From a virus, in the IMG/VR virus record IMGVR_UViG_3300042922_000982, positions 64,001 through 128,000 of that record: a stretch of DNA of 64,000 nucleotides. One strand, 5' to 3'. The notes under the pieces were generated by a model. It was not told the origin of the DNA. It saw nothing but the letters and a program-made list of their open reading frames with translations, and searched no databases. Position 1 is the stretch's first letter; each line of letters opens with the position of its first letter. The translations under genes were made by a program, and so were the position numbers. Positions 1 to 64,000 of this stretch are shown in pieces.

Positions 1-37
1 TCTGCGCCCCTGCACCCCCTGACCGAAAGGATCCCCC

Positions 38-379
38 ATGCCCAGCGAGCACAAGAAACAACGGCAGCATAACTACGTGTCGAGCATCCAGCGGCGGCTG
101 CACGCGAGCGCCACGCACAACACCGCCATCGAGTCAGAGAACGCCCGGATGCGCGAAGAGTTGGAGCATGCGAAGCGCATTTTCGAGGCCCTGCCGGGCC
201 CCGGCGCCATGTTGACCGCCAAGCGGATCGACACCTTCCTCGGCACCCTCGAGCCCGACTGGACGGCGCGCTTCCGCGCGACGCTCAAGGAGCTGAAGGA
301 CCTCCCCGAGCCCGAGTTCCAGGCCCGCGTGCAAGCGGCCAAGGAAGCGGCGAAAGCCGCCCAGACCCCCACTTCGTAG
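38..379 (+). CDS. hypothetical protein
   Basis: GAAAGGA RBS; GC3-rich codon usage. Confidence 0.75.
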   Translation: MPSEHKKQRQHNYVSSIQRRLHASATHNTAIESENARMREELEHAKRIFEALPGPGAMLTAKRIDTFLGTLEPDWTARFRATLKELKDLPEPEFQARVQAAKEAAKAAQTPTS

Positions 380-405
380 ATCCCCCACCATCAAGGAGAA
401 CCGCC

Positions 406-1293
406 ATGAGCAATTCCACACCCCCAACGCCCCGGCCGCCCCGCCGGGTGCACCCCGAGTTCCTCGCGGGCTACACCCAGGCCCTTCAAGACGTCGGCGA
501 GACGATCGCCGCCATGGAGAACCTGAGCGACGAGGACAAGGGGCGCATCGGCTGGGGCCTGTTCCTCAAGGTCACCCTGGGCGTAAACGGCAAGTACGAG
601 GCGCACGACACGGAGCGCCCGAACGTGACGGCCGCGATCGCCGAAACGGTCGACGGCATCATCGACTGCCTCAACCACCTGGGCGGGGTGCGCAAGCACC
701 CGCGCGTCGGCCAGACGGTCGAAATTCAGGCGGCCAAGCCGCGCGGCGCCAAGGTCGGCTGGGGCTACGAGGGCGCAAGCACGGTCTACTGCCTCGCGTG
801 CAAGCCGGAGGAGCGCATCAACCTGCTGCCCTTCTACGAGACCGATTTGGCCGACCTCAAGACCGCCAAGCACAGCGGCCGGTGCGACAGCTGCGCCGCC
901 GACCTGGGGCCCGCCAAGCACTGGCACGTCCGGGTCTACGAGGGCGCAAGCAGCGCGCCCTACCAGGACGATGCGCACGCCACGGACGCGCTGGCGCGCC
1001 AGGGTGTGAGCTACTGGAAGGCGCACGCCCGGCCGGGATCCAACATCACCAAGGATTCCTGCACCCGCGCCGAGTGCCAGCCGACGGGGCCGAACGGGCA
1101 CCGCGCGATCGTGCCCGCGCCGAGCGGCTTCCCCATCCTCACCGAGGGCGAGGCGGCCCGCGAGGCGCTGCGCCCGCCCCAGCGCGCAGCCACGCCCGAG
1201 GCCGTGTGCGGCGAGTGCGGCGCGAGCTACCCGTACACGGGCGATCGCCAAGAGCGGCCCCTGCGCTGCCCCCGGTGCCGGGGGAAGGCATGA
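406..1293 (+). CDS. hypothetical protein with several CxxC motifs
   Basis: AAGGAGAACCGCCATG start; CLAC, CDSC, CGEC, CPRC. Confidence 0.8.
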   Translation: MSNSTPPTPRPPRRVHPEFLAGYTQALQDVGETIAAMENLSDEDKGRIGWGLFLKVTLGVNGKYEAHDTERPNVTAAIAETVDGIIDCLNHLGGVRKHPRVGQTVEIQAAKPRGAKVGWGYEGASTVYCLACKPEERINLLPFYETDLADLKTAKHSGRCDSCAADLGPAKHWHVRVYEGASSAPYQDDAHATDALARQGVSYWKAHARPGSNITKDSCTRAECQPTGPNGHRAIVPAPSGFPILTEGEAAREALRPPQRAATPEAVCGECGASYPYTGDRQERPLRCPRCRGKA

Positions 1294-1619
1294 GCGCGCC
1301 CGTTACATTCGAGCGCTCGGTCGAGGTCGTCTATGACGGCCTCGACTACCCGCGCTCCGACCTGGTGTTCAAGGTCGCGGGCCCCGGCGGCCAGCTCTGG
1401 TACACGATCGACGTCGTCCTCAACTGCGGCCCGATCAGCGGCAGCCTGGGCTACACCAACAAGGCCGGGGAGTACGAGGACCACCTGCACTACCCCATCC
1501 AGATGGCTTGCGAGAAAGCCTTCAACGAGGGCGGCCCGGAGGCCCTGTATGCCGTGATGGAGGCGTACTACATCGATCACATCTACCTGTTCACCGACGA
1601 CGAGGACGACACCCCATGA
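1290..1619 (+). CDS. hypothetical protein
   Basis: ATGA overlap with upstream stop; 3' part of ORF 798..1619. Confidence 0.7.
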   Translation: MSAPVTFERSVEVVYDGLDYPRSDLVFKVAGPGGQLWYTIDVVLNCGPISGSLGYTNKAGEYEDHLHYPIQMACEKAFNEGGPEALYAVMEAYYIDHIYLFTDDEDDTP

Positions 1620-1969
1620 CCCCACGCAAACCCAAGCCGGGCTCGGACGGCGAGTGGCTGATCGACATCAACCTGGCTTATACGCGCGGCGAGCTGCGCG
1701 AGATCCTGCGGCGCTACGGCTACGAGGGCACCGAGGCGCAAGTCCAAGTCCTGGCCCGCGAGTTCGACCATGCGTACTCGGGCGCGCTCAACTTCGCGGC
1801 GGGCGAGTCCTACCAGGGCATCGAGGGCATGGCCCTGCGGGGGGCGATCGCCGAGGGGCACCTGCCGCTCACCGCGTCGGGCCGAACCCTGCTGTACGCG
1901 GCGAGCGATGAGCCTCGCAACGAGGCGGGGCTGGCGCTCGCCCCCATGCCCGACTGGAGGGCCACATGA
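1616..1969 (+). CDS. hypothetical protein
   Basis: ATGA overlap, GAGGA RBS. Confidence 0.7.
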   Translation: MTPRKPKPGSDGEWLIDINLAYTRGELREILRRYGYEGTEAQVQVLAREFDHAYSGALNFAAGESYQGIEGMALRGAIAEGHLPLTASGRTLLYAASDEPRNEAGLALAPMPDWRAT

Positions 1970-2220
1970 CCAAGGATACCCCCCCTATGTTAACCAGACG
2001 ACCGCGCAAATCCAAACCCTACGCCCCGAAGGAGATCATGACCGTGACGTGGGGGGTGTCGGCCTCGTGCGTCCGCCTGCCGGACGGGCGCTACGAGGTC
2101 ACGTTCCACATCGGCGCCACCCCGCACACGGCCGTCGGCATGACGGCCCGCGACGCCTGGCACCGCGCCTGCCTGCGCTACCAGGACACGCAAAACGGCA
2201 ACGGGGGGCGCGCGTCATGA
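1966..2220 (+). CDS. hypothetical protein
   Basis: GGAGG RBS, ATGA overlap. Confidence 0.65.
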   Translation: MTKDTPPMLTRRPRKSKPYAPKEIMTVTWGVSASCVRLPDGRYEVTFHIGATPHTAVGMTARDAWHRACLRYQDTQNGNGGRAS

Positions 2221-2825
2221 GCGCGCCCGCCTTCCGCCTGCTCGCCATCTGTCCGGCGTGCGACGGCGAGATTCGGGCAGGCGCCTTGAGTGACGCCCAG
2301 GGCCTTCAAGAGGGCGAGACGCGCGTCATCTTCAACGACACGCACAAGGGGCAGCATTGTGAGACGTGCGGCAAGGCGTACCGCATCACCTTCACCGGCA
2401 CCGGCGGCGGCGGCTTCACGGTCGCCGTCGAGCCGAACCCCGAAGGCGATCGCGGGCGCTACGCCGTCCTGCTCAAGCTAGACGCGCCGGGGCTCGAAAG
2501 CCCCCTCTTCGTCCTGCTCGATCGCCCCGGCCTGCCGAGCCAGTACTACATCGAGGAGGGCTCGTGCCCGACCAACTTCACCGACGAGATCGTCAAGGTC
2601 TACGAGGTGGCCGACGGCCGGGTGGAGGGCCGGGCCGTTGACGACGACCCCCACGGCCTGTTCACCATGGTCGGCTGGCTGCCGCACCCCGGCGATCGCA
2701 CCAACGAGGAGAGCCAGGCGTTCGAGGCCCAATGGCTCACCGTCATGGAGGCGATCGCCGCATCCCTCAAGGAGACCCCCAACGCCGCGTGGTATCCCGA
2801 ATGGGGTATCGAGCTGCCCGAGTGA
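2217..2825 (+). CDS. hypothetical protein, N-terminal Zn ribbon (CPAC..CETC)
   Basis: ATGA overlap; CxxC pairs. Confidence 0.75.
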   Translation: MSAPAFRLLAICPACDGEIRAGALSDAQGLQEGETRVIFNDTHKGQHCETCGKAYRITFTGTGGGGFTVAVEPNPEGDRGRYAVLLKLDAPGLESPLFVLLDRPGLPSQYYIEEGSCPTNFTDEIVKVYEVADGRVEGRAVDDDPHGLFTMVGWLPHPGDRTNEESQAFEAQWLTVMEAIAASLKETPNAAWYPEWGIELPE

Positions 2826-2839
2826 AAGGAGGCCCCGCC

Positions 2840-3094
2840 ATGGAGGCCATCGAGGACTGGCGGTGCCCCAAGTGCCGCCACACGTTCAAGACCCTGCGCG
2901 GCTTCGACCGGCACAAGTGCAAGCCGGATCCGCAAGCGGCCGGGCGCGCGGGCCAGCTGTTCGACGCGGGGGTTCGGCAAGCCGCCGCCTACCAGGCCGC
3001 CCACAAGCGGGCCCAACCCCCGGAGCGCCGGGGGCGCAAGCCCAAGCCCCGCACAACCAGCCAAGAAGGAGAAACCCGTGACACCCCAAGATGA
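2840..3094 (+). CDS. small Zn-finger-like protein (CPKC..HKC)
   Basis: AAGGAGG RBS. Confidence 0.65.
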   Translation: MEAIEDWRCPKCRHTFKTLRGFDRHKCKPDPQAAGRAGQLFDAGVRQAAAYQAAHKRAQPPERRGRKPKPRTTSQEGETRDTPR

Positions 3095-3299
3095 CGACGT
3101 GTCGATTCCCGGCTTCGCCGGGCCTCGCCGCATGAGCGCCCGGCAAGCCCGCGCCGAGGGCTTCGAGGTGGCGGCGCACGTCCCCGACGACGCCCAGATG
3201 GACGTGTGGGGCACCCCGGACAAGCCCGAGCCCGAGCCCGAGGGCTACAGCCTCGAAACCCTGATCCTGGCCTCGGCCTGGCGCATCCGCCTGCCGTAA
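3078..3299 (+). CDS. hypothetical protein
   Basis: AAGGAG RBS before GTG. Confidence 0.65.
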   Translation: MTPQDDDVSIPGFAGPRRMSARQARAEGFEVAAHVPDDAQMDVWGTPDKPEPEPEGYSLETLILASAWRIRLP

Positions 3300-3330
3300 C
3301 CCCCTACCCCCAACCCGAAAGGAAAACCCC

Positions 3331-3516
3331 ATGCCCAAGGAGAAAAAGCCCAACTTCATCAGCGCCGCGTTCACGCGGTTCATGGTGGGGCTCTGCTACA
3401 AGATGGCGGCGGTGCTGCAACAGCGCCACCCCGCCTACCAGCACATGACCGTCGATCAGGTGTACGAGGCGGTTTACGACCGCACCGCCAAGAAGCTGGG
3501 CCGCCAGAATGGATAG
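3331..3516 (+). CDS. hypothetical protein
   Basis: GAAAGGA RBS. Confidence 0.7.
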   Translation: MPKEKKPNFISAAFTRFMVGLCYKMAAVLQQRHPAYQHMTVDQVYEAVYDRTAKKLGRQNG

Positions 3517-3766
3517 CCGCCAACTGGCCAACCTGCTGCTCGGCGACTTGCGCCAGGCCGGAATCGTCGTCACCAAGGACGGCGAGCCCGCCATCGAAGA
3601 GGCGCATGCCGCGATCGTGGAGCGGCTGAGCCACTTCACCAACGACGCAACCGTGCGAACCCTCGATCGGGCCCTCGGGGCGATCGGCTCTGCCTCGCAA
3701 GCCCTCGACGACATTCGGGAGCAAGTCCGCGAGGCCAAGGAGCTGCAAATTCGCGATGTCAGATAA
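3509..3766 (+). CDS. hypothetical protein
   Basis: overlapping operon packing. Confidence 0.65.
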   Translation: MDSRQLANLLLGDLRQAGIVVTKDGEPAIEEAHAAIVERLSHFTNDATVRTLDRALGAIGSASQALDDIREQVREAKELQIRDVR

Positions 3767-3779
3767 TATCAATTATCTG
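3760..3779. promoter_or_regulatory. AT-rich palindrome CAGATAAT-ATCA-ATTATCTG, candidate operator
   Basis: perfect 8-bp inverted repeat in an otherwise GC-rich genome. Confidence 0.4.
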
Positions 3780-3856
3780 GCAAACGCCCGAAAGCCGCGC
3801 CAACACTAGCTCGTTTTTCGGGCTCGTGTTACCCTGGAAAACCCCGCGATCTGGCC

Positions 3857-3885
3857 TTGATCTGGCGTGATCGCGGGCATAAACT
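3857..3885 (+). promoter_or_regulatory. sigma-70-type promoter TTGATC-N17-TAAACT
   Basis: canonical spacing, upstream of ORF 3921. Confidence 0.55.
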
Positions 3886-3920
3886 ATTGACAACACGCAC
3901 CCTTAACTTGGAGGACCGCC

Positions 3921-4181
3921 ATGTCACTTGATACCCACCGCGCCATGCGCACCGACAAGCCCATGCCCATCTTGATGGCCCTCGAAGGCACCGCGCCGCG
4001 CGTGATCGACACGACCACGGACATCGAGGCCGCCCGGCACATCGCCCAGCACTACGTGGCGAGCTACCTGCGCACCTGGAACGCCAACGGGGCCCCCGCG
4101 CCCGCTCCCCGGTTCAACGCCAGCTGGAACGGGATCGCGGTGCTCGCGGGCGGGGCCGTGATTATCGAGGTAGACGAGTGA
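3921..4181 (+). CDS. hypothetical protein
   Basis: GGAGGACCGCCATG start. Confidence 0.7.
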   Translation: MSLDTHRAMRTDKPMPILMALEGTAPRVIDTTTDIEAARHIAQHYVASYLRTWNANGAPAPAPRFNASWNGIAVLAGGAVIIEVDE

Positions 4182-4522
4182 GCGCGCCCCTGACCCGCCA
4201 CGTGGTGATCAACGGCCGGACCGAGGTCCGCACGGTGCACCACCTCCCCGGCTTGGGCTACCAGGATCACAAGACCGGCCACATGTACTACGAGGCCGAC
4301 GTCTTCACCAGCTACGGCGAGGCGTACGCCGTGCGCCGGGGGCACGGGCGCGAAGCCTGCTCGCCGTCGGGCAAGACGATCGCCTATCCGCTCTACGAGC
4401 ACGACCTCTTCAACATCGAGGGGTACGATTGCGACGGCCCCACCACCCTTCCCCTGGGCGACCTCGACTGGTTGATCGCCCGCTTGCAGGCCATCAAGGC
4501 CGCCACCCCGCCCCCCCACTAG
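4178..4522 (+). CDS. hypothetical protein
   Basis: GTGA overlap. Confidence 0.7.
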   Translation: MSAPLTRHVVINGRTEVRTVHHLPGLGYQDHKTGHMYYEADVFTSYGEAYAVRRGHGREACSPSGKTIAYPLYEHDLFNIEGYDCDGPTTLPLGDLDWLIARLQAIKAATPPPH

Positions 4523-4551
4523 GCCCGCGCCAACGGGCAAGGAGAACCGCC

Positions 4552-5115
4552 ATGACCCACGAAAGCAAGCTCATCACCGTAACCCCCGCCCTCAAGGTGA
4601 AGCAGTTTGACTCGCGCTACTATGGAGGCCCGTACGGCGGCGTCCCTCACTCCGGATCCAGGAACTACCGCATCGCCCCCGAGAACGCCTCCGACAAGGT
4701 CGAGGATTCGATCGGTCAGGTCTGCTTCGAACGCGGGCACGGCTGGGCCGCTTTCCTGTACCGCGATCGTGCGCAGGCGATCCAGCTGATCCACGATCCC
4801 GTCTCGGGCACCCGGTACTGGGACACCAAGGACCTGGCCATCGCCGCCCTGGTTAAGCACCGAGCCGACCCCGCCAAGGTCGAGCGGCTCGAACGGACGC
4901 ACCGCCTGCACACCGAGGCCAGAGACCTCCGCGAGCTGGCGGGCAAGCTCCAGGGCGCGCTCAACGCCGCCCGTCGCCTGGAGAACGGCATCGACAACGG
5001 CCGGGTGGTCGCGATCGCCCGTGAGCTGGACGAGATGATGCTGCACGCGATCAAGCTGACGGACGAGGCCAAGGCGATTAACCTGGCGGCCCGTCAAGGC
5101 GTACCGATCGATTAA
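4552..5115 (+). CDS. hypothetical protein
   Basis: AAGGAGAACCGCCATG start. Confidence 0.8.
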   Translation: MTHESKLITVTPALKVKQFDSRYYGGPYGGVPHSGSRNYRIAPENASDKVEDSIGQVCFERGHGWAAFLYRDRAQAIQLIHDPVSGTRYWDTKDLAIAALVKHRADPAKVERLERTHRLHTEARDLRELAGKLQGALNAARRLENGIDNGRVVAIARELDEMMLHAIKLTDEAKAINLAARQGVPID

Positions 5116-5123
5116 CACCCGCC

Positions 5124-5160
5124 GGGCCCCCAGGAACGGTTTTCCGGGGGCCCGGATAAC
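5124..5160 (+). promoter_or_regulatory. repeated promoter-like element, copy 1 (GGAAC-N16-GGATAA)
   Basis: GGAAC 5133, GGATA 5154. Confidence 0.75.
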
Positions 5161-5225
5161 GAAACACAGGTGCCCCACCGTGGGGCGCCGATAGCCGCCC
5201 GCGCCAACGGGCAAGGAGAACCGCC

Positions 5226-5867
5226 ATGACCACTGGAGTCGTTCATCGCTACATCGCCGATCTCGTCAAGGTGCGCCACGCCCCCGTGCGCTATGATCAC
5301 GCGGCGAGCCGATACCTGGACCTCGACAACGACGTCTTTTACCCCAAGGACCGCGTCTGGGACTACAAGAAGAACGCCCAGGAGGCCAACGATCCGGCCA
5401 CCGCCGAGGAGGTCCTGCTCGCCATGGCCGTGGAGGTGGTGGCCGCCGCGCCGGGCGAGTTTAGCTTCGACGGGCTCGTCGATCACCTGCTCGCGCCGCG
5501 CCGCGCGCCGCTGATCTCGACCCCGGCGCGCGACGCGCGCCTACGCGCGCTGCCGCACCACCACGCCCTGCGCACGGCCGACATGACCATGGTGCACGTC
5601 CGGCCCCGGCTGGAGCGGGTGATCCGCGAGGCGGTCGCCAAGGAGGGCTTTATCGAGGTGGGCATCTGGCGCAGCCTCTACCCGGCCGGGCACCACTACC
5701 CCTGTGACGTGTGGGACGTGCGAAAGCGCGAGTTCGCGGCCAGGGGGCTCACCCGCCGGGCGGCCGAGCTTGAAATGGTGCGGCTCGCCAAGGCGAACGG
5801 CTCGCGCTACCAGGTGGTGGCCGATCACCAGACGCTCGACTCCTATTACCCGTACGGGCAGGACTAG
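5226..5867 (+). CDS. hypothetical protein
   Basis: AAGGAGAACCGCCATG start. Confidence 0.8.
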   Translation: MTTGVVHRYIADLVKVRHAPVRYDHAASRYLDLDNDVFYPKDRVWDYKKNAQEANDPATAEEVLLAMAVEVVAAAPGEFSFDGLVDHLLAPRRAPLISTPARDARLRALPHHHALRTADMTMVHVRPRLERVIREAVAKEGFIEVGIWRSLYPAGHHYPCDVWDVRKREFAARGLTRRAAELEMVRLAKANGSRYQVVADHQTLDSYYPYGQD

Positions 5868-5871
5868 CGCC

Positions 5872-6192
5872 ATGGGCACCTGGATGATCTACCGCACCCC
5901 TCACGCGCGCAGCACGCACTTCTGCCGGGACGTGCTGGAGGCGCTTGACCGGGCGATCGCCCGCGCCAAGCTCATGGCCGAGGACGGCATCCCCATCACG
6001 CGGCACGGCGCCCGGCACTGGTCGGACGGCGTGGAGCAAGGCGGTCACGAGATTCGCGTCGTGACCGGCCCCGCCTGGAAGGCGCGCGCCGTCGAGCGCG
6101 CCATGGAAACCCTGCTCACCCCTGCCCCCTACCCGGCCGCCCTGCACAACGGGGCGGCCATCACCGAGGAGAATCCCCATGCCCATCACTGA
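5872..6192 (+). CDS. hypothetical protein
   Basis: operon packing, codon usage. Confidence 0.65.
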   Translation: MGTWMIYRTPHARSTHFCRDVLEALDRAIARAKLMAEDGIPITRHGARHWSDGVEQGGHEIRVVTGPAWKARAVERAMETLLTPAPYPAALHNGAAITEENPHAHH

Positions 6193-6634
6193 GACCCCCT
6201 ACGGGGTGATCGACACCTGCGACGGCTGCGGCAAGCGCATCCGCGACAACACGACGCGCACCGTCATCCTCGAGCCCGGCGAGGGCCCCCGCCCGGCCAA
6301 GGAGGTCTGGCACGTCACCTGCCACGCCGTGCACATGAAGGCGCTCGGCTACGTCATGACCCAGCGCGACGGCGAGTGGGGCTGGGACTTGGCCCCCGAG
6401 CCCGACGTGACGATCACCTGGGGCTCAACGGTGTTCAAGCCCGCGCGCGGCGCCTGCGCCATGGCGGGCTGCGATCACCCGCCGGTCGTGATCCTCACGA
6501 CGATCACGGGCACGAAGCACCACATGGAGGCGTGCTCGGAGCACGGCGCGACGGTGCTCGACTTCGTGCGCGAGCGCGATCGCTACCGCCGCATCGGCCA
6601 GGAGATCGTGCCCATCACGGAGGTGGTTCAATGA
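6179..6634 (+). CDS. hypothetical Cys/His-rich protein
   Basis: GAGGAG RBS; CDGC..HVTC and C..C..CSEH motifs. Confidence 0.75.
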   Translation: MPITETPYGVIDTCDGCGKRIRDNTTRTVILEPGEGPRPAKEVWHVTCHAVHMKALGYVMTQRDGEWGWDLAPEPDVTITWGSTVFKPARGACAMAGCDHPPVVILTTITGTKHHMEACSEHGATVLDFVRERDRYRRIGQEIVPITEVVQ

Positions 6635-7095
6635 CCATGGACCCCACCCACCCCAGCTTCGGGGCGCCCCGGCCCCTCGATCGCATCCCCATGCGCTTCA
6701 CGCTCGACCTGATCGTGAGCCCGCAGTCCGACAAGGGCCCCATGCCCGAGCCGGGGGACATCGCGGCGGGCATCACCGCGATCCTGAAGGACTCGTTCTC
6801 GATGTCGGTCGGCGTGGGCGGCGGGTTCGTGCAGAGCCTGCGCCTCTTGCCCGCCATCGCGTCGGAGGCACCGCGTCGGCACGCGCCGTCTGAGCGGGCG
6901 ATCGTGGTGAGCGCCCCCGTGGGGGCCAAGGCGATCCACGTCGACATGCCCCACCGGCAAAGCGACGCGGTCGAGATCGCCCTGGTGAACGACGACATGA
7001 TCGACACCGGCATCCTGATGGATCCGGACACGGCCGAGGCGCTCGCGCACGCCATCCTGTTCCAGGTGGCGCGTCGGCGCGCCAACCCCTTGTAA
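6631..7095 (+). CDS. hypothetical protein
   Basis: GGAGG RBS, ATGA overlap. Confidence 0.7.
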   Translation: MTMDPTHPSFGAPRPLDRIPMRFTLDLIVSPQSDKGPMPEPGDIAAGITAILKDSFSMSVGVGGGFVQSLRLLPAIASEAPRRHAPSERAIVVSAPVGAKAIHVDMPHRQSDAVEIALVNDDMIDTGILMDPDTAEALAHAILFQVARRRANPL

Positions 7096-7171
7096 GAACA
7101 CCCCAGGGGCCTCCCCGGAGGCCCCGCTTGCCCCGCTGCCGGTTATCCGGAAACACCGAAAGGACTCCGCC

Positions 7172-7789
7172 ATGCTCCGCCTCTACGCCCAAATCACCCG
7201 CACCGCCCCCGCTCGCCGGGGCGGGAAGACCTATTACAGCGCCGTCGTGCGCCTGGGGCCCCCGGCGCTCTCGAGCGGCCACACCGAAGACGACCTGCTG
7301 GCCGTCCAGGCGATCAACACCACGCTGGTCACCGCGACGACCGTCAAGCCCCGGCCCCACTGGGGGTCGGTAGTCGGCGAGGTGATCGCCTCGGCGCGCG
7401 CCTTCTTCACCGTGCCCGACCGCGAGGTCAAGCTGGAGGTCTACGTGCCCGCGTTCACGGACGACGTCGCGACGCCCAAGCCGCTCGTCTACACGTTCAT
7501 CTTCGTCGAGTCCGAGCCCACCATGGAGTGGAACACGCCCCTGCCGCCCGGCGTGATGGCCACCCGCGACTTCACCATCGGCGATCGCGCGTTCATGGCG
7601 CGCGGGGTCTACGCCCTCACCGGCAGCCACCCGCACGACGGCCTGGTCGACATGCGCGATCACGCCTGCGGCGCGACGCACTTCGCCATCCCCATGATCG
7701 ACTTCGTGATCGCCGTGCGCGACGGCCGGTTCATCGCGGCCACGCGCCAGGTGGTGAAGCACCCCGAGTCCTTCGCGGTGGAGGCGTAG
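7172..7789 (+). CDS. hypothetical protein
   Basis: GAAAGGA RBS. Confidence 0.75.
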   Translation: MLRLYAQITRTAPARRGGKTYYSAVVRLGPPALSSGHTEDDLLAVQAINTTLVTATTVKPRPHWGSVVGEVIASARAFFTVPDREVKLEVYVPAFTDDVATPKPLVYTFIFVESEPTMEWNTPLPPGVMATRDFTIGDRAFMARGVYALTGSHPHDGLVDMRDHACGATHFAIPMIDFVIAVRDGRFIAATRQVVKHPESFAVEA

Positions 7790-7792
7790 CCG

Positions 7793-8074
7793 ATGAAGCG
7801 TTCCAAGTTCAGCGACGAGCAGCTCGCCGAGTGGCGCAAGGGGCTCAAGAAGGGCGACAGCGTGCGATTGCTGCGCGGTTTTACCTTCAAGCAGGAACCG
7901 TACTCGGTGTCGCACGAGACCGTCCAGTCGATCAGCCCCACCGGCCGCATCACCGTGTATGGCTACACCTTCAACCCGGACGGCACCCAGCGCGGCGGCT
8001 CGCGCGAGTCCGACGTCCGCATCGAGCCGTTCGCCCTGACACCCAAGAAGGAGGCCCCCAATGGCCAGCAGTAA
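7793..8074 (+). CDS. hypothetical protein (SH3/KOW-like beta pattern)
   Basis: GGAGG RBS; LKKGDSVRL. Confidence 0.7.
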   Translation: MKRSKFSDEQLAEWRKGLKKGDSVRLLRGFTFKQEPYSVSHETVQSISPTGRITVYGYTFNPDGTQRGGSRESDVRIEPFALTPKKEAPNGQQ

Positions 8075-8747
8075 CCCAGCGATCGCCCTCTATCGCTACA
8101 GCGTGCCCCCCGAGGACACCGTCCAGGGCTGGGGCATCTTCTTGATCGACAGCGTGGGCACGTTCACCTGCGTCACGGACTACGGAAACTATGCCTTCGC
8201 CTGGCGCCACACGGGCTACCACGACTTCCGGCGCTGGATCGTGGACATGGGCGAGCGGATCGCCAGCACGGGCTACTGCGACTACCTCTGCTCCAAGCTC
8301 GGCCGCGAGACCGCCTTCGATCCCGATCACTCCTTCGAGAAGATCGCGCGCTGCATCCTCGAGTCGCGGCGCGAGGGGCGCATCCCCGCCGATGCGACCG
8401 AAGCCGACGAATGGGCCCGGCGGGGGCGCAAGCATCCCTGGTATTACCACTTCGGCCCGTACGGCGGGCCCTACGACGGCGCGCGCGAGCAGTACGACCT
8501 GGCCGTGCAATTGCGCGACGGCGAGATCAGCCCCGACCTGTACGTCAACGACTCGCGGCTGTGCGACGCCTACGAATACCTGAGCTATGACTACCCGGCC
8601 GACCTGAAAATGTTCGCCACGCGACTGATGCCGCGCCTGGCCGCGATGGTGCGCCAGGAGCTTGAGGCCGAAGGGCTCTTGGGCGCCTGCTACACCTGCG
8701 GCGCCGACGTCCCCGCCTGCGGGCATCAGCAACCCCAGGCCAGCTAG
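8061..8747 (+). CDS. conserved-type phage hypothetical protein
   Basis: AAGGAGG RBS; TDYGNYAFAW..DYLCSK motif. Confidence 0.75.
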   Translation: MASSNPAIALYRYSVPPEDTVQGWGIFLIDSVGTFTCVTDYGNYAFAWRHTGYHDFRRWIVDMGERIASTGYCDYLCSKLGRETAFDPDHSFEKIARCILESRREGRIPADATEADEWARRGRKHPWYYHFGPYGGPYDGAREQYDLAVQLRDGEISPDLYVNDSRLCDAYEYLSYDYPADLKMFATRLMPRLAAMVRQELEAEGLLGACYTCGADVPACGHQQPQAS

Positions 8748-8776
8748 TCCACCCCACCTGCCGAAAGGATCCACCC

Positions 8777-9616
8777 ATGAGCACACCCCCGATTCGCGTA
8801 TTCTACCACGCCAACTGCACCGACGGCTTCGCCGCCGCCTTCTCAGCCTGGTTCAAGTTCAAGGACGACGCCACCTACCACGCGATCAACTATGGCCAGG
8901 CCATGCCCGCGATCGCCGACGGTGAGCGCGTCTACTTCCTCGACATCTGCCCGCCGCGCGCCGCGCTCGAAGCCCTGGCCGCGCGCTGCGAGGTGGTCGT
9001 GCTCGATCACCACGTCACCTCCGAGCAGGATATGGCCGGGCTTTCCTATGCCTACTTCGACAGCAAGCGTTCGGGCGCCATGCTCGCGTGGCGCTTCTTC
9101 CACCCGCAGACCCCGGCCCCGAGCGTGATCGACTACGTGCAGGATCGCGACCTGTGGCGCTGGGCGCTGCCGCACAGCCGCGAGGTATCGGCGGCCATCC
9201 GGACGCACCCCAAGGACTTCGAGGTCTGGCTGGCCCTGACCGGCCCCGGCGTGATCGGCGATCTTGTCACGCAAGGGTCGGCCGTCCTGGCCGCCCAGGC
9301 GATCGAGGTGGGCATCTTGGTCGCGCACGCGCGCCTGGGCACCGTGGCGGGCCACCAGGTGCCCGTGGTCAACACGGCAATCCACATCTCTGAAACCGGG
9401 GAGGCGCTGTGCGCGGCCTACCCCGACGCGCCCTTCGCCGCGACCTTCTACGTGGGCGCGGACGGCCGCGAGCGCTGGAGCCTGCGCGCCCACAACGGCT
9501 TCGACGTGTCGGTGGTGGCGCGCCTGCTCGGCGGCGGCGGCCACCGGGCGGCGGCCGGATTCAACCGCGAGGCGGCCCCCGCCGTCGTGATGACCCCGGA
9601 GGTGACCCCGTGCTGA
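8777..9616 (+). CDS. DHH/DHHA1 family phosphoesterase (NrnB-like)
   Basis: YHxNCxDG, FLD, LDHH, DRDLW, SLR, GGGGHxxAAGF motifs. Confidence 0.92.
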   Translation: MSTPPIRVFYHANCTDGFAAAFSAWFKFKDDATYHAINYGQAMPAIADGERVYFLDICPPRAALEALAARCEVVVLDHHVTSEQDMAGLSYAYFDSKRSGAMLAWRFFHPQTPAPSVIDYVQDRDLWRWALPHSREVSAAIRTHPKDFEVWLALTGPGVIGDLVTQGSAVLAAQAIEVGILVAHARLGTVAGHQVPVVNTAIHISETGEALCAAYPDAPFAATFYVGADGRERWSLRAHNGFDVSVVARLLGGGGHRAAAGFNREAAPAVVMTPEVTPC

Positions 9617-10470
9617 GCCCGAGCAAGATCACCCCGCCTGCGCGCTACACTTTCCTCGCGCGCAGGCTGAATCGGCACCGCTACCACCTGACGGCCCTCG
9701 CGGGCGGCGGCGATCCGCTGTGCGGCAACGACGACGAGGTCAGCGAGCAGACCATGGAGTACCTGCGCGGCGAGTTCACGCCCGCCGAGAAGGTCTGCCG
9801 GGAGTGCTACGCCCTAGCGGGCGCGCCCTTCCCCTACCCCGATCCGGGCCCGGCGCCTGAAATCGTGCCGGGGGAGGTCGAGCTGCGCTGGCACCTGCCT
9901 GACGGCGCCGCCGAGCCGGAACAGGTGCTCATGCGCAGGCGCGCCACGCGCGGATGGGAGAGCGCTGTGCCGGTGGAGACGGCCCGCAGCCGCGTGTTCA
10001 CCTGCTACCTGTTCAGCTACCCCACGCGCGAGGAGGCGATCGCCGCGCAGCTGGCCATCGAGGAGAAGCGGCTGGCGCCCGAGATCGCCTACGTGCAGCG
10101 GCTGCGGGACGCCCTGCGCGGCGGCCGGGCCGCCGGTGGCCAGCCGCGACTGGACGCCATCGCGGCGCGGCTGGAGGTGGCCACGCCCGCGCCGTGGGGC
10201 TACGGCAGCAACTTCGTCTCGACGCCGGGGCCGAACGGCCGCTTTGTGGCCATGTCGCCCAAGCCCGACGATCCGTACGCGGCGCCGCAGCAGGCGGGCA
10301 ACCTGGCCTTCATCTGCCACGCGCGCGCCGACGTGCCCGACCTGTTGAAGGTGGCGCGCGCGGCGCGGGAGGTACTCGACGCGGCCCCGGCCGCGCAGGC
10401 CGACACCCCGGTGGCGTGGATGGCGGCGTTGCAGAACCTGGCCGCCGTGCTCGACTCCCTCGACGGGTAA
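9610..10470 (+). CDS. hypothetical protein with C-terminal ATPxPW..FIxHARxDVPxL phage domain
   Basis: GGAGG RBS before GTG; common phage motif. Confidence 0.7.
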   Translation: MLSPSKITPPARYTFLARRLNRHRYHLTALAGGGDPLCGNDDEVSEQTMEYLRGEFTPAEKVCRECYALAGAPFPYPDPGPAPEIVPGEVELRWHLPDGAAEPEQVLMRRRATRGWESAVPVETARSRVFTCYLFSYPTREEAIAAQLAIEEKRLAPEIAYVQRLRDALRGGRAAGGQPRLDAIAARLEVATPAPWGYGSNFVSTPGPNGRFVAMSPKPDDPYAAPQQAGNLAFICHARADVPDLLKVARAAREVLDAAPAAQADTPVAWMAALQNLAAVLDSLDG

Positions 10471-10501
10471 AGGGGCGCGGTCAAGAAACGTGACCCAGGT
10501 G

Positions 10502-10534
10502 GGCGGAAGGGCAAGGATCCTTCCGCCTTTTTTG
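10502..10534 (+). terminator. intrinsic terminator
   Basis: GGCGGAAGG/CCTTCCGCC stem + T7. Confidence 0.85.
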
Positions 10535-10560
10535 TCGTTTGGGGTAAAAAGGGGGCCTCG

Positions 10561-10610
10561 GGGCCTTGAGGAACGGTTTTTCTTGGGGCAGGATAGAAGG
10601 TAGTAGGGGC
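10561..10610 (+). promoter_or_regulatory. repeated promoter-like element, copy 2
   Basis: GGAAC 10570, GGATAG 10591; directly after a terminator. Confidence 0.8.
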
Positions 10611-10653
10611 GGGCGCGTGTCCGCCGCCACACCGGCCGAAAGGAGGCCCCACC

Positions 10654-10827
10654 ATGCAGACCTCGACACCCACGGCGCGCTACCGCGTCGAGCGGCTCGC
10701 ACGGGGGCGGAAACGCCCCTTGTGGCTGGCCGTGGACGGCGCGACCGGCGCCACTCTGCACCCCTTCCCCACCCAGCGCATGGCCGTCCAGTACGTCGGC
10801 CTGCGCAACACCGAGCCGGGCCTGTAG
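10654..10827 (+). CDS. 57-aa hypothetical protein (below ORF-track cutoff)
   Basis: AAGGAGG RBS, MQTSTPTARYRVERL... Confidence 0.65.
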   Translation: MQTSTPTARYRVERLARGRKRPLWLAVDGATGATLHPFPTQRMAVQYVGLRNTEPGL

Positions 10828-10846
10828 GGCCCAGAGGAGAACCGCC

Positions 10847-11365
10847 ATGACCACCGCCAAAGCCAAGAAGAGTCAACCCCAGCCGATCGCCAGCGAGTTT
10901 AACGGCCGCGTCGCCCAGGTGCGGCCCGACCTCACCATGAACCCGTACGCGGGCGCCATTGGTCGGCTCGCGCTGCACCCCAAGCGCGGCACCATGGAGC
11001 TTCACGTCTTGCAGGGCGTGGGCTACCTGGCCATCGAGGGGCTCACCGCCGACGAGATCACCCTGCTCGAAGGCCCGACCGCCGAGGCGCTGGTGCGGGG
11101 CGAGGTGTTCAAGCGCACGCTCGCCACCGCTCGCGTGCCCGCCATCACGGCGCACCAGCCGACGGTGGCCTACTTGATGCGCGCGGCCTACATGGTGCCG
11201 CTCGACGGCGCCGACACCTTCATGATCCAGCTGGGCACCTGGTCGGATGAGCAGGCGGCCATCAAACGGGACATGGACGACGCGGGCGTGCACCCGGCGC
11301 TCTACGAGCTGATGCGCACGGCGCGCGAGATGAAGAGCCCGTACCTCTGGCTCGTGATCGCCTAG
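10847..11365 (+). CDS. hypothetical protein
   Basis: GGAGAACCGCCATG start. Confidence 0.8.
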   Translation: MTTAKAKKSQPQPIASEFNGRVAQVRPDLTMNPYAGAIGRLALHPKRGTMELHVLQGVGYLAIEGLTADEITLLEGPTAEALVRGEVFKRTLATARVPAITAHQPTVAYLMRAAYMVPLDGADTFMIQLGTWSDEQAAIKRDMDDAGVHPALYELMRTAREMKSPYLWLVIA

Positions 11366-11378
11366 CGATCGAGGCCCA

Positions 11379-11455
11379 GGGCCCCCAGGAACGGTTTTTT
11401 CGGGGCCTGGATAGTAGAGAGTAGGGAGGGGGCCGGTTGCCCGGCGCCCTCCCCC
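11379..11455 (+). promoter_or_regulatory. repeated promoter-like element, copy 3, + 5' stem-loop
   Basis: GGAAC 11388, GGATAG 11409, GGGAGGG..CCCTCCC hairpin. Confidence 0.8.
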
Positions 11456-11485
11456 GTCACCCCCACCGTCAAAAGGAGAACCGCC

Positions 11486-11902
11486 ATGACCACCAAGACC
11501 AGCACCCGCACCTCCCGCGCGCCCAAGGCGAAAGCCATGGCCGTGGACCCCCGGCCCAAGACCAAGCTGCCGCGCAAGCGTCGCTCGGACGCGGGCGTGC
11601 CGCGCACCCTCGACAAGCCGCGCATGGGCTTCCTCGCCGACCTGTTCGCCGAGGCGCCCGTGCACACCCCGGCCCCGGAGGAGCGCACCTTCTGGATCAC
11701 CGAGTCGCCCAGCGGCTTGTACCTGGTGCGCCCCACCGAGTTCGAGGCGCGCGTGGCCGTGAACAAGTGCGGCAACCGCGCGATCGGCACGGTGAAAGCG
11801 AAGGACTACCACGCCGCCACGCTCCTGGCCATGGCCATGGAGCAGCGCGACTACCCCGGCGACGCCCGCTTCGTCCGCGCTACCCGCGCGGCGCGCGCTT
11901 AA
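11486..11902 (+). CDS. basic hypothetical protein (RKRRSDAG motif)
   Basis: AAGGAGAACCGCCATG start. Confidence 0.8.
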   Translation: MTTKTSTRTSRAPKAKAMAVDPRPKTKLPRKRRSDAGVPRTLDKPRMGFLADLFAEAPVHTPAPEERTFWITESPSGLYLVRPTEFEARVAVNKCGNRAIGTVKAKDYHAATLLAMAMEQRDYPGDARFVRATRAARA

Positions 11903-11916
11903 GGGAGGATCCTGCC

Positions 11917-12510
11917 ATGACGAACGTGATCCAGAGCAAGCAGAACCTGTGCAGCGCCCTCTCCTACGGCGTCGCCGTCGACCTGACCCGCTTGACCGGC
12001 GCCAAGTGGGCGGGCTCGGTGGACCCCAAGCTGGAGGCCACCGTACACCTGCGCCGCGAGGACGGCCTGGCGCTCACCATGGTCCTGACGGGCAACCGCT
12101 GGACGATCGGCTGGAGCGCGGGCTACGGCGTGGACAGCCTGGCCAACTGGGTGCCGACCGGCGCCTGGCCGCAGAGCATCGGGCTCGCCTTCGATCGCCC
12201 CAGCTCGCGCTTCGCGGGCGAGATCGTCCGGCGGCTCTTGCCGGGCGCGGAAGCGGCCCAGACGGCGGCCATCGCGCGCCGGGACGCGGCCGAGCGGTTT
12301 GATCAGGAAACCGGGGAGGCGATCGCCGAGGTGGCCGCCGCTCTGGGCACCACGGCGCACGGCGCGCGCGGCGACAAGGCCATGACCACGTTCGGGCGCA
12401 CCGCGATCGAGGCGGAGGCGTCCGGCTCGAATGTGACGCTGTCCATCACCAACCTGGACCCCGGCCTGGCGGCCCGCATCATCAAGCTGATCGCCAAGGC
12501 GGACCGCTAG
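11917..12510 (+). CDS. hypothetical protein
   Basis: GGAGG RBS. Confidence 0.75.
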   Translation: MTNVIQSKQNLCSALSYGVAVDLTRLTGAKWAGSVDPKLEATVHLRREDGLALTMVLTGNRWTIGWSAGYGVDSLANWVPTGAWPQSIGLAFDRPSSRFAGEIVRRLLPGAEAAQTAAIARRDAAERFDQETGEAIAEVAAALGTTAHGARGDKAMTTFGRTAIEAEASGSNVTLSITNLDPGLAARIIKLIAKADR

Positions 12511-12563
12511 TCCCGCCCCCCTACCGCCCCGGCCGCCCGGCCGGGGCATCGAGGAGAGCCGCC

Positions 12564-12749
12564 ATGCCCGACCACGATCACGACCTGCGCGCGCGCATCA
12601 TCTACCCGCCGCTCACCCAGGAAAATATCCACGCCACGATCAACGAGCTGGAGCGTTGCCGGGCCACTGGCCCCAAGACGCAAAAGCACGTCGCCGTCGC
12701 CATCAAGCACCTGCGCAAAGCGCTGCTGTCCGCCTACAAAGGCGAGTAA
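12564..12749 (+). CDS. hypothetical protein
   Basis: GAGGAGAGCCGCCATG start. Confidence 0.7.
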   Translation: MPDHDHDLRARIIYPPLTQENIHATINELERCRATGPKTQKHVAVAIKHLRKALLSAYKGE

Positions 12750-12762
12750 GAGGACCCCCGCC

Positions 12763-13191
12763 ATGACCCAGAAGCACCTGATCACCCCCACGATCGCCGC
12801 CGCCCTGCCGACCGCCGAGAGCGAGGAGCGCGGCTACGCCGGGTGGTCGCCCGGCGGCGACTACCTGGGCTGGCCCAAGGAGGGCTGGACCAGCAACCAG
12901 GAGTATGCCACCTCGGCCGAGTTTATCGAAGCGTACGCGGGCGCCGACCCCGAGCTGAATTTGGTGGCCGACTTCTACTTCACGCCGCACACCGACGCCG
13001 ACGACCAGCCCGACGGCACCTTCGGCCTGCTCCTCTGGATGCTGCACCCGCGCAAGGGCGCCGGGCGCGGCATCACGGTCAAGCTGGTCGACGAGGGCGA
13101 CCTCGACGCCATCAAGGCGATCCTGCGCGAGAGCTTCGTCCAGCACCAGAAGCACTTCGCCTGGGCGATCGCCGACACCCCCTCCCCATAG
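12763..13191 (+). CDS. hypothetical protein
   Basis: GAGGA RBS. Confidence 0.75.
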   Translation: MTQKHLITPTIAAALPTAESEERGYAGWSPGGDYLGWPKEGWTSNQEYATSAEFIEAYAGADPELNLVADFYFTPHTDADDQPDGTFGLLLWMLHPRKGAGRGITVKLVDEGDLDAIKAILRESFVQHQKHFAWAIADTPSP

Positions 13192-13246
13192 TCCCGCCCC
13201 CTACCGCACCGGCCACCCGGCCGGGGCCCGCCCAAGGAGTACCGTC

Positions 13247-13489
13247 ATGCCCCACCGTCAACCGCGCCCCAAAGCGGGCGATATCGCCGTCATCAAGCAC
13301 CCCACCGGCACCTTCCGGGGGCCGATCCAGTCGGTGTCCAACATGGGCACCGTCGAGGAGCCCAACTGGTACATCGAGTTCACCCATGACGCCCTGAGCC
13401 ACGCGCGCACGGGCGACCCCGGCTACTGGAAGCAGCGGATCGACGGCGGCACCGTCAGCTTCATTCCGCAGGAGGTGGCCGATGCGTAG
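13247..13489 (+). CDS. hypothetical protein (SH3-like)
   Basis: AAGGAG RBS. Confidence 0.7.
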   Translation: MPHRQPRPKAGDIAVIKHPTGTFRGPIQSVSNMGTVEEPNWYIEFTHDALSHARTGDPGYWKQRIDGGTVSFIPQEVADA

Positions 13490-14234
13490 CGCCCGCTTCA
13501 CCGTTCGGCCCATGGGGGGCCGCGTCCGCACCCCCGAGGACTCCCTGCGCGCCAAGGCCGCCATCAGCCTGAAGCATGCGCATGGCGATCTGCTCAAGCT
13601 GCTGGTCTCGGACGGCCCGGACTACGTCGACGACCCGGAGGCGGCCGGGGCGATCAACCTGGCCGACGGCCTGGTGTCGTTCGGGCGCGTGTGGCCCATG
13701 GACACGCCCAACATGGCCATGAGCTACGCCAAGCTGCATCCGCTCTACCCCGGCGAGTGGGGCACCTTCACCGTGCGTCCCCTCACCGCGCGCGAGTGGG
13801 AGGCCATCCCGTACAAGAAGCGGCTGGAGTGCACCTTCTTGACGATCATCTACGAGTGGCCCGAGGGTCCGGACTACAACCCGCCCCCCGAGCGTCCGCC
13901 CCTGCACATCGCCGACGTCGTGCCGGTGAAGCAGCTGCAAGCGGCGATCGACACGGCCTTTCAGGCGATCGAAAGCGAGCGCGCCCTGCGCTTCGAGCGC
14001 GATCCGTGGGTGCTGACCCCGCAGACGCTGCCCGACGCGCTGGCGCGCTCGCTCGCCGAGCTGATCCCGATGGCCGAGGCTGCCAACCTCAACGACGGCC
14101 ACCCCCTGGGCATCGTGGAGGGCGCCAAGCGCGCGCTCCGCGAGTGGAGCGCCCTGGTCAACCCGACACCCCCGCCCCCGGCTTCTAGCCGGGGTATCGG
14201 GCCCCCAGGAACGGTTTTTTCGGGGCGTGGATAG
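13482..14234 (+). CDS. hypothetical protein; 3' end runs into promoter repeat
   Basis: GGAGG RBS. Confidence 0.7.
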   Translation: MRSARFTVRPMGGRVRTPEDSLRAKAAISLKHAHGDLLKLLVSDGPDYVDDPEAAGAINLADGLVSFGRVWPMDTPNMAMSYAKLHPLYPGEWGTFTVRPLTAREWEAIPYKKRLECTFLTIIYEWPEGPDYNPPPERPPLHIADVVPVKQLQAAIDTAFQAIESERALRFERDPWVLTPQTLPDALARSLAELIPMAEAANLNDGHPLGIVEGAKRALREWSALVNPTPPPPASSRGIGPPGTVFSGRG

Positions 14235-14280
14235 CAGTTAGTAGGGAGGGGGGCCGGGCAACCGGCGCCCCGCCCCCGTT
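14199..14280 (+). promoter_or_regulatory. repeated promoter-like element, copy 4, + stem-loop
   Basis: GGAAC 14208, GGATAG 14229. Confidence 0.8.
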
Positions 14281-14308
14281 ACCCCCACCGATGAAAGGAC
14301 ACCCCACC

Positions 14309-14596
14309 ATGCCCAAGACCACCACGCACCTGACGGACAACGAGATCAAGGTGATCAAGGCGATCGTCGAGAGCCCGTACGGCGAGGACCTCACCGACGA
14401 GACCTGGACGATGTACGTCGCCGAGGACGCCAAGCTCACCCCGCGCACCTTCCCCGGCGTCATGTCGAGCCTGGTGCAAAAGGGCCTGGCCGAGACGCGC
14501 GGCGATGGCAAGGAGGCCACCTGCAACCTCACGGACGCGGGCGCCGCGCTCTACAAGACCCACGCGGCCTTCCGTTCCGCGCAGGCCGAGGGCTAG
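14309..14596 (+). CDS. winged helix-turn-helix protein
   Basis: LTDNEIKVIKAI..GVMSSLVQKGL..LTDAG wHTH pattern. Confidence 0.7.
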   Translation: MPKTTTHLTDNEIKVIKAIVESPYGEDLTDETWTMYVAEDAKLTPRTFPGVMSSLVQKGLAETRGDGKEATCNLTDAGAALYKTHAAFRSAQAEG

Positions 14597-14600
14597 GGGG

Positions 14601-14837
14601 ATGCCGTGGACCGCGCCCATCGTCGCCTACGTCGACAACCTTGGTTACACCCGCTGCACCCGCTGCGCGCCTGCCGACAAGCGGCACCACCCCCAGTACG
14701 GAGACAACGCCGCGATGGAGGATCAGGCGTGCGACGTGTGCCACGTCGCCATCAAGACGACCCGGTCGTCGGAGTATGTGCAAATCGCCTGGGACGCCCG
14801 CGAGGCGCCCGAGTACGAATACCCGGTTATCGAGTAG
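14601..14837 (+). CDS. small CxxC protein
   Basis: CTRC, CDVC. Confidence 0.6.
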   Translation: MPWTAPIVAYVDNLGYTRCTRCAPADKRHHPQYGDNAAMEDQACDVCHVAIKTTRSSEYVQIAWDAREAPEYEYPVIE

Positions 14838-14895
14838 GCCCCACCCTGCCCCGGCGCGCGCCGGGGCGCCACCCCCACCGTTAAGGAGTACCGCC

Positions 14896-15642
14896 ATGAC
14901 CACCCAGACCCCCGCCGCCATCGAGCGCACCCCCGCCGTCACCGCCCTGGCCCTGTGCCTGCGCCCCCTGTTCGACTACCACGTCGCCAACGCCGACCTG
15001 GTCGATGATCACTCGGTCGGCCTGTGCGTGTGCGCCGAGGTGAGCGACATCGCCTTCGCCGAGGGCCTGTTCGCCATCGTCAACGCGCCGCGCACCTTCT
15101 ACGAGGCGGGCCTGCGCATGCGCGGCACGTCGCGGAGCGATCGCATGGCCATCCTCGAGGCCGTGCGCGAGTACGTGATCGCCCACCCGCTCGGCGCCAT
15201 CCTCGAGAGCCGGGGCGGCTCGCTGCGGGCCGAGCGCCTGGGCATGTCGGGCGCCACCTACGATCGGCTCGACCTGGGCGGCCCGATCAACGAGAAGCTC
15301 GACCCCGTGATGGTGCAGCTGAGCTTCAACCGCCCCGAGGGCATGGAGCAGCCCGACGACGGCGAGACCGTCGCCATGCGGCTCGACGAGGAGGTGCTGA
15401 GCCACTACAAGCTCGCAGAGACGATTGACCGCTGGCTGATGGACGAATGGGCGCGCATCGGCTTCGGCTGGCGCTCGAAGGGGCGCACCTTCGACCTGCA
15501 CCGCGAGCTGACCGAGGTGGGCGCGCGCCTGGTGAAGGAGTGGACGCCCGCGCCGGGCGGCGAGCTGGACCCCGGCGTGGAGCTGCTTGTCGGCATGGCC
15601 GCGCAGGCGATCGCCGCCTACGGCCACGCGGAGGTGGCGTGA
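14896..15642 (+). CDS. hypothetical protein
   Basis: AAGGAGTACCGCCATG start. Confidence 0.8.
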   Translation: MTTQTPAAIERTPAVTALALCLRPLFDYHVANADLVDDHSVGLCVCAEVSDIAFAEGLFAIVNAPRTFYEAGLRMRGTSRSDRMAILEAVREYVIAHPLGAILESRGGSLRAERLGMSGATYDRLDLGGPINEKLDPVMVQLSFNRPEGMEQPDDGETVAMRLDEEVLSHYKLAETIDRWLMDEWARIGFGWRSKGRTFDLHRELTEVGARLVKEWTPAPGGELDPGVELLVGMAAQAIAAYGHAEVA

Positions 15643-15977
15643 TGTTCGAGGTCATGAGCAAGCGGTGTAACCAGTGCCTGTTCGGCCCGAACCGGATCGT
15701 GGACGCGGACCGCAAGGCCGAGATCCTCGCCGAGTGCACGGCCACGGGGAAGCACTTCACCTGCCACAAGGCGACCATGCACTCGCGCAGCATGGACGTG
15801 TGCTGCCGGGGCTTCTGGGACGCCTTCCGGGTGTCGCACGCCACGCAGGGCATGCGATTGGCGCAGTACCTGCGGCCGGACGCGCCGTGGACCTTCATCG
15901 ATCCCGGCACGCTCAAGGTGGTGGGGCACGGGCTCACCCCACCCGAGGCGGCCCCGGCGGCAACGCCTACCGAGTGA
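15642..15977 (+). CDS. Cys-rich phage protein (CxxCxF..FxCH..CxG)
   Basis: GGAGG RBS, TGATG overlap. Confidence 0.75.
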   Translation: MFEVMSKRCNQCLFGPNRIVDADRKAEILAECTATGKHFTCHKATMHSRSMDVCCRGFWDAFRVSHATQGMRLAQYLRPDAPWTFIDPGTLKVVGHGLTPPEAAPAATPTE

Positions 15978-15998
15978 GCCACGGCGGCGTGGTAGACT

Positions 15999-16035
15999 GG
16001 CGGTCAGCAGGCAAGCAACCTGCTGGCCGCCTTTT
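15999..16035 (+). terminator. intrinsic terminator-like hairpin
   Basis: GGCGGTCAGCAGG/CCTGCTGGCCGCC + TTTT. Confidence 0.7.
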
Positions 16036-16065
16036 CTCGTCTTCGCCTGCCGAAAGGATCCACCT

Positions 16066-16965
16066 GTGTCCCAATTCGACCCCGAGTTCCTCGACTTCAT
16101 CACCGACCACATGTCGGACGTCTTCAAGGCGTCCGCGTGCGGGCACTACGACGCGCTCAATTACAAGGATTGCGCCAACCACCTGGCCGTGCTGGCGTCT
16201 GAGACGGGCCTGCTCGGCTCCGAGACCCCCGAGGGCTTCTTGAACGCCGACGTGATCGACACGCTCTACAGCATGGCCACGGCCGCCTTCGCCTGCTTGA
16301 TGTGGAGCTACGGCGAAACCTTCGACCAGATGCGCGCACGCCTGAGCGATCGCCTGCTCGACACCCACCACGCCGCCTTCCACGCGGCCGACGGCTGGAT
16401 GGGGCTCGATCACTACCGGGGGCCGTCGTTCCAGCTGCTGACCGAAATCTTCAAGCTCGGCGGCGAAGTGAGCGCGGCAGCGGTCGAAATTGCCGATCCG
16501 GTGCCGCCCGGCAACGCCGCCTGCGAGAAGCAGCTCTGGGAGGTGCTCACAGCCATCCTGGCCGTGACGGCCACGGTCACGTTCATGCACGACGAGGTCC
16601 TCGAACGCGCGCAGGCGGCCCAGGAGGCGGCGAAAGAGTACCGCAAGCACGGCATGGGTGCGATGACCCTGATCGTCTGCGCGATCGCCGACCCCGACGT
16701 GTTCGCCTTCCCGCTCGGCGAGCACAACATCATGGCGCAGGTGGAGCGCAGGCTCGCGGGCAACATGCTGATCGCCTCGGTGGACCTCGACGAGGTCACG
16801 GCCTACCTGAGCGCCTGCGAGGCCAAGGACAACCTGCCCATGGCCATGATGCCCGTGCTCGGCGTGTGCGTGCCGCAGCCGGACGGCACCATCGACACGG
16901 TCACGATCCTCGAGACGTTGCGCGAGGCGGCCATGCGCGAAGAGGGGCTCAACCCGGACGATTAA
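16066..16965 (+). CDS. hypothetical protein
   Basis: GAAAGGA RBS before GTG; 299 aa. Confidence 0.75.
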   Translation: MSQFDPEFLDFITDHMSDVFKASACGHYDALNYKDCANHLAVLASETGLLGSETPEGFLNADVIDTLYSMATAAFACLMWSYGETFDQMRARLSDRLLDTHHAAFHAADGWMGLDHYRGPSFQLLTEIFKLGGEVSAAAVEIADPVPPGNAACEKQLWEVLTAILAVTATVTFMHDEVLERAQAAQEAAKEYRKHGMGAMTLIVCAIADPDVFAFPLGEHNIMAQVERRLAGNMLIASVDLDEVTAYLSACEAKDNLPMAMMPVLGVCVPQPDGTIDTVTILETLREAAMREEGLNPDD

Positions 16966-16984
16966 GCGCCCGATCGGGCCGCCA

Positions 16985-17066
16985 GGGCCCCCAGGAACGC
17001 TTTTTTCGGGGCGTGGATAGTAGATAGTAGGGAGGGGCTACCGGGCAACCGGCGGCCCCTCCTCCG
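16985..17066 (+). promoter_or_regulatory. repeated promoter-like element, copy 5, + stem-loop
   Basis: GGAAC 16994, GGATAG 17015. Confidence 0.8.
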
Positions 17067-17096
17067 TCACCCCCATCACCGAAAGGAGCGCTCACC

Positions 17097-17498
17097 ATGC
17101 GCATCACCATCCACACCACCGCCACCGAGTCCACCAACGAGCAGAGCCGCACCTACACGGAGCTGCCGATCGCCACCTCCTCCATGTTCACGCACGGCCC
17201 CTGCGACCCCTTCACGATCGTCGCGCACAACGGCGAGGTCGAGTCGGCCTGCACCGTGATCCTGCACGGGCCGAACGGGCACCTGTTCATCATCCTACTC
17301 ACCGGCACGGCCAACGACATCCGGACGATCTTCTGGAACCTGTATTGCAACGCCTACGGCGTGCGCCAGAAGACCTGGGTCGGCGAGATCTACAACACGA
17401 TCGCCGACCACCTGCCCAAGTGCCTGGAGTGCGAGGGCCAGGTGGACGCCACCGGCTGGTGCGCGGCCCGCTGCTGCCCGACGGCCCTCACCTGCTAA
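17097..17498 (+). CDS. hypothetical protein
   Basis: GAAAGGAG RBS. Confidence 0.75.
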   Translation: MRITIHTTATESTNEQSRTYTELPIATSSMFTHGPCDPFTIVAHNGEVESACTVILHGPNGHLFIILLTGTANDIRTIFWNLYCNAYGVRQKTWVGEIYNTIADHLPKCLECEGQVDATGWCAARCCPTALTC

Positions 17499-17550
17499 GC
17501 CCCCACCGCCCCCGGCCGCACGGCCGGGGGCTTCCCCGGAGGATACCGCC

Positions 17551-17859
17551 ATGGGAAACTTGAACCGCTACCCGGACGACCTGAAGGAATGGAAGGACGA
17601 ATGGCTCACCACCGAGGCCGGGCACCACGCCTTCATGGCGCGAGTCGGCCGTGACCCCGAGGAGCGCGCCGCGTCGGCTGCGCGCGTGAAAGAGCTCAAC
17701 GCCGAGATCGCCCGCCGCTACCCCGACCGCGACGCGCTGATCGAGGAGATCATCCGGCGCCACCTGGAGCGCACCAGCGAAACGGACGCCAGCATCGCCA
17801 ACCTCCGCCGCTGGTGGCAGGATCAGCCCACCGCCGATCTGCAAGCCGCCCTCGAGTAA
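17551..17859 (+). CDS. hypothetical protein
   Basis: GGAGGATACCGCCATG start. Confidence 0.75.
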   Translation: MGNLNRYPDDLKEWKDEWLTTEAGHHAFMARVGRDPEERAASAARVKELNAEIARRYPDRDALIEEIIRRHLERTSETDASIANLRRWWQDQPTADLQAALE

Positions 17860-17887
17860 CGCCACCCCCCAACCAAGGAGAACCGCC

Positions 17888-18121
17888 ATGACCACCGCCA
17901 ACGCCCCCACCCACCTGGTCGGCACCAAGATCACCTTCTCGATCCCCGTGACGGCCGATACCGACGACGCGGCGATCGACGCCGCGCTCAAGCGCCTCAC
18001 CGACGCCCTGCGCCAAGCCTTCCCCGAGGCCGCGCCGCCGCGCCTCTCGGACGCCGCCGCGTCGCGCATCTACCCCGTGAGCCGGGTGTCCGACCCGCTC
18101 GCTGCCCGCCCGGTTGCTTAA
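17888..18121 (+). CDS. hypothetical protein
   Basis: AAGGAGAACCGCCATG start. Confidence 0.7.
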   Translation: MTTANAPTHLVGTKITFSIPVTADTDDAAIDAALKRLTDALRQAFPEAAPPRLSDAAASRIYPVSRVSDPLAARPVA

Positions 18122-18133
18122 GGAGACCCCCGC

Positions 18134-18515
18134 CATGCGCCAAGTGCACACCCACCCCGACGGCCGCCGCTTCACGCTCTGCCAGGGCGACGATTTCAAG
18201 GACGGCGATCGCGTGATCCTGATCAGCAATCCGCTCTACCCCCTGCACGCCCCGGTGATCGGCACCTTCTCGAAGCCGCACGCCACGGGCGGAACGGTCA
18301 CCTACTACGCCGACCGCGACGGCGACGAGCCCGGCGAGCTTGAAACCGACGCCATCACCCTCGAATGGGTGTCCTACAAGGCCATGCTGCCCGCCACGGC
18401 CGCCGCGCTCGACTGGGTGGCCTCCGACCTGGAGGCCCAGGCGGGGCGGTTCCGGCGGCTTCGCGAGCAGCTGTACGGCACGGCCACCGGCGACGTCGAT
18501 CGCCCGCTGCCGTGA
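18134..18515 (+). CDS. hypothetical protein
   Basis: AAGGAG RBS. Confidence 0.7.
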
Positions 18516-18670
18516 AGCGCCCCGCCCCCCTGCCCTGCCAATTCTGCGGGCGTGCCGACGGTGACGTCGGCACGCGCCAGATCGGGCACGACATCCTGTC
18601 CCGCGTGTGCGACCCCTGCACGGCCCTGCGCCGCGCCGCGCGTCGCCGCCCCTAGCCCATGGAGACCCCC

Positions 18671-19204
18671 ATGACCGAGCACATCAACACCCCGCTGCCC
18701 CTGCCGACGGCCCCGCAGCCCTACGACAACCTGAACCGCGCCTTCCGGGCCCTGTGCAAGCGCGAGGGCACCGCGCTGGATTGCTACCACGACCCTCGAG
18801 ACGTCGACGAGGTGTTCGGCCACGCCAGCCTGGTCGACGCGTTCCTGGTCGACGTGATCAAGAGCAAGCACTGGCGCGCGCGCGCCAACCCGGATGGCCT
18901 CCTCGACCTGGTCGTGCCCGGCGAGGTCGAGATCGTGGCGTACCGGGTCATCCAGCCCGCCGATCGCGCCTGGGGGCCGCGCGTGGTGCAGGAGGTGCCC
19001 CTGCTGCCGCCCCTGAGCAACGCGGATGAGGAGGGCATCAACATGACCCTCGACACGTTCGTCTCGCAGATCATGGGCTGCCTGGCCATGTCGGGCGAGC
19101 TGGCGCTTGCTCGCCAAAGCGGCCCCAACGGCGAGGACCCCGACGAGGAACCCTGCGGCCAGTGCGGCCGGGTGGATTGCGTCTGCGACGAGGAGGAGGA
19201 ATAG
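18671..19204 (+). CDS. hypothetical protein
   Basis: GGAG RBS. Confidence 0.7.
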   Translation: MTEHINTPLPLPTAPQPYDNLNRAFRALCKREGTALDCYHDPRDVDEVFGHASLVDAFLVDVIKSKHWRARANPDGLLDLVVPGEVEIVAYRVIQPADRAWGPRVVQEVPLLPPLSNADEEGINMTLDTFVSQIMGCLAMSGELALARQSGPNGEDPDEEPCGQCGRVDCVCDEEEE

Positions 19205-19206
19205 CC

Positions 19207-19386
19207 ATGGCCGTGAATGGCAAGCACAAGAAAACCTGCGGCTCGACGCGCTGCGAGCGGTGCTACGGCGAGATGGTCAACACGCGCCGGAAGCGCGAGC
19301 CCCAGCCCGGCGATCGCAAGAAGATCGCCAGCATGGCGAGTCAGGTGGCCGAGGCGATCGCCCCGGAGCCCCCGCGCGCCCAGTAA
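19207..19386 (+). CDS. small basic hypothetical protein
   Basis: GAGGA RBS. Confidence 0.6.
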   Translation: MAVNGKHKKTCGSTRCERCYGEMVNTRRKREPQPGDRKKIASMASQVAEAIAPEPPRAQ

Positions 19387-19395
19387 CCCCCTGCA

Positions 19396-19428
19396 CGCCA
19401 GGCCCCCGTCGCGGGGCCTGGCGTTTTT
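19396..19428 (+). terminator. intrinsic terminator
   Basis: CGCCAGGCCCC/GGGGCCTGGCG + T5. Confidence 0.85.
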
Positions 19429-19493
19429 GCGTCGGTGGGCCCCTGATCGGAGGTAGGATGGGCCTGCTTAACCATCACTTGAGGAGGATTGAC

Positions 19494-20177
19494 ATGCCCA
19501 TTCCCGTGAACACGGCCCCCGCCGACTTGCAGCCCGCGCTGATCGTCGCCTGCAACGAGCTGTCGGATCGCGTCGATGTGCCCCGTGAGGGCACCCGCGC
19601 GCCCGAGTCCTGGGTGCGCTACTTCGCCGCCCGCCCCGGCAGCATCGACCTGGCCAAGCTCGGCGCCATCTGGGCGGCCGTCGTCTACACCGACGCGACC
19701 AAGCAGACGGTGGCCGCCGCCAACGCCGTCCCGGTGATCGATTGCGACGTGGCGACCACGGCCGCGCTCGCCGCCAACACCCTCACCGCTGGCGAGCTGG
19801 TGGCCTCCGCCAACGGCGCGCTCGCCAACATCGACGGCCAGGCCCCCGCGCTCAAGAAGATCGTCCTGGTGAAAAACGAGGCAGACGCCACCAAGCTCGG
19901 CTTCTACGTGATCACCGACCTGGGCTCGGCGGGCACCCCCTGGAAGATGAAGCGCGTTCCGGGCGCCACCTTGCAGAACAAGGCCGCCACGCTGGTCAAG
20001 ACCGGCACGGCCAACGCGAACAAGGTCTTCCGCATCACCACGGCCAACCCGATCGTGGCGGGCACCACGGCGATCGCCTTCGCCGAGCTGGCCTCCGCCA
20101 GCGCGGTCGAGGCCCTCTTCGAGGTGGCCACCGCCTTGCAGCCGACCGTCGGCCTGGTGCTCTCGCCCAAGCTGTAA
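19494..20177 (+). CDS. virion structural (fibre/decoration-type) protein
   Basis: GAGGAGG RBS; IDGxxxxxxxxVLVKNExxAxxxGxYVxxxxGxxxxxWxxxR motif typical of fibre/decoration proteins; Ala/Thr-rich. Confidence 0.65.
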   Translation: MPIPVNTAPADLQPALIVACNELSDRVDVPREGTRAPESWVRYFAARPGSIDLAKLGAIWAAVVYTDATKQTVAAANAVPVIDCDVATTAALAANTLTAGELVASANGALANIDGQAPALKKIVLVKNEADATKLGFYVITDLGSAGTPWKMKRVPGATLQNKAATLVKTGTANANKVFRITTANPIVAGTTAIAFAELASASAVEALFEVATALQPTVGLVLSPKL

Positions 20178-20190
20178 GCACACAACCCCA

Positions 20191-20237
20191 AGGGGCGGTC
20201 CGCATGGTACGATCCATGCGGACCGCCCCCTTTTTTA
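20191..20237 (+). terminator. intrinsic terminator
   Basis: GGGGCGGTCCGCATGG/CCATGCGGACCGCCCC + T6. Confidence 0.9.
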
Positions 20238-20249
20238 CGGAGAACCGCC

Positions 20250-21128
20250 ATGTCCAAACCGCCTCGCCCCAGATTCATCGTCACGTCCTCGCCCCATATG
20301 GCCGACGATTTCTTCCGCTCCCGGCACGAGATCGCCAAGAGCGTCACTGTGCGGCGCGTCCCGGCCGCCGAGTTCCCGCCTTTGCCCAGGGCGGCCTCGT
20401 GGGGCACGGCGGCCACGGTGCCCCTCGTGGGGGCCCCGACGGCGGCGCCGTTCAGCGTGCCCGAGCGCACGCCCGATCACGCGGCGATCGCCGGGCACAT
20501 CACGCGCCTGATCGCCCACCTGCACACGCCGCCCCCCATGCCCGAGCCCACCAACGTCATGCGCGGCCTGCTCGCACCCGATCTGCGCGAGGCGATCGCG
20601 CGGCAGCGGCAGGGTGCCGACCTGTTCAGGCAGGCGGCCCAACGCGACGCGGAGGGCATCGCCACCGGCCGCATCGAGCTGCGCGCGGACAACCGCGTCC
20701 CGCCGGATCAGGTGCACCTGTTCGATCGCGCCGGGCGCCGCACAGGTGCGATCACCAACCTCGACAACGACACCCTCTCGGCCCCATGGCCCACCGGCGT
20801 ATGGGCGGGCGACCCCCGCGAGGAGGCCCCGTGGCCGTACCGGCCGCGCCGGGGTGGCGGCTTCATGCAGATGGACGAGCAAGCCTTCAAGCCGAAGGAG
20901 CCCCCGATGCGGACGATCGCCTTCAAGTGCCGGGGCTGCGGCGCCACGGGCGTGGTCGACGTGCCCGAGCCCATCTTCAACGACGTGGGGGTGAAGGTGG
21001 TCGTGGACATGACGCAACAGGCCACGGCCGACGGCTGCCTCAAGTGCATGGACGCGGTGCATGGGCTCGGCTACTCGATCGGTGTGACCTACCCCTACCC
21101 GGCCGACTGGCTCGAGCCCCGGCGGTAG
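20250..21128 (+). CDS. hypothetical Pro-rich protein, C-terminal CxxC pairs
   Basis: GGAGAACCGCCATG start. Confidence 0.75.
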   Translation: MSKPPRPRFIVTSSPHMADDFFRSRHEIAKSVTVRRVPAAEFPPLPRAASWGTAATVPLVGAPTAAPFSVPERTPDHAAIAGHITRLIAHLHTPPPMPEPTNVMRGLLAPDLREAIARQRQGADLFRQAAQRDAEGIATGRIELRADNRVPPDQVHLFDRAGRRTGAITNLDNDTLSAPWPTGVWAGDPREEAPWPYRPRRGGGFMQMDEQAFKPKEPPMRTIAFKCRGCGATGVVDVPEPIFNDVGVKVVVDMTQQATADGCLKCMDAVHGLGYSIGVTYPYPADWLEPRR

Positions 21129-21210
21129 GGCCCCCAGGAACGGTTTTTTCGGGGCCTGGATAGCAGGTAGTAGGGAGGGCTGGGCGGCACGCGCCGCGCA
21201 CCCCTCCCCG
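21128..21210 (+). promoter_or_regulatory. repeated promoter-like element, copy 6, + stem-loop
   Basis: GGAAC 21137, GGATAG 21158. Confidence 0.8.
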
Positions 21211-21225
21211 CTACGGAGAACCGCC

Positions 21226-21432
21226 ATGGACACCCCACCCACCGTCACCATCCCCGATCGCCTGTACCGCGCCGCCGTGCGGCTCGTCAATAGCACCTTC
21301 CCCGGCGCCGCGCCCACGCACGGCCTGATGGGTGCCTGCTTCGTGGAGACGCCCGCCGGGCGCATCCTCGGCGCGGGCCCCAGCTTCCGCGAGGCGTACG
21401 TCGTCGCGGCCGAGCGCCTGGCCGCCCGCTAA
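21226..21432 (+). CDS. hypothetical protein
   Basis: GGAGAACCGCCATG start. Confidence 0.7.
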   Translation: MDTPPTVTIPDRLYRAAVRLVNSTFPGAAPTHGLMGACFVETPAGRILGAGPSFREAYVVAAERLAAR

Positions 21433-21502
21433 CCCCACCCCCGTCACCCCAGCCTTCCGCCACCCGTGGCGTGGAGGCCCCACCGTTACAAGGAGAACCG
21501 CC

Positions 21503-21931
21503 ATGGGACACTACCTCACGCACACCACCCTCGATCACGCCATCACCTACGCCACCAACGAGCCCGAGACGGCCGTCATTCACGTCCTGACCGACCCCAA
21601 GCTGGGGCCGATCACCACCACGAGTACCGACGCGGCCATGTACGCCCTGCGCCAGGGGGCCACGCACCACCTGACGCTCAACGGCCCCAAGCTGGTCGAG
21701 CCCGAGAACTACAAGCCCGCGCCGCTGCCGCCCAAGGCCGAGGGCTACGCAAACGTGGCCGTGTTCGAGCCGTACGGCCTGGGCAAGCGCGACCTGGTCG
21801 ACGTGTACGTGCGCCTGGTGGGCGCCCGCGTCGAGATCCAGCTCGACGACAAGCAGGCGAAAACGATGCACGCGAACGCCACCTCCTTGATCAACCTGCC
21901 CCACACCACTTGCGCCATCTTCTGGCGGTGA
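21503..21931 (+). CDS. hypothetical protein
   Basis: AAGGAGAACCGCCATG start. Confidence 0.75.
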   Translation: MGHYLTHTTLDHAITYATNEPETAVIHVLTDPKLGPITTTSTDAAMYALRQGATHHLTLNGPKLVEPENYKPAPLPPKAEGYANVAVFEPYGLGKRDLVDVYVRLVGARVEIQLDDKQAKTMHANATSLINLPHTTCAIFWR

Positions 21932-21945
21932 AAGGACCCTACGCC

Positions 21946-22254
21946 ATGACGAACCTCAACACCCCCGCCCCCCTGGCCCCCGAGGCCGCCCTCACGGCCA
22001 CCGTCGCCGCCTTGCAGGGCGTCTTGCAAAGCATCGAGCGCGGTGACACCGGCACCACGCCGTCGGTGCGCCGGATGATCGCCCAGGCGATCGCGATCGG
22101 CTGCACGACGCTCGGCGACCCCGAGGGCGCATCCGACGCGGAATCCAAGCAGGATCCGCCCGAGCCGAAGGGCCTGAGCCCGGAGGACTACTTCGCCGGG
22201 CCGCGCCCGTACCGCGCGCTGGGCGGGCACCCCCGCTCGACCCTGCTGCGCTAG
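21946..22254 (+). CDS. hypothetical protein
   Basis: GAAAGGA RBS. Confidence 0.7.
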   Translation: MTNLNTPAPLAPEAALTATVAALQGVLQSIERGDTGTTPSVRRMIAQAIAIGCTTLGDPEGASDAESKQDPPEPKGLSPEDYFAGPRPYRALGGHPRSTLLR

Positions 22255-22264
22255 GGGGCCGCCG

Positions 22265-22582
22265 ATGACGACCCCGAAGATCACCAGGAAGGCCAAGGGC
22301 CTGCTCGACAAGCCCCTGGTCCTCGACGCCATGATGAACGGCCGGTACGTCGTGGAGACGAAGGCGGGCCGTTTCGTCGGCGCCTTCGACACCATGGGGG
22401 AGGCGCAAGAGGCCGCATTCAACGACGAGCGGGCGGCGCACCACGAGCTGCACTACCCGCTCGACGAGCAGGCCCTGCGCAAGCTCAGGATCCGCATGCT
22501 CGAAATCCCGAGCGACGAGCGGGTGGTGCGGGCGATCGCCGCGCTTGACGACGCCATGAAAAAGCGCGGGGTCACCGCGTAG
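22265..22582 (+). CDS. hypothetical protein
   Basis: operon packing, codon usage. Confidence 0.7.
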   Translation: MTTPKITRKAKGLLDKPLVLDAMMNGRYVVETKAGRFVGAFDTMGEAQEAAFNDERAAHHELHYPLDEQALRKLRIRMLEIPSDERVVRAIAALDDAMKKRGVTA

Positions 22583-22665
22583 GGCCGCCAGGAACGGTTT
22601 TTCACCCGCCTGGATAACAGGTGGCAGGGAGGGCTGGGCGGCACGCGCCGCGCACCCCCCCCCCG
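22582..22665 (+). promoter_or_regulatory. repeated promoter-like element, copy 7, + stem-loop
   Basis: GGAAC 22591, GGATAA 22612; hairpin shared with copy 6. Confidence 0.8.
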
Positions 22666-22696
22666 CGCCACCCCCATCGTCGCGAGGAGAATCGCC

Positions 22697-22966
22697 ATGC
22701 AAGTCAAGATCAAGCAGAACTGGGCCAACGGCTTCTGGTGGGTGCAGCCCGCCTGCGATCGCTCGCGGCTCGTGCTGCGCGCCGACGAGCGCGATAACGG
22801 CATGATGAACAACGAGGCCGTCGCCGAGCTGGCCGGGCGTGAATGGCTGCAAGCCTTCCTGCATGGCGCCCACCCCGCCGACGCCTGGCACCTGATCGAG
22901 GTGCCCGTCCAGCACCGGCTCAACCAGCGCGCCTCGGCGATCATGACCGCCGACAGCGCGCGCTAG
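22697..22966 (+). CDS. hypothetical protein
   Basis: GGAGAATCGCCATG start. Confidence 0.75.
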   Translation: MQVKIKQNWANGFWWVQPACDRSRLVLRADERDNGMMNNEAVAELAGREWLQAFLHGAHPADAWHLIEVPVQHRLNQRASAIMTADSAR

Positions 22967-23007
22967 TCCCCACCCCCGTTACCCCCACCGCTACAAGGAG
23001 AACCGCC

Positions 23008-23541
23008 ATGACCCACACCGCCCCCGCCACGCGCATCATCACGGCGCACCGCGCCCTCAACGAGCCCGCCCCCGGCACCGACGCCGTGGGCAGCTACCTC
23101 TACATGATCGGCCCCGACGGCGAGCGCCGCCGCGTGACCCCGGTGGTCGACGCCAAGGAGCTGCTCTACAACTGGATCGACCGCCAGGGCTGGGAGCGCG
23201 TGCTGCCGATCGTGCCCGGCACCCCGGCCGCCTTCACGCGCGAGGTCCGCGTGGACTACGACGAGTGGGAGCCGAACGCCCCGGCCCCGGAGCGCCCGGA
23301 CACCACGCGCGTCGAGCGCGCGGGCGAGGGCACCGAGCACGATCGCCACATGGTCTACGACGGCGACACCTACCTGGGCTATGTGCGCTACGGCTCCTTC
23401 AACAACTGGGAGGTCGCGCGCTGGGAGCCCTGGCAGGACGGCCCGCACACGATCGCCTTCATGCACACGCTCGACATGGCGATCGACAAGCTGGCCCAGG
23501 CCGCGCGCGCGAACCGTGGCGCGCTCGGCCCGCGCTACTAG
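23008..23541 (+). CDS. hypothetical protein
   Basis: AAGGAGAACCGCCATG start. Confidence 0.8.
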   Translation: MTHTAPATRIITAHRALNEPAPGTDAVGSYLYMIGPDGERRRVTPVVDAKELLYNWIDRQGWERVLPIVPGTPAAFTREVRVDYDEWEPNAPAPERPDTTRVERAGEGTEHDRHMVYDGDTYLGYVRYGSFNNWEVARWEPWQDGPHTIAFMHTLDMAIDKLAQAARANRGALGPRY

Positions 23542-23551
23542 GGGCGCGCCC

Positions 23552-23812
23552 ATGCCCCGCCGCAAGTACGACCCGCTCGACACGGCCCGCGCCCCCTTTT
23601 ACACCTGCATCATCTGCGGGGGGCTGGGGGCCTGGCTGGCCGAGCCCACCGTGACGGGAGGGCCCAAGGGCTGGCCCTCTTTTCGCCTCTACACCTGCGA
23701 CGCGCACTTGGCGGAAGGCATCCGCAAGCTGCCGCGCCGCGTCTATGGCTACCCCGGCCGGGTGCGCGTGACGCACATTCCCGGCGTGACCGAGGAGAAC
23801 CGCAATGGCTAA
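23552..23812 (+). CDS. small Zn-binding protein (CIIC..CDAH)
   Basis: operon packing. Confidence 0.6.
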   Translation: MPRRKYDPLDTARAPFYTCIICGGLGAWLAEPTVTGGPKGWPSFRLYTCDAHLAEGIRKLPRRVYGYPGRVRVTHIPGVTEENRNG

Positions 23813-24137
23813 CACGATCCCCCCCGCCCTGCCCGAGCCCATCCGCGCGGCGATCGCCGAGTTCGACGACTACCGCGCGAGCAAGCGAGACTTCGGCACC
23901 TGCGACACCGAGCCGGACGGCGTGTTTCACTACGTCATCCGGCAGGCGTACGAGCGCAAGCCCTTCCCCATCAACTTGAACGCCGACCGCTGGGAAATCT
24001 TCGATGGGCCCGGCGCCGACGCGGTGGCCGACGGGCTCAACGATCGCGCCCGCAAGGTCTACGACGCCATCCTCAAGCATGCCACCTCGGACGACAAGCC
24101 CGCCCTGGCGGGCTACGCCTGGCGCGTGCGCTTCTAA
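23805..24137 (+). CDS. hypothetical protein
   Basis: GGAGAACCGCAATG start. Confidence 0.75.
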   Translation: MANTIPPALPEPIRAAIAEFDDYRASKRDFGTCDTEPDGVFHYVIRQAYERKPFPINLNADRWEIFDGPGADAVADGLNDRARKVYDAILKHATSDDKPALAGYAWRVRF

Positions 24138-24211
24138 GTCCTCCCGCCCCGGTGCCGGTGCACCGGGGCCCTTCCCCGTCACCCCCTCGATTCCCGACAA
24201 GGAGAACCGCC

Positions 24212-25408
24212 ATGAGCACCCTCACCTCCGACGCCTACGGCTGGCCGCAGCCCCCGGCAACCTCCATCTGCGGCCAGTGCGGCCACGTGGCCTGCCTGGC
24301 GCCCGACGCCCCCGCGCGCTACACCTGCGCCACCTGCCAATTCGTCATGCCCTACGACCCCGGCCCCGTGATGGGCTACGCCTGGAACCGGGATCCGGCC
24401 GCGCCCTACTGCCTGGCGCACCGGCCCGGCACCGACGAGACGTCCGCGCGCCAGGACACGCCCGACCTGTACCTGCGCGAGGTGACGGTGACCGACTTGC
24501 CCGCCGTCGTGGCGGCGGGCAACGCCGGGATCCGCTGCTGCGTGTGCGGCGCCCCCCTGCGCTCGGCGGAGGACCTCGCGGCCGATCGCGAGCACGAGGC
24601 CGCCATGAACGCGCACAACGCCGAGATGGCCGCGTACCTCGAAGCGAACCCGCCCGAGGACGACAGCCTGGCCGCCCACCTGAAGGACACGCTCGCGCGC
24701 ATCCCCGATGGCCCCGCCTTCGTGCTGGCGCGCAACTTCATCCTGAACCGGATCGACGGGCAAGACGGCTGCGATTGCTACGACGGCGCGCCCGATTGCC
24801 CGCCGCCCGGCCGCGTGCGCTGCGAGTTCTGCGAGGGCATCGCCGCGCTCGAGGCCATGGGCGATCGCGGCAAGGAGGCGCTCGCCAGGCTGCAAGACTT
24901 CGCCTCCGAAGCGTACGCCATGCGCCGCGCGGTGCGCATGGTCGAGGCGATGAACAAGAGCACGAGCCCCGAGGGCATGGCCATCCTGCGCGCGGCCATG
25001 CAAGCCTACCCCAAGCACGGCTTCGGCCCGGTGCCCACCGAGGACACCCCCCACGGCCTCCGCTACCACTGGCTGGTGCCCTACCCCACGCCGCACCACC
25101 TCGACCTGGCCGGGTACGAGAACCGGCAAGTCGAGGTGACGGAGACCTGGGTCGTGAACGGTGCGATTCCGAATGTGCCCGAGTGCAAGCTGCCGCTCAG
25201 CGGGGCGATCGGCGCGATCGGCCTCGCGGTGGAGTGGCACATGAATCCACCCAGCAGCACGCACCTGAGCGTCTCCGTCCCCGTGATCGACCCCGCCAAG
25301 GTGCGCGCGGCGGCGGCCACCCTTCACGGCCACGGGGCGATTGACGTGTTCGTCGAGCGCATCACCACCGAGCGCGAGGACATCGCCCCGCCCTCCCTCA
25401 CCGTCTAA
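24212..25408 (+). CDS. multi-Zn-finger hypothetical protein
   Basis: AAGGAGAACCGCCATG start; CGQC, CATC, CVCG, CEFC. Confidence 0.8.
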   Translation: MSTLTSDAYGWPQPPATSICGQCGHVACLAPDAPARYTCATCQFVMPYDPGPVMGYAWNRDPAAPYCLAHRPGTDETSARQDTPDLYLREVTVTDLPAVVAAGNAGIRCCVCGAPLRSAEDLAADREHEAAMNAHNAEMAAYLEANPPEDDSLAAHLKDTLARIPDGPAFVLARNFILNRIDGQDGCDCYDGAPDCPPPGRVRCEFCEGIAALEAMGDRGKEALARLQDFASEAYAMRRAVRMVEAMNKSTSPEGMAILRAAMQAYPKHGFGPVPTEDTPHGLRYHWLVPYPTPHHLDLAGYENRQVEVTETWVVNGAIPNVPECKLPLSGAIGAIGLAVEWHMNPPSSTHLSVSVPVIDPAKVRAAAATLHGHGAIDVFVERITTEREDIAPPSLTV

Positions 25409-25459
25409 CCCCACCCCCTGGGCTGCCCGCGCGGGCGGCCCCAACAAGAGGAGAGTCCC

Positions 25460-25891
25460 ATGAGCACCATCGAGAACCCGGCCCACTCGGTCGTCTTGTC
25501 CGCCCCCATTCCCGAGCAGATGCACATCGTCCATGCGATCCTGAGCCAATGGTGGCTGCAAGCCAACGGCGGCGGCAGCACCCCCGAGGGCGACGAGCAC
25601 GCGAGCGGCCAGGCCCGATTGGCCCTGGCCGCCCTGCACCAATCGGCCTGGCCCATGACCGACGGCCAGCTGATCCCCATCCAGGGCGCCATCGAGGCCC
25701 TGGGGCGTCACCGTGCCAGCCTGTCGGTGCGCGCGCCCGGCACCGTCGACCTGTATGACCACCTGCGCGCGGTGTTGTCGGTGATCGCCCTCAAGAACGC
25801 CTTTGTCGAGGGCGCGCTCGCGATCGCCATGAAAGACGTGGCGCCCGGCAGCCTGCCGACCGGCTTCGAGCCCGGCGCGGAGGTGAGCTGA
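25460..25891 (+). CDS. hypothetical protein
   Basis: GAGGAG RBS. Confidence 0.75.
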   Translation: MSTIENPAHSVVLSAPIPEQMHIVHAILSQWWLQANGGGSTPEGDEHASGQARLALAALHQSAWPMTDGQLIPIQGAIEALGRHRASLSVRAPGTVDLYDHLRAVLSVIALKNAFVEGALAIAMKDVAPGSLPTGFEPGAEVS

Positions 25892-26475
25892 TGCGCCCGC
25901 CGATCACCCTCCCCGACGTAACGATCGCCATGGGCAACGACGGCCGCTGGCACGTCAGCACCTGGGCGCACACCAAGCTCGGCACCGTGCTGCCCCTGTC
26001 GGCCTCGACCGCCACGGTTACGCTCTCCTGGCACGCCGACAAGCAGCCCGCGTGGGAGAACGAGTGGACCCATGGCTCCTACTCGGTCATCGGCGTCGAC
26101 CTGATGCGCGGGGCCGTGCAGAGCCTGCTCGATCGAGTCAATGCCCTGCGCCTCCCGAGCGAGGACCTCGCCCCGGCCGACAACGCGGCCGAATTGCATG
26201 GGGCGGCACAAGTGCCCGCCGGGGATGCTTCAGGCACCCTGTCGGGGCAGCAGGAGGGCAAGGCGGAGCCGTTGGGCTACGCCTTCGCGCACGGCCTCTG
26301 CCAGAAGCTCGACGCGCACCTCGGAAGCCTGAGCGCCCAGCTGGCTGGTGGCACCGCCACCCCCGAGCTTGTCGCCCGGCACGTCCGCAAGTCGATCAAG
26401 GGCATGCGCACCTTGATCGATCGCATCGAGTTCCACACCGGCTGCAACGCGCAAGAGGCCCCCACCGATGCCTGA
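25891..26475 (+). CDS. hypothetical protein
   Basis: GGAGG RBS, TGATG overlap. Confidence 0.75.
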   Translation: MRPPITLPDVTIAMGNDGRWHVSTWAHTKLGTVLPLSASTATVTLSWHADKQPAWENEWTHGSYSVIGVDLMRGAVQSLLDRVNALRLPSEDLAPADNAAELHGAAQVPAGDASGTLSGQQEGKAEPLGYAFAHGLCQKLDAHLGSLSAQLAGGTATPELVARHVRKSIKGMRTLIDRIEFHTGCNAQEAPTDA

Positions 26476-26704
26476 GCCGCCCGTACCCCCCGCGCGGCGC
26501 ACACCCACCGCGCACGCCGCGCACACGAAGCCCTGTGGGTGCGCCTCCCCGGAGGCAGCCTTCACCACCTGCCCGTGCGGCGCCTGCTACGACGCCACCG
26601 TGCTGAGCTTCCACGCCTTCCGCTGCTACGATTGCGGGCGCGTGCGCAGCAGCAATCCCCACCCCCGACCGAAAGGAGCCCCCGATGGCTTGCCAAAAAT
26701 GTGA
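26468..26704 (+). CDS. small Cys-rich protein
   Basis: GAGG RBS. Confidence 0.55.
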   Translation: MPEPPVPPARRTPTAHAAHTKPCGCASPEAAFTTCPCGACYDATVLSFHAFRCYDCGRVRSSNPHPRPKGAPDGLPKM

Positions 26705-27314
26705 CGCCGAAGCCCTGGCCAGCGAGCTTCGCGCCATGCCCCCCGACGCCTTCCACGCCCTGCACCGGCACCACGCCGAGGCGCGCACGAAGGCGGGCGA
26801 GGAGTACTCGCGGCTCAACGACATCGTTCACGCCTACGACCGCGAGCTGGACCTTCGCCAGCGCGAGGTCAACCAGGGCCTGCGCGAGTCGAACAAGCAC
26901 CCGCTCAACAGCGAGCGGCCGTCGGTGCACCCGAACGTCCCGCTCATGACGCCCCAGGTGATCGCCTTGATCACGTCGGCGGCGAGCGCCCTGCACTACG
27001 CGGGCAGGCACGGGCGCCTGCCGTCGGGCGGCGAGGAGCGCGGCAACGCGATCGATTGCCTCGACATGAGCAAGCAGCTGAGCGCGGCGATCGCCAAGGG
27101 CCCGAGGTACAAATGGGGCACCGCCCGCGAGACCGGCGAGGGCGCCATGACCGGCCGCCACCTGGTGCTCGCCAACGCGGAGGTGGGCGAGGGCACCCTG
27201 AGCGCCTGCGGCATGGCGGTCCACCTGACCGGCGCGCCGGGAGCGCAGACCGGCTGCTCGGCCTGCGAGCAACTCGCCGACGATCACCCCGAGGTCATCG
27301 AGCGCAAGTCCTGA
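26685..27314 (+). CDS. hypothetical protein
   Basis: GAAAGGAG RBS. Confidence 0.75.
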   Translation: MACQKCDAEALASELRAMPPDAFHALHRHHAEARTKAGEEYSRLNDIVHAYDRELDLRQREVNQGLRESNKHPLNSERPSVHPNVPLMTPQVIALITSAASALHYAGRHGRLPSGGEERGNAIDCLDMSKQLSAAIAKGPRYKWGTARETGEGAMTGRHLVLANAEVGEGTLSACGMAVHLTGAPGAQTGCSACEQLADDHPEVIERKS

Positions 27315-27329
27315 CCCCCACGCACCTGC

Positions 27330-27362
27330 AAGGCCCGGCCGCACCACGCGGCCGGGCCTTTT
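27330..27362 (+). terminator. intrinsic terminator
   Basis: AAGGCCCGGCCGC/GCGGCCGGGCCTT + T run. Confidence 0.85.
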
Positions 27363-27375
27363 GTCGTTTGGCCCA

Positions 27376-27404
27376 TTGGATCCGGCCGGGCGCGGTGCTA
27401 TAAT
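27376..27404 (+). promoter_or_regulatory. sigma-70 promoter TTGGAT-N17-TATAAT with extended -10 (TG)
   Basis: consensus -10, canonical spacing. Confidence 0.75.
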
Positions 27405-27441
27405 GTGTTATGTTTCACCTGCCTGCCGAAAGGAGCCCGCC

Positions 27442-27759
27442 ATGGCCGTCCGCGATCCCGAGAGCCACCTGCGCCAGGCCATCGAGGAGGCCGTGCACCA
27501 CCTCAAGCACGCCCGCCGCCCGATCGCGATCGTCGGCTACTCCCCGGTCGATGCCGCCCTCGAGACCCTGGAGCGCGCCCTGCGCGGCGTGACGCCCGCG
27601 CCCGATTGCCTGGAGGGCGCGCACCCCGCCGACTTCCGCCTCACCACCGGGCAGCCCGAGGTCGACCCGGTGCACGCCTGCGCCGCGCACCTGCCGCTCG
27701 CCCTGAGCCGCTACAAGAACGCCCAGGTGGTTGCGCTTGAGCAAGCAGGCGTGGTATAG
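27442..27759 (+). CDS. hypothetical protein, stand-alone transcription unit
   Basis: GAAAGGAG RBS. Confidence 0.7.
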   Translation: MAVRDPESHLRQAIEEAVHHLKHARRPIAIVGYSPVDAALETLERALRGVTPAPDCLEGAHPADFRLTTGQPEVDPVHACAAHLPLALSRYKNAQVVALEQAGVV

Positions 27760-27796
27760 TCGCGGCTGCTTGTCTGGCTTCAACGGTTCTCATCCG

Positions 27797-27828
27797 AAAG
27801 GCCCGGTCCCTGTGGACCGGGCCTTTTG
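27797..27828. terminator. bidirectional terminator between the two genome arms
   Basis: AAAGGCCCGGTCC/GGACCGGGCCTTT stem at the convergence point. Confidence 0.85.
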
Positions 27829-27834
27829 GTGTCT

Positions 27835-28470
27835 TTAGCCCCACACGCCGTAGGTGTTCGGCTTCGGCGGCACCGGGCCGTCGGCGGCCGGGCCCGGCCG
27901 CCGGGGCTGCGTCGCCTTCGGCGCGGGCGGGGTGTAGGGCGTCACCTCGGCGTCGGAGCGAACGTAGAGCGGGTGGCGCGGGTGACCATCCTTCGTGGTG
28001 CCGAGCGCGTGGAGCTGCTTGTCCGGCACCTCGCGGGCGAGCAAGTCGAGCACCTCGCGATCGCGGCCCCGGTAGGTGCCGTCGGTGCCCCACGCGGCCA
28101 CGGGGATGTCGGCGCGGCGGACCGCCTCGACGATCGCGCGGTCGTTGGCGGCACTCGACGGCTCGTCGACGGTGCGCAGGCCCTTCGGGTCGGTCGAGCG
28201 CAGATCGAATAGGTTGACGACCTCCAGCCGCCCGGCGCCCAGGCGCTTGGCGTGCTTGACGCAGCGCGTCACGGTCGGGTCGAGCTTGAAGGCGTCCGCG
28301 ACCGAGGGATTCAGCATCAAGAACGTGGCCGTCTTGGGGTTGTCGGGATCCCACTCGCGGGTCAGGTGCTGGCGGTGCGTGCGCGCCTGGTTGAACACGG
28401 CCGAGGCGCGGCCGTGGGGGCCGTCGTCCTGGTGGTCGATCACCAATTCGGGGGCGAGGTAGTCGGGCAT
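27835..28470 (-). CDS. DUF1643 family protein
   Basis: FLMLNPSxAD..DPTxxRC..VNLFxxRSTDP..AWG..TKDGHPRHPLY motifs; AAGGAGG RBS. Confidence 0.9.
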   Translation of the reverse strand: MPDYLAPELVIDHQDDGPHGRASAVFNQARTHRQHLTREWDPDNPKTATFLMLNPSVADAFKLDPTVTRCVKHAKRLGAGRLEVVNLFDLRSTDPKGLRTVDEPSSAANDRAIVEAVRRADIPVAAWGTDGTYRGRDREVLDLLAREVPDKQLHALGTTKDGHPRHPLYVRSDAEVTPYTPPAPKATQPRRPGPAADGPVPPKPNTYGVWG

Positions 28471-28550
28471 GGCGGTCCTCCTTTCAAGGGAGCCCCATGA
28501 TAGCGCAAGACCCCCGGCTTGCCGAGGGTCTTGCTGGCCTTGACGGCCCA

Positions 28551-28640
28551 TGGCGCTGGGGCGGGACTCGAACCCGCATGCCCCGCTCGGGGGCAAGGTT
28601 GCGCACACACCCTCCGTCTACCGTCTTCCGGCACCCAGCG
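28551..28640 (-). ncRNA. tRNA-like RNA 1 (class II-like body, aberrant 9-nt anticodon loop, 3' GCCA)
   Basis: GCTGGG/CCCAGC acceptor, CCG-GAAGACGGTAGA-CGG D arm, long variable arm, GCGGG-TTCGAGT-CCCGC T arm; TGcTACACT -10 at 28646-28654. Confidence 0.8.
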
Positions 28641-28665
28641 GTTCCAGTGTAGCACGCAAACGGCA

Positions 28666-28693
28666 ACACACCCCGGCGATCGCCGGGGTGTGT
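28666..28693. terminator. perfect 28-bp palindrome centred on GCGATCGC, between RNAs 2 and 1
   Basis: ACACACCCCGGCGATCGCCGGGGTGTGT. Confidence 0.65.
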
Positions 28694-28695
28694 CG

Positions 28696-28836
28696 TGACC
28701 GGAGCAGGACTCGAACCTGCAAGGGCTTGTCCCACGGGTTTCCCCGCACCCGCCGTTCACGGCGAGCAGCCTATCTCCCACGTCTGAGGTGGGTAGTCGT
28801 CCTTTCAGGCAGCGTATGCCATTCCGCCACCCGGCC
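28696..28836 (-). ncRNA. tRNA-like RNA 2 (141 nt, expanded anticodon and variable regions)
   Basis: GGCCGGG/TCCGGTC acceptor, Leu-like D arm GCG-GAATGGCATA-CGC, GCAGG-TTCGAGT-CCTGC T arm; TGcTACACT -10 at 28844-28852. Confidence 0.8.
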
Positions 28837-28867
28837 GGTGGCCAGTGTAGCATGCGATCGCCACATA

Positions 28868-28905
28868 CACCCAGGCCCCGGACCGTGGGGTCCGGGGCCT
28901 GGGTG
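28868..28905 (-). terminator. 17-bp stem hairpin ending the large ncRNA
   Basis: CACCCAGGCCCCGGACC/GGTCCGGGGCCTGGGTG. Confidence 0.7.
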
Positions 28906-29288
28906 CGTCTACCCCCTCTGAGAGGAAGGTTGAAAGGGTGGGGTTTTGGCAAGGTGATCCCCGAACTTCGGAGCAAGCTCCGGGCGCCACGCAGGGCGAC
29001 GCCACCTGCACCGTGTAAATTTCCAACTCAATCCCAACTCTTGCAAGCGGGGCGGGGTCGGCCACGGTGCGCCTCGAATCTGGTGGGGCTGCGCGGCGGG
29101 ATTGAGGCCCGCCGTCAAGCCGCTCTGATGCAAGGGAGCGACCACCATTCACGCGATTTCAGGTCGCGCTAACCGAGGGATTGTTCGCCGCTGGGCGCCC
29201 CCACTCCTTGCCGAGCCTGGGAAAGCTTGCCGGGGCTGCCTGCCGGGGCCGAAACCCCCGCCGCCGCCGCCGTGCGCTGCGAACAAGC
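28906..29288 (-). ncRNA. putative ~380-nt structured ncRNA of unknown class
   Basis: no credible ORF; nested helices, UUCG tetraloop and G-U pairs favour the minus strand; upstream TTGCCA-N18-TAATAT and downstream hairpin. Confidence 0.6.
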
Positions 29289-29337
29289 TAATATTAACCC
29301 GCCCCTAACCTGGCTGGCAAGGGGCGGGCCTGTTTTT

Positions 29338-29565
29338 TCACGAATTGATCGCCGATTCGTCGCGGGCCACCACCTGCTCGTAGACGATGTCCTCGGCTAC
29401 GAGCCAATCGTGGACCGCCTGTTCGGCGTCGTCGAGGCTTGATCTGGCGATGGTGATCTGCAAGGTGCGGGGCCTGGGAAGATCCTTCAAGTGCAGGGTG
29501 GTGGTGCGCTCCGCTGATACGAAGCGCACCCCCGACACCGTCACCTGGAAGGTCGTCTGTTCCAT
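29338..29565 (-). CDS. hypothetical protein
   Basis: follows the large gene in the same orientation. Confidence 0.55.
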   Translation of the reverse strand: MEQTTFQVTVSGVRFVSAERTTTLHLKDLPRPRTLQITIARSSLDDAEQAVHDWLVAEDIVYEQVVARDESAINS

Positions 29566-29586
29566 GGCCCCGGCCCTGCCGATCGC

Positions 29587-32500
29587 CTACTCCAGATCCG
29601 GCTCGGCGTGCCCGGCGGTACGGCCGGGCGCGCGATCGCTGCGTTTCTTGCCCATGAACTGGGCCTTCACGCGAGCGGGAGCCGCCTCGGCACCTTCCAC
29701 CCGGCCGAAGCGCGCCGCCTGGCGCACCTCGCCTGCCAGCTTCTGCTTGCGGGCAACCGCGATCCCCTTCTTCTCGTCCAGGGTCGAGACCCCGGCCGTG
29801 TGCGAGCGGGTGATGACGCGGTGCACGATCGCCTTCGGCACCGAGCCGGTGAGGCGGGCGTGACGCCCGTAGAGCTGCTCCAGGTTGGCCTGGTTGTAGT
29901 CGCCGTCCAGGTCGATCAGGTGCGTGCCGCGACCCAGGTTGACACCCGAGGCCGCGATGTTCGAGCTGACGACCAGGATCTTGTGCGCCTCGTTCTCGTT
30001 GAAGCTCTTGACCGTATCGTTGCGCGAGGCGCTGATGCGGGTGTCGTGCTTCTCGACAGGCGACGTCTCCTCGTCCTCCGCGCCCGGCTCGGGCGTGAAG
30101 TCCTCGTCGGTGCCGCCCGCCTCCTCGTGCGCCGCCTTCAGCTCGTCTTGCGACGCGCGGATGACGCCGTACTTGTAGCCCAGGCGATCGGCATCGGCGC
30201 CGCCCGCCATCTTCTGCACGTCGGCATGGGCCCGCTTGAGGCGTTCGTACGTGTTGGACGTCTCGGGGAAGGTGCTGAGGCGATCGCGGGTGTCCGCGTG
30301 CGCCCGCGCCACCGCCTTGAGGTTGCGGTGCTCGACCTCCTCCTCGTGCGTCAGACCGCCCGCCGCCGCCTTGGCGGACAGGTGGTTGTGGCGCTCGTAG
30401 GCGTGCTTCGTGTTGTCGTGGGTGTCTTGCAGGCTGGCCTTGAGGGCCTGGTGCTTGGTCGCCTCTTCGTGCATCTGGCGCTCGATCGGCTCCAGGCTGC
30501 TCTCGAGGTGGCGCTTGGCGTTGGCGCCCGAGTACTCGCCCATCACGCGCTTGGCCACCCCTTCGAGGTGGTTCTGGCCGTTGACGCGCTTGGAGGCGAG
30601 GATGATCTTGGCGTGGGGGTCGTTGCGCATGATCTCGCGCACCTTGTCCTCCACGGCCTTGATCTTGTGAGCGTGAAGCTCCTCCTCCGAGTGGGCGATC
30701 GCCGCCAGGGCGCCCTTGCCGATCTTGCCGTCCTTGCCGCCGCCCTCGATCGCGCTCATGGCGCCAGAGCTGTGAAGCTCCTCGTGGTGGCGTTGGATCA
30801 TGGCGTCGTGCTCGGGGCCGAGATCGACGTGCATGTCCTGCAACTGGGCCGACGGGGGACGCATCTCGGCGTCGAGGTCCTCGTTGGTGGAGGTCACCAT
30901 GTAGCGGCTGAGCTTGTTACCCAGCTCGGCCTTCTTCTCCTCGTTGATGCCGATCAGGTGGCCGGTCGACTCGTCCTTGATGCCGTAGTTCTTGATGAAC
31001 TGCTTCTCGGTGCCGAGATCGTGCTGGCCACGGTGCGTCATGTTGACGAGGTTGAGCTGCTCGCCCAGGTGGTTCTGGATCGGCGTGCCCGTGAGCGCCA
31101 TGACGCCCTTGGCCCGGCCGTGCTGCGACGCCTTCAAGCCCGCGTCCTCGTGGTCGAGGCCGTGGATGTAGGCGTCCACCACCCGGCGCTGGCCGCCCTG
31201 CGTGCCCGCGCGGTTGAGCGTGTGCGCCTCGTCGACGATCACGCCGTCGAAGCCCTGCTCTTTCAGGTGCTGGGCGATCGGCTTGCCGCCCACCTTCTTG
31301 TTGCCGTGCACCGGGGCGCCGTCCTCGCCGAACAGCTCGTGCGCCTTGATGTTGTGCTCCGCCTCCAGGGCCGCCTGGACCTCGGGCCGGTGCAGATCAT
31401 CGTGCGTGAGCCCCTTGTCGCGCATCACGTCCGCGAGCTTGACCGCCCCGATGCGGGTGGCCTTGTTCGCGAGCATGGAGCGCGTGACGACGTGGTACTT
31501 CGCGTTCGGGCTGATGTCCTTGCCGAACGAGATCTCGCCGCCCTCGTGGTGATCACCGGCGCCGGGCAGGTGCGGCTTCATGCCGAAGAAGGCCGCCGCG
31601 TCGTCTTTCCAGGCTTTCGCCTGGGTGGTGGAGGGCACCACGACCAGGTGCTTCTGCGCCGCGTCCGGGTTCTTCACCTTGGCAAGCTCGGCCGCCGCGA
31701 GCGCGGAGCTGGTCTTGCCGTTGCCGACGCCGAGCGCGCTGATGGTGCGCTGCCCGCCGTTGACGTAGTGGTGAATCATCTTCTGCTGGTGCTTGGTGAA
31801 CCCGATCTGACGGCCGTTGGTGTCGCCGTTGATGTGGCTCAACAGGCCAGGGATCGCCGTGGTCGCCTTGCCCTCGGGGCCGTAGACGTGAGAGCCCAGC
31901 TCGTCGAAGCCGTTGATCTGGTCGGCTGCGAGGGCCGCTTTTTGGCGGACCTGCTGCAAGCGCGGCAGGATGTCGCCGCGCAGCTTGACGCCGCCGAGCA
32001 GGTGCGTGATGCGGTCGACCGCCTCCATGGGCACGACCAGCCCGCGCTTGCCGCCCTTGGCGTTGGCCAGCTGGCCGTAGCCTTCCTCTTTCAGCATGCC
32101 GAGCACCTGGGCGATCGCGTGCGCCTTGCGGATCGCCTGCGATTGCTCGGTGGTGGTGCCGAGGTTGGCGTCTTCCAGCCCGCCGAGGCCGTGCTTCTCG
32201 CCCAGCTCCTTGATGATGGCCTGCTCTTGCGCCTGGGTGGGCGTGCCCTTCCAGAACATCTTGTGCTTGACCATCGCGTTGGCCAGCTCGATCAGCTTGC
32301 CCTCGGGATCGGTGGGGTCCGACGGCAGGCTCAGAATGGCGCGCGGCTCGGGCGCGTCGATCTCGGGCAGGCCGTCCTTGACGCGCTGCTTGTTCGCCTT
32401 CAGGCGCGCCTTGCGCTCGTCGGCGGACTCGGGCTGCTCCATCTGGATGGTGGGCACGTCGGCGTGGGCCTTGCGGTCCGCGTCGGCGAGCTTGGCGTCG

Positions 32501-35500
32501 ACGATCGCCTTCTCCTCGGGCGTGTGGGCCTCGAAGTAGGCGTGGGCCTTCTCGCGGCTCCAGTTGCCCAGGGCGGTCATCTTGTCCTGCTTGGCGTCGT
32601 AGCCCGCGAAGAGCTGCTTGCCGTTGTGCTCCACCGGCCCCTGGTGCTGGGCCAGGCCGCCGGTCTCGCCGATGATCTCGTGCAGGCGCTTGCCCGCCAG
32701 GTTGCCCTGGGTGATCACGGGCGACCCCTTGTGGTCGTACGTGACATGCATGAGCCAGTGGCTGTTGCCGTTGGAGAGGTGCACCACCGAGCTGGTGCCC
32801 GCCAGCGCGCGCAGCTTGCGGTTGAGGTCGTCGGCGGTGTGGATCACGGTGTCGCCGAGCAAGCCGCCCCAGTACTGATCCTTCACGCGGCCGTCGGCGC
32901 CGATGTGAATGTCGATGTCGTGGCCGTCGTGCGTGCGCGCGGTGAACGTGCGCGTGCCGTCGTCTTGCTGGGCGCCTTCCTTGAAGTCGACCGGGGCGTC
33001 CTCTGCCGCCGCCTTCGCCTTCTCGCCCTTGGTGGCCGTCTTGCGCACCTTGCCGTCGGCGACGGTGCGCTTGTGGCCCGCGATCTGCTTGGCGACGTGC
33101 TCGCTCAGGTCGTTGCCCGAGCTGTTCTGAATGGCCGCGTCGAGCTCCTTGTTGAAGTCGACCGCCAGGTTCTTGTTGTCGAGCCCCAGGTGGCGGTACA
33201 GCGCGGCGGCCGGGATGGTCCCGTCCTTCTTGCTGCCGGGCACCTGCGTCCCGTGCTCCGTCTCCGCGAACAGCTCGGTCTTGTGACCCTTCTTGCTCTT
33301 GGCGTCGTAGCTCTGGCGGACGTGAACGTGGACCGTCTTGCCCTCGTGCTGGATGGTGAACTTGTGCTCTTTCGCCGCCTTCTCGTCATCCGCGTGGCTG
33401 TGATCGCCGAAGTCGCCGCCGCCCGACAGGTGCGCGTGAAGCTCGGAGATGTGCTTGCCCACGAAGGCCGAGGGACCGGCGGCAATCTGGCCGCCCTTGG
33501 TGATGTACACGGCGCGCCCGTGCATGGTGATCCAGCGCCCGCCGGGGTACTTCGAGAGCATCTCGGCGCCGATCCCCTTGAGGATCAGGTCGTCGAAGGG
33601 CTCGTCAACGCCCGCGACCAGCGCGTCGGCCACCCGGTAGGTCAGGCTGCCGGTGTAGCTCTTGGCGATCGCCTCGTCCACCTGGGACAGAGAACCCGGC
33701 CCGGCAAACGCCGCCATCTGGAAGATGAGGCCGTTGGCGCGGTCGACCACGGTCCAGACGCGATCGTCGCCGCCCAGGCTCTTGACCAGGCCGGTGTCGG
33801 CCAGCCACATCTTCACCGTGCGCTGCGGCTCGGCGTCGAGGGGCCGATCCTCGAACACGAAGGCCATCAAGCGGCCCTCGGCGGTGTAGGGCATCAGCCC
33901 CTTGGTCAGCTCGGTGCCGTGGAAGTCCTGGAGGTCGCCCGCCAGCTGGAGGTGCTGCTTGGCGTTCATGAGCATCTTGCGGCCGGTGCCGGGGTGGTAG
34001 CCCAGGCGCTCGAACACGTCCGACACCGCGATCCAGCTCTTCTTGCCGCCCACCACGTCCTTGGTGGACTTGGGGGTGGTCAGCATGGCCATGTAGTCGC
34101 CCTTCCACTTGAGGAGGTTGAGCGCCAGCTGGTACTTCTGGCCGTTCGGGTTGACCTTCGAGGGCTTGACGCCGCCGTTGACCAGCATGCGATTGACGAT
34201 CATGTGATCGTTAATGGCCACGGGCTCGCGATCGGCGGCTTGCAGGAGCGCCTTGTACTCCTTGCCCTTGCGCTGATCCTTGGGCACCTTGCGCACCGCG
34301 CTCTTGGCCGCCTGGATCTCGGCGTTCTGCGCGTTCAGGTCGTCCTTGGCGCGCTTGAGGCCCTCGGCCATGGCCGGAACGTGCTCGTGCTTGAGCATGT
34401 CCTTGAGCGCCTTGCCGCCGTCCTCGAGGCCCGCCGACACGACCACGGCGTAGCGCGCGCGGGGGTCGGGAATTTGCGCGATCGCCGCGCCCATGAGGGC
34501 CTGCAACCGCTCCGAGTGATCGGCTTGCGCCACCTGGGCGAGCGGGTCGACGCCCTTGCCCTCGACCAGATCGCCGAGCGTGCCCGCTTGATCATCGTCG
34601 CCCGCCGGGGCGTCGAGGTGGGCGGCCACGACCTCGTGGGCCAGGCGCGACAGGCGCTTGACCTCGGCCGTTTCGACCTGCATGGCGTGAGCCAGCTCGG
34701 TGTCGGTGGCCGGGCGGCCAAGCTCCGTCTCCAGGGCGCCGCGCACGCGGCTCATCTGGGTCAGGCTGGTGTTGTCGGCCTGCGACACGCGAATGGGGCT
34801 GACGCCCATGATGTCGCGCCACTTGCGGCTCAACTCCTGATCGACGGTGCCCGCCACCTGATCGTGCAGGCTGGTGATGCGCTCGGTGGGGTCGTGGCGA
34901 CCGATCACCTGCCACGCGCTCATGCGGGCGTGCTGCGCCATGTCGGCGAAGAACGAATTGCTCGCCGGGCGGCCCTTCTCGTCGACGGAGGCCGTCATGC
35001 CGAGCTTGCGCATCCAGTTACCGGCGATCGCCACGATCTTCGGCTCCATGTTGCGCAGGGTCGCTTCTTTCACCCGGCGCTCCAGCTCCGGGGTGTAGTC
35101 CTTGTAGCCCTTGAGCTTCTCGCGGATCCGCTGCTTCGCCTCGTCGCCGTCGGCGAGGAAGAGCTGGCCTTCGAGCTTCTTCTTCTCGGCGAACTTGCCG
35201 AGGTGCTCCTCGAACACCGCCTGCTTCTGCACGCGGGCCGCCGCGCCCTCGGCGCTGTCCTTCTTGAGGCCCGGAATGTCGAACAGGGGGGCGGGCTTGC
35301 CGAGCGTCACCTTGGCCGGGGCCGCCGCCGTGTTCACCTTCGCGCGCACGTCGGGCTCGGCCCAGGCAAGCGAGCCCTGCGGGCCCACGCCGGGGAGCGT
35401 CTTGGGGGTCTTGGGCTTGGCGGCGGCCTTCGTCGCCTTCGTTTTCTTGCCGCCCGCCTCGCCGTGGGTGCCCACGGTCAGGACCGGCTGCTTGGCGTGC

Positions 35501-35973
35501 GCCTTGACCTTGCCGCCCACATGGACGCCGGTCTTGCCCGCCTTGGCGGCAGCCTTGGTGGCCGGGGCGATCGCCGCCGCCTTCTTGGGCGATTGCGCCT
35601 TGAGGGCCGTGCTGGCCTTGCCCGTGGTGGGCTTGGTCGGCGCCTTGGCGACGGCCTTGGCCTTCACCTTGGCCTTCGGCGCGGCCACGGTGGCCGCCTT
35701 GCCCGCCTTCTTCGCGGGCTGGGCGCCCACGGGCTTGGCCTTGGGCACCGCCGCGCTGGCCTTGCCCTTGGTGCCCTTGACGGCCGCCTTGGTGGCCTTG
35801 GGGGCCGCGCCCGCTTTCGCGTCCTTCTTCTTGAGCTTCGCTTCCTCCAGAAGCTTGGCCGCGAGCGCGCTCACGACCTTTTTCTTGTTGACGTTGCGGG
35901 TGGTCTCGCGCACCTGGTAGACCGTGCCCGTTTTGGTGTGGCTCTGGTGAGCCTTCACCCTTTCGGTACTCAT
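29587..35973 (-). CDS. 2,128-aa polyvalent protein: N-terminal tag, K/A/P-rich linker, sigma-70-like domain, SNF2-family helicase
   Basis: AGGAGG RBS; SNF2 motifs GVGNGKT, LVVVP, IVDEAH, LTGTPIQN, SGVNL, QLYGRHAR; sigma-like DMAQHARMSAWQVIGRHDP, LETELGRPATDTELAHAM, HLDAP..TLGDLV. Confidence 0.88.
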   Translation of the reverse strand: MSTERVKAHQSHTKTGTVYQVRETTRNVNKKKVVSALAAKLLEEAKLKKKDAKAGAAPKATKAAVKGTKGKASAAVPKAKPVGAQPAKKAGKAATVAAPKAKVKAKAVAKAPTKPTTGKASTALKAQSPKKAAAIAPATKAAAKAGKTGVHVGGKVKAHAKQPVLTVGTHGEAGGKKTKATKAAAKPKTPKTLPGVGPQGSLAWAEPDVRAKVNTAAAPAKVTLGKPAPLFDIPGLKKDSAEGAAARVQKQAVFEEHLGKFAEKKKLEGQLFLADGDEAKQRIREKLKGYKDYTPELERRVKEATLRNMEPKIVAIAGNWMRKLGMTASVDEKGRPASNSFFADMAQHARMSAWQVIGRHDPTERITSLHDQVAGTVDQELSRKWRDIMGVSPIRVSQADNTSLTQMSRVRGALETELGRPATDTELAHAMQVETAEVKRLSRLAHEVVAAHLDAPAGDDDQAGTLGDLVEGKGVDPLAQVAQADHSERLQALMGAAIAQIPDPRARYAVVVSAGLEDGGKALKDMLKHEHVPAMAEGLKRAKDDLNAQNAEIQAAKSAVRKVPKDQRKGKEYKALLQAADREPVAINDHMIVNRMLVNGGVKPSKVNPNGQKYQLALNLLKWKGDYMAMLTTPKSTKDVVGGKKSWIAVSDVFERLGYHPGTGRKMLMNAKQHLQLAGDLQDFHGTELTKGLMPYTAEGRLMAFVFEDRPLDAEPQRTVKMWLADTGLVKSLGGDDRVWTVVDRANGLIFQMAAFAGPGSLSQVDEAIAKSYTGSLTYRVADALVAGVDEPFDDLILKGIGAEMLSKYPGGRWITMHGRAVYITKGGQIAAGPSAFVGKHISELHAHLSGGGDFGDHSHADDEKAAKEHKFTIQHEGKTVHVHVRQSYDAKSKKGHKTELFAETEHGTQVPGSKKDGTIPAAALYRHLGLDNKNLAVDFNKELDAAIQNSSGNDLSEHVAKQIAGHKRTVADGKVRKTATKGEKAKAAAEDAPVDFKEGAQQDDGTRTFTARTHDGHDIDIHIGADGRVKDQYWGGLLGDTVIHTADDLNRKLRALAGTSSVVHLSNGNSHWLMHVTYDHKGSPVITQGNLAGKRLHEIIGETGGLAQHQGPVEHNGKQLFAGYDAKQDKMTALGNWSREKAHAYFEAHTPEEKAIVDAKLADADRKAHADVPTIQMEQPESADERKARLKANKQRVKDGLPEIDAPEPRAILSLPSDPTDPEGKLIELANAMVKHKMFWKGTPTQAQEQAIIKELGEKHGLGGLEDANLGTTTEQSQAIRKAHAIAQVLGMLKEEGYGQLANAKGGKRGLVVPMEAVDRITHLLGGVKLRGDILPRLQQVRQKAALAADQINGFDELGSHVYGPEGKATTAIPGLLSHINGDTNGRQIGFTKHQQKMIHHYVNGGQRTISALGVGNGKTSSALAAAELAKVKNPDAAQKHLVVVPSTTQAKAWKDDAAAFFGMKPHLPGAGDHHEGGEISFGKDISPNAKYHVVTRSMLANKATRIGAVKLADVMRDKGLTHDDLHRPEVQAALEAEHNIKAHELFGEDGAPVHGNKKVGGKPIAQHLKEQGFDGVIVDEAHTLNRAGTQGGQRRVVDAYIHGLDHEDAGLKASQHGRAKGVMALTGTPIQNHLGEQLNLVNMTHRGQHDLGTEKQFIKNYGIKDESTGHLIGINEEKKAELGNKLSRYMVTSTNEDLDAEMRPPSAQLQDMHVDLGPEHDAMIQRHHEELHSSGAMSAIEGGGKDGKIGKGALAAIAHSEEELHAHKIKAVEDKVREIMRNDPHAKIILASKRVNGQNHLEGVAKRVMGEYSGANAKRHLESSLEPIERQMHEEATKHQALKASLQDTHDNTKHAYERHNHLSAKAAAGGLTHEEEVEHRNLKAVARAHADTRDRLSTFPETSNTYERLKRAHADVQKMAGGADADRLGYKYGVIRASQDELKAAHEEAGGTDEDFTPEPGAEDEETSPVEKHDTRISASRNDTVKSFNENEAHKILVVSSNIAASGVNLGRGTHLIDLDGDYNQANLEQLYGRHARLTGSVPKAIVHRVITRSHTAGVSTLDEKKGIAVARKQKLAGEVRQAARFGRVEGAEAAPARVKAQFMGKKRSDRAPGRTAGHAEPDLE

Positions 35974-36065
35974 ACGCTCCATCCTCCTATTGGCATGGGA
36001 TTGGCGTTCCGAGCGTAGCACGGGCAAGCAGCCGAAAAGGCACCATTTGACACCTTAGACGCAAT

Positions 36066-36105
36066 TATCCCCGAGGTGGGCCTGTTGGGCCTTCCTCGGG
36101 GATAA
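36066..36105 (-). terminator. hairpin downstream of tRNA-like RNA 3
   Basis: TTATCCCCGAGG/CCTCGGGGATAA. Confidence 0.55.
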
Positions 36106-36128
36106 CTGCGGACTCCCGCCATGGGAGA

Positions 36129-36278
36129 TGGCGCCGTGGCAGGAATCGAACCTGCGATCTGAGGCTTCTCTGTTCCCGGCCGCCTGGGGGAGGTACTCCC
36201 GAACCGGGCGATATGGCCCCTCTCTCTACCTGGGTCGGGGTCTTGCAGGCACCCCTTCCGCCTGATGGTCATCACGGC
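36129..36278 (-). ncRNA. tRNA-like RNA 3 (150 nt, acceptor + T arm + GCCA, non-tRNA interior)
   Basis: GCCGTG/CACGGC acceptor, GCAGG-TTCGATT-CCTGC T arm, TATACT -10 at 36285-36290. Confidence 0.75.
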
Positions 36279-36293
36279 GGGACCAGTATACCC

Positions 36294-36665
36294 TCATGCG
36301 TAATCGATCGCCACCACGCGATCGCCCCAGCGGCCCACGTTGCTGTCGTCGAGGTCCTCGGTGAGCCCCGCGAACATGGCCGGGCACCATACCCATCCCT
36401 CCGGCAGCGGCTCGGCGCGGGCCATCACGTTGAGCCACCCGCCGGGGGACGCCCAGAGGGTCGGGCACAGCCGGAAGTGCCCCCGGTGCTGGGCCCACAC
36501 CGACGCCTCGTTCATGTTGGACAAGAGCCCCCACAGGAACGCGTACCACCCGGCCGTCACGATGGGCACCTTCACCACCACGCCCCCGATCAAGAGGGCA
36601 TGGCGGGTGGCGCCGGTGGCGATCGCCAACCGGCCGGGCAAGCGGCGCGCCAGGCCCCTCACCAC
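36294..36665 (-). CDS. minimal protein-kinase-like protein
   Basis: GATR..VVKVP..NxxE..EDLDDSNVG....VAIDYA pattern; start uncertain. Confidence 0.6.
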   Translation of the reverse strand: MVRGLARRLPGRLAIATGATRHALLIGGVVVKVPIVTAGWYAFLWGLLSNMNEASVWAQHRGHFRLCPTLWASPGGWLNVMARAEPLPEGWVWCPAMFAGLTEDLDDSNVGRWGDRVVAIDYA

Positions 36666-38569
36666 AGCAGGGGCGCCTCGGTGTCGCGCGGCACGGTAAC
36701 GACCGCGTCGCGATCGCCGCGCCAATCGCCCACGCTCTTGGCGAGCCCGCCGCCGTGAATCTCGGCGTAGGTCAGCTGGGTCTCCTTCACCCCCTTGAAC
36801 TCCTTGTGCGCCTTCACCTTGGCCGACATGTCGTAGGTGGTGCCCGGCTTGAGGCCGGTCGGCTTGGGGCTGAACCAGGAGGCCAAGTTGCCCTGCTCGT
36901 CGGTGAACTTGTGCAGGTAGCTGGTGCCCCAGGCGTTGGTGATGGGGCGCGGCTCCTCGAGCAGCTTGAACTTGCCGGTCACGGGCGCGCCCGGCACGCC
37001 GATGTGGCCCGAGCGCTTCGGCGCGTTGACCATGCCGTTGGCGCGGGCGTCTTTCGCCGCCGTATTGGCCGCCTTGATGGCCGTGCGCTCCGCCTGCTCG
37101 GGGTCGACGGGCGCGGGCCTCGGCGCCGCCGCCTTGAGGGGCCGCCCGGTGCCGACCAGCTTGTGCGCGAGCGCCACGTCGCGCGGCGACGGGTTCTGCT
37201 TGACCAGGTGGAAGCCGTCGTAGTCGAAGCCCGCGTCCATGAGGATGCGCCGCAGCCCCCTGGAGGTCTGCGGGAAGGTCAGATTGACGCCCAGGCCCCG
37301 CTTATTGGGGCCCTCGCCGTGCCGGACGGCGCCGTTGTAGCCGTCGTAGGTGCCGGGCGTGCCCATGTCGGGGCTGACGCCGTGATCGAGCCCGGTCACG
37401 CTGTAACCCGCGTGATCGACCTGCGAATTGCCGATGATCACATGGCCGAACGGGCCCAGCACGACATGGTGGCCCTGCGTGCCGGGGCCGAGGTAGACGT
37501 GGTGGTCGTCGCCGAGCTTGACCACGTCGCCGGGGCTCAGGGGCGCCTGGGCGCCGTCCTTGCCCGCCTTGTCGTTGGCGATCGCCCCGGTGTGGGTGAT
37601 GCCGCGCTGCCTCAACTCGTAGTCGACGTCCGGCGGCAGGGCCGGGCCTGCGGGTGGCTTGCTCATCTTCTTCGGTTCCCCGGGCGTTTTGTCCACCTTC
37701 ACGGCCAGCCTTGGCTCGCGTTCGGTGGGCTTGGCGGTCGCCCGCTTCACTTTACCCTCCGCCGGGGCCTTCGCGCCAGATGCCTCGGGCTTGAGCGTGT
37801 GCGCCTTCGGCTTGACGAGCTTGGGCGCCTTGCCGGGCGCGGCGTCCTTCTTGACGGCCGCCTTCGGCGGCGCCTTGTCCGCCTTGACGGTCGCCTTCGG
37901 CTCGGGGGCGGGCTTGGGCGCCTGCTTCTTCACCGTGGCGATCGCCGCCTTGGTGGTCTTGGGCTTGGCGGCGGCCTTGGTCGCCTTGGGGGCCGCGCCC
38001 GCCTTCGCGTCCGGCTTGACCTTCTTGGCGGGGGCCTGCTTCGCCACGGCGGCCTTCGGCTTGGCGGCCGGTTTCACCGGGGTCGCCTTGACGGCGGGCT
38101 TCGGGGCCCTGACGGCGGGCTTGGGGCGGTTGACGCGCAGGTGATCGTGCGCCGCTTTCACCCAGGCCGCCGTGGCCGTGTCGACCGGGTGGGTCGTGTC
38201 GTTGGTGAAGGTGTACTTGTCGCGGGCCGTGGCGATCGCCGCCTTGATGTCGGGGATGGCCATGCCCTGGAAGTGCGCCCGGTGCTCCAGATAGACCTTG
38301 TCCGCGAGCGCCTTGAGCCGGGGGTCGGTCAGCCGATCAATGAAATCGCTGGCCTCCTTGGCCGTGATCGGCGCCGAGGCCGGGGCCGTCGCCGCGCGCG
38401 CCTCGATAGCCATCTGGCTCGCCATGGCGGCCACCAGCGCCCGCTTGTTGACGTTGGCGGTGTGTGCGCGCACCTGCGCCACCTTGCCGCCCTTGGTGCG
38501 GCGCTGGTGCGCCCGCACGTTGACCAGGGCCTTGTTCAGCCCGTCGATCGCCTGATCCACCTGTCCCAT
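36659..38569 (-). CDS. putative internal head protein: N-terminal tag, K/A/P-rich region, C-terminal OB-fold-like domain
   Basis: AGGAGG RBS; SGHIG..FTDEQGN..W..VKAHKEFKGVKETQLT. Confidence 0.8.
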   Translation of the reverse strand: MGQVDQAIDGLNKALVNVRAHQRRTKGGKVAQVRAHTANVNKRALVAAMASQMAIEARAATAPASAPITAKEASDFIDRLTDPRLKALADKVYLEHRAHFQGMAIPDIKAAIATARDKYTFTNDTTHPVDTATAAWVKAAHDHLRVNRPKPAVRAPKPAVKATPVKPAAKPKAAVAKQAPAKKVKPDAKAGAAPKATKAAAKPKTTKAAIATVKKQAPKPAPEPKATVKADKAPPKAAVKKDAAPGKAPKLVKPKAHTLKPEASGAKAPAEGKVKRATAKPTEREPRLAVKVDKTPGEPKKMSKPPAGPALPPDVDYELRQRGITHTGAIANDKAGKDGAQAPLSPGDVVKLGDDHHVYLGPGTQGHHVVLGPFGHVIIGNSQVDHAGYSVTGLDHGVSPDMGTPGTYDGYNGAVRHGEGPNKRGLGVNLTFPQTSRGLRRILMDAGFDYDGFHLVKQNPSPRDVALAHKLVGTGRPLKAAAPRPAPVDPEQAERTAIKAANTAAKDARANGMVNAPKRSGHIGVPGAPVTGKFKLLEEPRPITNAWGTSYLHKFTDEQGNLASWFSPKPTGLKPGTTYDMSAKVKAHKEFKGVKETQLTYAEIHGGGLAKSVGDWRGDRDAVVTVPRDTEAPLLW

Positions 38570-38597
38570 GGTGCCCTCCTGCCCCTATGCCCGAGCC

Positions 38598-40223
38598 CTA
38601 CTGCTCGTGGCCCTCCTGCGCGCGCTCGTGAAGGATGCTCGTGTACACGTCCGCCGCCGTACCCAGCGCGTGCAGCGGGTTGAGGCCGTGGCCCTTCTTG
38701 CCGTGCCCCTTGCCCTGTTTCTTGCCGTCGGCGTCGTGCGGCCCCTCGGGCAACTCGGGCGCCGTGCCGGGGAGGTCGTCCGCGTGATCGTGCGGATCCG
38801 AATCGTCGGCCACCGGGGGCTCGGCGCTCGCGCCGTCGGCCGCCGGGGCCTCGGCGGGTTCCGGGGCGCCCTCCTGGCCATCCTGGGCGCCCTCCGTGGG
38901 GGTGTCCGGGGCGGGGGTTGTGCCCTTCTTCTTGCCGCCCTGCTGCTCGCCGGTGTTGGCGTCCGTGACCGGCCATTCGCGCGTGGGGCGATCGCCGTCG
39001 CCCTCCGCGTCGGGCGCGGGGGCGCTGGGCGGCTCGGGCTCGGCCACCCCCGGCATGGGGGCCATGCGAGGCGCGTGCGGCGCCGCCGGAATGACCTCGT
39101 CGGCCGGAACCTGGGCCTGATCGGCCTCCGCCGTGGCGCGCTCCTCGTAATTGCCGACCCGCTCGGTGTGGGCGTCCTCGAGGGCCGCGTGCTGCTCGGT
39201 GGCGGTGGTGCCCGCAGGCGCCTTGGGGGGCGCCTTGCCCTCGGCCTTCGCCTTTTGGGCGGCCTTGTCGTGCTCGGCTTGCGCCTGCGTGGCCTCCTTG
39301 TCGGCGGCGGCGGCCAGGTCGGCCTTGGCCTTGACCTCGGCCTCGGTGGGCAGGGTGTTCACGGCCTGGCGAATGTCGGCCCAGGCGGTGTCCCACGCCG
39401 GGCCCTCGTGGCCGTTCGATTCGGTGTGGGCGTTGAAGTGGTGACCGAGGGCGATCGCCTCCTCTTTGGTGCTGGCCTGCATGGCCGCCACCTCGAAGTG
39501 GCCGGGGGTCTTGAGCTTGTCCGCCCCGCCGCGCACGAATCCGGGCACCGACGTGGGCGTCTTGGCCTCGCCGCTGCGCAGGCCGTCCGGGCTGGCCTGG
39601 CGCGCCTTGACCTTCACGCTGGAGCGCACGTCCGACGAGTCCCAGCCGCTCGCGGCCTGGCGGACCGCCTCGTACTGGCCGAGGACGTGGCCGTGCTCCG
39701 GGCTGCCCGGCGGCAGGGCGCGCAGGTGCGCGAGCATCTGGCTGCCCGCCTCGTGGAGGTGGTGCGGCGCGTCCGTGCCCATGGCCTGCTTGGAGGCCGC
39801 CTTCGGCTTGCCCTTGCCCTCGGCGCGCTTGGCGTTGGATGTTTTACCGGCGGCCGGGCCGGGGGCGGGGGCGTCGTGCGCCACCCGCTTGGCGCCGAGC
39901 TTGCTCAGGCGATCGGCGTGCGCGGCGCTGCCCGCGACGTGGAATTGGCCCCGGTGCGCGAAGATGGCCGCGCCGGGGGTCTTATTGGCGTGGGCTACCG
40001 CCTTTTTCTTGGAGGCGAAGGTGGTCACCTCGCCGCCCGCGCGCATCTTGGCGATCGCATCCACCATGGCCGTCTTGTTGACGGTCATCTGGTGCTGCTT
40101 GACCTGGATGACGTGCCCGTCTTTCGCGTGGGACTCGTGCGCCCGAACGTCGGTCATGCCCTTGACCATGTCCTCCAGCGCGGCGAGCGCCGTGTTCAGC
40201 TTGCCCCCGTTCGACGTGCCCAT
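38598..40223 (-). CDS. putative internal head protein with N-terminal tag and acidic/Pro-rich tail
   Basis: VRAHESHAKDGHVIQVKQH tag; domain paralogous to the MuF C-terminus. Confidence 0.8.
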   Translation of the reverse strand: MGTSNGGKLNTALAALEDMVKGMTDVRAHESHAKDGHVIQVKQHQMTVNKTAMVDAIAKMRAGGEVTTFASKKKAVAHANKTPGAAIFAHRGQFHVAGSAAHADRLSKLGAKRVAHDAPAPGPAAGKTSNAKRAEGKGKPKAASKQAMGTDAPHHLHEAGSQMLAHLRALPPGSPEHGHVLGQYEAVRQAASGWDSSDVRSSVKVKARQASPDGLRSGEAKTPTSVPGFVRGGADKLKTPGHFEVAAMQASTKEEAIALGHHFNAHTESNGHEGPAWDTAWADIRQAVNTLPTEAEVKAKADLAAAADKEATQAQAEHDKAAQKAKAEGKAPPKAPAGTTATEQHAALEDAHTERVGNYEERATAEADQAQVPADEVIPAAPHAPRMAPMPGVAEPEPPSAPAPDAEGDGDRPTREWPVTDANTGEQQGGKKKGTTPAPDTPTEGAQDGQEGAPEPAEAPAADGASAEPPVADDSDPHDHADDLPGTAPELPEGPHDADGKKQGKGHGKKGHGLNPLHALGTAADVYTSILHERAQEGHEQ

Positions 40224-40224
40224 G

Positions 40225-42069
40225 CTACTTGCCCCCCTTCGCGGCCCGGATGGCCGCCTTCAACTCGCTCCACACCCGGTCCCACTCGGGCCCCGTCACC
40301 CTGGCATGCGCCTTGTAGGACTCCATGTAGTGCGCCAAATCGACAAGCTCGTCGCGATCGCCCGCCATGTGGATGGCCAGCTCGAATTGGCGCGGGCTCT
40401 TCAGGTGCGCCGCGCCCCCCGTGACGAACGCGGGGGCATCCCCGAGCGGATCCGGCTTGGGCGGGGTGCGCCGGGCATGCCAATCGCTCACCGCGCCGCG
40501 CAGGGCCTCGTACTGCTTATGGACGTGCGCGTGGGCCTCGGAGCCGGGCCTTAGCGTGCGCAGGTGAGTGAGCGTCTGCATGGCGGCGGCGTGCAGGTGA
40601 TCGGGGTGCTTGAGCCCCACCGCCTGCGGCATGGTCATGCGCGGGGCGTGCGCGGTGCCCTCCTCGAGATCCGCCTCGGCGGGCTTGCCCTTCTTGGCCG
40701 GTTTCGGCTTGGGTTTCGGCTTGGCGATCGCCTTCTCCATGGCCCACAGGGCGCCCTTGGCGATCGCGTCCATGCTCGGCGGCGCGGGCTCGGGCGCGAT
40801 GGTCGCGACCAGGGCGGTGAGCGCCCCTAGCTCGTAGGTGTAGGGATTGGCGCCCGGCACGCGGCGCGCGGCCAGGCTCTTGACGATCTTGCCCACGGGT
40901 TTGGCCCTCCAGTTGTCGGGTTCTTTGGCCGCCACCGGGCTGGTGTGCGGGTAGCAGCGGCAGCGGGGATGCAGGGGTAGCAAATTGAGGATCTGGAGCA
41001 GGGAGTACTTGCGCCCCTCGTGCGGCGCGCAGTGCTTGCAGACCTTGTCGTCGCCCATGGTGCGCAAGTAGACGTATTTATAGCCGTGCGCGCGCAGCAC
41101 GTCGGCCACGCCGTGCGCGTAGCCCGCCGCCACCATGCACTCGGCGATCAGCTTGCTGCGGTGCATGCTATAGAGCTTGGAGAGCAGCGTGTCGACGTCG
41201 GCGGCCTCCCCGCGCGCGGCGATCATGGCCAGTTGGGTCTCGGTGGTGGCGCGGATGCGCCGCACGTTGCGCCGGGCGATCGCCTCCAGGCGCTTCTTGG
41301 TGGCGCCCCTGAACCCGCGCGTGCGATCGGGCGGCAGCTTGCCCCCTTTCGCGTCGTTGAGGATGGCGCGCGCGGCCTCGGCGCGGCCGAGCTTGGCGGC
41401 GCGCTCCAGGGCGTGCATGGTGAGGTCCGCGCCCTCCGCGTCGGAGCCCTTGTAGCGCGGCCGGGCCAAGTCCGAGAGCACCGGCCGGGCCTTGGGGTGC
41501 CCCTTGGGGTAGGGGGTGCCGATGGCCTTGGACAGCGTGAGGCCCTTCTCGCTCGCGATCGCCCGGACGTGCGCTTCGAGCCACGGCGCGAAGGCGTCTG
41601 CGAGCACCCGCTCGACGCGCAGGCGCTCGTCGGTGAGGTCCAGCTCCTGCATGAGCCCGCGCGCCTTCTGCCCGACGAGCGCGCGGATGATCTCGCGGGT
41701 GGGCGGCATCAGCTTGGCCGGTAGCTGATCGGGGTAGACCCAGCGGGCCTCGTCGCTCTCGCGCTCGGCGATGCGGAGGGCGCCCTCGGGGTGGCGCATC
41801 AGGAACGCCTTACCCACGCCGCCGGGGAAGGTGTAGTCCTGCGAGATGCCGGTATACGTGGCCGTGAGCCCGGTTTCCTCGAGTAGCTCGCGGTGCGCGC
41901 CCGCCAAAAACGACTCGCCGGGCTCCTTGCCGCCGCCGGGCAGGTTCCAGTGATCGCCGAACAACTCCTCGGTGGCGGGGCGGTGAAGCAGCAGCACGCG
42001 GCCCTGCGGGTCGACGACAACCGCGCGGGTGCCGGGCTTGAATTTCCAGGCGTCAGAAGCTTCGGGCAT
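40225..42069 (-). CDS. Nudix hydrolase - MuF (SPP1 gp7-like) head morphogenesis fusion
   Basis: Nudix box PGGGKEPGESFLAGAHRELLEETGL; MuF DDKVCKHC..G..PLHPRCRC; TACAAT -10 near 42105. Confidence 0.9.
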   Translation of the reverse strand: MPEASDAWKFKPGTRAVVVDPQGRVLLLHRPATEELFGDHWNLPGGGKEPGESFLAGAHRELLEETGLTATYTGISQDYTFPGGVGKAFLMRHPEGALRIAERESDEARWVYPDQLPAKLMPPTREIIRALVGQKARGLMQELDLTDERLRVERVLADAFAPWLEAHVRAIASEKGLTLSKAIGTPYPKGHPKARPVLSDLARPRYKGSDAEGADLTMHALERAAKLGRAEAARAILNDAKGGKLPPDRTRGFRGATKKRLEAIARRNVRRIRATTETQLAMIAARGEAADVDTLLSKLYSMHRSKLIAECMVAAGYAHGVADVLRAHGYKYVYLRTMGDDKVCKHCAPHEGRKYSLLQILNLLPLHPRCRCYPHTSPVAAKEPDNWRAKPVGKIVKSLAARRVPGANPYTYELGALTALVATIAPEPAPPSMDAIAKGALWAMEKAIAKPKPKPKPAKKGKPAEADLEEGTAHAPRMTMPQAVGLKHPDHLHAAAMQTLTHLRTLRPGSEAHAHVHKQYEALRGAVSDWHARRTPPKPDPLGDAPAFVTGGAAHLKSPRQFELAIHMAGDRDELVDLAHYMESYKAHARVTGPEWDRVWSELKAAIRAAKGGK

Positions 42070-42191
42070 GGGCATCCTCGGGGAAACGGGCGATCGGACC
42101 TCCATTGTAGCGGCAGATGCGTCCGAAAGGGCCGAAACCGCCAGGCCGCTTGTGGGCCTGGCGGTTTCGGGATAACGGGCGATCGCCGCAC

Positions 42192-42626
42192 TTACGCCTG
42201 GGCGGGCGATTCCGGGGCGGGGTCGCCCGCGATAGCGAGCAGGAGCTTGCGGTAGCCGTCGTCCTGGGCGATCGCCAGGTTGTCGCGCTCGCCGCTGCCG
42301 GGCTGCGCCAGCACATGGGACGTGGCGATGGCGAACCCGAGCAGGACGTGCATCCGCTGGGGGAGCGTCTCCGGATTCGGCGGCATCGCGATCGCCTCGT
42401 ACTCGGCGGCCAACGCGGCCAGGGCCGGTTTGTCGAGCGCGAGGGTCATCTGCAAGGGCAGGAGCGCCGCCTTGCACTCGGCGACCACCTCCGCTCGGTG
42501 CGACGCCGGGAAGCGGTCCAGGGCGGTGAATAGCGAGCGGTAGCCCGCGCGCAGAGCGTCGAGGGCCGTAGCCATGGCCGCAGCGGCGGCGATCGTGGCC
42601 GGATCGTTGGCGTCAAGCGTCTCCAT
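42192..42626 (-). CDS. hypothetical protein
   Basis: TAATG overlap with upstream gene. Confidence 0.7.
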   Translation of the reverse strand: METLDANDPATIAAAAAMATALDALRAGYRSLFTALDRFPASHRAEVVAECKAALLPLQMTLALDKPALAALAAEYEAIAMPPNPETLPQRMHVLLGFAIATSHVLAQPGSGERDNLAIAQDDGYRKLLLAIAGDPAPESPAQA

Positions 42627-43624
42627 TACAGCTTACCCGCCTTGTCGGCCTTGGCGACCCGCTTGGCCTTGGTGCCGGGAACCCTGGAGAACAGGTCGTC
42701 GGCCACCGAGGCTGGCAGATCGGTGCTTTTGGGAATGGGCGCCACCTTCTTCTCGGGCGCGGCGGCCTCGGCCTCGCGCAATCGGGCAATCAGGGTCGCC
42801 TTCTCGTCGGCGGTGAGGGTGTGCCCGTCGATCGTCACATCCTTGGCGCCCTCGTACAGCGCCGCCATGCCGACCAGCCCGGTCAGGTCGTAGGTGGCGG
42901 CATCGAACGGCCCGTCGTCATCCTGCTCGTCGTCCTGCTCGGCGGCGGCGATCGCCGCGCCCAAAGGCGTCTCCGAGAAGGGCTTGGCGCCCTGGGCCTT
43001 GTCGGCTTCTTTTTGTTTGACCCAATCGGGGGCCGTGCGAATGGCCACGCGGTAGGCGTCCATGAGCTCGAATTCCTCGATCAGGTACGCGCCCTCCGCC
43101 TGTACCTGCAAGCCGCAACTCATGACGTCGCCGTGGCCGAACTCCATCTTCTCGTCGTCGTAGAGCCCGAAGCCCAAGAGGGCCACGCGATCGCCCTCCT
43201 TGCGCTGCGGGCGGCCGGTGCCGATGCTGGCCGACTCGAGGATGATGCTGACCTTCTCCTCGTCGAGGCGGATGTTGCCGGTGCGGCCGTCGGGCAAGAT
43301 GGGCGCCGAGCGCAGGACCAATTCGTAGAGGCCGCGCACCTTGAACGTGCGGTCGAGGAAATCGCCGTGGGCCTTGATGCGGAACTTGAGCTTGATGCCC
43401 TCCTCGTAGCCCGCATGCTTGAACTTGGCGACCGTCACGACGCCGTCGTCGGCGTCCTCGTCCTGGCCGACGTGCACGCAGCGGACGACGCAATTGAAGC
43501 GGTTATTGAACTTGTCGGGGTCGTAGTTGGCGCCGTCGGCGGCCAGCGAGCCGTCGGTGAGGTCGAGCCCCGGCGGCAGGCCGTCGAGGTTGGGGTCGGG
43601 CGCGGCAGATTCGATGATGGCCAT
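42626..43624 (-). CDS. hypothetical protein, two internal similar halves
   Basis: GAAAGGA RBS; TATACT -10 near 43722. Confidence 0.8.
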   Translation of the reverse strand: MAIIESAAPDPNLDGLPPGLDLTDGSLAADGANYDPDKFNNRFNCVVRCVHVGQDEDADDGVVTVAKFKHAGYEEGIKLKFRIKAHGDFLDRTFKVRGLYELVLRSAPILPDGRTGNIRLDEEKVSIILESASIGTGRPQRKEGDRVALLGFGLYDDEKMEFGHGDVMSCGLQVQAEGAYLIEEFELMDAYRVAIRTAPDWVKQKEADKAQGAKPFSETPLGAAIAAAEQDDEQDDDGPFDAATYDLTGLVGMAALYEGAKDVTIDGHTLTADEKATLIARLREAEAAAPEKKVAPIPKSTDLPASVADDLFSRVPGTKAKRVAKADKAGKL

Positions 43625-43849
43625 GGCGGTGGTGTCCTTTCGGTGGTGGCGGAGGCGATCGCCCCCGGCTATGGGGGTGTAAACGGGTAAACCCGGCGCC
43701 GCAGGGTCGGCGCCGGGTCCAGTATACCCCGTCGGGGCGGTTGCTTGCTACCGGGGCGGGTAGTACAGGATCACCGGCCGGATGATCCCGACGCGCGGCG
43801 GCTCGGGAGCGATCGCCGGAAGGGGCATGGGCTTGTGGGCGATCGCCAT

Positions 43850-44074
43850 CTACGCCTCCGGCTCGGCGTCGGGGGCGTCGAGATCCTCGATCGTCACGCG
43901 GTAGCGGTGCCCGAAGGTGTAGGTGGCGGCGGTGGCCTGGGCGTCGACCAGGGTGACGGCCTGGTGCGCGCTCACGAGGCCGACCCGGAAGGCGTCCGCG
44001 CCGAGCGGGCCCTCGCCGGGGTGGCGCTCCAGGCGATCGCAGGTGCCGGTGTACTGGGTGATGATGCGGGGCAT
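43850..44074 (-). CDS. hypothetical protein
   Basis: GAAAGGA RBS. Confidence 0.65.
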   Translation of the reverse strand: MPRIITQYTGTCDRLERHPGEGPLGADAFRVGLVSAHQAVTLVDAQATAATYTFGHRYRVTIEDLDAPDAEPEA

Positions 44075-44360
44075 GGGTGTCCTTTCGGTGGTGGGGTCAG
44101 CGGCGGCCCCGTGGGGCCTGGTGCGAGCGGTTGGGGATGTGGTCCGGCTTGCGGCGGCGCCGCTTGCGGAAGCCTTTCGGCTTGGGCTTGGGGTTGGGGA
44201 TGTGCATCAAGAGGGGGCTATCGTCGTCCTCGAGGACCTCGAAGACGTGAACGAACACGCCGTCGAGGCGGAAGCCCTCGCGGGTGTTGCGGAAGTTGAG
44301 CGGCACGAAGGCGCCGTCGTCCGGCGATCGCCCATGGCCCTGCACACCCCCCACGACCCG

Positions 44361-44513
44361 CTACGCCTCGGCCGTCTGTTCGGCGGGCTTTTCCTCGTCC
44401 TCATCCGGCTTCACCGCGCCGGGCCACACGCCCTGCAAGTGCGGGGCGATCGCCTTTTCGAGGTCCGGGTCGAGCACGTCGTTCATGCCCTTGCGCAGAT
44501 CGTTGTCGAACAT
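44361..44513 (-). CDS. 50-aa acidic protein after portal (MFDNDLRKGMNDVLDPDLEKAI...), not in ORF track
   Basis: AAGGAG RBS; two LxK[GA] motifs. Confidence 0.65.
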   Translation of the reverse strand: MFDNDLRKGMNDVLDPDLEKAIAPHLQGVWPGAVKPDEDEEKPAEQTAEA

Positions 44514-44559
44514 GGGGTTTCTCCTTGTGCTTGAACGGCTCGCGCCGTTCGTTGGGGGG

Positions 44560-46215
44560 TTACGCGGGCTCCTCGCTGCCGTCGGGGTTCACCTTGGGCA
44601 AGCTGGGGGGCGCTGCGCCCTGCGGGGCGCCTTGATCGCCCTGGGCGGCCTGCTGGCCACCGGGGGCGCCTTGCTGGGCATCCTGGCCGCCGTCCTGGCC
44701 GCCTTGATCGCCATCGTCGCCGTTCATCATGCCCTGCGCTTGCAGGTCGGCCTGCTTGTACATCTGCCACGCCTGGAACAGGGTCGGATCCTTGGGGATG
44801 TCGCCCCAGAATTGCTCCTCGGGGACGGCTTTCAGGTCGAATTCGGCGCGCACCTCGTTGACGGTCTTGATGCCCGCCTGCATGAACTTGGTGGCGGTGT
44901 CGACCTTGGTGCTGACCTGATCGGGGTCGAGGCCGGTCCAGGCGAATTCCAGCTCGCCTGAAGGGTCGAGCCGCGACATGATGTCGTCGTTGATGCCCGA
45001 TTGCAGGCGGTTGAGCAGGGGGATCAGGCCCTTCGATTGGCTGTGAACGAGCGTGGCCTCGTTGTTGCCCTGGTTGCCGAGCCCGCCCGGCTCGCCCGCG
45101 CCCTTGGCGCCGAAGCCGATCTCCTCGCGATCGCACTGGTAGAGCGCGCAGATGATCGTGATCAAGAAATCGAGCCACTCGTGGAACTCCATGTCCTTGT
45201 TGCTGTTCTTGATGCTCGTCCAGTTGACGCCCTTGCCCTCCTTGAAGGCCATGACCGGCACGCGGTGGCTGTTGCCGACGCCGGAGACCATGGCGTTCCA
45301 GTAGCGCGTGAAGTTCTCAAGCTGCTCGGAGGTGTACTGGCCCATCAGGCTCAAGACGCCCTCGGGGATGTTGCCGTGGGTGAAGTAACGGCTGTTGTAG
45401 GTCATGGAATTCAAGAAGCCGGTCACGGTCTCGATCATGCCCTCGACCTCGCTGAAGCCGTAGCCGTTGGCCGTCAGGTCGGTGCGCGGGTTGCGGATCC
45501 AGTAGGCCAGCTCGCGATCGGTGAAATCGGCGTAGGGCTGGCCGTTGACGATCTGCACGAAGGCGATCTCGTCGGATTCGTCGTGGGGGACGCCGCCGTA
45601 CCCGGCGCCGCGCATGCCGACCACCGACGCCATGTTGGCGTTCAAGAATCCGGCGTTGGCGCGGTAGCCGGGCGCGGCGATCTCGATGGTCGCGCCGTCG
45701 ACCGCGAACCAATCGAACAGGGCGCCCTTGGCATCGTCGCGAATTTCGATGGCCATGGCGTCCAGGTTGAGCGTGTCGCGGACGATCGCGCGCAGGAACG
45801 GATCCAGGCTGGGCCGCTTGCCCTTCTCGGGGGGCGCCACGCCGCACTTGAGGATGGTCTCCTCGTAGGCGCGCATCAGCTTCTTGGCCGCCGGGCCCGT
45901 GCGCTGATCGCGGTCCTTCATGCGCACCTCGAAGCCCATGTCGCCTTCGTAGTGCGGGCGGCGGGCGAAGCGGGCCACCTGGTTCTGGCGGGTCAGGATC
46001 ACCGCGCCGATCGGCTGGCAGGCGCGGGCCACCTCGCGCAGGGTGTGCAGGCTGAGGCTGTTGGCCTGGCGCGGGCGCGTGCCCATCACCTGCCACATGA
46101 CGTTGGTGGGGTCGTAGAGGTGCGCGTGCAGGGGGTTGATCGCGCCCGGCTGGGCCTGCGCCTGCGTCTGCGCCGCCTTGCCGCGTGCCAGCTTGTCCTT
46201 GTGCTTCTTCGCCAT
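44560..46215 (-). CDS. portal protein (SPO1/phage K-like)
   Basis: IRNPRTD..NGYGxSExE..NxRYFxHG..GxL, KDMEFxxWLxFLI..ICALY..D..EI, SKGLxPLL motifs. Confidence 0.92.
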   Translation of the reverse strand: MAKKHKDKLARGKAAQTQAQAQPGAINPLHAHLYDPTNVMWQVMGTRPRQANSLSLHTLREVARACQPIGAVILTRQNQVARFARRPHYEGDMGFEVRMKDRDQRTGPAAKKLMRAYEETILKCGVAPPEKGKRPSLDPFLRAIVRDTLNLDAMAIEIRDDAKGALFDWFAVDGATIEIAAPGYRANAGFLNANMASVVGMRGAGYGGVPHDESDEIAFVQIVNGQPYADFTDRELAYWIRNPRTDLTANGYGFSEVEGMIETVTGFLNSMTYNSRYFTHGNIPEGVLSLMGQYTSEQLENFTRYWNAMVSGVGNSHRVPVMAFKEGKGVNWTSIKNSNKDMEFHEWLDFLITIICALYQCDREEIGFGAKGAGEPGGLGNQGNNEATLVHSQSKGLIPLLNRLQSGINDDIMSRLDPSGELEFAWTGLDPDQVSTKVDTATKFMQAGIKTVNEVRAEFDLKAVPEEQFWGDIPKDPTLFQAWQMYKQADLQAQGMMNGDDGDQGGQDGGQDAQQGAPGGQQAAQGDQGAPQGAAPPSLPKVNPDGSEEPA

Positions 46216-46320
46216 GGGGCCTCCGGTGATCAAAACGGCTGGGGGTGGGAATGCCAAGCAAGCACCCCACCCCCAGCTTACCTCTACCCGCTGGCACCCA
46301 GCGGGCGTTTCGCCACCGAC

Positions 46321-47505
46321 TTACTCGGCGATCGCCCCGCTCTCGTCGGTGGGGGCCGCCGCCGGGGCGTCCGGGGCGTCCGGCGCCTCGCCCTTGGCCG
46401 CGCGGGCGCGGCGCTTCTCCTCGAGGGTGAGCGGGCGCTCGTGCCCCTTGCGGATCAAGCAGGTGTAACAGGCGTTGCAGCGCTGGCGCGCCACCACCTT
46501 GTCGTGCCCGCAATTGCCGCACACCACCCCGGCCGCCGATTGGCGCGGCGCCTTCGGCTCCTTGGCCGCCTTCGGCTCCTTGGCGGGCTTGGGTTCCTTG
46601 GCCGCCTTGGGCGCCTTCTCCTTCTTGGGGGCGGGCGCGGTGCCGTCGGGCGTGGTCCAGGTGGCCTTGCCCTTGGCCGGGGCGGGCGCGGTGAAGGGCT
46701 GTTCGATGACCGGCACCATCTCGCCGGTCGCTGCGTAGGGGCCGCTGGCCTTCTTCGGCTCGGCGATCGCCGCTTCGGCCGCCTCGCGGGTGGGGTAGAA
46801 GTTGTGGGGGCCGGGCACCTCGGCGTTCACGTACAGCGGCACCACGATCGTCTGGCCGTCGACCTCGTCGTGGCAGTAGCCGATCGGCTCGCGCTCCACC
46901 ACGCCCATGTCGGTGGCGATCGCCTCAAGGGCCGGGCCCTCGGCGGTGGCCAGGTGGGCATCCTGGGCGGCCTGGTGCGACGCGATCGCCAGGTCGGCGC
47001 CCGCCTGCTCGGCCGGGGTGGGGAAGGCGTCGGCCTGCAACTCGGCCTCGGAGAGCGTGGTGTCCTCGGCGTGGGGCGGGGTCGCCATGGCCGCGAGGGC
47101 CGCCTTGTTCTTCTTGCTGCGCACGGCCACCGGCTCATCGGCCGCCGGGGCCGCCTCGGGCTCGGCGATCGCCGCCTTGGCCTTCTTGGCCTTGGGGGCC
47201 GGGGCCTCGGTGTCGGCGGGCTCGTCGGCGTCGGTGTAGGCGGGCAGGTCGAGCACGTCGGCGAGATCCGGGTGCTTCTCGGCCATGATCACGCCGTAGG
47301 CGGTCGCGTAGGTGTTGTCGATGCTGACGTTGTAGTGCGTGCGCAGGTGCTTGAAGATGCCGCGCGGGGAGAGCTTCTGGCCCTCGGAGGCGGCCTGGAT
47401 GGCGCATTGGGTGAACTGGTTGGCGACCTTGGGGTTGCGGTCGTTGTAGCGCGCCACGTAGGCGCGGGATTCCTTGGTGATGGTGATGGCGTTCTGGGTG
47501 ACCAT
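46321..47505 (-). CDS. protein with N-terminal helical domain, A/P/K-rich linker and C-terminal GATA-like Zn finger
   Basis: GGAGAACCCC RBS; CGNC..CNACY..G.ERPL. Confidence 0.75.
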   Translation of the reverse strand: MVTQNAITITKESRAYVARYNDRNPKVANQFTQCAIQAASEGQKLSPRGIFKHLRTHYNVSIDNTYATAYGVIMAEKHPDLADVLDLPAYTDADEPADTEAPAPKAKKAKAAIAEPEAAPAADEPVAVRSKKNKAALAAMATPPHAEDTTLSEAELQADAFPTPAEQAGADLAIASHQAAQDAHLATAEGPALEAIATDMGVVEREPIGYCHDEVDGQTIVVPLYVNAEVPGPHNFYPTREAAEAAIAEPKKASGPYAATGEMVPVIEQPFTAPAPAKGKATWTTPDGTAPAPKKEKAPKAAKEPKPAKEPKAAKEPKAPRQSAAGVVCGNCGHDKVVARQRCNACYTCLIRKGHERPLTLEEKRRARAAKGEAPDAPDAPAAAPTDESGAIAE

Positions 47506-47627
47506 TGACGGGGTTCTCCTCTCGGTGTATAGTGGGGCCTTGCAACCTTTCCATGGCGGAAAGGCAGCGGTTCTCCGTAGGGCCTGGGATCTTGGCGGTT
47601 CCCTTGCCCGAAGAAGATGGGTCGGTT

Positions 47628-47894
47628 TCACCGGCCCTTTTTCTTTGACCATTTCCTGATGCGGCGCTCCGCGCGCTCGCGGCGCGCCGCCTCCCGCTTC
47701 TCGGCCCGGCGCTCGGCCCGATTGCGTGCGGCGCGGCGCGCAGCCTTCGTGGGCGGCTTGGGGAGGGCGATCGCCGGGGGCGTGAGCACATAGCTCGCAG
47801 GCACCGCCAGCGCCTGCGTCACCACCCGCTCGACCCAGGCCATCGCGGCCTTGAAATCGAGGCCCAGCGCGGCGGCGTCCGGCCGGTGGCTCAC
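47628..47894 (-). CDS. small basic protein
   Basis: GTGA overlap. Confidence 0.55.
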   Translation of the reverse strand: MSHRPDAAALGLDFKAAMAWVERVVTQALAVPASYVLTPPAIALPKPPTKAARRAARNRAERRAEKREAARRERAERRIRKWSKKKGR

Positions 47895-48115
47895 TTCTTC
47901 TTGCCGCGCTGGCTGGCGCGGGCCTTGCGGGCGCGCTTGCCCGCCTGTCGTGCCTTGCCCTTACCGCGCGGCACACCCGCCCCGGCGCTGGGGGCCCGGC
48001 GCTCAGCGTAGACCGGGCGGCTGGCCAACGGATCGCCCATGGCCAGCGCGAGCGTGCCGAGCACGGCCAGCGACAAGGTGGGGCTCTGCTGGTAGGCGGG
48101 GGGCGTGTTCATCAT
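47891..48115 (-). CDS. small basic protein
   Basis: GGAGAACACGCCATG start. Confidence 0.6.
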   Translation of the reverse strand: MMNTPPAYQQSPTLSLAVLGTLALAMGDPLASRPVYAERRAPSAGAGVPRGKGKARQAGKRARKARASQRGKKK

Positions 48116-48351
48116 GGCGTGTTCTCCAGGCCGTTGTAGGCGATCGCTATCGGGAAGGTCTGGTCGGGGGCGCCGGTATGGCTGAAGTAGGGCACCTCGC
48201 GGTGGCCGATGCGCACCACCCCGCGCTCGCTGCACGAGCCGTCCGGGTGCACGCGGCGCTCACGGCACTCGACGGCGATCGCGGGCGGCAGGGTGAAGGC
48301 TGGCGCGCCGGGAATCACCGGCTCGTCGTGCACGGCGGGCCCACTACGCAT
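48112..48351 (-). CDS. hypothetical protein
   Basis: AAGGA RBS, overlaps neighbours. Confidence 0.6.
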   Translation of the reverse strand: MRSGPAVHDEPVIPGAPAFTLPPAIAVECRERRVHPDGSCSERGVVRIGHREVPYFSHTGAPDQTFPIAIAYNGLENTP

Positions 48352-48745
48352 AGGGGCCGTCCTTCTCCATCGGCAAGCTGGCTATGAGCGCCTGCGCGAT
48401 CGCCATGGCCTCCATGGCCGCCATGCGGGCCAGGCGCGGGTTGCCGCGCATCCCGCTTTCAAGCAACGTCTGAACGGAGGGGTGCAGCGACACCAGCGGC
48501 TCGCCGTGCATCATGGCGTGGAGCGTGGTGCCCGCCTCCACCTTCAGCGGAATGATGGGCATCTGCTGCATCTGCCGGGCCATCTCGGCCGTGTGGCCCG
48601 GCGGCGTGGGCAGGGGCAGCGAGAAGGGGGCGCGGCGCACCGTCAAGGGGCGCGAGATGTGCGGGTGCTCGGTGAGCATGTGCGTCTCGTAGTCGGCGGC
48701 CGAATCGGCCACCTGCTTGCAAGACGGGCACCGGAAGCTTGGCAT
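48344..48745 (-). CDS. C2H2 zinc-finger protein
   Basis: AAGGAGAACCGCCATG; CPSC-x12-H-x4-H; TACAAT -10 near 48786. Confidence 0.7.
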   Translation of the reverse strand: MPSFRCPSCKQVADSAADYETHMLTEHPHISRPLTVRRAPFSLPLPTPPGHTAEMARQMQQMPIIPLKVEAGTTLHAMMHGEPLVSLHPSVQTLLESGMRGNPRLARMAAMEAMAIAQALIASLPMEKDGPYA

Positions 48746-48902
48746 GGCGGTTCTCCTTGGCGGTGGGGTTGTCGAATTGACGAGCATTGTAGCGGAAAGA
48801 CGAGCCGCCGGGAAGTCCCTGCGGTGAGGGTTTCCCGGCGGCGGCGCCTTCGTTCTAGTCGTTGCGGGCGATCGCCCGATTGTGACGAATTAGTCCGTCA
48901 GA

Positions 48903-49397
48903 TCAGGTGCCGGGGGGCGTCTGGGGGACGCCCCCGCGCCGATCGGCATCGAACACCCAGTCCGGGGTGCTATCGAGCCGCAGCCGGGGCGCCTCGCGGT
49001 ACGGGTCGGCCTCGTGGAGCGCCTGCACCTGGAAGTCGATGTTGCGCCGGTAGCGGTTGGACAACTGGCGCGATTGCTTGAGGTTGTCGTAGGCCCGGCG
49101 GTGCTCCCACGCCTCGGAATCGTTGGCGGCGCTCGTGATGGCCGAGCGCACGCGCACGTCCGTCACGCCGGGGATCCCGTAGAAGCGGGCCATCTCGTCG
49201 TCCTCGAGGACGACGCGTATGTCGAAATCGCGCGGCTGGGCGTCGGTGAGCGCCCCGCCGACCAGGTACACGGGCGCGCCGTAGCGCGCGGCGATGCTGT
49301 TCGCCTGGCGCCGGAACTTGAGGGCGAACCAGGTGTGGGCGGGGATGCCCTCGTCGGGGGCGGCGGGGGCGGCGGGGGTTGTCGTCTGGGGGTCCAT
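48903..49397 (-). CDS. minimal nucleotidyltransferase (Pol-beta superfamily)
   Basis: VYLVGG..RDFDIRV..IDFQVQ motif. Confidence 0.75.
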   Translation of the reverse strand: MDPQTTTPAAPAAPDEGIPAHTWFALKFRRQANSIAARYGAPVYLVGGALTDAQPRDFDIRVVLEDDEMARFYGIPGVTDVRVRSAITSAANDSEAWEHRRAYDNLKQSRQLSNRYRRNIDFQVQALHEADPYREAPRLRLDSTPDWVFDADRRGGVPQTPPGT

Positions 49398-49401
49398 GGG
49401 G

Positions 49402-49629
49402 CTACCTCCGGATCAAGCGAATGGCCAGGGCGGCGATATCGGCGCCGTAGGCCGCCAGGCTCAGCACGGTGTCTTTGTCCAGGGGGGCGTCGGCGCGGGC
49501 CATGGCGTCCGCGCGGGCGGCCACCGCCTTGGCGGCCGAGGCGATGCTGTTGAGCACCCCGCGCTGGGCGATCGTCGCGTTTCGGGCGTCCTCGGCGCGG
49601 GTGGTGGGGTCGTGGGGGTTACTGGGCAC
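49402..49629 (-). CDS. hypothetical protein
   Basis: AAGGAGG RBS before GTG. Confidence 0.65.
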   Translation of the reverse strand: MPSNPHDPTTRAEDARNATIAQRGVLNSIASAAKAVAARADAMARADAPLDKDTVLSLAAYGADIAALAIRLIRR

Positions 49630-50191
49630 GGGCGGCCTCCTTGCGGCGTTGCATGAGGATGTCGGACACGGCCGTGGCGCACACGAAGGTCGCCTGGCCG
49701 CACTTGTGGGCGCGAATCTGGCCGCGCCGGATGCGGCAGTGAAGCCCGCTCTTGGTGTAGCCCAGCCGCTTGGCCGCCTCGGCGATCGGCAGCGCGGGCC
49801 ACGGGGGCGGGGCGTACTCGGCGCGCAACTTGTCCGCGTCGGCGGGGTCGAGGAACAGGAACTTGCCCTCGCCCGTGAGCGTGAAGCCGCGCCGCTTGAT
49901 CAGGCCGTTGAGCCCCCACGGATTCACACCCAGCTCGCGCGCCAGGTGCCGCACCGGGACGCCGTGGCGGTTGGCCTTGATGCCGTAGCGATCGCAGGCG
50001 CCGTAGAGCGCGCGCAGGTTGACCACGATGCCCCAGCGCTCGGCGAGCGTCTTGAGGATCACGCTGTAGTGCTCCAGCCCGTACACATCGGTCAGGTAGT
50101 CGCGGGCCTCCTGGCACCACGGCGCGCGCTTGCCCGTAGACTTGGGCCCGATCGCGCGCGGGCGGCTCGGGATGTTGTCCTTAACCGGCAT
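49619..50191 (-). CDS. multi-HTH DNA-binding protein (C-terminal excisionase-like HTH), paralog 3
   Basis: LARELGV; IAEAAKRLGY..IRRGQIRAHKCG. Confidence 0.8.
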   Translation of the reverse strand: MPVKDNIPSRPRAIGPKSTGKRAPWCQEARDYLTDVYGLEHYSVILKTLAERWGIVVNLRALYGACDRYGIKANRHGVPVRHLARELGVNPWGLNGLIKRRGFTLTGEGKFLFLDPADADKLRAEYAPPPWPALPIAEAAKRLGYTKSGLHCRIRRGQIRAHKCGQATFVCATAVSDILMQRRKEAARAQ

Positions 50192-50822
50192 GGGATACCT
50201 CCTTGGCCTTCGCCCGCTTGCGCCGCATGTGCTCGCGGCCGATCTCGCGCGTGCGCGCCCGCTGAATTTCGGGATCGCGCTCGGCGTACGCCCGCTGGGC
50301 CGCGCGGTTGGCGATCGCCTTGTCGGACACCGCCGTGGCGCACACCACCCAGGCGAAGCCGACCTTCTGCCCCTTGAGCCGCCCCTGCCGCAGCATCAAG
50401 ATGATCGCGGAGCGGGTGTAGCCCAGGCGGCGGGCGGCCTCTTCGGCCGTCATGTGCGGGTAGGTGGGTCGCGCGTACTTGGCGCGCAACATCTCGGCGA
50501 CCTCGTGGGTGACGAAGCGGTACTTGCCGCTCCCCCGGACCTCGTGCCCATGGCGACCCAGCCAGTTGCGCAGCGCCGGGGCGGCCACCCCCAACTCGGC
50601 TGCGAGGTCGGCGACGCAGGGGCCGTGACGGCCGTGCGCCGTGATGCCGAACCGGCGGGCCGCGCCCTCGACCGAATCGCGCGTGGCGCGGATGCCGTAG
50701 AGCTGGCGCAGCGATCGCGCGATGTCCACGGCCAGGCGCAATCCGTAATGCTCGATCAGGTAGTCCTTGGCCTGCGGGTGATCATCCCACATGACGTGGC
50801 CCTTGGGGCGGTTGCCGGGCAT
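50181..50822 (-). CDS. multi-HTH DNA-binding protein, paralog 2
   Basis: LAAELGV; TAEEAARRLGY..LRQGRLKGQKVG; AAGGAGG RBS. Confidence 0.8.
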   Translation of the reverse strand: MPGNRPKGHVMWDDHPQAKDYLIEHYGLRLAVDIARSLRQLYGIRATRDSVEGAARRFGITAHGRHGPCVADLAAELGVAAPALRNWLGRHGHEVRGSGKYRFVTHEVAEMLRAKYARPTYPHMTAEEAARRLGYTRSAIILMLRQGRLKGQKVGFAWVVCATAVSDKAIANRAAQRAYAERDPEIQRARTREIGREHMRRKRAKAKEVSHAG

Positions 50823-51433
50823 CAGCGGGCCTCCTTTCCTGCGATCGCCAGCTCGCGCTGCCGGGCCATGAGGATGTTCGACACGCCCGTCGCGCAGATG
50901 TGCACCGTGCGCCCCACCCGCGCGGCCTTCAACTCGCCGCGCGCCACCATGTTCATGATCGCGTCGCGGTGGTAGTGCAGCCGCTTGGCGGCCTCCTTGA
51001 GCGGGATGGTCGCGAAGGCGGGCTTGCGGTAGTGCGCGCGCACCTGCTCGGCCAACTCGTCCGGAATGATGCGGTGGCGCCGTTCGCTGCGCGTGGCGGC
51101 GGCCGGGCCCCCGAGCTTGAGCAGCGTGCGGTTCATGCACGGCACCGAAATGCCGCACTCGCGGGCCAGCATGGCGCCCGTCAGGCCGTAGCGCCGCGAC
51201 TTGATGCCGTAGCGTTGCGCCACGCCGTTGAGCGAGGCCGTCTCGACGTGCAGGCCCCAGCGGGCCTTGATCTCGGCGCACAACTCCGGGCCGGGCCGCG
51301 TGCCGTACTGGTCGATCACGAAATCGAGCAATCCGGGCACGCTGCGCCACCGGACGTAGGCGCAGGGCTTGCGCTTCTTCTTGGCGGCGGGCTCGCGCGT
51401 CTTTCGGGCGGGCTTGGCGGGGTTGGGGATCAC
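50822..51433 (-). CDS. multi-HTH DNA-binding protein, paralog 1
   Basis: LARECGI; LKEAAKRLHY..VARGELKAARVG; GGAGAACCGCC RBS before GTG. Confidence 0.8.
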   Translation of the reverse strand: MIPNPAKPARKTREPAAKKKRKPCAYVRWRSVPGLLDFVIDQYGTRPGPELCAEIKARWGLHVETASLNGVAQRYGIKSRRYGLTGAMLARECGISVPCMNRTLLKLGGPAAATRSERRHRIIPDELAEQVRAHYRKPAFATIPLKEAAKRLHYHRDAIMNMVARGELKAARVGRTVHICATGVSNILMARQRELAIAGKEAR

Positions 51434-51918
51434 TTGGCGGTTCTCCTCTCGTACAGGTGCGCGGCGCCAAACGGGACGCACGCGCTGGCGTTGCGGCTGC
51501 ACATGTAGCCGGTGTACGCCTCGGCGTAAGGGGTTGAATGGACACAGGTGGCGCACGGGGCCGCCACCTCGGGCTCGGCCTGCGCCTCGGCGGCGGCGAT
51601 CGCCTCCATCTCGGCGAGGGACGGGGGCGGCGGGCCCACGTCGCGCAACTTCTTCCCGCGCGGCTCGTAGCGGGGGTCGGACACGTCGAGGACGTAGTAC
51701 CCCGGCACGCACGTCTCGCAGCGGTTCGCCCCGTAGTAGGGCGGCCAGAACCGCACGGCGCACTCCACGCACGAGACGCGCGTGCCGGGCGGCGGCGCAC
51801 CCGGCGATCGCCGCCGCCGGATCGCCTTCCCGCCCGGATTCTTCAGCGACGGCTTCGTCAGGGCCACGCCCCGGCCGATCGCCGCCGCCACGATGTAGTC
51901 CTTCGCGTCGCGCAGCAT
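51430..51918 (-). CDS. Cys-rich protein
   Basis: CVEC, CETC, CATC..C..C. Confidence 0.7.
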   Translation of the reverse strand: MLRDAKDYIVAAAIGRGVALTKPSLKNPGGKAIRRRRSPGAPPPGTRVSCVECAVRFWPPYYGANRCETCVPGYYVLDVSDPRYEPRGKKLRDVGPPPPSLAEMEAIAAAEAQAEPEVAAPCATCVHSTPYAEAYTGYMCSRNASACVPFGAAHLYERRTAK

Positions 51919-51921
51919 GGG

Positions 51922-54675
51922 CTACCGCCGCGTCACGCTCGGGGCGGGCGTGCCCGGCTCGTGGAGCAGGGCCGCCCCGCGCGGGCCGCACGCGCTCGCG
52001 TTGCGCAGGCACTCGAACCCGGTATAGGCGTCCGCGTTGACCCTGGCATTCGCGCAGGAGCCGCATTTCTCCACGGCGGGGTCGCCGGAGGACTGACGCC
52101 TCGGCCCGGCGGGCGCGCCGGGCTTGCTGGCCATCGTGGGGGCGTTGGCGGGGGTGTCTCGCAGCGGGGTGGTCTTGGGGTTCTCCCGATCGGCGATGCG
52201 GCAGGGCGTGCAGATGCGCTGGTTGGCGCTGCCCTTGCGCTCGAAGTCCTGCTCGCAGCGCAGGCACGGCGGCAGCGCCCGCTCCTTCTCGTCGGCCGCG
52301 CGGCACTCCGGGCAGACCAGCTCGCGGCCGACCGGGGTGTAGGGCTTCTGGCAATCGCGGCGCTTGCAATTGCGCGGATCGAGCACCCGCTTGTAATTGT
52401 CCGCCGGGGCGCGCTTCGCCTGCACGGCGGGCACCACCGCCTCCACGACCGGATCCGGCGCGGCGATCGCCTTGTCACGGGCGGCGGCCTCCGCCGTGAT
52501 CGTGTCGCGCGCCCGGCAGGCCAAGCACGGGCCGGGCGCCGCGACCGAGTTCTCGCACGTCGGCGTCGCGCACCCGTACCGCACCGGCTCCTTCGGCTCG
52601 GGGGCCGCCTTCGGCTCGGGATCGGGCGTCACCTTCGCGGGGGCCTCGGTGACCTGATCCTCCAGGCACGGGCCGCACACCGTCCGGCCGTCCGACGGCT
52701 GGGCGGGGAACGAGCCGCCGCACATGGCGCACTCAATCGCCACGAACACCTCGTACGCGGCGGGGAGCTTGCCGTCGGCTACCGCGCGGTCGTACGCCTC
52801 GGCCTTCGGCAGGTATTTTTTGAGCGCCCGGCCCTGCGCCTCGGCGTTGATCTCCAGGTTGGACACCTCGGTCTTGAGCGCGTCACGCTCGGCGTTCGCC
52901 CGGCGGATGCCCTCCTCGGTGGCCTCCACCCGGTCGGTCAGCACCCGGTACGCCTGGGACACGTTGTCGGCGATCGCCCCCTCGGCGCGCCACACCAGGC
53001 TGGGGTCGATGCGATCGATGGCGCCGCCCACCGCCGAGAGCGTCTGCGTGGCCTCCCGCCCCCGGTGCACCCCGGCCTCGAGGACCTGGATGACGTTGAG
53101 CACGTTGTCGGCGAACGAGGTCGTGTTGTCCCAGGGCTGCTGCGTGTTGGCGATGACGTAGGCGCGCACGCGGTCCTGATCGGCACCCAGCCGGGCCAGT
53201 TGCCCGCCCGCGACGATCGCCTTGATGTTGGCGAGGAAGCCCTGCTCGTCGTCCCACACGGCGCCCAACTCGCGGAACCAAGCCGACACCGCCTCGATCG
53301 CCTCGATGCGCTCGGATAGGTACGCCTCGTCGGCCTCCACGGCGCGCAGCTTGACGTTGATCTCACGGGTGAGGCCCTCTAGCTCGGCGATCTTGGCCTC
53401 GGTTTCCGGGCTGGCGCCCGACGCCTTGAGCGCGGCCACCTGGCCGGACATGCGCTCGTAGTCGGCCGTTAGCTCGGTGTAGCCGATGATCAAGGTGTGC
53501 AGGTTGTCCCATAGTTCCTGCCCCTCGTCGTAGAACCCGGCCAGGCGCATGGAGGCCGCCACGTCGTTTCCGGCGTTGTGCAGCCGCTTGATGGTCTCCT
53601 CCTGGGCCAGGACCCGCTCGGCGTTGTGCTTGCCCTCGTCGCGGTAGCGCGCGCACTGAATCTTGAGGCTCTCCACGATCGGGAGCTTAGTGACGGGGTC
53701 GAGCTGCCCCTCGGGGTTCTCGGCGATCGCCTTGTGCGCGTCCGCCAACTGGAAGGTCAGGTCCTCGTTGAGCCCCTCCACCTCGCGCAGCCGCACCTTG
53801 GCGCGCTCGCACTGGTCGACGACCGCGTGGTAGGCCCGCGTCTGCTCGGCGAGCGCGCGCTCAAGATCGTCGCGCTTGGCCTGGCTCTCCTTGAGCGATT
53901 CGCGCAGCCCGTCCTCGCGGGTGATCGGGCCGGGGAAGCCGCCCTCCACGAGCCCCGCGAGGCGATCGCCGTGCGCCTGCTTGGCCCGCTCGGCCTCCAA
54001 CTGGGCCTGCACGTCGGATAGCTCCATGCGCAGGTGCGCCAGGTCCTTGGCGCCCGGCGTGTGCCCCCAAATTTGCAGGCGCATATCGAGGTCCTTGCAC
54101 TCGCGCCGCGCGGCCTCGAGATCCTGGTGCAGCCGGGTGATGGCCGCCACCGCCGCCGCCGTGGGCGTGACGCCCAGGTTGTCCACGAGCCCGGCGCCTG
54201 CGATCGCCCGGTGAATGGCCGCCGTGATGCCGGGCAGGGCCGCCTCCTCGGCCGCGCGCAACTCGTCGTGGCAAATGGCCAGCTCATGGCGCAGGAGCGC
54301 GATCGCCTCGGTCTCGTCGGCGGCCAGGGCCGCGCCCGCGATCGCCAGCTCGTCGATCAGGCTGCGCAGGGCGTGCAGGGTGGCCTCGATGGGCCCCTCG
54401 GCGGTGGCGTCGGGCGCCCATGGGATGTCGTGCGCCGCGCAGAGCGCCCCGATCCGCTTGAATCCCTCGTCGAGGGTGGCGATCGTCTGGCGGGCGGCGG
54501 TGGTGAGGGAATCGTCGGGCTTGTGGCGCGCGTTGCGGCGCAGCACCTCGACCTCTTTTTCACGCAGGGCCAGCTCGGCGGTGAGATCCGCGATCGATTG
54601 GGCCTGATGGACGGCGAGATCACGCCAGCGGGGCGTGAGGACGCCCTCGCGATCGGTAGGGACCAGATGGGACAT
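51922..54675 (-). CDS. long coiled-coil protein with multiple C-terminal Zn ribbons
   Basis: AGGAG RBS; heptad-rich first ~680 aa; many CxxC pairs; TGcTACCAT -10 near 54792. Confidence 0.85.
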   Translation of the reverse strand: MSHLVPTDREGVLTPRWRDLAVHQAQSIADLTAELALREKEVEVLRRNARHKPDDSLTTAARQTIATLDEGFKRIGALCAAHDIPWAPDATAEGPIEATLHALRSLIDELAIAGAALAADETEAIALLRHELAICHDELRAAEEAALPGITAAIHRAIAGAGLVDNLGVTPTAAAVAAITRLHQDLEAARRECKDLDMRLQIWGHTPGAKDLAHLRMELSDVQAQLEAERAKQAHGDRLAGLVEGGFPGPITREDGLRESLKESQAKRDDLERALAEQTRAYHAVVDQCERAKVRLREVEGLNEDLTFQLADAHKAIAENPEGQLDPVTKLPIVESLKIQCARYRDEGKHNAERVLAQEETIKRLHNAGNDVAASMRLAGFYDEGQELWDNLHTLIIGYTELTADYERMSGQVAALKASGASPETEAKIAELEGLTREINVKLRAVEADEAYLSERIEAIEAVSAWFRELGAVWDDEQGFLANIKAIVAGGQLARLGADQDRVRAYVIANTQQPWDNTTSFADNVLNVIQVLEAGVHRGREATQTLSAVGGAIDRIDPSLVWRAEGAIADNVSQAYRVLTDRVEATEEGIRRANAERDALKTEVSNLEINAEAQGRALKKYLPKAEAYDRAVADGKLPAAYEVFVAIECAMCGGSFPAQPSDGRTVCGPCLEDQVTEAPAKVTPDPEPKAAPEPKEPVRYGCATPTCENSVAAPGPCLACRARDTITAEAAARDKAIAAPDPVVEAVVPAVQAKRAPADNYKRVLDPRNCKRRDCQKPYTPVGRELVCPECRAADEKERALPPCLRCEQDFERKGSANQRICTPCRIADRENPKTTPLRDTPANAPTMASKPGAPAGPRRQSSGDPAVEKCGSCANARVNADAYTGFECLRNASACGPRGAALLHEPGTPAPSVTRR

Positions 54676-54866
54676 GCTTGGATGGGGCTCCTGCGACGGT
54701 GCCCCGGTTGCTACGCGGGACACAGGGGGAGGGGACAACGCCCGGCGATCGCGGAGGTGGGCCGCGATGGGGGCCGGGCAACGGGGTCAACATGGTAGCA
54801 CAAACCAGCCCCCGCGCCCGTTAAGCGTTATAAACCGACACCGGGCAAGCGGGCTATGCGATGGGC

Positions 54867-55943
54867 CTATGCGTCGAAGGCCGTCCGCGTCCCGTACATG
54901 GTCGCGTCCCGCTCCTGCGCCTCGGCCTGCGCCTGGATATCGGCGAGCTTGGCCTTCATCTCGTCCCAGGCGGTGGCCCCGGTGCGATCGCGCACGGCTT
55001 CCACGCTCTCGACCGCTGCGCGCACCTTCTCGATGGTCATGCCGGGCTGCCGGGCGATCGCGAAGACCCGCTCCTCGCTGAGCGTCATTCCGGCGGGCTG
55101 GGGCGCCACCGACACCGCCTTGGCCATGGCCGCCGCGTACCCGTCCGCGCCCTTCTGGTACGCCGTGATCACGGCCTCGAACATGCGAAAGAACGCCTCG
55201 CGCGCCTCATCACCGATCGCCGCCGGTTGAGACTGTGTCTCCTGCGCCGGGGGCTTCGAGCGCTCCCCGACCATGCGCGCGCGGTTGGCCTCGTGGATGC
55301 GGGCCTCGGTGTGATCGATGAGCGCGAAAAACGCCGAGTGCCGGTGCCGGGGCTCGGCAGGCGGCGCGGCCACGGGCTCGGCGATCGCCTGCGCGCGATC
55401 ATCGGCGATTCGCCCCACCATGCCGCCGGGCACGGGCTCGTCGGCGCCGCGCTCGACCGTGGTGCCGTCGTAGGTGTAGACGAAGCCCGCCACGAGCCCC
55501 ATGCTGTCGAGCGAGGCGGCCAGGGGCGTCGGCATGACGGTGTAGCCCCGGTTCGTGGCCTCGTGCCATTGGCCCAGGTGGAAGCCGCCCGCCGTGGTGT
55601 GCGCGCGCACCCCCACCTGCGGCTCGGGCCAATCGATCAGCACCGAGCGCCGCGTGGCGATCGCCGCCTTGCGCCCCCACCAGGCCGGGCGCCTGAATTG
55701 CGGCCAGCGGGGAGCCGGGAGCCTGAGCGCCCAGCCGAGCGCGCCCCTGAGCTTGCCGTCCAGCTTGCCCTCGACGCCCCACTGGATGCCCCAGGCGAGC
55801 GCGATGATCACGCCGTTGATCGCCATGTTGGCGACGAGCGTCGGCGGGTGGATCTTGAGCACGGTCGGCAGGGCGATCAACGTGCCTGCGGTGATGCCGA
55901 TGGTGACGGGCCAGCCGATGTTGGGGACGAATTTCTTGGCCAT
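54867..55943 (-). CDS. membrane-anchored hypothetical protein
   Basis: two hydrophobic N-terminal segments; GGAGAACCGCGCCATG. Confidence 0.75.
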   Translation of the reverse strand: MAKKFVPNIGWPVTIGITAGTLIALPTVLKIHPPTLVANMAINGVIIALAWGIQWGVEGKLDGKLRGALGWALRLPAPRWPQFRRPAWWGRKAAIATRRSVLIDWPEPQVGVRAHTTAGGFHLGQWHEATNRGYTVMPTPLAASLDSMGLVAGFVYTYDGTTVERGADEPVPGGMVGRIADDRAQAIAEPVAAPPAEPRHRHSAFFALIDHTEARIHEANRARMVGERSKPPAQETQSQPAAIGDEAREAFFRMFEAVITAYQKGADGYAAAMAKAVSVAPQPAGMTLSEERVFAIARQPGMTIEKVRAAVESVEAVRDRTGATAWDEMKAKLADIQAQAEAQERDATMYGTRTAFDA

Positions 55944-56012
55944 GGCGCGGTTCTCCTCTGGGGCGGGGCCCCCTGGTTGGCGGTGGAGTGCGGTTGCTTG
56001 CAGGCGATGGTA

Positions 56013-56336
56013 CTACAGGCGGATCTGGATGGGCAAGTTGCACGCCGGGCACGGCGCCACCTTGGCGGTCACCTCGACCGTGACGTAGCCCTTGTGGTGC
56101 GGGCAATACACGTCGCGGGTGCGGGGCATCGCCGTGGCGGGCGCCTCCTCGCGCCGCTTGGCGATCGCCCGGCGGGTGTAGTCGACCATCATGTCGGCGG
56201 TGTGCTGCGCGTCGAGCCGCACGGGGTCCATGGCCGGGCCCGGCGGCAGGCCCTCGATGACGTCCGCGCCGCCCTGCTCGTAGCCGATCACGAACGCGTC
56301 TAGTTGATCCAGGGTGTAGTCGGGGGGAATTTGCAT
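56013..56336 (-). CDS. small protein with copy of the terminase C-terminal Zn ribbon
   Basis: AGGAG RBS; CPHH..CPAC. Confidence 0.75.
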   Translation of the reverse strand: MQIPPDYTLDQLDAFVIGYEQGGADVIEGLPPGPAMDPVRLDAQHTADMMVDYTRRAIAKRREEAPATAMPRTRDVYCPHHKGYVTVEVTAKVAPCPACNLPIQIRL

Positions 56337-56360
56337 GGGGGTCTCCTGCTATGCCGGGCC

Positions 56361-58376
56361 CTAGAGCCGGGACTGGATGGGCAAGTCGCACACGGGGCAC
56401 GGCGCCACCTTCTCGGTCGCGTCGATCTCGACGTGCCCCTTGTGGTGGGGGCACCACACGTCGCGGGTGTTCTTGGGGCGATCGTCTTGCGGGTGGCGAT
56501 CGCCGTCTTGCACCGAGCCCGCCCCGCGCGGCAGGTCGAAGAACACGGACGCGCCTCCCGAGCGGGTGATCGCCTGGTGCGCGACCACCATGACCGCATC
56601 GAGCGCGTCGTCGGTCTGCACCGGGCCCGCCGTGGGGGCGTGGGCTGCGATCAGGCGCTTCTTTTTGGTGTTGCGGCCCTTGAGGCTCTTGAGCGCGGCC
56701 ATCATTTCGCGTTTGAGCAGCATGATCGAGTAGATCGGCCACTTGGTCTCGTCGTCGTCCCAGCCGTCTTTCTCAAGCTCCTTGTCGGCCATGGCCCACA
56801 ATTCCGGCGGCGTCTCGGGCAGGGCCAGGCGCTCCTCGAACACCAGCTGCTTGAAGTTGGTGGCCAGCTCGTCGTTGAAGACGTCCGTGAAGGTCGTCTT
56901 GATCGCGTTGATGCCCATGTCCTCGAGGTCCTGGATCATCTGGATGCTGCTGAATTGGTCGAAGGATACCTGCGTCACCGTGACCCGCTTGGCGATCCGC
57001 TTGATGAACGGCAGCAGCTCCTTGGTGTAACCCACCTCGCGGTTGAACGCGCGAATCAGGTCGATCACGACCACGCCCTTGCGGACGTGCCCGACGGCCA
57101 CCACGAGGCGATCGCCGCCTTCGGAGGTGTCGACGTGCACCACGCGCTCGTACTTGCGCGCGTCCTTGACGAACGCCTCTTCAAGCTCCCGATCCGAGAT
57201 GGTGCCGAGCGGCATGGCCGCCGTGCGCCCGGTCAGGGCGGTGTAGAGCTTGACCATGGCCTCGAATTGGCTCGCCACGTTGGGCAGCAGGTTCTTGGCG
57301 CCGGTGAAGAATTGCGCGCCGTACTCGGTCTCGGCGACGTCGGGGTCCTTGCGGTACTCGGCGGCGTAGTCGTCTTTCGTCTCGCCGGGGATCATCTCCC
57401 ACGAGGCCAGCTGCACCACGAGCGCGTTCTCGAACGTGCCCGCGATCGCCTGGCAGTACAACTCGTAGAGCACGCCGTCGGCCTCGGCGGGCGAGGACAG
57501 GATCAGCACGATGCCCTTCCCCTTGGCGCGGGTCTTGACCGCGCTTCGGATGGCGGTGTAGAGCGCGCGATCCGATCGAGGCCCCGACGTCTTCTCGGCG
57601 AAGGCGATCTCGTCGTGGATGTAAACGACCGTGTCACGGCCACGGCCCGACTTGGAGTTAGACGAGCCCCGCTCCGCCCACAGGTGCTTGCCGAACTTCA
57701 TCATGCCTTTGATCGGCGGGCTATACCGGCCGTTGAACCACTTGACGCGCTCGATGAAGCTGACGAACGCATCGAAGAACTCGCCCGCCTGCGCGGCCGA
57801 GGTGGCCACGTTCTGGATGCGCAGCGCCTTCAAGGCGGCCAGGTTGAACAGGGCGTGCGGGTTCGGCTGACTCAGGATGCGGTGGCCCTGGTGCCCGGCC
57901 GTGCCTGCCGCGAAGGTGGTCTTACCGCCGCCACGGCCGATGATCAGCACGATCGTCCGGGGCTCCGAGCTATTGTCGTCCAGGCTCTCGAAGACCTGGG
58001 CGTACGGGTTTTTGCGGCTCTTCAGGTACGCCCAATCGGCCACCTCGTCGTACCAGTAGACGCCCGCGTCGTCCTGCTCGACGCAATGGCCCATGGTGCG
58101 CATCAGCTTCTCGCCGTCGAAGCCCAAGCACATGGTCGCGGCATCGAACGGGTAGCGCGCCAGGCGCGTGTCGAGCGGCCGGTGATTGGCGGCGTTGTCG
58201 ATCACCTTGGCGAGCAGCCGCTGGCGCGGGCGCAGGATCATGTGCGCCCAGTCCTCGTGCTCCAGAAACACGTCGAGCGGCACGACCTCACCCGATTGAT
58301 CTGTGCCCTCTTCGAGCATCGAGATCATGCGGGTGTAGGCGTCGTCCGCCAGGATGGTCTTGCTCGCCACCGCCAT
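56361..58376 (-). CDS. terL: terminase large subunit
   Basis: Walker A GRGGGKT, Walker B YIHDE, coupling motif LSSP, RNase H-like VHVD..DQF..DDALDAV. Confidence 0.93.
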   Translation of the reverse strand: MAVASKTILADDAYTRMISMLEEGTDQSGEVVPLDVFLEHEDWAHMILRPRQRLLAKVIDNAANHRPLDTRLARYPFDAATMCLGFDGEKLMRTMGHCVEQDDAGVYWYDEVADWAYLKSRKNPYAQVFESLDDNSSEPRTIVLIIGRGGGKTTFAAGTAGHQGHRILSQPNPHALFNLAALKALRIQNVATSAAQAGEFFDAFVSFIERVKWFNGRYSPPIKGMMKFGKHLWAERGSSNSKSGRGRDTVVYIHDEIAFAEKTSGPRSDRALYTAIRSAVKTRAKGKGIVLILSSPAEADGVLYELYCQAIAGTFENALVVQLASWEMIPGETKDDYAAEYRKDPDVAETEYGAQFFTGAKNLLPNVASQFEAMVKLYTALTGRTAAMPLGTISDRELEEAFVKDARKYERVVHVDTSEGGDRLVVAVGHVRKGVVVIDLIRAFNREVGYTKELLPFIKRIAKRVTVTQVSFDQFSSIQMIQDLEDMGINAIKTTFTDVFNDELATNFKQLVFEERLALPETPPELWAMADKELEKDGWDDDETKWPIYSIMLLKREMMAALKSLKGRNTKKKRLIAAHAPTAGPVQTDDALDAVMVVAHQAITRSGGASVFFDLPRGAGSVQDGDRHPQDDRPKNTRDVWCPHHKGHVEIDATEKVAPCPVCDLPIQSRL

Positions 58377-58379
58377 GGG

Positions 58380-58778
58380 TCAGTCCTGCCGTTTCTGGGT
58401 GCGCGGCGCGTGCTGCGCCTCGATGGCGTGATCGGCGGCCAGGCTGCGCAAGTTGGCCGCGATCGCCGCCGCGCCGGGGTCGCCTAGCGCCTCCACCTGC
58501 CGGGCGATCGCGCTCAATTGCCGGTTCATGCGCATGAGCCGATCGGTGCTACCGGCCAGGGCCCGCAAATCCGCCAGGGCGGGCAGGAGGCCGTTGAGCG
58601 CACGGTGCGCGTCAAGCTCGGCCTGCCGGGCGCGGCCGTCGGGTGGAATCTCGACCATGTACGTGCCCGTCACATGGCACACCTCGAAGCGCGCTTCCGG
58701 GTCGTGCCGCTGGGCGATCTCCTCCGGGGTGGCCACCCGGTACAGGGGCTCGCCCTGGTGCGCGGTGGGGTTAGGCAT
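58380..58778 (-). CDS. hypothetical protein
   Basis: GGAGG RBS. Confidence 0.65.
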   Translation of the reverse strand: MPNPTAHQGEPLYRVATPEEIAQRHDPEARFEVCHVTGTYMVEIPPDGRARQAELDAHRALNGLLPALADLRALAGSTDRLMRMNRQLSAIARQVEALGDPGAAAIAANLRSLAADHAIEAQHAPRTQKRQD

Positions 58779-59169
58779 CGCTTGCGCCCTCCGAGGCCCC
58801 TTGCCGGGCATCGTGGGGGCCGCGCTGGGCCATCGCGCGCCGCTCATCCTGGGCCGCATGGACGGCGCGGAGGACCTGGGTCTCCAGGTGGCGCAGCGCG
58901 GCGATCGCCACCTCGCCCAGCGGGGTGTCCGGGTCGGCGATCATGTGGTCCTTGTAGATGCCGGGGTAGTGCGATCGCAGGTAGTCCCGCAGCCGCTCGG
59001 GGTCGCCCAAGACGGCGACGCCTGTGCGGTCGGGGCCGAGCGCGTAGTCGATCCCGATCAGGACGTGTTCGCCCTGGGCCTGCTCGCCCTGCCACCGCTG
59101 GCCGGGGTCGGTGAAGGCGCGCGGGTTGGGGGTGGCGTTGAGGGCCTGCTCGGCGTGGGTGTCGTGCAT
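58771..59169 (-). CDS. hypothetical protein
   Basis: AGGGAG RBS. Confidence 0.65.
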   Translation of the reverse strand: MHDTHAEQALNATPNPRAFTDPGQRWQGEQAQGEHVLIGIDYALGPDRTGVAVLGDPERLRDYLRSHYPGIYKDHMIADPDTPLGEVAIAALRHLETQVLRAVHAAQDERRAMAQRGPHDARQGASEGASDA

Positions 59170-59172
59170 GGG

Positions 59173-59871
59173 TTAGCTCCCTTGGCTCTGGAGGCGGGCG
59201 AGTTCCTTGGCGATCGCCCGCGCGTTTTCGGGACAGACGGTGTTGATGGCGCTCTGCACGTTGGTCATGAACCGTTCGAGCGCCTGGTAGTTGTAGAAGG
59301 TGCCGACCACGTTGTTGTACTTGTCCACGATGTCGGACACGGCCTTCTCGGCTTTCAGTGCCTCGCCCTCCAGCCGGGCGACGTCGCCGTAGCCCACCTG
59401 TAGCAGCGCGGGCTTGTGGCGCACCGTGATCTCGGACACCTCCTCGGCGCCGCAGCGCGTGCACAATCCGGGGTACTGGTGCCCGTCGGGGCTGCCGAGC
59501 ACAAAGTAGCGCGCGTGGCGGGCATCGAGCTCGATGCGCTTGGCGATCGCCTTCACGCGGCCGATCGCGTTGGTCAGCTCGGTTATCATGTCCAGGCCGC
59601 CGACCAGGGCGCCGACGCGGGTGGTGCTATCCGCCTGGGGCGGCAAGCCGCCTGCGGGCATGGCGCGCCCCACGCTACCCGCCACCTTGGCCGCGATCGC
59701 CGCCTCGGCCTTCTTGCGCAGCGCGATCGCCGTCGGCTTCGACACGCCGGTCACGGCCTTGACCTCCTCGAGCGTCACCTTGCGCCCGATCATGGCCGCC
59801 GCCTCGAGCAAGTCGATCACGGCGGGCAGTTGTTTGTCCTTCGGCAGCTTGCCGGGGCTAGTTTCCGACAC
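59173..59871 (-). CDS. candidate terminase small subunit (N-terminal HTH + helical)
   Basis: TLEEVKAVTGVSKPTA HTH; ~0.8 kb upstream of terL; function inferred from position. Confidence 0.5.
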   Translation of the reverse strand: MSETSPGKLPKDKQLPAVIDLLEAAAMIGRKVTLEEVKAVTGVSKPTAIALRKKAEAAIAAKVAGSVGRAMPAGGLPPQADSTTRVGALVGGLDMITELTNAIGRVKAIAKRIELDARHARYFVLGSPDGHQYPGLCTRCGAEEVSEITVRHKPALLQVGYGDVARLEGEALKAEKAVSDIVDKYNNVVGTFYNYQALERFMTNVQSAINTVCPENARAIAKELARLQSQGS

Positions 59872-60739
59872 GGGCGGCCTCCTTTCGGCGTGGGCGGGCG
59901 TAGATGGGGCGGTTGCACAGCGCGGCGGGGCGATCGGCGCCGCCGTGGTGCTTGGCGTACTGGTGGCAGGCCGGGCAGCGGCCCCGCACGAAGCCCTTCC
60001 CGGTGCGATCGCACGGCGGGTTCACGCACACGGCGCCCCGGCGGGCGATCGCCTCGCGCCAGGCGACAAGCTCCTGCGCCGTGCGATCGCGATCGTGCTG
60101 CTCGTGGAATCGGGTGCACCCGGCGCAGCGCCCGTAGCGCGTCCGCCCCGCGATCGTCGGCCCGGCGCACACGATGCACGCGGGTCGGACGCCCGCGAGC
60201 CTGCTCTCCAGCGCGGCGATCGCCTCGCGCGTGATGTCCTCGCCATGCTTGCGCCGGTACACGTAGCACCTCACGCAGCGGCCCTTGCGCGGCTTCTCGG
60301 TGGGGGCCGTGCAGTTGACGCACTCGGACACGATCACCCGTTTCTGGCGCGGGCCCGTTTTCTCGTAGCCGGGCCCCCAGCCGCGCCGCTCGACGCCGTC
60401 GGTCGAGCCGCGCTGGTAGCCCGTGGGCGGGCGATCGACGCTGCGCAGGCGCCGGTACTCGTAGCACGCATGGCAGCGGCCCTTGCGGGGCTGCTCGGTG
60501 AGGCGCTTGCAGTTGCCGCAACAGACGGCGGGCTTGGGGGGGACGCCACTCGCGCGGCGCCGGGGCGCCCGGTCCGGATCGCGCTCGGTGCCGTAGCGGC
60601 GTATGTGGTTGTAGCACCTCACGCACCGCCCGGCGACCAGCTTGACGATCGCCCGGCCGTCGGGGCAGATGGCGTTGGCGCACACGCCGGGTGGGATCGG
60701 CTTCCGGCCGCCGCGCTGCGGGGCGAACACGCTACTCAT
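59858..60739 (-). CDS. tandem GATA-like Zn-finger repeat protein
   Basis: five CxxC..GRCxxC repeats. Confidence 0.75.
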   Translation of the reverse strand: MSSVFAPQRGGRKPIPPGVCANAICPDGRAIVKLVAGRCVRCYNHIRRYGTERDPDRAPRRRASGVPPKPAVCCGNCKRLTEQPRKGRCHACYEYRRLRSVDRPPTGYQRGSTDGVERRGWGPGYEKTGPRQKRVIVSECVNCTAPTEKPRKGRCVRCYVYRRKHGEDITREAIAALESRLAGVRPACIVCAGPTIAGRTRYGRCAGCTRFHEQHDRDRTAQELVAWREAIARRGAVCVNPPCDRTGKGFVRGRCPACHQYAKHHGGADRPAALCNRPIYARPRRKEAARVGN

Positions 60740-60838
60740 GCGACACCTCGCGCGCGCCGGTGAACGCGCAGACGGCCAGGTGGGCGATCGCGTAGACGGC
60801 CACGGCCCCCAAAGACACGATCAACGGGTGGGCCTGGA

Positions 60839-61204
60839 TCACGACGCGCCCTCCGCCGTGCCCGCAGGCGCGGGCATCTCGGCCGTGGTGGCGTCAATCA
60901 CCGCCATGGCGTCATCGAAGGTGAGCTTGTAGCCGCAATTCGGGCAGCATCCGGGCTTGCCGCCGCCGAAGGTCAGCCGGATGGCGCGGTTGCGCAGCGA
61001 CCCCGACACCACGATCAAGCCCTTGGCCGCCAGGCTCTTGAGGTGGTAGTCCACGGTGCTGGTGCTGCGCATGCCGAGCGCCTGGCCGATCTCGCGCACG
61101 GTGGGCGGGTAGCCCTCGGTGCTGAAGTACTCCTGAATGAACGCGAGCACGTCCAGGTGGCGGTCGGTCTGCGCCCGGTTGCGGGTCTTGACGGGGAGGG
61201 TCAT
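60839..61204 (-). CDS. LexA-type DNA-binding domain protein lacking the S24 peptidase domain
   Basis: GYPPTVREIGQALGMRSTSTVDYHLKSLAAKGLI..RAIRL, then CPNC. Confidence 0.88.
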   Translation of the reverse strand: MTLPVKTRNRAQTDRHLDVLAFIQEYFSTEGYPPTVREIGQALGMRSTSTVDYHLKSLAAKGLIVVSGSLRNRAIRLTFGGGKPGCCPNCGYKLTFDDAMAVIDATTAEMPAPAGTAEGAS

Positions 61205-61221
61205 GGCGGATTCCTCGGGTT

Positions 61222-61566
61222 CTAGAGGCGGAAGGACAACCGGCGGTCGGTGCCGAGCAGGGGGTGGCGGGTTTCGAGCAGCATGGCCGGGCGATCGCCG
61301 AGCTTCCAGCCGCCGTAGGACGGCGTGGGGTAGGTGTGCGCCACGCGGATGTCCTCGTACGCGAACCAGACGCGGTAGGCCGTCGGGACGTGGCGCGTGC
61401 GCGGGATCATGATCTTGCCGCAGGGCACGTAGTACGTCTCGGTGTGGGCGGGCACCACGTCGCGGTAGGTCACGACCGCCTCCACCGGCTCGATGTCTCG
61501 GCCGCACCCGCTCAGGGCCAACAGGGCAAGCTGGGCGATCGCCCAGCGCGCGACGACCCTACCCAC
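61222..61566 (-). CDS. putative lipoprotein
   Basis: LALLALSGC lipobox; start uncertain. Confidence 0.55.
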   Translation of the reverse strand: MGRVVARWAIAQLALLALSGCGRDIEPVEAVVTYRDVVPAHTETYYVPCGKIMIPRTRHVPTAYRVWFAYEDIRVAHTYPTPSYGGWKLGDRPAMLLETRHPLLGTDRRLSFRL

Positions 61567-61693
61567 GGGGGATGACCAGGCCAAGCGGGAGCCTGTGGCG
61601 CCGGGGCTCGAGGGCGCGCACCGGGCACCCGGCCAGCAAGGAGAGCGAGAGCGTGCCCGCGAGCAAGTAGAGCAGGCCGGACCTAGTCGGCAT
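61559..61693 (-). CDS. 44-aa putative lipoprotein (MPTRSGLLYLLAGTLSLSLLAGC...)
   Basis: AGGAGG RBS; LAGC lipobox. Confidence 0.5.
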   Translation of the reverse strand: MPTRSGLLYLLAGTLSLSLLAGCPVRALEPRRHRLPLGLVIPRG

Positions 61694-62150
61694 GGGCGGC
61701 CTCCTGCTTGATCAGCACCTGGCGATCGCGGCTCTCGCGCACGATCCAGGCGTTGGCGTGCGGGAACCAGCCATCGAAGAAGGCCACGGCCGCCTCCACG
61801 GTGGGAAACACCGCATCTTTGATCCAATCGGCGGTGGGGTGGTAGTAGTTGTCGCAGAAGGTGCCGCGCTTGGTGAGCACCTGATCGTCGAGGGCGTAGG
61901 TGATCACCCAGCCCTCGTACGGCTTGCGCATGGTCTCGCCCTCGACCCTTGTAAGGAAGAACTCCTTGTACGCGCCGGGGGCGTGGAGCCGGAAGGCGAT
62001 CGCCATCGCGAGCAAACGATCAGCGCGCTCCAGCGGGGTCTCGGGCGCGCGCGGCGGCGCGGGGCGGGCCGTGGCGCGGACGGTGGCCATCTGGGAGGCC
62101 GGGGGCTCGGGGGGCACGTAGGACGGGCTCTTCTTGGTGCGGTGATCCAT
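61683..62150 (-). CDS. hypothetical protein
   Basis: GGAGG RBS. Confidence 0.75.
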   Translation of the reverse strand: MDHRTKKSPSYVPPEPPASQMATVRATARPAPPRAPETPLERADRLLAMAIAFRLHAPGAYKEFFLTRVEGETMRKPYEGWVITYALDDQVLTKRGTFCDNYYHPTADWIKDAVFPTVEAAVAFFDGWFPHANAWIVRESRDRQVLIKQEAAHAD

Positions 62151-62167
62151 GGGGTATCCTCCGGGGG

Positions 62168-62575
62168 TTAGAACGGGGCGATGGGCAGCGGCTTCTTGCG
62201 GGTGTAGGTGACGGAGAAGGTCTCGTCAACCGCCGGGGTGAAGGCGAACAGGCCCTTGTAGGTGTGGTCGATCGCCCGGTAGAACGTGGTGGCCGCCACG
62301 CGGTAGGCGTAGGCCACCATGAGGCGCTCGGGGTTGTCGGGGTGCTTCCAGATGCTGAACACGCACTCGGTGGCGGGCACGTAACACAGCCAATTCGGCC
62401 CCATGCGGATCACGTCGTCGAGCGCCTGGAACGCGGGCATCTCGACCCAGAGCGCCATGGCCGCCGTCGCCTCCGCCCCCTGCGCGGGGTCCACCACCAG
62501 GCGCAAGAAGCCGGGGGCGATCGAGTCGCCGCGCAGCGGCGCGACCAGCTCGGGGATCTCTTTTTTGGGCTCCAT
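62168..62575 (-). CDS. hypothetical protein
   Basis: AGGAG RBS. Confidence 0.7.
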   Translation of the reverse strand: MEPKKEIPELVAPLRGDSIAPGFLRLVVDPAQGAEATAAMALWVEMPAFQALDDVIRMGPNWLCYVPATECVFSIWKHPDNPERLMVAYAYRVAATTFYRAIDHTYKGLFAFTPAVDETFSVTYTRKKPLPIAPF

Positions 62576-62622
62576 GGGGCTCTCCTGTTGACATGCGCCA
62601 CCGGCCGGGTAGGCGCGCCGTG

Positions 62623-62958
62623 TCATACCTCGTATGGGGTGTAACGCGGGGGCTCGATGGGCGAAACCGGCGCCGCGCCGCTATCCGTGGGCGGCTCCAC
62701 GATCGCCATGCGCTTGACGAACCCGCGAATGACGGCCACCTGCTCGTCGTGCGCGCGCCGGTAGCGGCGAACCTGGCGCTGCGCACGCGACACCGCCCCG
62801 CCCATGAGCACCGCGCCGAGGAACAGGCCGACCCCCACGCCGGACAGCCCGGTCGTGAACACCAGCACCAGCGCCTGGTCGGCGGCGAGCGTGGCGCCCA
62901 CCCCCACCCCGGCGATCGCCGAGGCGCCCAGCAGCACCTGCGCCGTCACGGGCGCCAC
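62623..62958 (-). CDS. small membrane protein
   Basis: two hydrophobic segments. Confidence 0.6.
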   Translation of the reverse strand: MAPVTAQVLLGASAIAGVGVGATLAADQALVLVFTTGLSGVGVGLFLGAVLMGGAVSRAQRQVRRYRRAHDEQVAVIRGFVKRMAIVEPPTDSGAAPVSPIEPPRYTPYEV

Positions 62959-63176
62959 CGCCGCTCAACGCGCTCGAACACGCCATGGGCCCTCACGGGG
63001 GATTCGGGCGCCTTGTCGCCGAACGTGGCGGCGACCGTGGGGCTCACGGGCGCGCTCTTGGCGGGCGCGCAGCCGACGTGGTAGCCCCGGCGGGTGTCGG
63101 GCTGGAAGATCATGCCGTGGCCGTCGGGGATGGGCCCCCCGCACGCGGCGCACATGGTCACGGGCACGTCACTCAC
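62946..63176 (-). CDS. small Zn-binding protein (CAAC..HVGC)
   Basis: GAGGAGG RBS before GTG. Confidence 0.55.
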   Translation of the reverse strand: MSDVPVTMCAACGGPIPDGHGMIFQPDTRRGYHVGCAPAKSAPVSPTVAATFGDKAPESPVRAHGVFERVERRWRP

Positions 63177-63741
63177 CGGGCACCTCCTCCTCGATGCGGG
63201 GCGCACCGGGGCGCGCCTGGGCGAACTTGCGAAGCGACACGTCGAGCGGCAGCAGGTACTTGGCGCGCGCCTCGGCGATCGCCCGGCCCGCCACGTCGAG
63301 CGGCAGGTTGCACTTCTCGGCGACCGTCACCTCGTCCACATGGCGCAGCACCATGTACATGGTGCCGTGCAGGAAGCTGAGCAGGTAGTCCCAGGGCTCG
63401 CCGGGCAGGTCCTCGCCGCCGTACAGGGTGGAGCCCTCCTCCTTGGCGAGCGCCTGCATGCCCTTCCAGCCCACGGCACACGCCTCCTCGAGCGGCAGGT
63501 GCAAGTCGGCCAGCAACTCGGAGAACCCGATGCCCTCCACCCCGCCGGGCTTGCGGTTCTCGCGGATCCGGTGCTTGGCGATCGCCACCAAGCGGTCCCG
63601 ATCGGCGAACAGGGCGGGCGGCTCACACGCGGCGTGGTAGGCCACGCGGTGGTACGGATCGAACACCAGGGGCTCGGTGCCCGCGATGGGCACCTCGCAC
63701 CCGGCGCACGCGCACGCGGGGGTGGTGGACACGGCGAGCAT
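63169..63741 (-). CDS. hypothetical protein
   Basis: AGGAGG RBS. Confidence 0.7.
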   Translation of the reverse strand: MLAVSTTPACACAGCEVPIAGTEPLVFDPYHRVAYHAACEPPALFADRDRLVAIAKHRIRENRKPGGVEGIGFSELLADLHLPLEEACAVGWKGMQALAKEEGSTLYGGEDLPGEPWDYLLSFLHGTMYMVLRHVDEVTVAEKCNLPLDVAGRAIAEARAKYLLPLDVSLRKFAQARPGAPRIEEEVPGE

Positions 63742-63744
63742 CCC

Positions 63745-64000
63745 TAGCCCTCCTGGCCGCCGAGCAGCACCGTCAGCGCGGGCGCCTCGTCGGGATCGGG
63801 GCCGCCGGGCAATTGGGCGTTGCCCGCCGCCTCGATGGCCTGCTCCAGCGTGGGGTAGTAGAACAACCGGCGCGTCTCGTCGGTGCGGTTGGAGCCCTTG
63901 ACCTCGGTCATCCACTGGCCGTCCGGGCGCAGGGCCGACCCGAAGCCGTCGGTGATGGCCCACCAGTAGGCATCCGCGCCCTCGGGGCCCTTGCGCGCCT
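63745..64000 (-). CDS. partial hypothetical protein (5' end outside window)
   Basis: open frame ...WWAITDGFGSALRPDGQWMTE... Confidence 0.6.

Follow-up and report, generated by a model that had tools for sequence, protein, structure and literature searches.

A candidate promoter-driven non-coding RNA unit with a kept start and a freely varying body in a small clade of high-GC phages

Phage non-coding RNAs of unassigned role are already known, and what is unusual at the locus described here is the pattern of conservation. The stable RNAs C and D of phage T4 (species 1 and 2), to which no role has been assigned, are encoded in the T4 tRNA cluster, measure ~120-140 nt, carry tRNA-like ends and are processed from a tRNA precursor. 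The putL and putR antiterminator RNAs of phage HK022 are ~70 nt long and have a defined two-stem fold; their conserved portion follows immediately on a phage promoter, and the first tens of nucleotides hold stable stem-loops. GOLLD (RF01998) and ROOL (RF03087) are long non-coding RNAs of phages and prophages, often near tRNA genes and likewise of unassigned role, with blocks of conserved sequence and with helices that covary across many genomes. In addition, intergenic small RNAs of jumbo phages and generic phage non-coding RNA candidates are unannotated, come from contigs of the IMG/VR type and lie beside tRNA-like elements and terminators. A set of 10,006 candidate structured RNAs has been defined by covariation in alignable homologues (PMC10690425).

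The locus analyzed here lies in a window of 64 kb (bases 64001-128000 of a 157,406-bp IMG/VR virus record rated complete by CheckV) with ~70% G+C. The gene-free stretch at its center of interest is probably a real, independent non-coding RNA unit, and a self-contained minus-strand unit running from a host-type promoter to a terminal hairpin is the overall explanation toward which we lean, if only somewhat. This candidate resembles GOLLD and ROOL in length and in its place near tRNA-like genes, but it has no Rfam match to them even at E <= 10 and its body is unconserved among syntenic relatives. Like T4 RNAs C and D, it is phage-encoded and neighbors phage tRNA-like genes; unlike them, it is ~380 nt long, is bounded by a promoter and a terminal hairpin of its own, and is without tRNA-like features. 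The likeness to the put RNAs consists of a conserved part just behind a promoter and, in the window, of strong hairpins between promoter and downstream genes; however, only ~35 nt align, and only between two or three phages, and two related phages (L003 and L136) have no downstream genes that antitermination could reach. Because its body is unalignable, the candidate could not enter a covariation screen such as PMC10690425. If transcribed, it would be a phage non-coding RNA gene invisible to covariation-based screens, in which selection acts on promoter, position and overall richness in hairpins instead of on a fold that can be aligned.

As shown by codon-position GC analysis, plus-strand genes occupy the window up to ~27.3-27.8 kb and minus-strand genes follow from 27.8 kb on. 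The genes flanking the candidate have GC3 values above 0.9, and this periodicity is gone between ~28440 and ~29340, the longest low-periodicity stretch of the 157-kb genome, which holds the 425-nt segment singled out in the initial annotation, two tRNA-like genes and three perfect hairpins. The description of this segment as an ORF-free gap holds up, since periodicity is absent and tblastx among relatives reveals no conserved ORF, only short, non-collinear matches on mixed strands; a coding reading of the body, with neither GC3 periodicity nor a collinear tblastx match, was ruled out. The longest ORF of the DUF1643 protein, 27835-28608 (-), extends into the 90-nt tRNA-like gene; on the evidence of GC3 periodicity and the GGAGG site, its real start is the ATG given in Table 1 and not the start of that longest ORF.

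Table 1. Features of the candidate locus in the window and at the corresponding loci of related phages (positions of relatives are contig positions).
Locus	Feature	Position	Strand	Details
Window	Sigma-SNF2 giant gene	36027-29587	-	2,146 aa; first in minus-strand order
Window	75-aa gene P0001	29565-29338	-	directly upstream of promoter; conserved marker of the locus
Window	Non-periodic gap	~29340-28440	-	between P0001 and DUF1643 gene
Window	9-bp hairpin	29297-29329		arms GCCCGCCCC / GGGGCGGGU on minus strand; wraps -35 box
Window	Sigma-70-type promoter	29320-29291	-	-35 TTGCCA 29320-29315; 18-nt spacer; -10 TAATAT 29296-29291; consensus scan
Window	Putative transcript body	28906-29284	-	ORF-free; ~380 nt; 67% G+C
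Window	Terminal hairpin	28868-28884/28889-28905	-	17-18 bp; 100% complementary; CCAC loop; 3' end of unit
Window	Repeated box with extended -10 TGCTACACT	28842-28863	-	before 141-nt tRNA-like gene
Window	Second copy of TGCTACACT box	28644-28665	-	before 90-nt tRNA-like gene
Window	DUF1643 gene	after gap	-	true start ~28470, ATG behind GGAGG site
L003	Promoter	12654-12684		TTGACG-N17-TATAGT, 4 nt after stop codon; syntenic site, spacer motif shared with window; then ~560 nt ORF-free GC-rich DNA
L003	Two strong terminal hairpins	13250-13280, 13308-13343		followed by convergent genes
L005	Promoter	11034-11062		TTGACA-N17-TAAAGT; syntenic site, spacer motif shared with window; then ~900 nt ORF-free DNA
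L005	13-bp hairpin	11963-11992		followed by TGGTATGAT extended -10 and contig end
L136	Promoter			TTGACG-N18-TATGAT, 2 nt after stop; then ~470-600 nt ORF-free DNA, hairpins, convergent gene
L135	Near-identical strain of L136			99.6% identical
L137	TTGACC-type site			contig stops after ~120 nt
L006	Different gap			four iteron-like GTCACAA copies and terminators
L007	No gap

The initial annotation had proposed a minus-strand TTGCCA-N18-TAATAT promoter, and the consensus scan finds it. Its spacer contains GGTTAGGG-N3-GGTTA, and a transcript would start near 29284. Sigma-70-like sites number only six in the whole 157-kb genome, both strands included, and two of the six fall within this gap. Overlooked in the annotation was that the -35 box lies within the 9-bp hairpin, which on the minus strand is preceded by an A-run and followed by a U-rich tail, has T6 at 29333-29338 on the plus strand, forms in both computed folds and has a loop of more than 8 nt. 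This hairpin is probably a bidirectional terminator that closes the giant-gene operon and merges with the promoter of the following unit. Its loop and 3' arm contain the -35 box and half of the spacer; the same promoter in L003 and L005 is without such a wrapping hairpin.

A search of 5.8 billion proteins yields four relatives of the giant protein (56, 52, 48 and 31% identity), and a profile of the small protein recovered the same relatives plus two further short contigs. The samples from which the relatives come are SRR20462231, SRR33230377, SRR26786776/7 and ERZ27237513. Homologues of the 75-aa protein, 35-43% identical, occur in L003, L005, L006 and L136. The order of giant gene, small gene and gap is syntenic in four independent phages, and the layout of the window recurs in L003, L005 and L136, where the small gene is followed by a near-consensus promoter, then by ORF-free GC-rich DNA (380-900 nt, a range that includes the window) and strong hairpins. 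Promoter and terminal hairpin are found in kept positions among these relatives with no ORF between them, whereas the more distant L006 and L007 are without the unit. In L006 (12925-12985), four GTCACAA(G/A) copies stand 11-14 nt apart and precede two GCAA-loop terminators; the copies resemble iterons or operator sites more than part of a long RNA. A DNA search of the phage collection for relatives gave no match, and IMG/VR protein-pattern searches gave none for P0001 or the C-terminus of the giant protein; the DUF1643 pattern led to a single, unrelated locus. Matches to the promoter motif in viral, metagenome and genome collections (5, 76 and 41, respectively) were set aside as chance hits or unrelated promoters; none of them has the neighboring proteins.

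The GGTTAGGG-N3-GGTTA spacer is common to the window, L003 and L005, occurring once in the 157-kb genome and once per locus. By blastn, the promoter segment and ~35 nt of the transcript align, with E values of 2e-4 between the window and L003 and 7e-3 between L003 and L005, and no other collinear similarity past ~+35 is found between the syntenic bodies. Since the adjacent small proteins are only 35-43% identical, this comparison shows clear purifying selection on the promoter; where the unit sits is likewise under such selection in these phages. Body length varies over more than a two-fold range (380, 560, 900 and ~470-600 nt), and RNAalifold returns no meaningful consensus structure among the counterparts; the comparison shows a body that evolves freely in sequence and length. 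At shorter range, all seven contigs of the L003 phage are identical over the parts of the gap that they hold, and L135 differs from L136 by two substitutions and a 1-nt indel, the indel lying in the body, which fits non-coding DNA. Together, these comparisons lend the putative unit modest support.

A further signal comes from hairpins in which a stem of 4 bp or more closes a GNRA, UNCG or CUUG tetraloop; such hairpins were counted on both strands and compared with 1000 dinucleotide shuffles for each sequence. Summed over the four phages, there are 19 such tetraloops on the sense strand vs 2 on the antisense strand, where ~3 are expected. L003 carries seven sense and no antisense loops (shuffle mean 0.83; 0 of 1000 shuffles reach seven), and L005 carries six and one (mean 1.22; six reached by 2 of 1000). 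The window has three sense loops, UUCG, GCAA and CUUG, and no antisense loop (mean 0.50; three reached by 11 of 1000); taken alone this signal is weak because two of the three loops are closed by U-G pairs, among them the UUCG loop, which lacks the extra-stable C-G closing pair. For these three sequences combined, 16 sense loops stand against one antisense loop (mean 2.55), and none of the 1000 shuffles reaches 16. L136, examined after the hypothesis had been formed, shows three sense loops and one antisense loop (mean 0.72; 36 of 1000 reach three). Special tetraloops occur at a background of ~1 per kb on each strand, whether in the genome, the giant gene or the 21 other low-periodicity gaps, and hairpins with other tetraloops are equally frequent on both strands. 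Enrichment on the presumed transcribed strand is shown in the relatives and, more weakly, in the window; the excess favors transcription of the strand downstream of the promoter together with selection for stable local hairpins.

The individual pairings proposed for the body were recovered. The terminal hairpin at 28868-28905 has 17-nt arms of perfect complementarity, the pairing 29181-29191/29276-29286 is present, the junction at 29081-29147 appears as a three-way junction in both the MFE and the centroid fold, and the remaining closed domains fold as described once cut out of the full sequence. The broader statement that the region is highly structured does not survive comparison with dinucleotide shuffles, whose energies it equals: z is -0.44 for 28906-29330(-) and +1.07 for 28906-29286(-), compared with +0.04 for the plus strand, -1.83 for L003 and +0.98 for L005. 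At 67-70% G+C, shuffled sequences fold equally well, so the case for exceptional structure fails. The cut-out domains give z values of -0.6, -2.3, -3.2 and -0.8, which are biased because the domain ends were chosen for complementarity. Nor do G-U pairs favor the minus strand, as had been thought, since the antisense fold (-167.9 kcal/mol) is slightly more stable than the sense fold (-164.1 kcal/mol). Tandem repeats of the kind found in type III toxin-antitoxin RNAs or CRISPR-like arrays were not seen, no repeat family exceeding two copies in the window, L003 or L005, and a search for antisense targets in the phage genome returned only (CGG)n matches, no better than shuffled controls. An attP reading of the segment was ruled out, there being neither a tyrosine nor a serine recombinase in the genome.

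At the gathering score, Rfam 15 yields 0 matches in the 64-kb window and none in L003, L005, L006 or L007. The initial annotation had recognized no known family, and in agreement with this GOLLD, ROOL, OLE, tmRNA, RNase P, 6S and SRP are all unmatched; raiA and HEARO likewise have no match at the gathering threshold. At E <= 10, the window and the gaps of the relatives give only chance hairpin-type matches to miRNA and sRNA models, and no tRNA-clan match falls inside 28906-29330. Neither ARAGORN nor Rfam finds a tmRNA, the sole tRNA-like result of ARAGORN in the window is 28552-28640, and in the hairpin list T-arm loops are confined to the two downstream tRNA-like genes. Each of these genes is preceded at 6-8 nt by a copy of the 22-nt TGCTACACT box (the copies being 82% identical), which in turn lies just after a perfect hairpin, and a further start-signal candidate, TCGGCA-N17-TATCAT, is present at 28525-28497. 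With such boxes ahead of them, the tRNA-like genes are probably separate units, each started by a signal of its own. In L005, too, a hairpin followed by TGGTATGAT is seen at 11963-12010, before the contig end. It had been suggested that the RNA acts with the tRNA mimics, an idea that the relatives do not support: ARAGORN detects no tRNA in the L003 and L005 loci, Rfam none in their gaps, and no T-arm hairpin is seen in the L003, L005 and L136 transcripts.

The readings were ranked as follows: a trans-acting, fast-evolving decoy or regulator, then a functionless transcribed spacer, then a conserved fold hidden by divergence, and last a transcription-activated DNA element. According to the first of these, the near-consensus sigma-70/sigma-A promoter immediately after the 75-aa gene would start an untranslated RNA near 29284, which would run ~380 nt to the 28905-28868 hairpin and end or be cut there; this hairpin probably serves as a terminator, as a processing site or to stabilize the 3' end. 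Host polymerase would make the RNA without dependence on the late operon. An RNA that is long and goes untranslated has to evade Rho and RNases, and the hairpins, one of which lies near the 5' end (within the first 50 nt) in each phage, may mainly confer resistance to both, by which the RNA could accumulate. Hairpins protect without constraining sequence, which fits a conserved promoter joined to a free body. Action in trans would then proceed through short or lineage-specific features, the RNA serving as decoy, sponge or regulator, and not through one conserved three-dimensional fold; this trans-acting role is offered tentatively. More speculative still is the wider picture, in which a small clade of uncultured high-GC sigma-SNF2 phages might carry a dedicated 0.4-0.9 kb hairpin-rich RNA gene, its GGTTAGGG-N3-GGTTA promoter and position kept and its body rapidly turned over, as would fit an arms race (for instance, if the RNA acts as decoy against a host nuclease or against RNA-sensing defense); alternatively, the promoter might be read by the phage's own upstream sigma module. 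A strong conserved promoter beside a phage sigma-factor gene offers a concrete substrate on which to ask whether such a module is active.

The best-surviving alternative, which we nevertheless regard as unlikely, is that the stretch is a spacer with no function of its own. The promoter would then serve downstream cargo, namely the tRNA-like genes and the DUF1643 gene in the window and the next unit in L005, the 380 nt would amount to transcribed leader sequence or drifting junk, and the hairpins would be ordinary terminators or insulators at a module border. A body conserved neither in sequence nor in length and folding at chance level speaks for this account, as do the co-oriented genes that follow the unit in the window; the 3' hairpin is without a U-tract, so read-through is possible. 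However, in L003 and L136 no co-oriented gene lies past the promoter, where there is only non-coding DNA with two strong terminator hairpins and then convergent genes, and a transcript made there cannot serve as an mRNA leader. The downstream units of the window, moreover, have start signals of their own in the TGCTACACT boxes and the TCGGCA-N17-TATCAT site, and the surplus of special tetraloops on the sense strand is not accounted for by drift.

The proposal of a new large RNA class, with a complex conserved fold diverged past alignment and working with the tRNA mimics, is improbable. It draws on the failure of all known families to match, on the tetraloop excess and on two resemblances between bodies: in both the window and L003, the extreme 5' end of the transcript carries an 11-nt arm that pairs 84-100 nt downstream to enclose a domain of 106-122 nt, and a 6-bp hairpin with a UGG(G)AAU(C) loop is common to L005 and L136, its stem differing by one compensatory change. 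These coincidences were found by eye, without controls, in sequence of 70% G+C, and no hairpin-loop motif is universal to all four RNAs, the UGG(G)AAU(C) loop being confined to L005 and L136. Against a shared fold stand lengths of 380-900 nt, the absence of consensus structure and collinear similarity, a proposed 5' closing helix that the full-length MFE leaves unused, and relatives without tRNA-like genes. With counterparts that cannot be aligned, a more than two-fold spread in length and folding energies at chance level, the large structured class put forward in the initial annotation is not established. Least probable of all, and by a judgment that leaves it little room, is an element acting at the level of DNA or transcription, either an origin activated by transcription in which an R-loop primes from the G-cluster-rich start or a boundary element for which the act of transcription and not the RNA matters: a conserved promoter with a freely varying body, G clusters that follow closely on the start ((GGC)4GGGGG in the window, with comparable runs in L003, L005 and L136), a turn of the window's cumulative GC skew near 27-28 kb and the four GTCACAA iterons in the syntenic gap of L006 speak for it, but the window, L003 and L005 contain no iterons, AT-rich unwinding element or direct-repeat family, the transcript has no net excess of G over C (127/127 in the window, C > G in L003), the skew turn coincides with and is explained by the switch in gene orientation, and strand-specific RNA tetraloops are not predicted.

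Some smaller features accompany the locus. In the non-coding body of L003 (12928-13110), GGTTCCCG occurs three times and a fourth site reads TGTTCCCG; hairpins of the G(CUUG)C type are found there three times and UUCG hairpins twice, one of the latter C-G closed. Related GGTTCC motifs are also seen in L005 and L136; these recurrences may be due to chance. The N-terminal motif of P0001 (~30 residues, GVRFVSAxRT-like) recurs 3-22 times in proteins of 925-2969 aa (P0013, P0015-P0018), and the 75-aa gene may be a free-standing copy of this repeat module. The best sigma-70-like match of the genome, TTGACG-N17-TATAGT at 47505-47534 (+) with 10/12 positions, runs opposite to a minus-strand gene over its start and ribosome-binding site, which makes it a possible antisense promoter.

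Follow-up and report, generated by a model that had tools for sequence, protein, structure and literature searches.

Phages and conjugative elements encode polyvalent proteins, among them DarB of phage P1, for which packaging in the capsid and injection have been predicted (Iyer, Burroughs, Anand, de Souza and Aravind 2017; PMC5512222); the paper nowhere mentions 'sigma'. Phage sigma factors are known as free-standing proteins (RpoD-like, SigF/FliA-like, phiEco32 gp36 and SPO1 gp28) of phages that lack their own RNA polymerase (RNAP) and presumably redirect the host core (PMC7824862). Virion RNAPs, such as N4 gp50 and the vRNAP of AR9/phiKZ, are injected and read phage-specific early promoters that go unrecognised by the host enzyme (PMC4496689, PMC5312081). 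In the literature searched, the sole particle record of a sigma factor was a single peptide in a preparation of phage SU10. The capsid-targeting sequence of phage T4 is a short N-terminal signal on otherwise unrelated internal proteins encoded near the head genes.

We analysed a window of 64,000 nucleotides from the 157-kb genome of an uncultured tailed phage, in which one 2,128-residue protein joins a sigma-factor module to a SNF2 motor. The giant gene lies on the minus strand at 29587-35973 as a single ORF, with its stop codon at 29587-29589. The minus-strand ORF spans 29587-36027 with a GC3 of 0.94 over its full length, and its best start codon is the ATG at 35973 (residue 19 of the translation P0001), which is preceded by AGGAGG (AGGAGG-N8-ATG). 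This gene and start agree with a preliminary description of the locus, whose quoted peptide strings were all present in the translation. A 2136-aa plus-strand ORF opposite the giant gene was rejected as a high-GC shadow. The protein runs from a ~45-aa leader through a ~190-aa basic linker, the sigma-70-family module and a ~580-aa middle region to the SNF2 ATPase. The low-complexity linker (35263-35841, minus strand; ~193 aa) consists of 26% Ala, 22% Lys, 10% Pro and 10% Gly and has a net charge of +38. The conserved middle region (31801-33573, minus strand) has a GGRW[IV]TMHG motif, His-rich beta segments and an SNG..HWL..V.YDHKG motif, and gave no match among protein families, the PDB or the Atlas. 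Directly downstream of the giant gene is a small 75-aa ORF (29338-29565, minus strand) with a counterpart at the same position in relatives L001 and L003 (36-49% identity).

The leader-sigma-SNF2 architecture was colinear in six divergent metagenomic phages with 30-53% identity. The fusion proposed in the preliminary description is real, and six lineages have kept it. The five other giants are 2,123-2,250 aa long. Five more relatives of 523-649 aa carry the leader and sigma parts without SNF2, making a family of 11. The giant, or the form with leader and sigma only, is the last large gene of a portal/NUDIX/LPD1 block and faces a convergent arm of small genes; this block-closing position was seen in each of the five loci whose upstream genes could be read, while the P0008 contig shows the convergent arm only. 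In the window, the portal gene (44560-46257) and the gene of a NUDIX and MuF-like minor head protein (40225-42477; start codon uncertain, no leader) lie upstream of the giant gene on the same strand, as had been claimed.

The leader (35842-35973, minus strand) follows the pattern V[KR]AH..[HR].K.G.V..V[KR]......NK..[VL]...[LM]A (HMM E 5e-18). Regex and HMM searches of the six-frame translation found it in just three ORFs of the 157-kb genome, namely the giant and the two genes upstream, which confirmed that it is common to the giant gene and two neighbours. These three genes are consecutive and stand behind the portal and MuF genes. In the 636-aa neighbour (36659-38569, minus strand), the leader follows LNKA and is accompanied by a K/A/P-rich linker and a C-terminal phrog_2319-type domain, which also occurs in cargo proteins of relatives. 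In the 541-aa neighbour (38598-40223, minus strand), the leader follows MVKG, and residues 140-289 match the C-terminus of the NUDIX-MuF protein at 37% identity. An HMM trained without the three leaders of this genome found the leader on the LPD1 protein of L008 and on three further neighbours in L007. The leader is thus common to three or four adjacent proteins with differing cargo, some of them bearing LPD1 or NUDIX, and it is sometimes internal, after the LPD1 or NUDIX domain. Neither a known targeting signal nor a Pfam family matched it. Like the T4 capsid-targeting sequence and MuF-linked cargo signals, the leader is short, is carried by several proteins and is associated with a recurrent motif where a protease could cut. 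It differs from the T4 sequence in its ~45-aa length and occasional internal position, and the two have no sequence similarity. An [LM]-x-K-[GSA] motif stands before the leader wherever the leader is not N-terminal. In the giants, only three [LM]-x-K-[GS] motifs are kept in 6/6 sequences (LTKG, LVKS and LKGI at 33574-33909, minus strand; K694, K734 and K802 in P0003), all at the border between the sigma module and the rest. We regard these as candidate maturation-protease sites.

This organisation resembles that of polyvalent proteins, which are likewise multidomain, are encoded beside portal and MuF genes, contain a SWI2/SNF2 ATPase and have neighbours with LPD1, NUDIX and MuF-type domains. 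The giant combines at least three modules within 2,128 aa and lies downstream of portal and MuF, and LPD1 and NUDIX occur in its syntenic neighbours among relatives; in L003 one neighbour carries Pfam LPD1, a polyvalent-protein domain. It differs in having no methylase, unlike the DarB methylase-helicase dyad, and in carrying a sigma-70 module and a lineage-specific leader common to its neighbours. The gene context supports a head-associated, possibly injected protein; the earlier terms 'polyprotein' and 'virion-packaged' are interpretations of the gene rather than observations.

The preliminary description had assigned sigma regions 2, 3 and 4 to the giant. The sigma-70-family module (34384-35073, minus strand; P0001 residues 319-548) comprises regions 2.1 to 4.1 and the first helix of 4.2. 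Pfam Sigma70_r3 (PF04539) matched P0001 residues 424-495 (34543-34758) at 35.9 bits against a cut-off of 25.3, scored 42.2 bits in the genome search, and was at or above the cut-off in relatives P0006, P0007, P0008 and P0010. Alignment of regions 2.1-4.1 to 36 real sigma factors with hhalign gave a probability of 99.7% (E 4.8e-26). PDB sequence searches with the sigma part returned RpoD/SigA/SigB chains only and NCBIfam searches returned sigma factors only; in an exhaustive profile search with 221 matches at E<1e-3, those past its own family were ordinary sigma factors. The sigma fold on which the original proposal had been made to depend was also found, since the AF2 model of the segment matched sigma factors only and the best 50 matches of a Foldseek PDB search were all sigma factors. 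Model residues 2-147 superposed on M. tuberculosis SigA domain 2 over its full 122 residues (VIA-align, Z 10.6, rmsd 4.3), and the structural alignments ran from sigma-70 residue 107 to 612, ending via model residue ~444. Two functional motifs are kept. The core-binding motif D-[LM]-x-Q of region 2.2, in which D347 and Q350 (P0003 numbering) are invariant in 6/6 giants, is represented by FAD[LM].Q paired with DLIQEG by hhalign. The region-3.2 finger motif LDAP..GD...TLGD aligns with SLDaP......TLgD. By sequence and predicted structure, the module is a genuine sigma-70-family domain with regions 2, 3 and 4.1.

The module also departs from canonical sigma factors. Against the -10 melting residues of region 2.3/2.4, FSTYA..WW.RQ, the aligned columns read kT.L.d.VrG.V.Q.LfR.WR. 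The aromatics of region 2.3 are replaced by T.L.D.V.G, and neither the Tyr nor the Trp positions are kept. Group 3 sigma factors likewise have no WW pair. The non-canonical sequence counts against sigma activity without excluding it. Region 4.1 (DPRARYA...GLEDG) aligns; the profile alignment ends within the first helix of 4.2, before the recognition helix, and Pfam r4 and r4_2 gave no match in the giant protein. Two elements are candidates for region 4.2. A proximal helix pair, a helix-turn-helix-like stretch, occupies the canonical position right after region 4.1. The distal helix-turn-helix-like motif (33949-34032, minus strand; ..VSDVFERLGY....GRKML.NAK.HL; model helices 403-414 and 421-435) has its RLGY motif 37-130 aa later, and across 11/11 family members no C-terminal element of the module is better conserved. 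Of the region 4 assignment in the preliminary description, the part covering 4.1 is therefore upheld by the alignment, while its placing of 4.2 after a ~130-aa insert is plausible from sequence and model but competes with the proximal stretch. Since the profile alignment stops before the recognition helix and there are two helix-turn-helix candidates, promoter-specific initiation is not assured. Compared with free-standing phage sigmas, the module shares the fold and regions 2, 3 and 4.1 but has a non-canonical region 2.3 and 37-130 residues inserted between 4.1 and the distal helix-turn-helix. It is also fused to SNF2 within a 2,128-aa protein, or is part of a leader-bearing protein of 523-649 aa in relatives, and its gene closes the head block.

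A Pfam search of the genome found no Sigma70_r2, r4 or r4_2 and no T7-type, beta or beta-prime RNAP domain, a result bounded by the Pfam models, which divergent N4, crAss or YonO types could escape. The giant's module was the sole sigma-like gene recognised. The genome contains 17 near-identical copies of a 52-nt promoter-like element, GGGCCCCCA-GGAAC-N16-GGATA(G/A), with -35/-10 geometry. Seven are in the window, all on the plus strand (5121-5159, 10558-10596, 11376-11414, 14196-14234, 16982-17020, 21125-21163 and 22579-22617). All 17 are co-oriented with a plus-strand block of small genes and none is in the structural arms; we assumed this block to be early from its small genes of unassigned function. 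Relative L001 has one copy in the equivalent arm. The more distant relatives L007 and L008 have different repeated upstream motifs, because of which co-variation of promoter and sigma is not demonstrable. GGAAC-N16-GGATA(G/A) may be the cognate promoter of the giant's sigma module. GATAGT retains the A and the T expected at positions 2 and 6 of a -10 hexamer, so a host primary sigma together with a phage activator could also read the 17 elements.

The C-terminal third contains a SNF2-type ATPase (29851-31800, minus strand), as first described, with GNGKT, DEAH and TGTPIQN in lobe 1, a long helical insert, and motifs V and VI (QLYGRHARLTG) in lobe 2. Three Pfam families were above their cut-offs (SNF2-rel_dom, 33.3 bits against 24.9; ResIII, 30.2 against 22.5; Helicase_C, 33.2 against 23.5), phrog_62 DNA helicase matched at E 4e-27, and the SNF2 motifs were invariant in 6/6 giants. 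The best PDB matches, with E values no better than 1e-4, were to generic Rad54/Ino80 lobes. The ATPase thus looks intact and apparently active. RapA/HepA, the bacterial RNAP-associated SWI2/SNF2 ATPase, also couples a SNF2 motor to RNAP; in the giant the coupling would be via the covalent sigma module, and its SNF2 part has no specific sequence relationship to RapA/HepA. The label 'P1 DarB type' in the preliminary description proved imprecise. Family searches found no methylase domain in the giant protein or among its immediate neighbours in this genome, so it is not of that type, and tblastn (E<=1e-5) found no match to the giant protein in 50,697 GenBank phage records.

Our favoured reading of these results is that the giant is a head-module protein of polyvalent type that would be packaged, injected and cleaved, and whose sigma module would direct host RNAP to phage promoters; from sequence and model, we give this reading a probability of roughly 40%. 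By analogy with the T4 capsid-targeting sequence or MuF-linked cargo, the leader would target the three proteins into the procapsid. A maturation protease would cut at [LM]-x-K-[GSA] to give a ~75-kDa leader-linker-sigma piece and a ~145-kDa SNF2 piece, the former resembling in size the stand-alone 523-649-aa forms of relatives. The leader-bearing proteins would then exit the capsid together with the DNA. The sigma module would bind the host RNAP core and take it to the 17 GGAAC-N16-GGATAG promoters in the opposite arm before phage protein synthesis. The SNF2 motor may act on the entering DNA or on RNAP, by clearing bound proteins, by protecting or pulling the DNA, or by recycling RNAP in a RapA-like manner.

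A possible, if somewhat unlikely, alternative is that the giant is an ordinary non-packaged phage sigma fused to a helicase, which is made de novo from a host-type promoter and switches RNAP to later genes. The leader would then serve otherwise, for example in complex assembly or regulated turnover. The phage sigmas characterised so far are all known to act in this mode (SPO1 gp28, phiEco32 gp36 and the RpoD-like sigmas of large phages), the BFVD matches of the sigma segment are free-standing phage sigma factors, the sigma module itself is well supported, and the 17 promoters could mark a middle instead of an early class. However, the gene closes the portal/MuF/polyvalent block in every lineage seen, and adjacent proteins with unrelated LPD1 or NUDIX cargo share its leader, which is unexpected for a plain regulator. 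The promoters, moreover, sit in an arm of small takeover-like genes and not before structural genes.

We consider it unlikely that the sigma-like part docks on RNAP without recognising promoters, either as a decoy that blocks host sigma or as a means of bringing SNF2 to RNAP for a RapA- or Mfd-like shut-off or takeover. In that case, host sigma aided by a phage activator would recognise the 17 promoters. The mixture of a kept region 2.2 motif, 3.2 finger and 4.1 with non-canonical -10 melting residues and 4.2 recognition helix is consistent with docking, as are the precedent of RapA as an RNAP-bound SNF2 enzyme (PMC7824862, PMC5512222) and the possible use of GATAGT by the host primary sigma. 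Against this, region 3 and the distal helix-turn-helix show strong conservation throughout the family of 11, even in forms without SNF2, which indicates that the sigma part has its own function, and no other phage factor was identified that would account for 17 copies of a near-identical element. An improbable reading is a DarB-like role in anti-restriction or DNA protection, with SNF2 acting on the incoming DNA and the sigma-like part a mere DNA-binding or structural domain: SNF2 ATPases act as hubs in polyvalent proteins that are injected (PMC5512222), an N6_N4_Mtase (N6/N4 methylase) gene immediately upstream of the giant in L003, the sole relative with such a gene, recalls the methylase-helicase dyad, and the weak NCBIfam best matches of the helicase are defence-associated SNF2 families, but the protein and its adjoining genes here lack a methylase domain, similarity to P1 DarB or any cultured phage is absent, sigma-only forms exist among relatives, and the preserved region-3.2 finger motif makes sense only inside RNAP.

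The favoured reading, a packaged and injected sigma carrier, would follow the logic of virion RNAPs: a preformed transcription component carried in the capsid that reads phage-specific early promoters. Whereas those are complete polymerases, the giant would deliver the promoter-specificity subunit only and use the host core, as the free-standing sigmas of phages without their own RNAP presumably do. If this is true, the phage would deliver its own promoter-recognition subunit together with its DNA.

The window has a G+C content of ~70%, so long ORFs occur on both strands. The minus-strand ORF 29587..36027 has a third-position G+C of 0.94 throughout and reads as a normal protein on translation. 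The plus-strand ORF 29608..36018 (2,136 aa) translates into low-complexity R/L/G/A/V sequence and was set aside as a shadow of this gene. An ATG at 35973 lies 8 nt after AGGAGG and gives a product of 2,128 aa (the giant) with the N-terminus MSTERVKAH, bearing out the gene coordinates proposed in the preliminary description (29587-35973). Residues are numbered here on P0001, the ORF translated from the TTG at 36027 (= 1); numbers on the database copy, P0003, are those of P0001 minus 15. A Pfam search of the giant returned four matches, each over its curated cut-off: Sigma70_r3 (P0001 424-495; 35.9 bits against a cut-off of 25.3), ResIII (1410-1616), SNF2-rel_dom (1643-1766) and Helicase_C (1999-2059). 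Its PHROGs match was phrog_62, 'DNA helicase' (E 4e-27). The SNF2 motifs GNGKT, DEAH, TGTPIQN and QLYGRHARLTG are legible and are invariant in relatives, so the ATPase looks active. The linker at P0001 63-255 is K/A/P-rich (26% Ala, 22% Lys) with a net charge of +38. Residues ~818-1400 of P0001 are conserved but match nothing. For the middle region, taken as P0003 733-1310, searches of Pfam, NCBIfam and PDB sequences came back empty, and no Atlas feature match was usable. An AF2 model of the middle region (pLDDT 66) had no Foldseek match to PDB or Atlas structures, which does not imply a new fold. Against 50,697 phage records, megablast and tblastn with the giant gave nothing at E<=1e-5, and the helicase part alone gave marginal matches at <=30% identity.

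The sigma segment of the giant is a real sigma-70-family module. Searched against PDB sequences, residues 300-760 matched only RpoD, SigA, SigB, SigS and FliA chains (best E 2e-5); the aligned parts comprised regions 2.4, 3 and 4.1. NCBIfam matches at E<=0.05 were sigma models throughout, the cyanobacterial RpoD family first, and the SigB/F/G model match reached into region 2. A profile built from three homologues of the segment and searched against 1.84 billion representatives matched 221 proteins (E<1e-3 for the whole library). Beyond the giant's own family these were ordinary sigma factors of 200-650 aa, and their alignment shows the classical consensus DLIQEGN.GL...FSTYA.WWIRQ...TLGD...RER.VL.LR.GL. 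When the 11-member family was compared, profile to profile, with 36 of these sigma factors, the match had a probability of 99.7% (E 4.8e-26), aligning family columns 73-300 with sigma columns 56-263 of 310, that is, region 2.1 to 4.1 plus the first helix of 4.2. With an AF2 model of the segment (pLDDT 68), the first 50 Foldseek PDB matches were all sigma factors, and its BFVD neighbours were free-standing phage sigma factors. VIA-align placed model residues 2-147 on 122/122 residues of M. tuberculosis SigA domain 2 (Z 10.6, rmsd 4.3) and, at full length, covered sigma-70 residues 107 to 612. The segment is a discrete conserved module of ~450 aa.

Both D-[LM]-x-Q of region 2.2 and LDAP...TLGD of the region 3.2 finger are retained in the module, which argues for true insertion into RNA polymerase, and the module probably binds the RNAP core. 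There are two candidates for the region 4.2 recognition helix. The preliminary description had placed region 4.2 after an insert, which is plausible: an RLGY helix-turn-helix is conserved ~130 aa farther along in the giant (37 aa in the homologue P0009) and is the better conserved of the two; a helix pair directly after region 4.1 competes with it for the assignment.

A word-indexed search found only two relatives (2,123-2,157 aa; 47-49% identity over the sigma segment). Shorter homologues of the sigma segment escaped a word-based search and came to light only in an exhaustive one. The exhaustive search added three giants (P0006, P0007 and P0010; 2,148-2,250 aa), which show the same set of Pfam matches and are colinear over their full length at 30-44% identity, and five proteins of 523-649 aa that consist of the leader and sigma module only. 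A search of IMG/VR with peptide patterns returned no relatives.

The record, an IMG/VR virus of 157,406 bp, is rated 100% complete, and the phage is a myovirus. In the window, the large terminase gene (56361-58376), the portal gene (44560-46257), a NUDIX-MuF gene (40225-42477), the gene of a 541-aa protein (38598-40223), that of a 636-aa protein directly ahead of the giant, the giant gene and a conserved 75-aa ORF follow one another on the minus strand. The genes for the major head protein, identified through PHROGs, the tail sheath and the baseplate lie in another minus-strand arm of the genome. In all five loci with readable upstream genes, a co-directional block has the giant or leader-sigma gene as its last large gene, and a convergent arm of small genes faces it; on the P0008 contig, for which the DNA itself could not be read, a 523-aa leader-sigma gene also lies opposite such an arm. 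In locus L008 of a related phage the order is portal ... NUDIX, HNH, a 1,421-aa LPD1 protein and the giant; in L007 it is a NUDIX+LPD1 protein, a 431-aa protein, an 847-aa protein and a 649-aa leader-sigma protein. In L001 and L003 the giant comes after large cargo proteins, of which one matches Pfam LPD1 (E 1.7e-12).

Several other features were observed around these genes. At its C-terminus the NUDIX-MuF protein has 130 residues (612-744) that share 37% identity with residues 140-289 of the 541-aa protein, so one domain is common to the MuF protein and to a putative cargo protein. In L003, an N6_N4 DNA methylase gene (3363-4157, plus strand) lies immediately upstream of the giant, a methylase-helicase pairing in trans that is absent from the present genome. 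The two arms of the window converge at ~27.3-27.8 kb, at a DUF1643/phrog_3230 gene (27835-28608, minus strand; E 2e-38) that is the last minus-strand gene; an 89-nt tRNA-Ala(TGC) called by ARAGORN (28552-28640, minus strand) overlaps the start of its ORF. A tRNA-like 3' half (36129-36293, minus strand) lies ~160 nt upstream of the giant. It is preceded by a TATACT box, has a T arm GCAGGTTCGATTCCTGC, acceptor pairing GCCGTG/CACGGC, discriminator G and CCA, is followed by a 12-bp hairpin (TTATCCCCGAGG / CCTCGGGGATAA), and was called by neither ARAGORN nor Rfam; the Rfam search of window positions 27000-38000 gave no match at E<=0.1. An ORF of <=143 aa without annotation (36294-36725, minus strand) overlaps the end of the 636-aa gene and stops just before this element. 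The genome contains 191 copies of the cyanobacterial HIP1 palindrome GCGATCGC against 6.3 expected (30-fold; 1.2 per kb). The density of HIP1 is ~1 per kb for both L001 and L003 and 0.55 per kb for L007, with zero copies in L008; GCTAGC is found 0 times in the genome against 53 expected. These counts point to a high-GC cyanobacterium as the host. The terminase, by contrast, has its closest counterparts (~26% identity) in phages of Rhodococcus, Streptomyces and Thermus.

The giant and the 636-aa and 541-aa proteins, encoded consecutively, have a leader of ~45 residues with the pattern V[KR]AH..[HR].K.G.V..V[KR]......NK..[VL]..[LM]A. A six-frame search of the genome with this pattern found three sites only, those of the three proteins, and an HMM of 17 aligned leaders matched the same three ORFs only. 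Beyond its training set, the HMM detected the L008 LPD1 protein (E 2e-14) and three more L007 neighbours (E 8e-8, 1e-7 and 1e-4), and a search of a 5.8-billion-protein set for leader-bearing proteins yielded one new protein, P0156. The cargo that follows the leader varies between proteins and between phages. Where the leader is not N-terminal, [LM]-x-K-[AG] stands ~4 residues ahead of it (LNKA, MVKG, MAKA, LAKA, LEKA, MEKA, LRKA). The leader is internal in L001 6434-9424 (residue ~414, after an N-terminal part with a weak ddrB-ParB match) and in L003 3-3305 (residue ~353, after an LPD1-containing N-terminal part), and a cut at the [LM]EKA ahead of it would give two proteins. Each giant has 7-13 [LIMVF]xK[GSA] motifs, only three of which are conserved in 6/6 giants (P0003 K694, K734 and K802); these lie between the sigma module and the GGRW[IV]TMHG motif. 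The [LM]xK-type motifs are candidate sites for a maturation protease, a reading under which 'polyprotein' would be apt. Pfam models of HK97-type capsid and S78 protease did not match the genome. No prohead protease was identified in it, so the cleavage idea stands without its enzyme. Co-folding of the leader with the portal and the MuF domain scored 0.00 with controls not run, and counts neither way.

The giant is the sole Sigma70_r3 match in the genome. The genome Pfam search gave no match to Sigma70_r2 or r4_2, none to r4 above cut-off, and none to the beta (Rpb2_6) or beta-prime (Rpb1_2) subunit, models that all matched in control genomes. The T7-type RNAP model matched neither this genome nor any control and is uninformative. 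A nearly identical 52-nt element occurs in 17 copies in the genome, with the consensus GGGCCCCCA-GGAAC-GGTTTTT..-N-T-GGATAG-TAGATAGTAGGGAGGG and 16 nt between GGAAC and GGATAG in 17/17 copies. All 17 are on the plus strand, between 32.3 and 86.6 kb of the genome, ahead of genes of the plus-strand block, which are mainly small and without known function; seven lie in the window (5121-22630) and none in the minus-strand arms. Downstream of each copy come a leader hairpin, a conserved CACCCCCACCG box and a AAGGAGAACCGCC-ATG start region. There are 26 occurrences of the 11-mer GGAGAACCGCC, those with listed positions falling in the plus-strand block. The element looks like a phage-specific promoter class, and since the giant's sigma module is the sole candidate reader encoded by the phage, we infer that it may read it. 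Reading by a host sigma factor with an activator is possible, as GATAGT keeps both key -10 positions. L001 has one clear copy in the equivalent arm. The convergent arms of L007 and L008 have different upstream motifs (e.g. TTCTACATAACTT-N-CGATA[GA]G, twice, in L008; ACCCTCT...TTGTA in L007), in copies too few for promoter-sigma co-variation to be demonstrable. No exact match to the element was found in IMG/VR, and 101 single matches in metagenome contigs were dismissed as chance (PWM <25 against 37-82 for true copies).

On the most far-reaching interpretation, the sigma factor would be packed into the capsid through its dedicated ~45-residue leader, a head protease would free the sigma part from the SNF2 motor, and the freed part would enter the host with the phage DNA. 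There it would convert the host core RNA polymerase at once to the 17 phage-specific GGAAC-N16-GGATAG promoters, and early transcription would then need neither host sigma nor a virion RNA polymerase. We put the probability at roughly 0.22 that every step holds, from packing, cutting and injection to a reading of the 17 promoters that precedes all phage protein synthesis. One rival explanation is an ordinary sigma factor, made de novo rather than delivered, that is fused to a helicase. The three leader-bearing proteins are more likely than not loaded into the procapsid, as suggested by the gene position, shared leader, polyvalent-type neighbours, basic linker and conserved border motifs. A second rival sees an RNAP-docking or decoy module serving the SNF2 motor; in the family, the region 2.3 aromatics for -10 melting are substituted, as seen in the profile-profile alignment. 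The odds that the module confers promoter-specific initiation are put only slightly above even. The third is a DarB-like DNA-protection protein. The preliminary description had cited the P1 DarB type, from which the giant departs in lacking the methylase that defines the DarB dyad.

Phage transcription is known to begin either with host holoenzyme on host-like early promoters or with a complete polymerase that the phage injects, as in N4, phiKZ/AR9 and crAss-like phages. The injected complete RNA polymerases of N4 and phiKZ/AR9 are described in PMC4496689 and PMC5312081. Phage-encoded sigma factors are well known as free-standing proteins (PMC7824862), whereas the sigma module of the giant is fused to SNF2. 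The giant fits the class of polyvalent proteins, among which SNF2 is a hub domain and a MuF/portal neighbourhood is read as indicating packaging; the paper describing them makes no mention of sigma (PMC5512222). Our literature search found no paper on a sigma domain within a polyvalent protein and no report of a demonstrated virion-packaged sigma; a particle preparation of phage SU10 contained one sigma peptide only. The present genome adds a conserved sigma-SNF2 fusion, a leader family, conserved border motifs and a 17-copy candidate promoter. With the ~450-aa module, the 17-copy promoter, and the leader and cleavage candidates defined, the case is open to direct test. Regardless of the packaged-sigma reading, the sigma module joins the domain repertoire of polyvalent proteins, and the shared leader could act as a capsid-loading signal for foreign cargo. 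If the packaged-sigma reading is true, it would constitute a third phage early-transcription strategy, alongside early promoters read by host sigma and the injection of a polymerase. Delivery of a sigma subunit in the capsid would be a cheaper solution, and would explain how the first genes can use non-host promoters without a phage-encoded polymerase.
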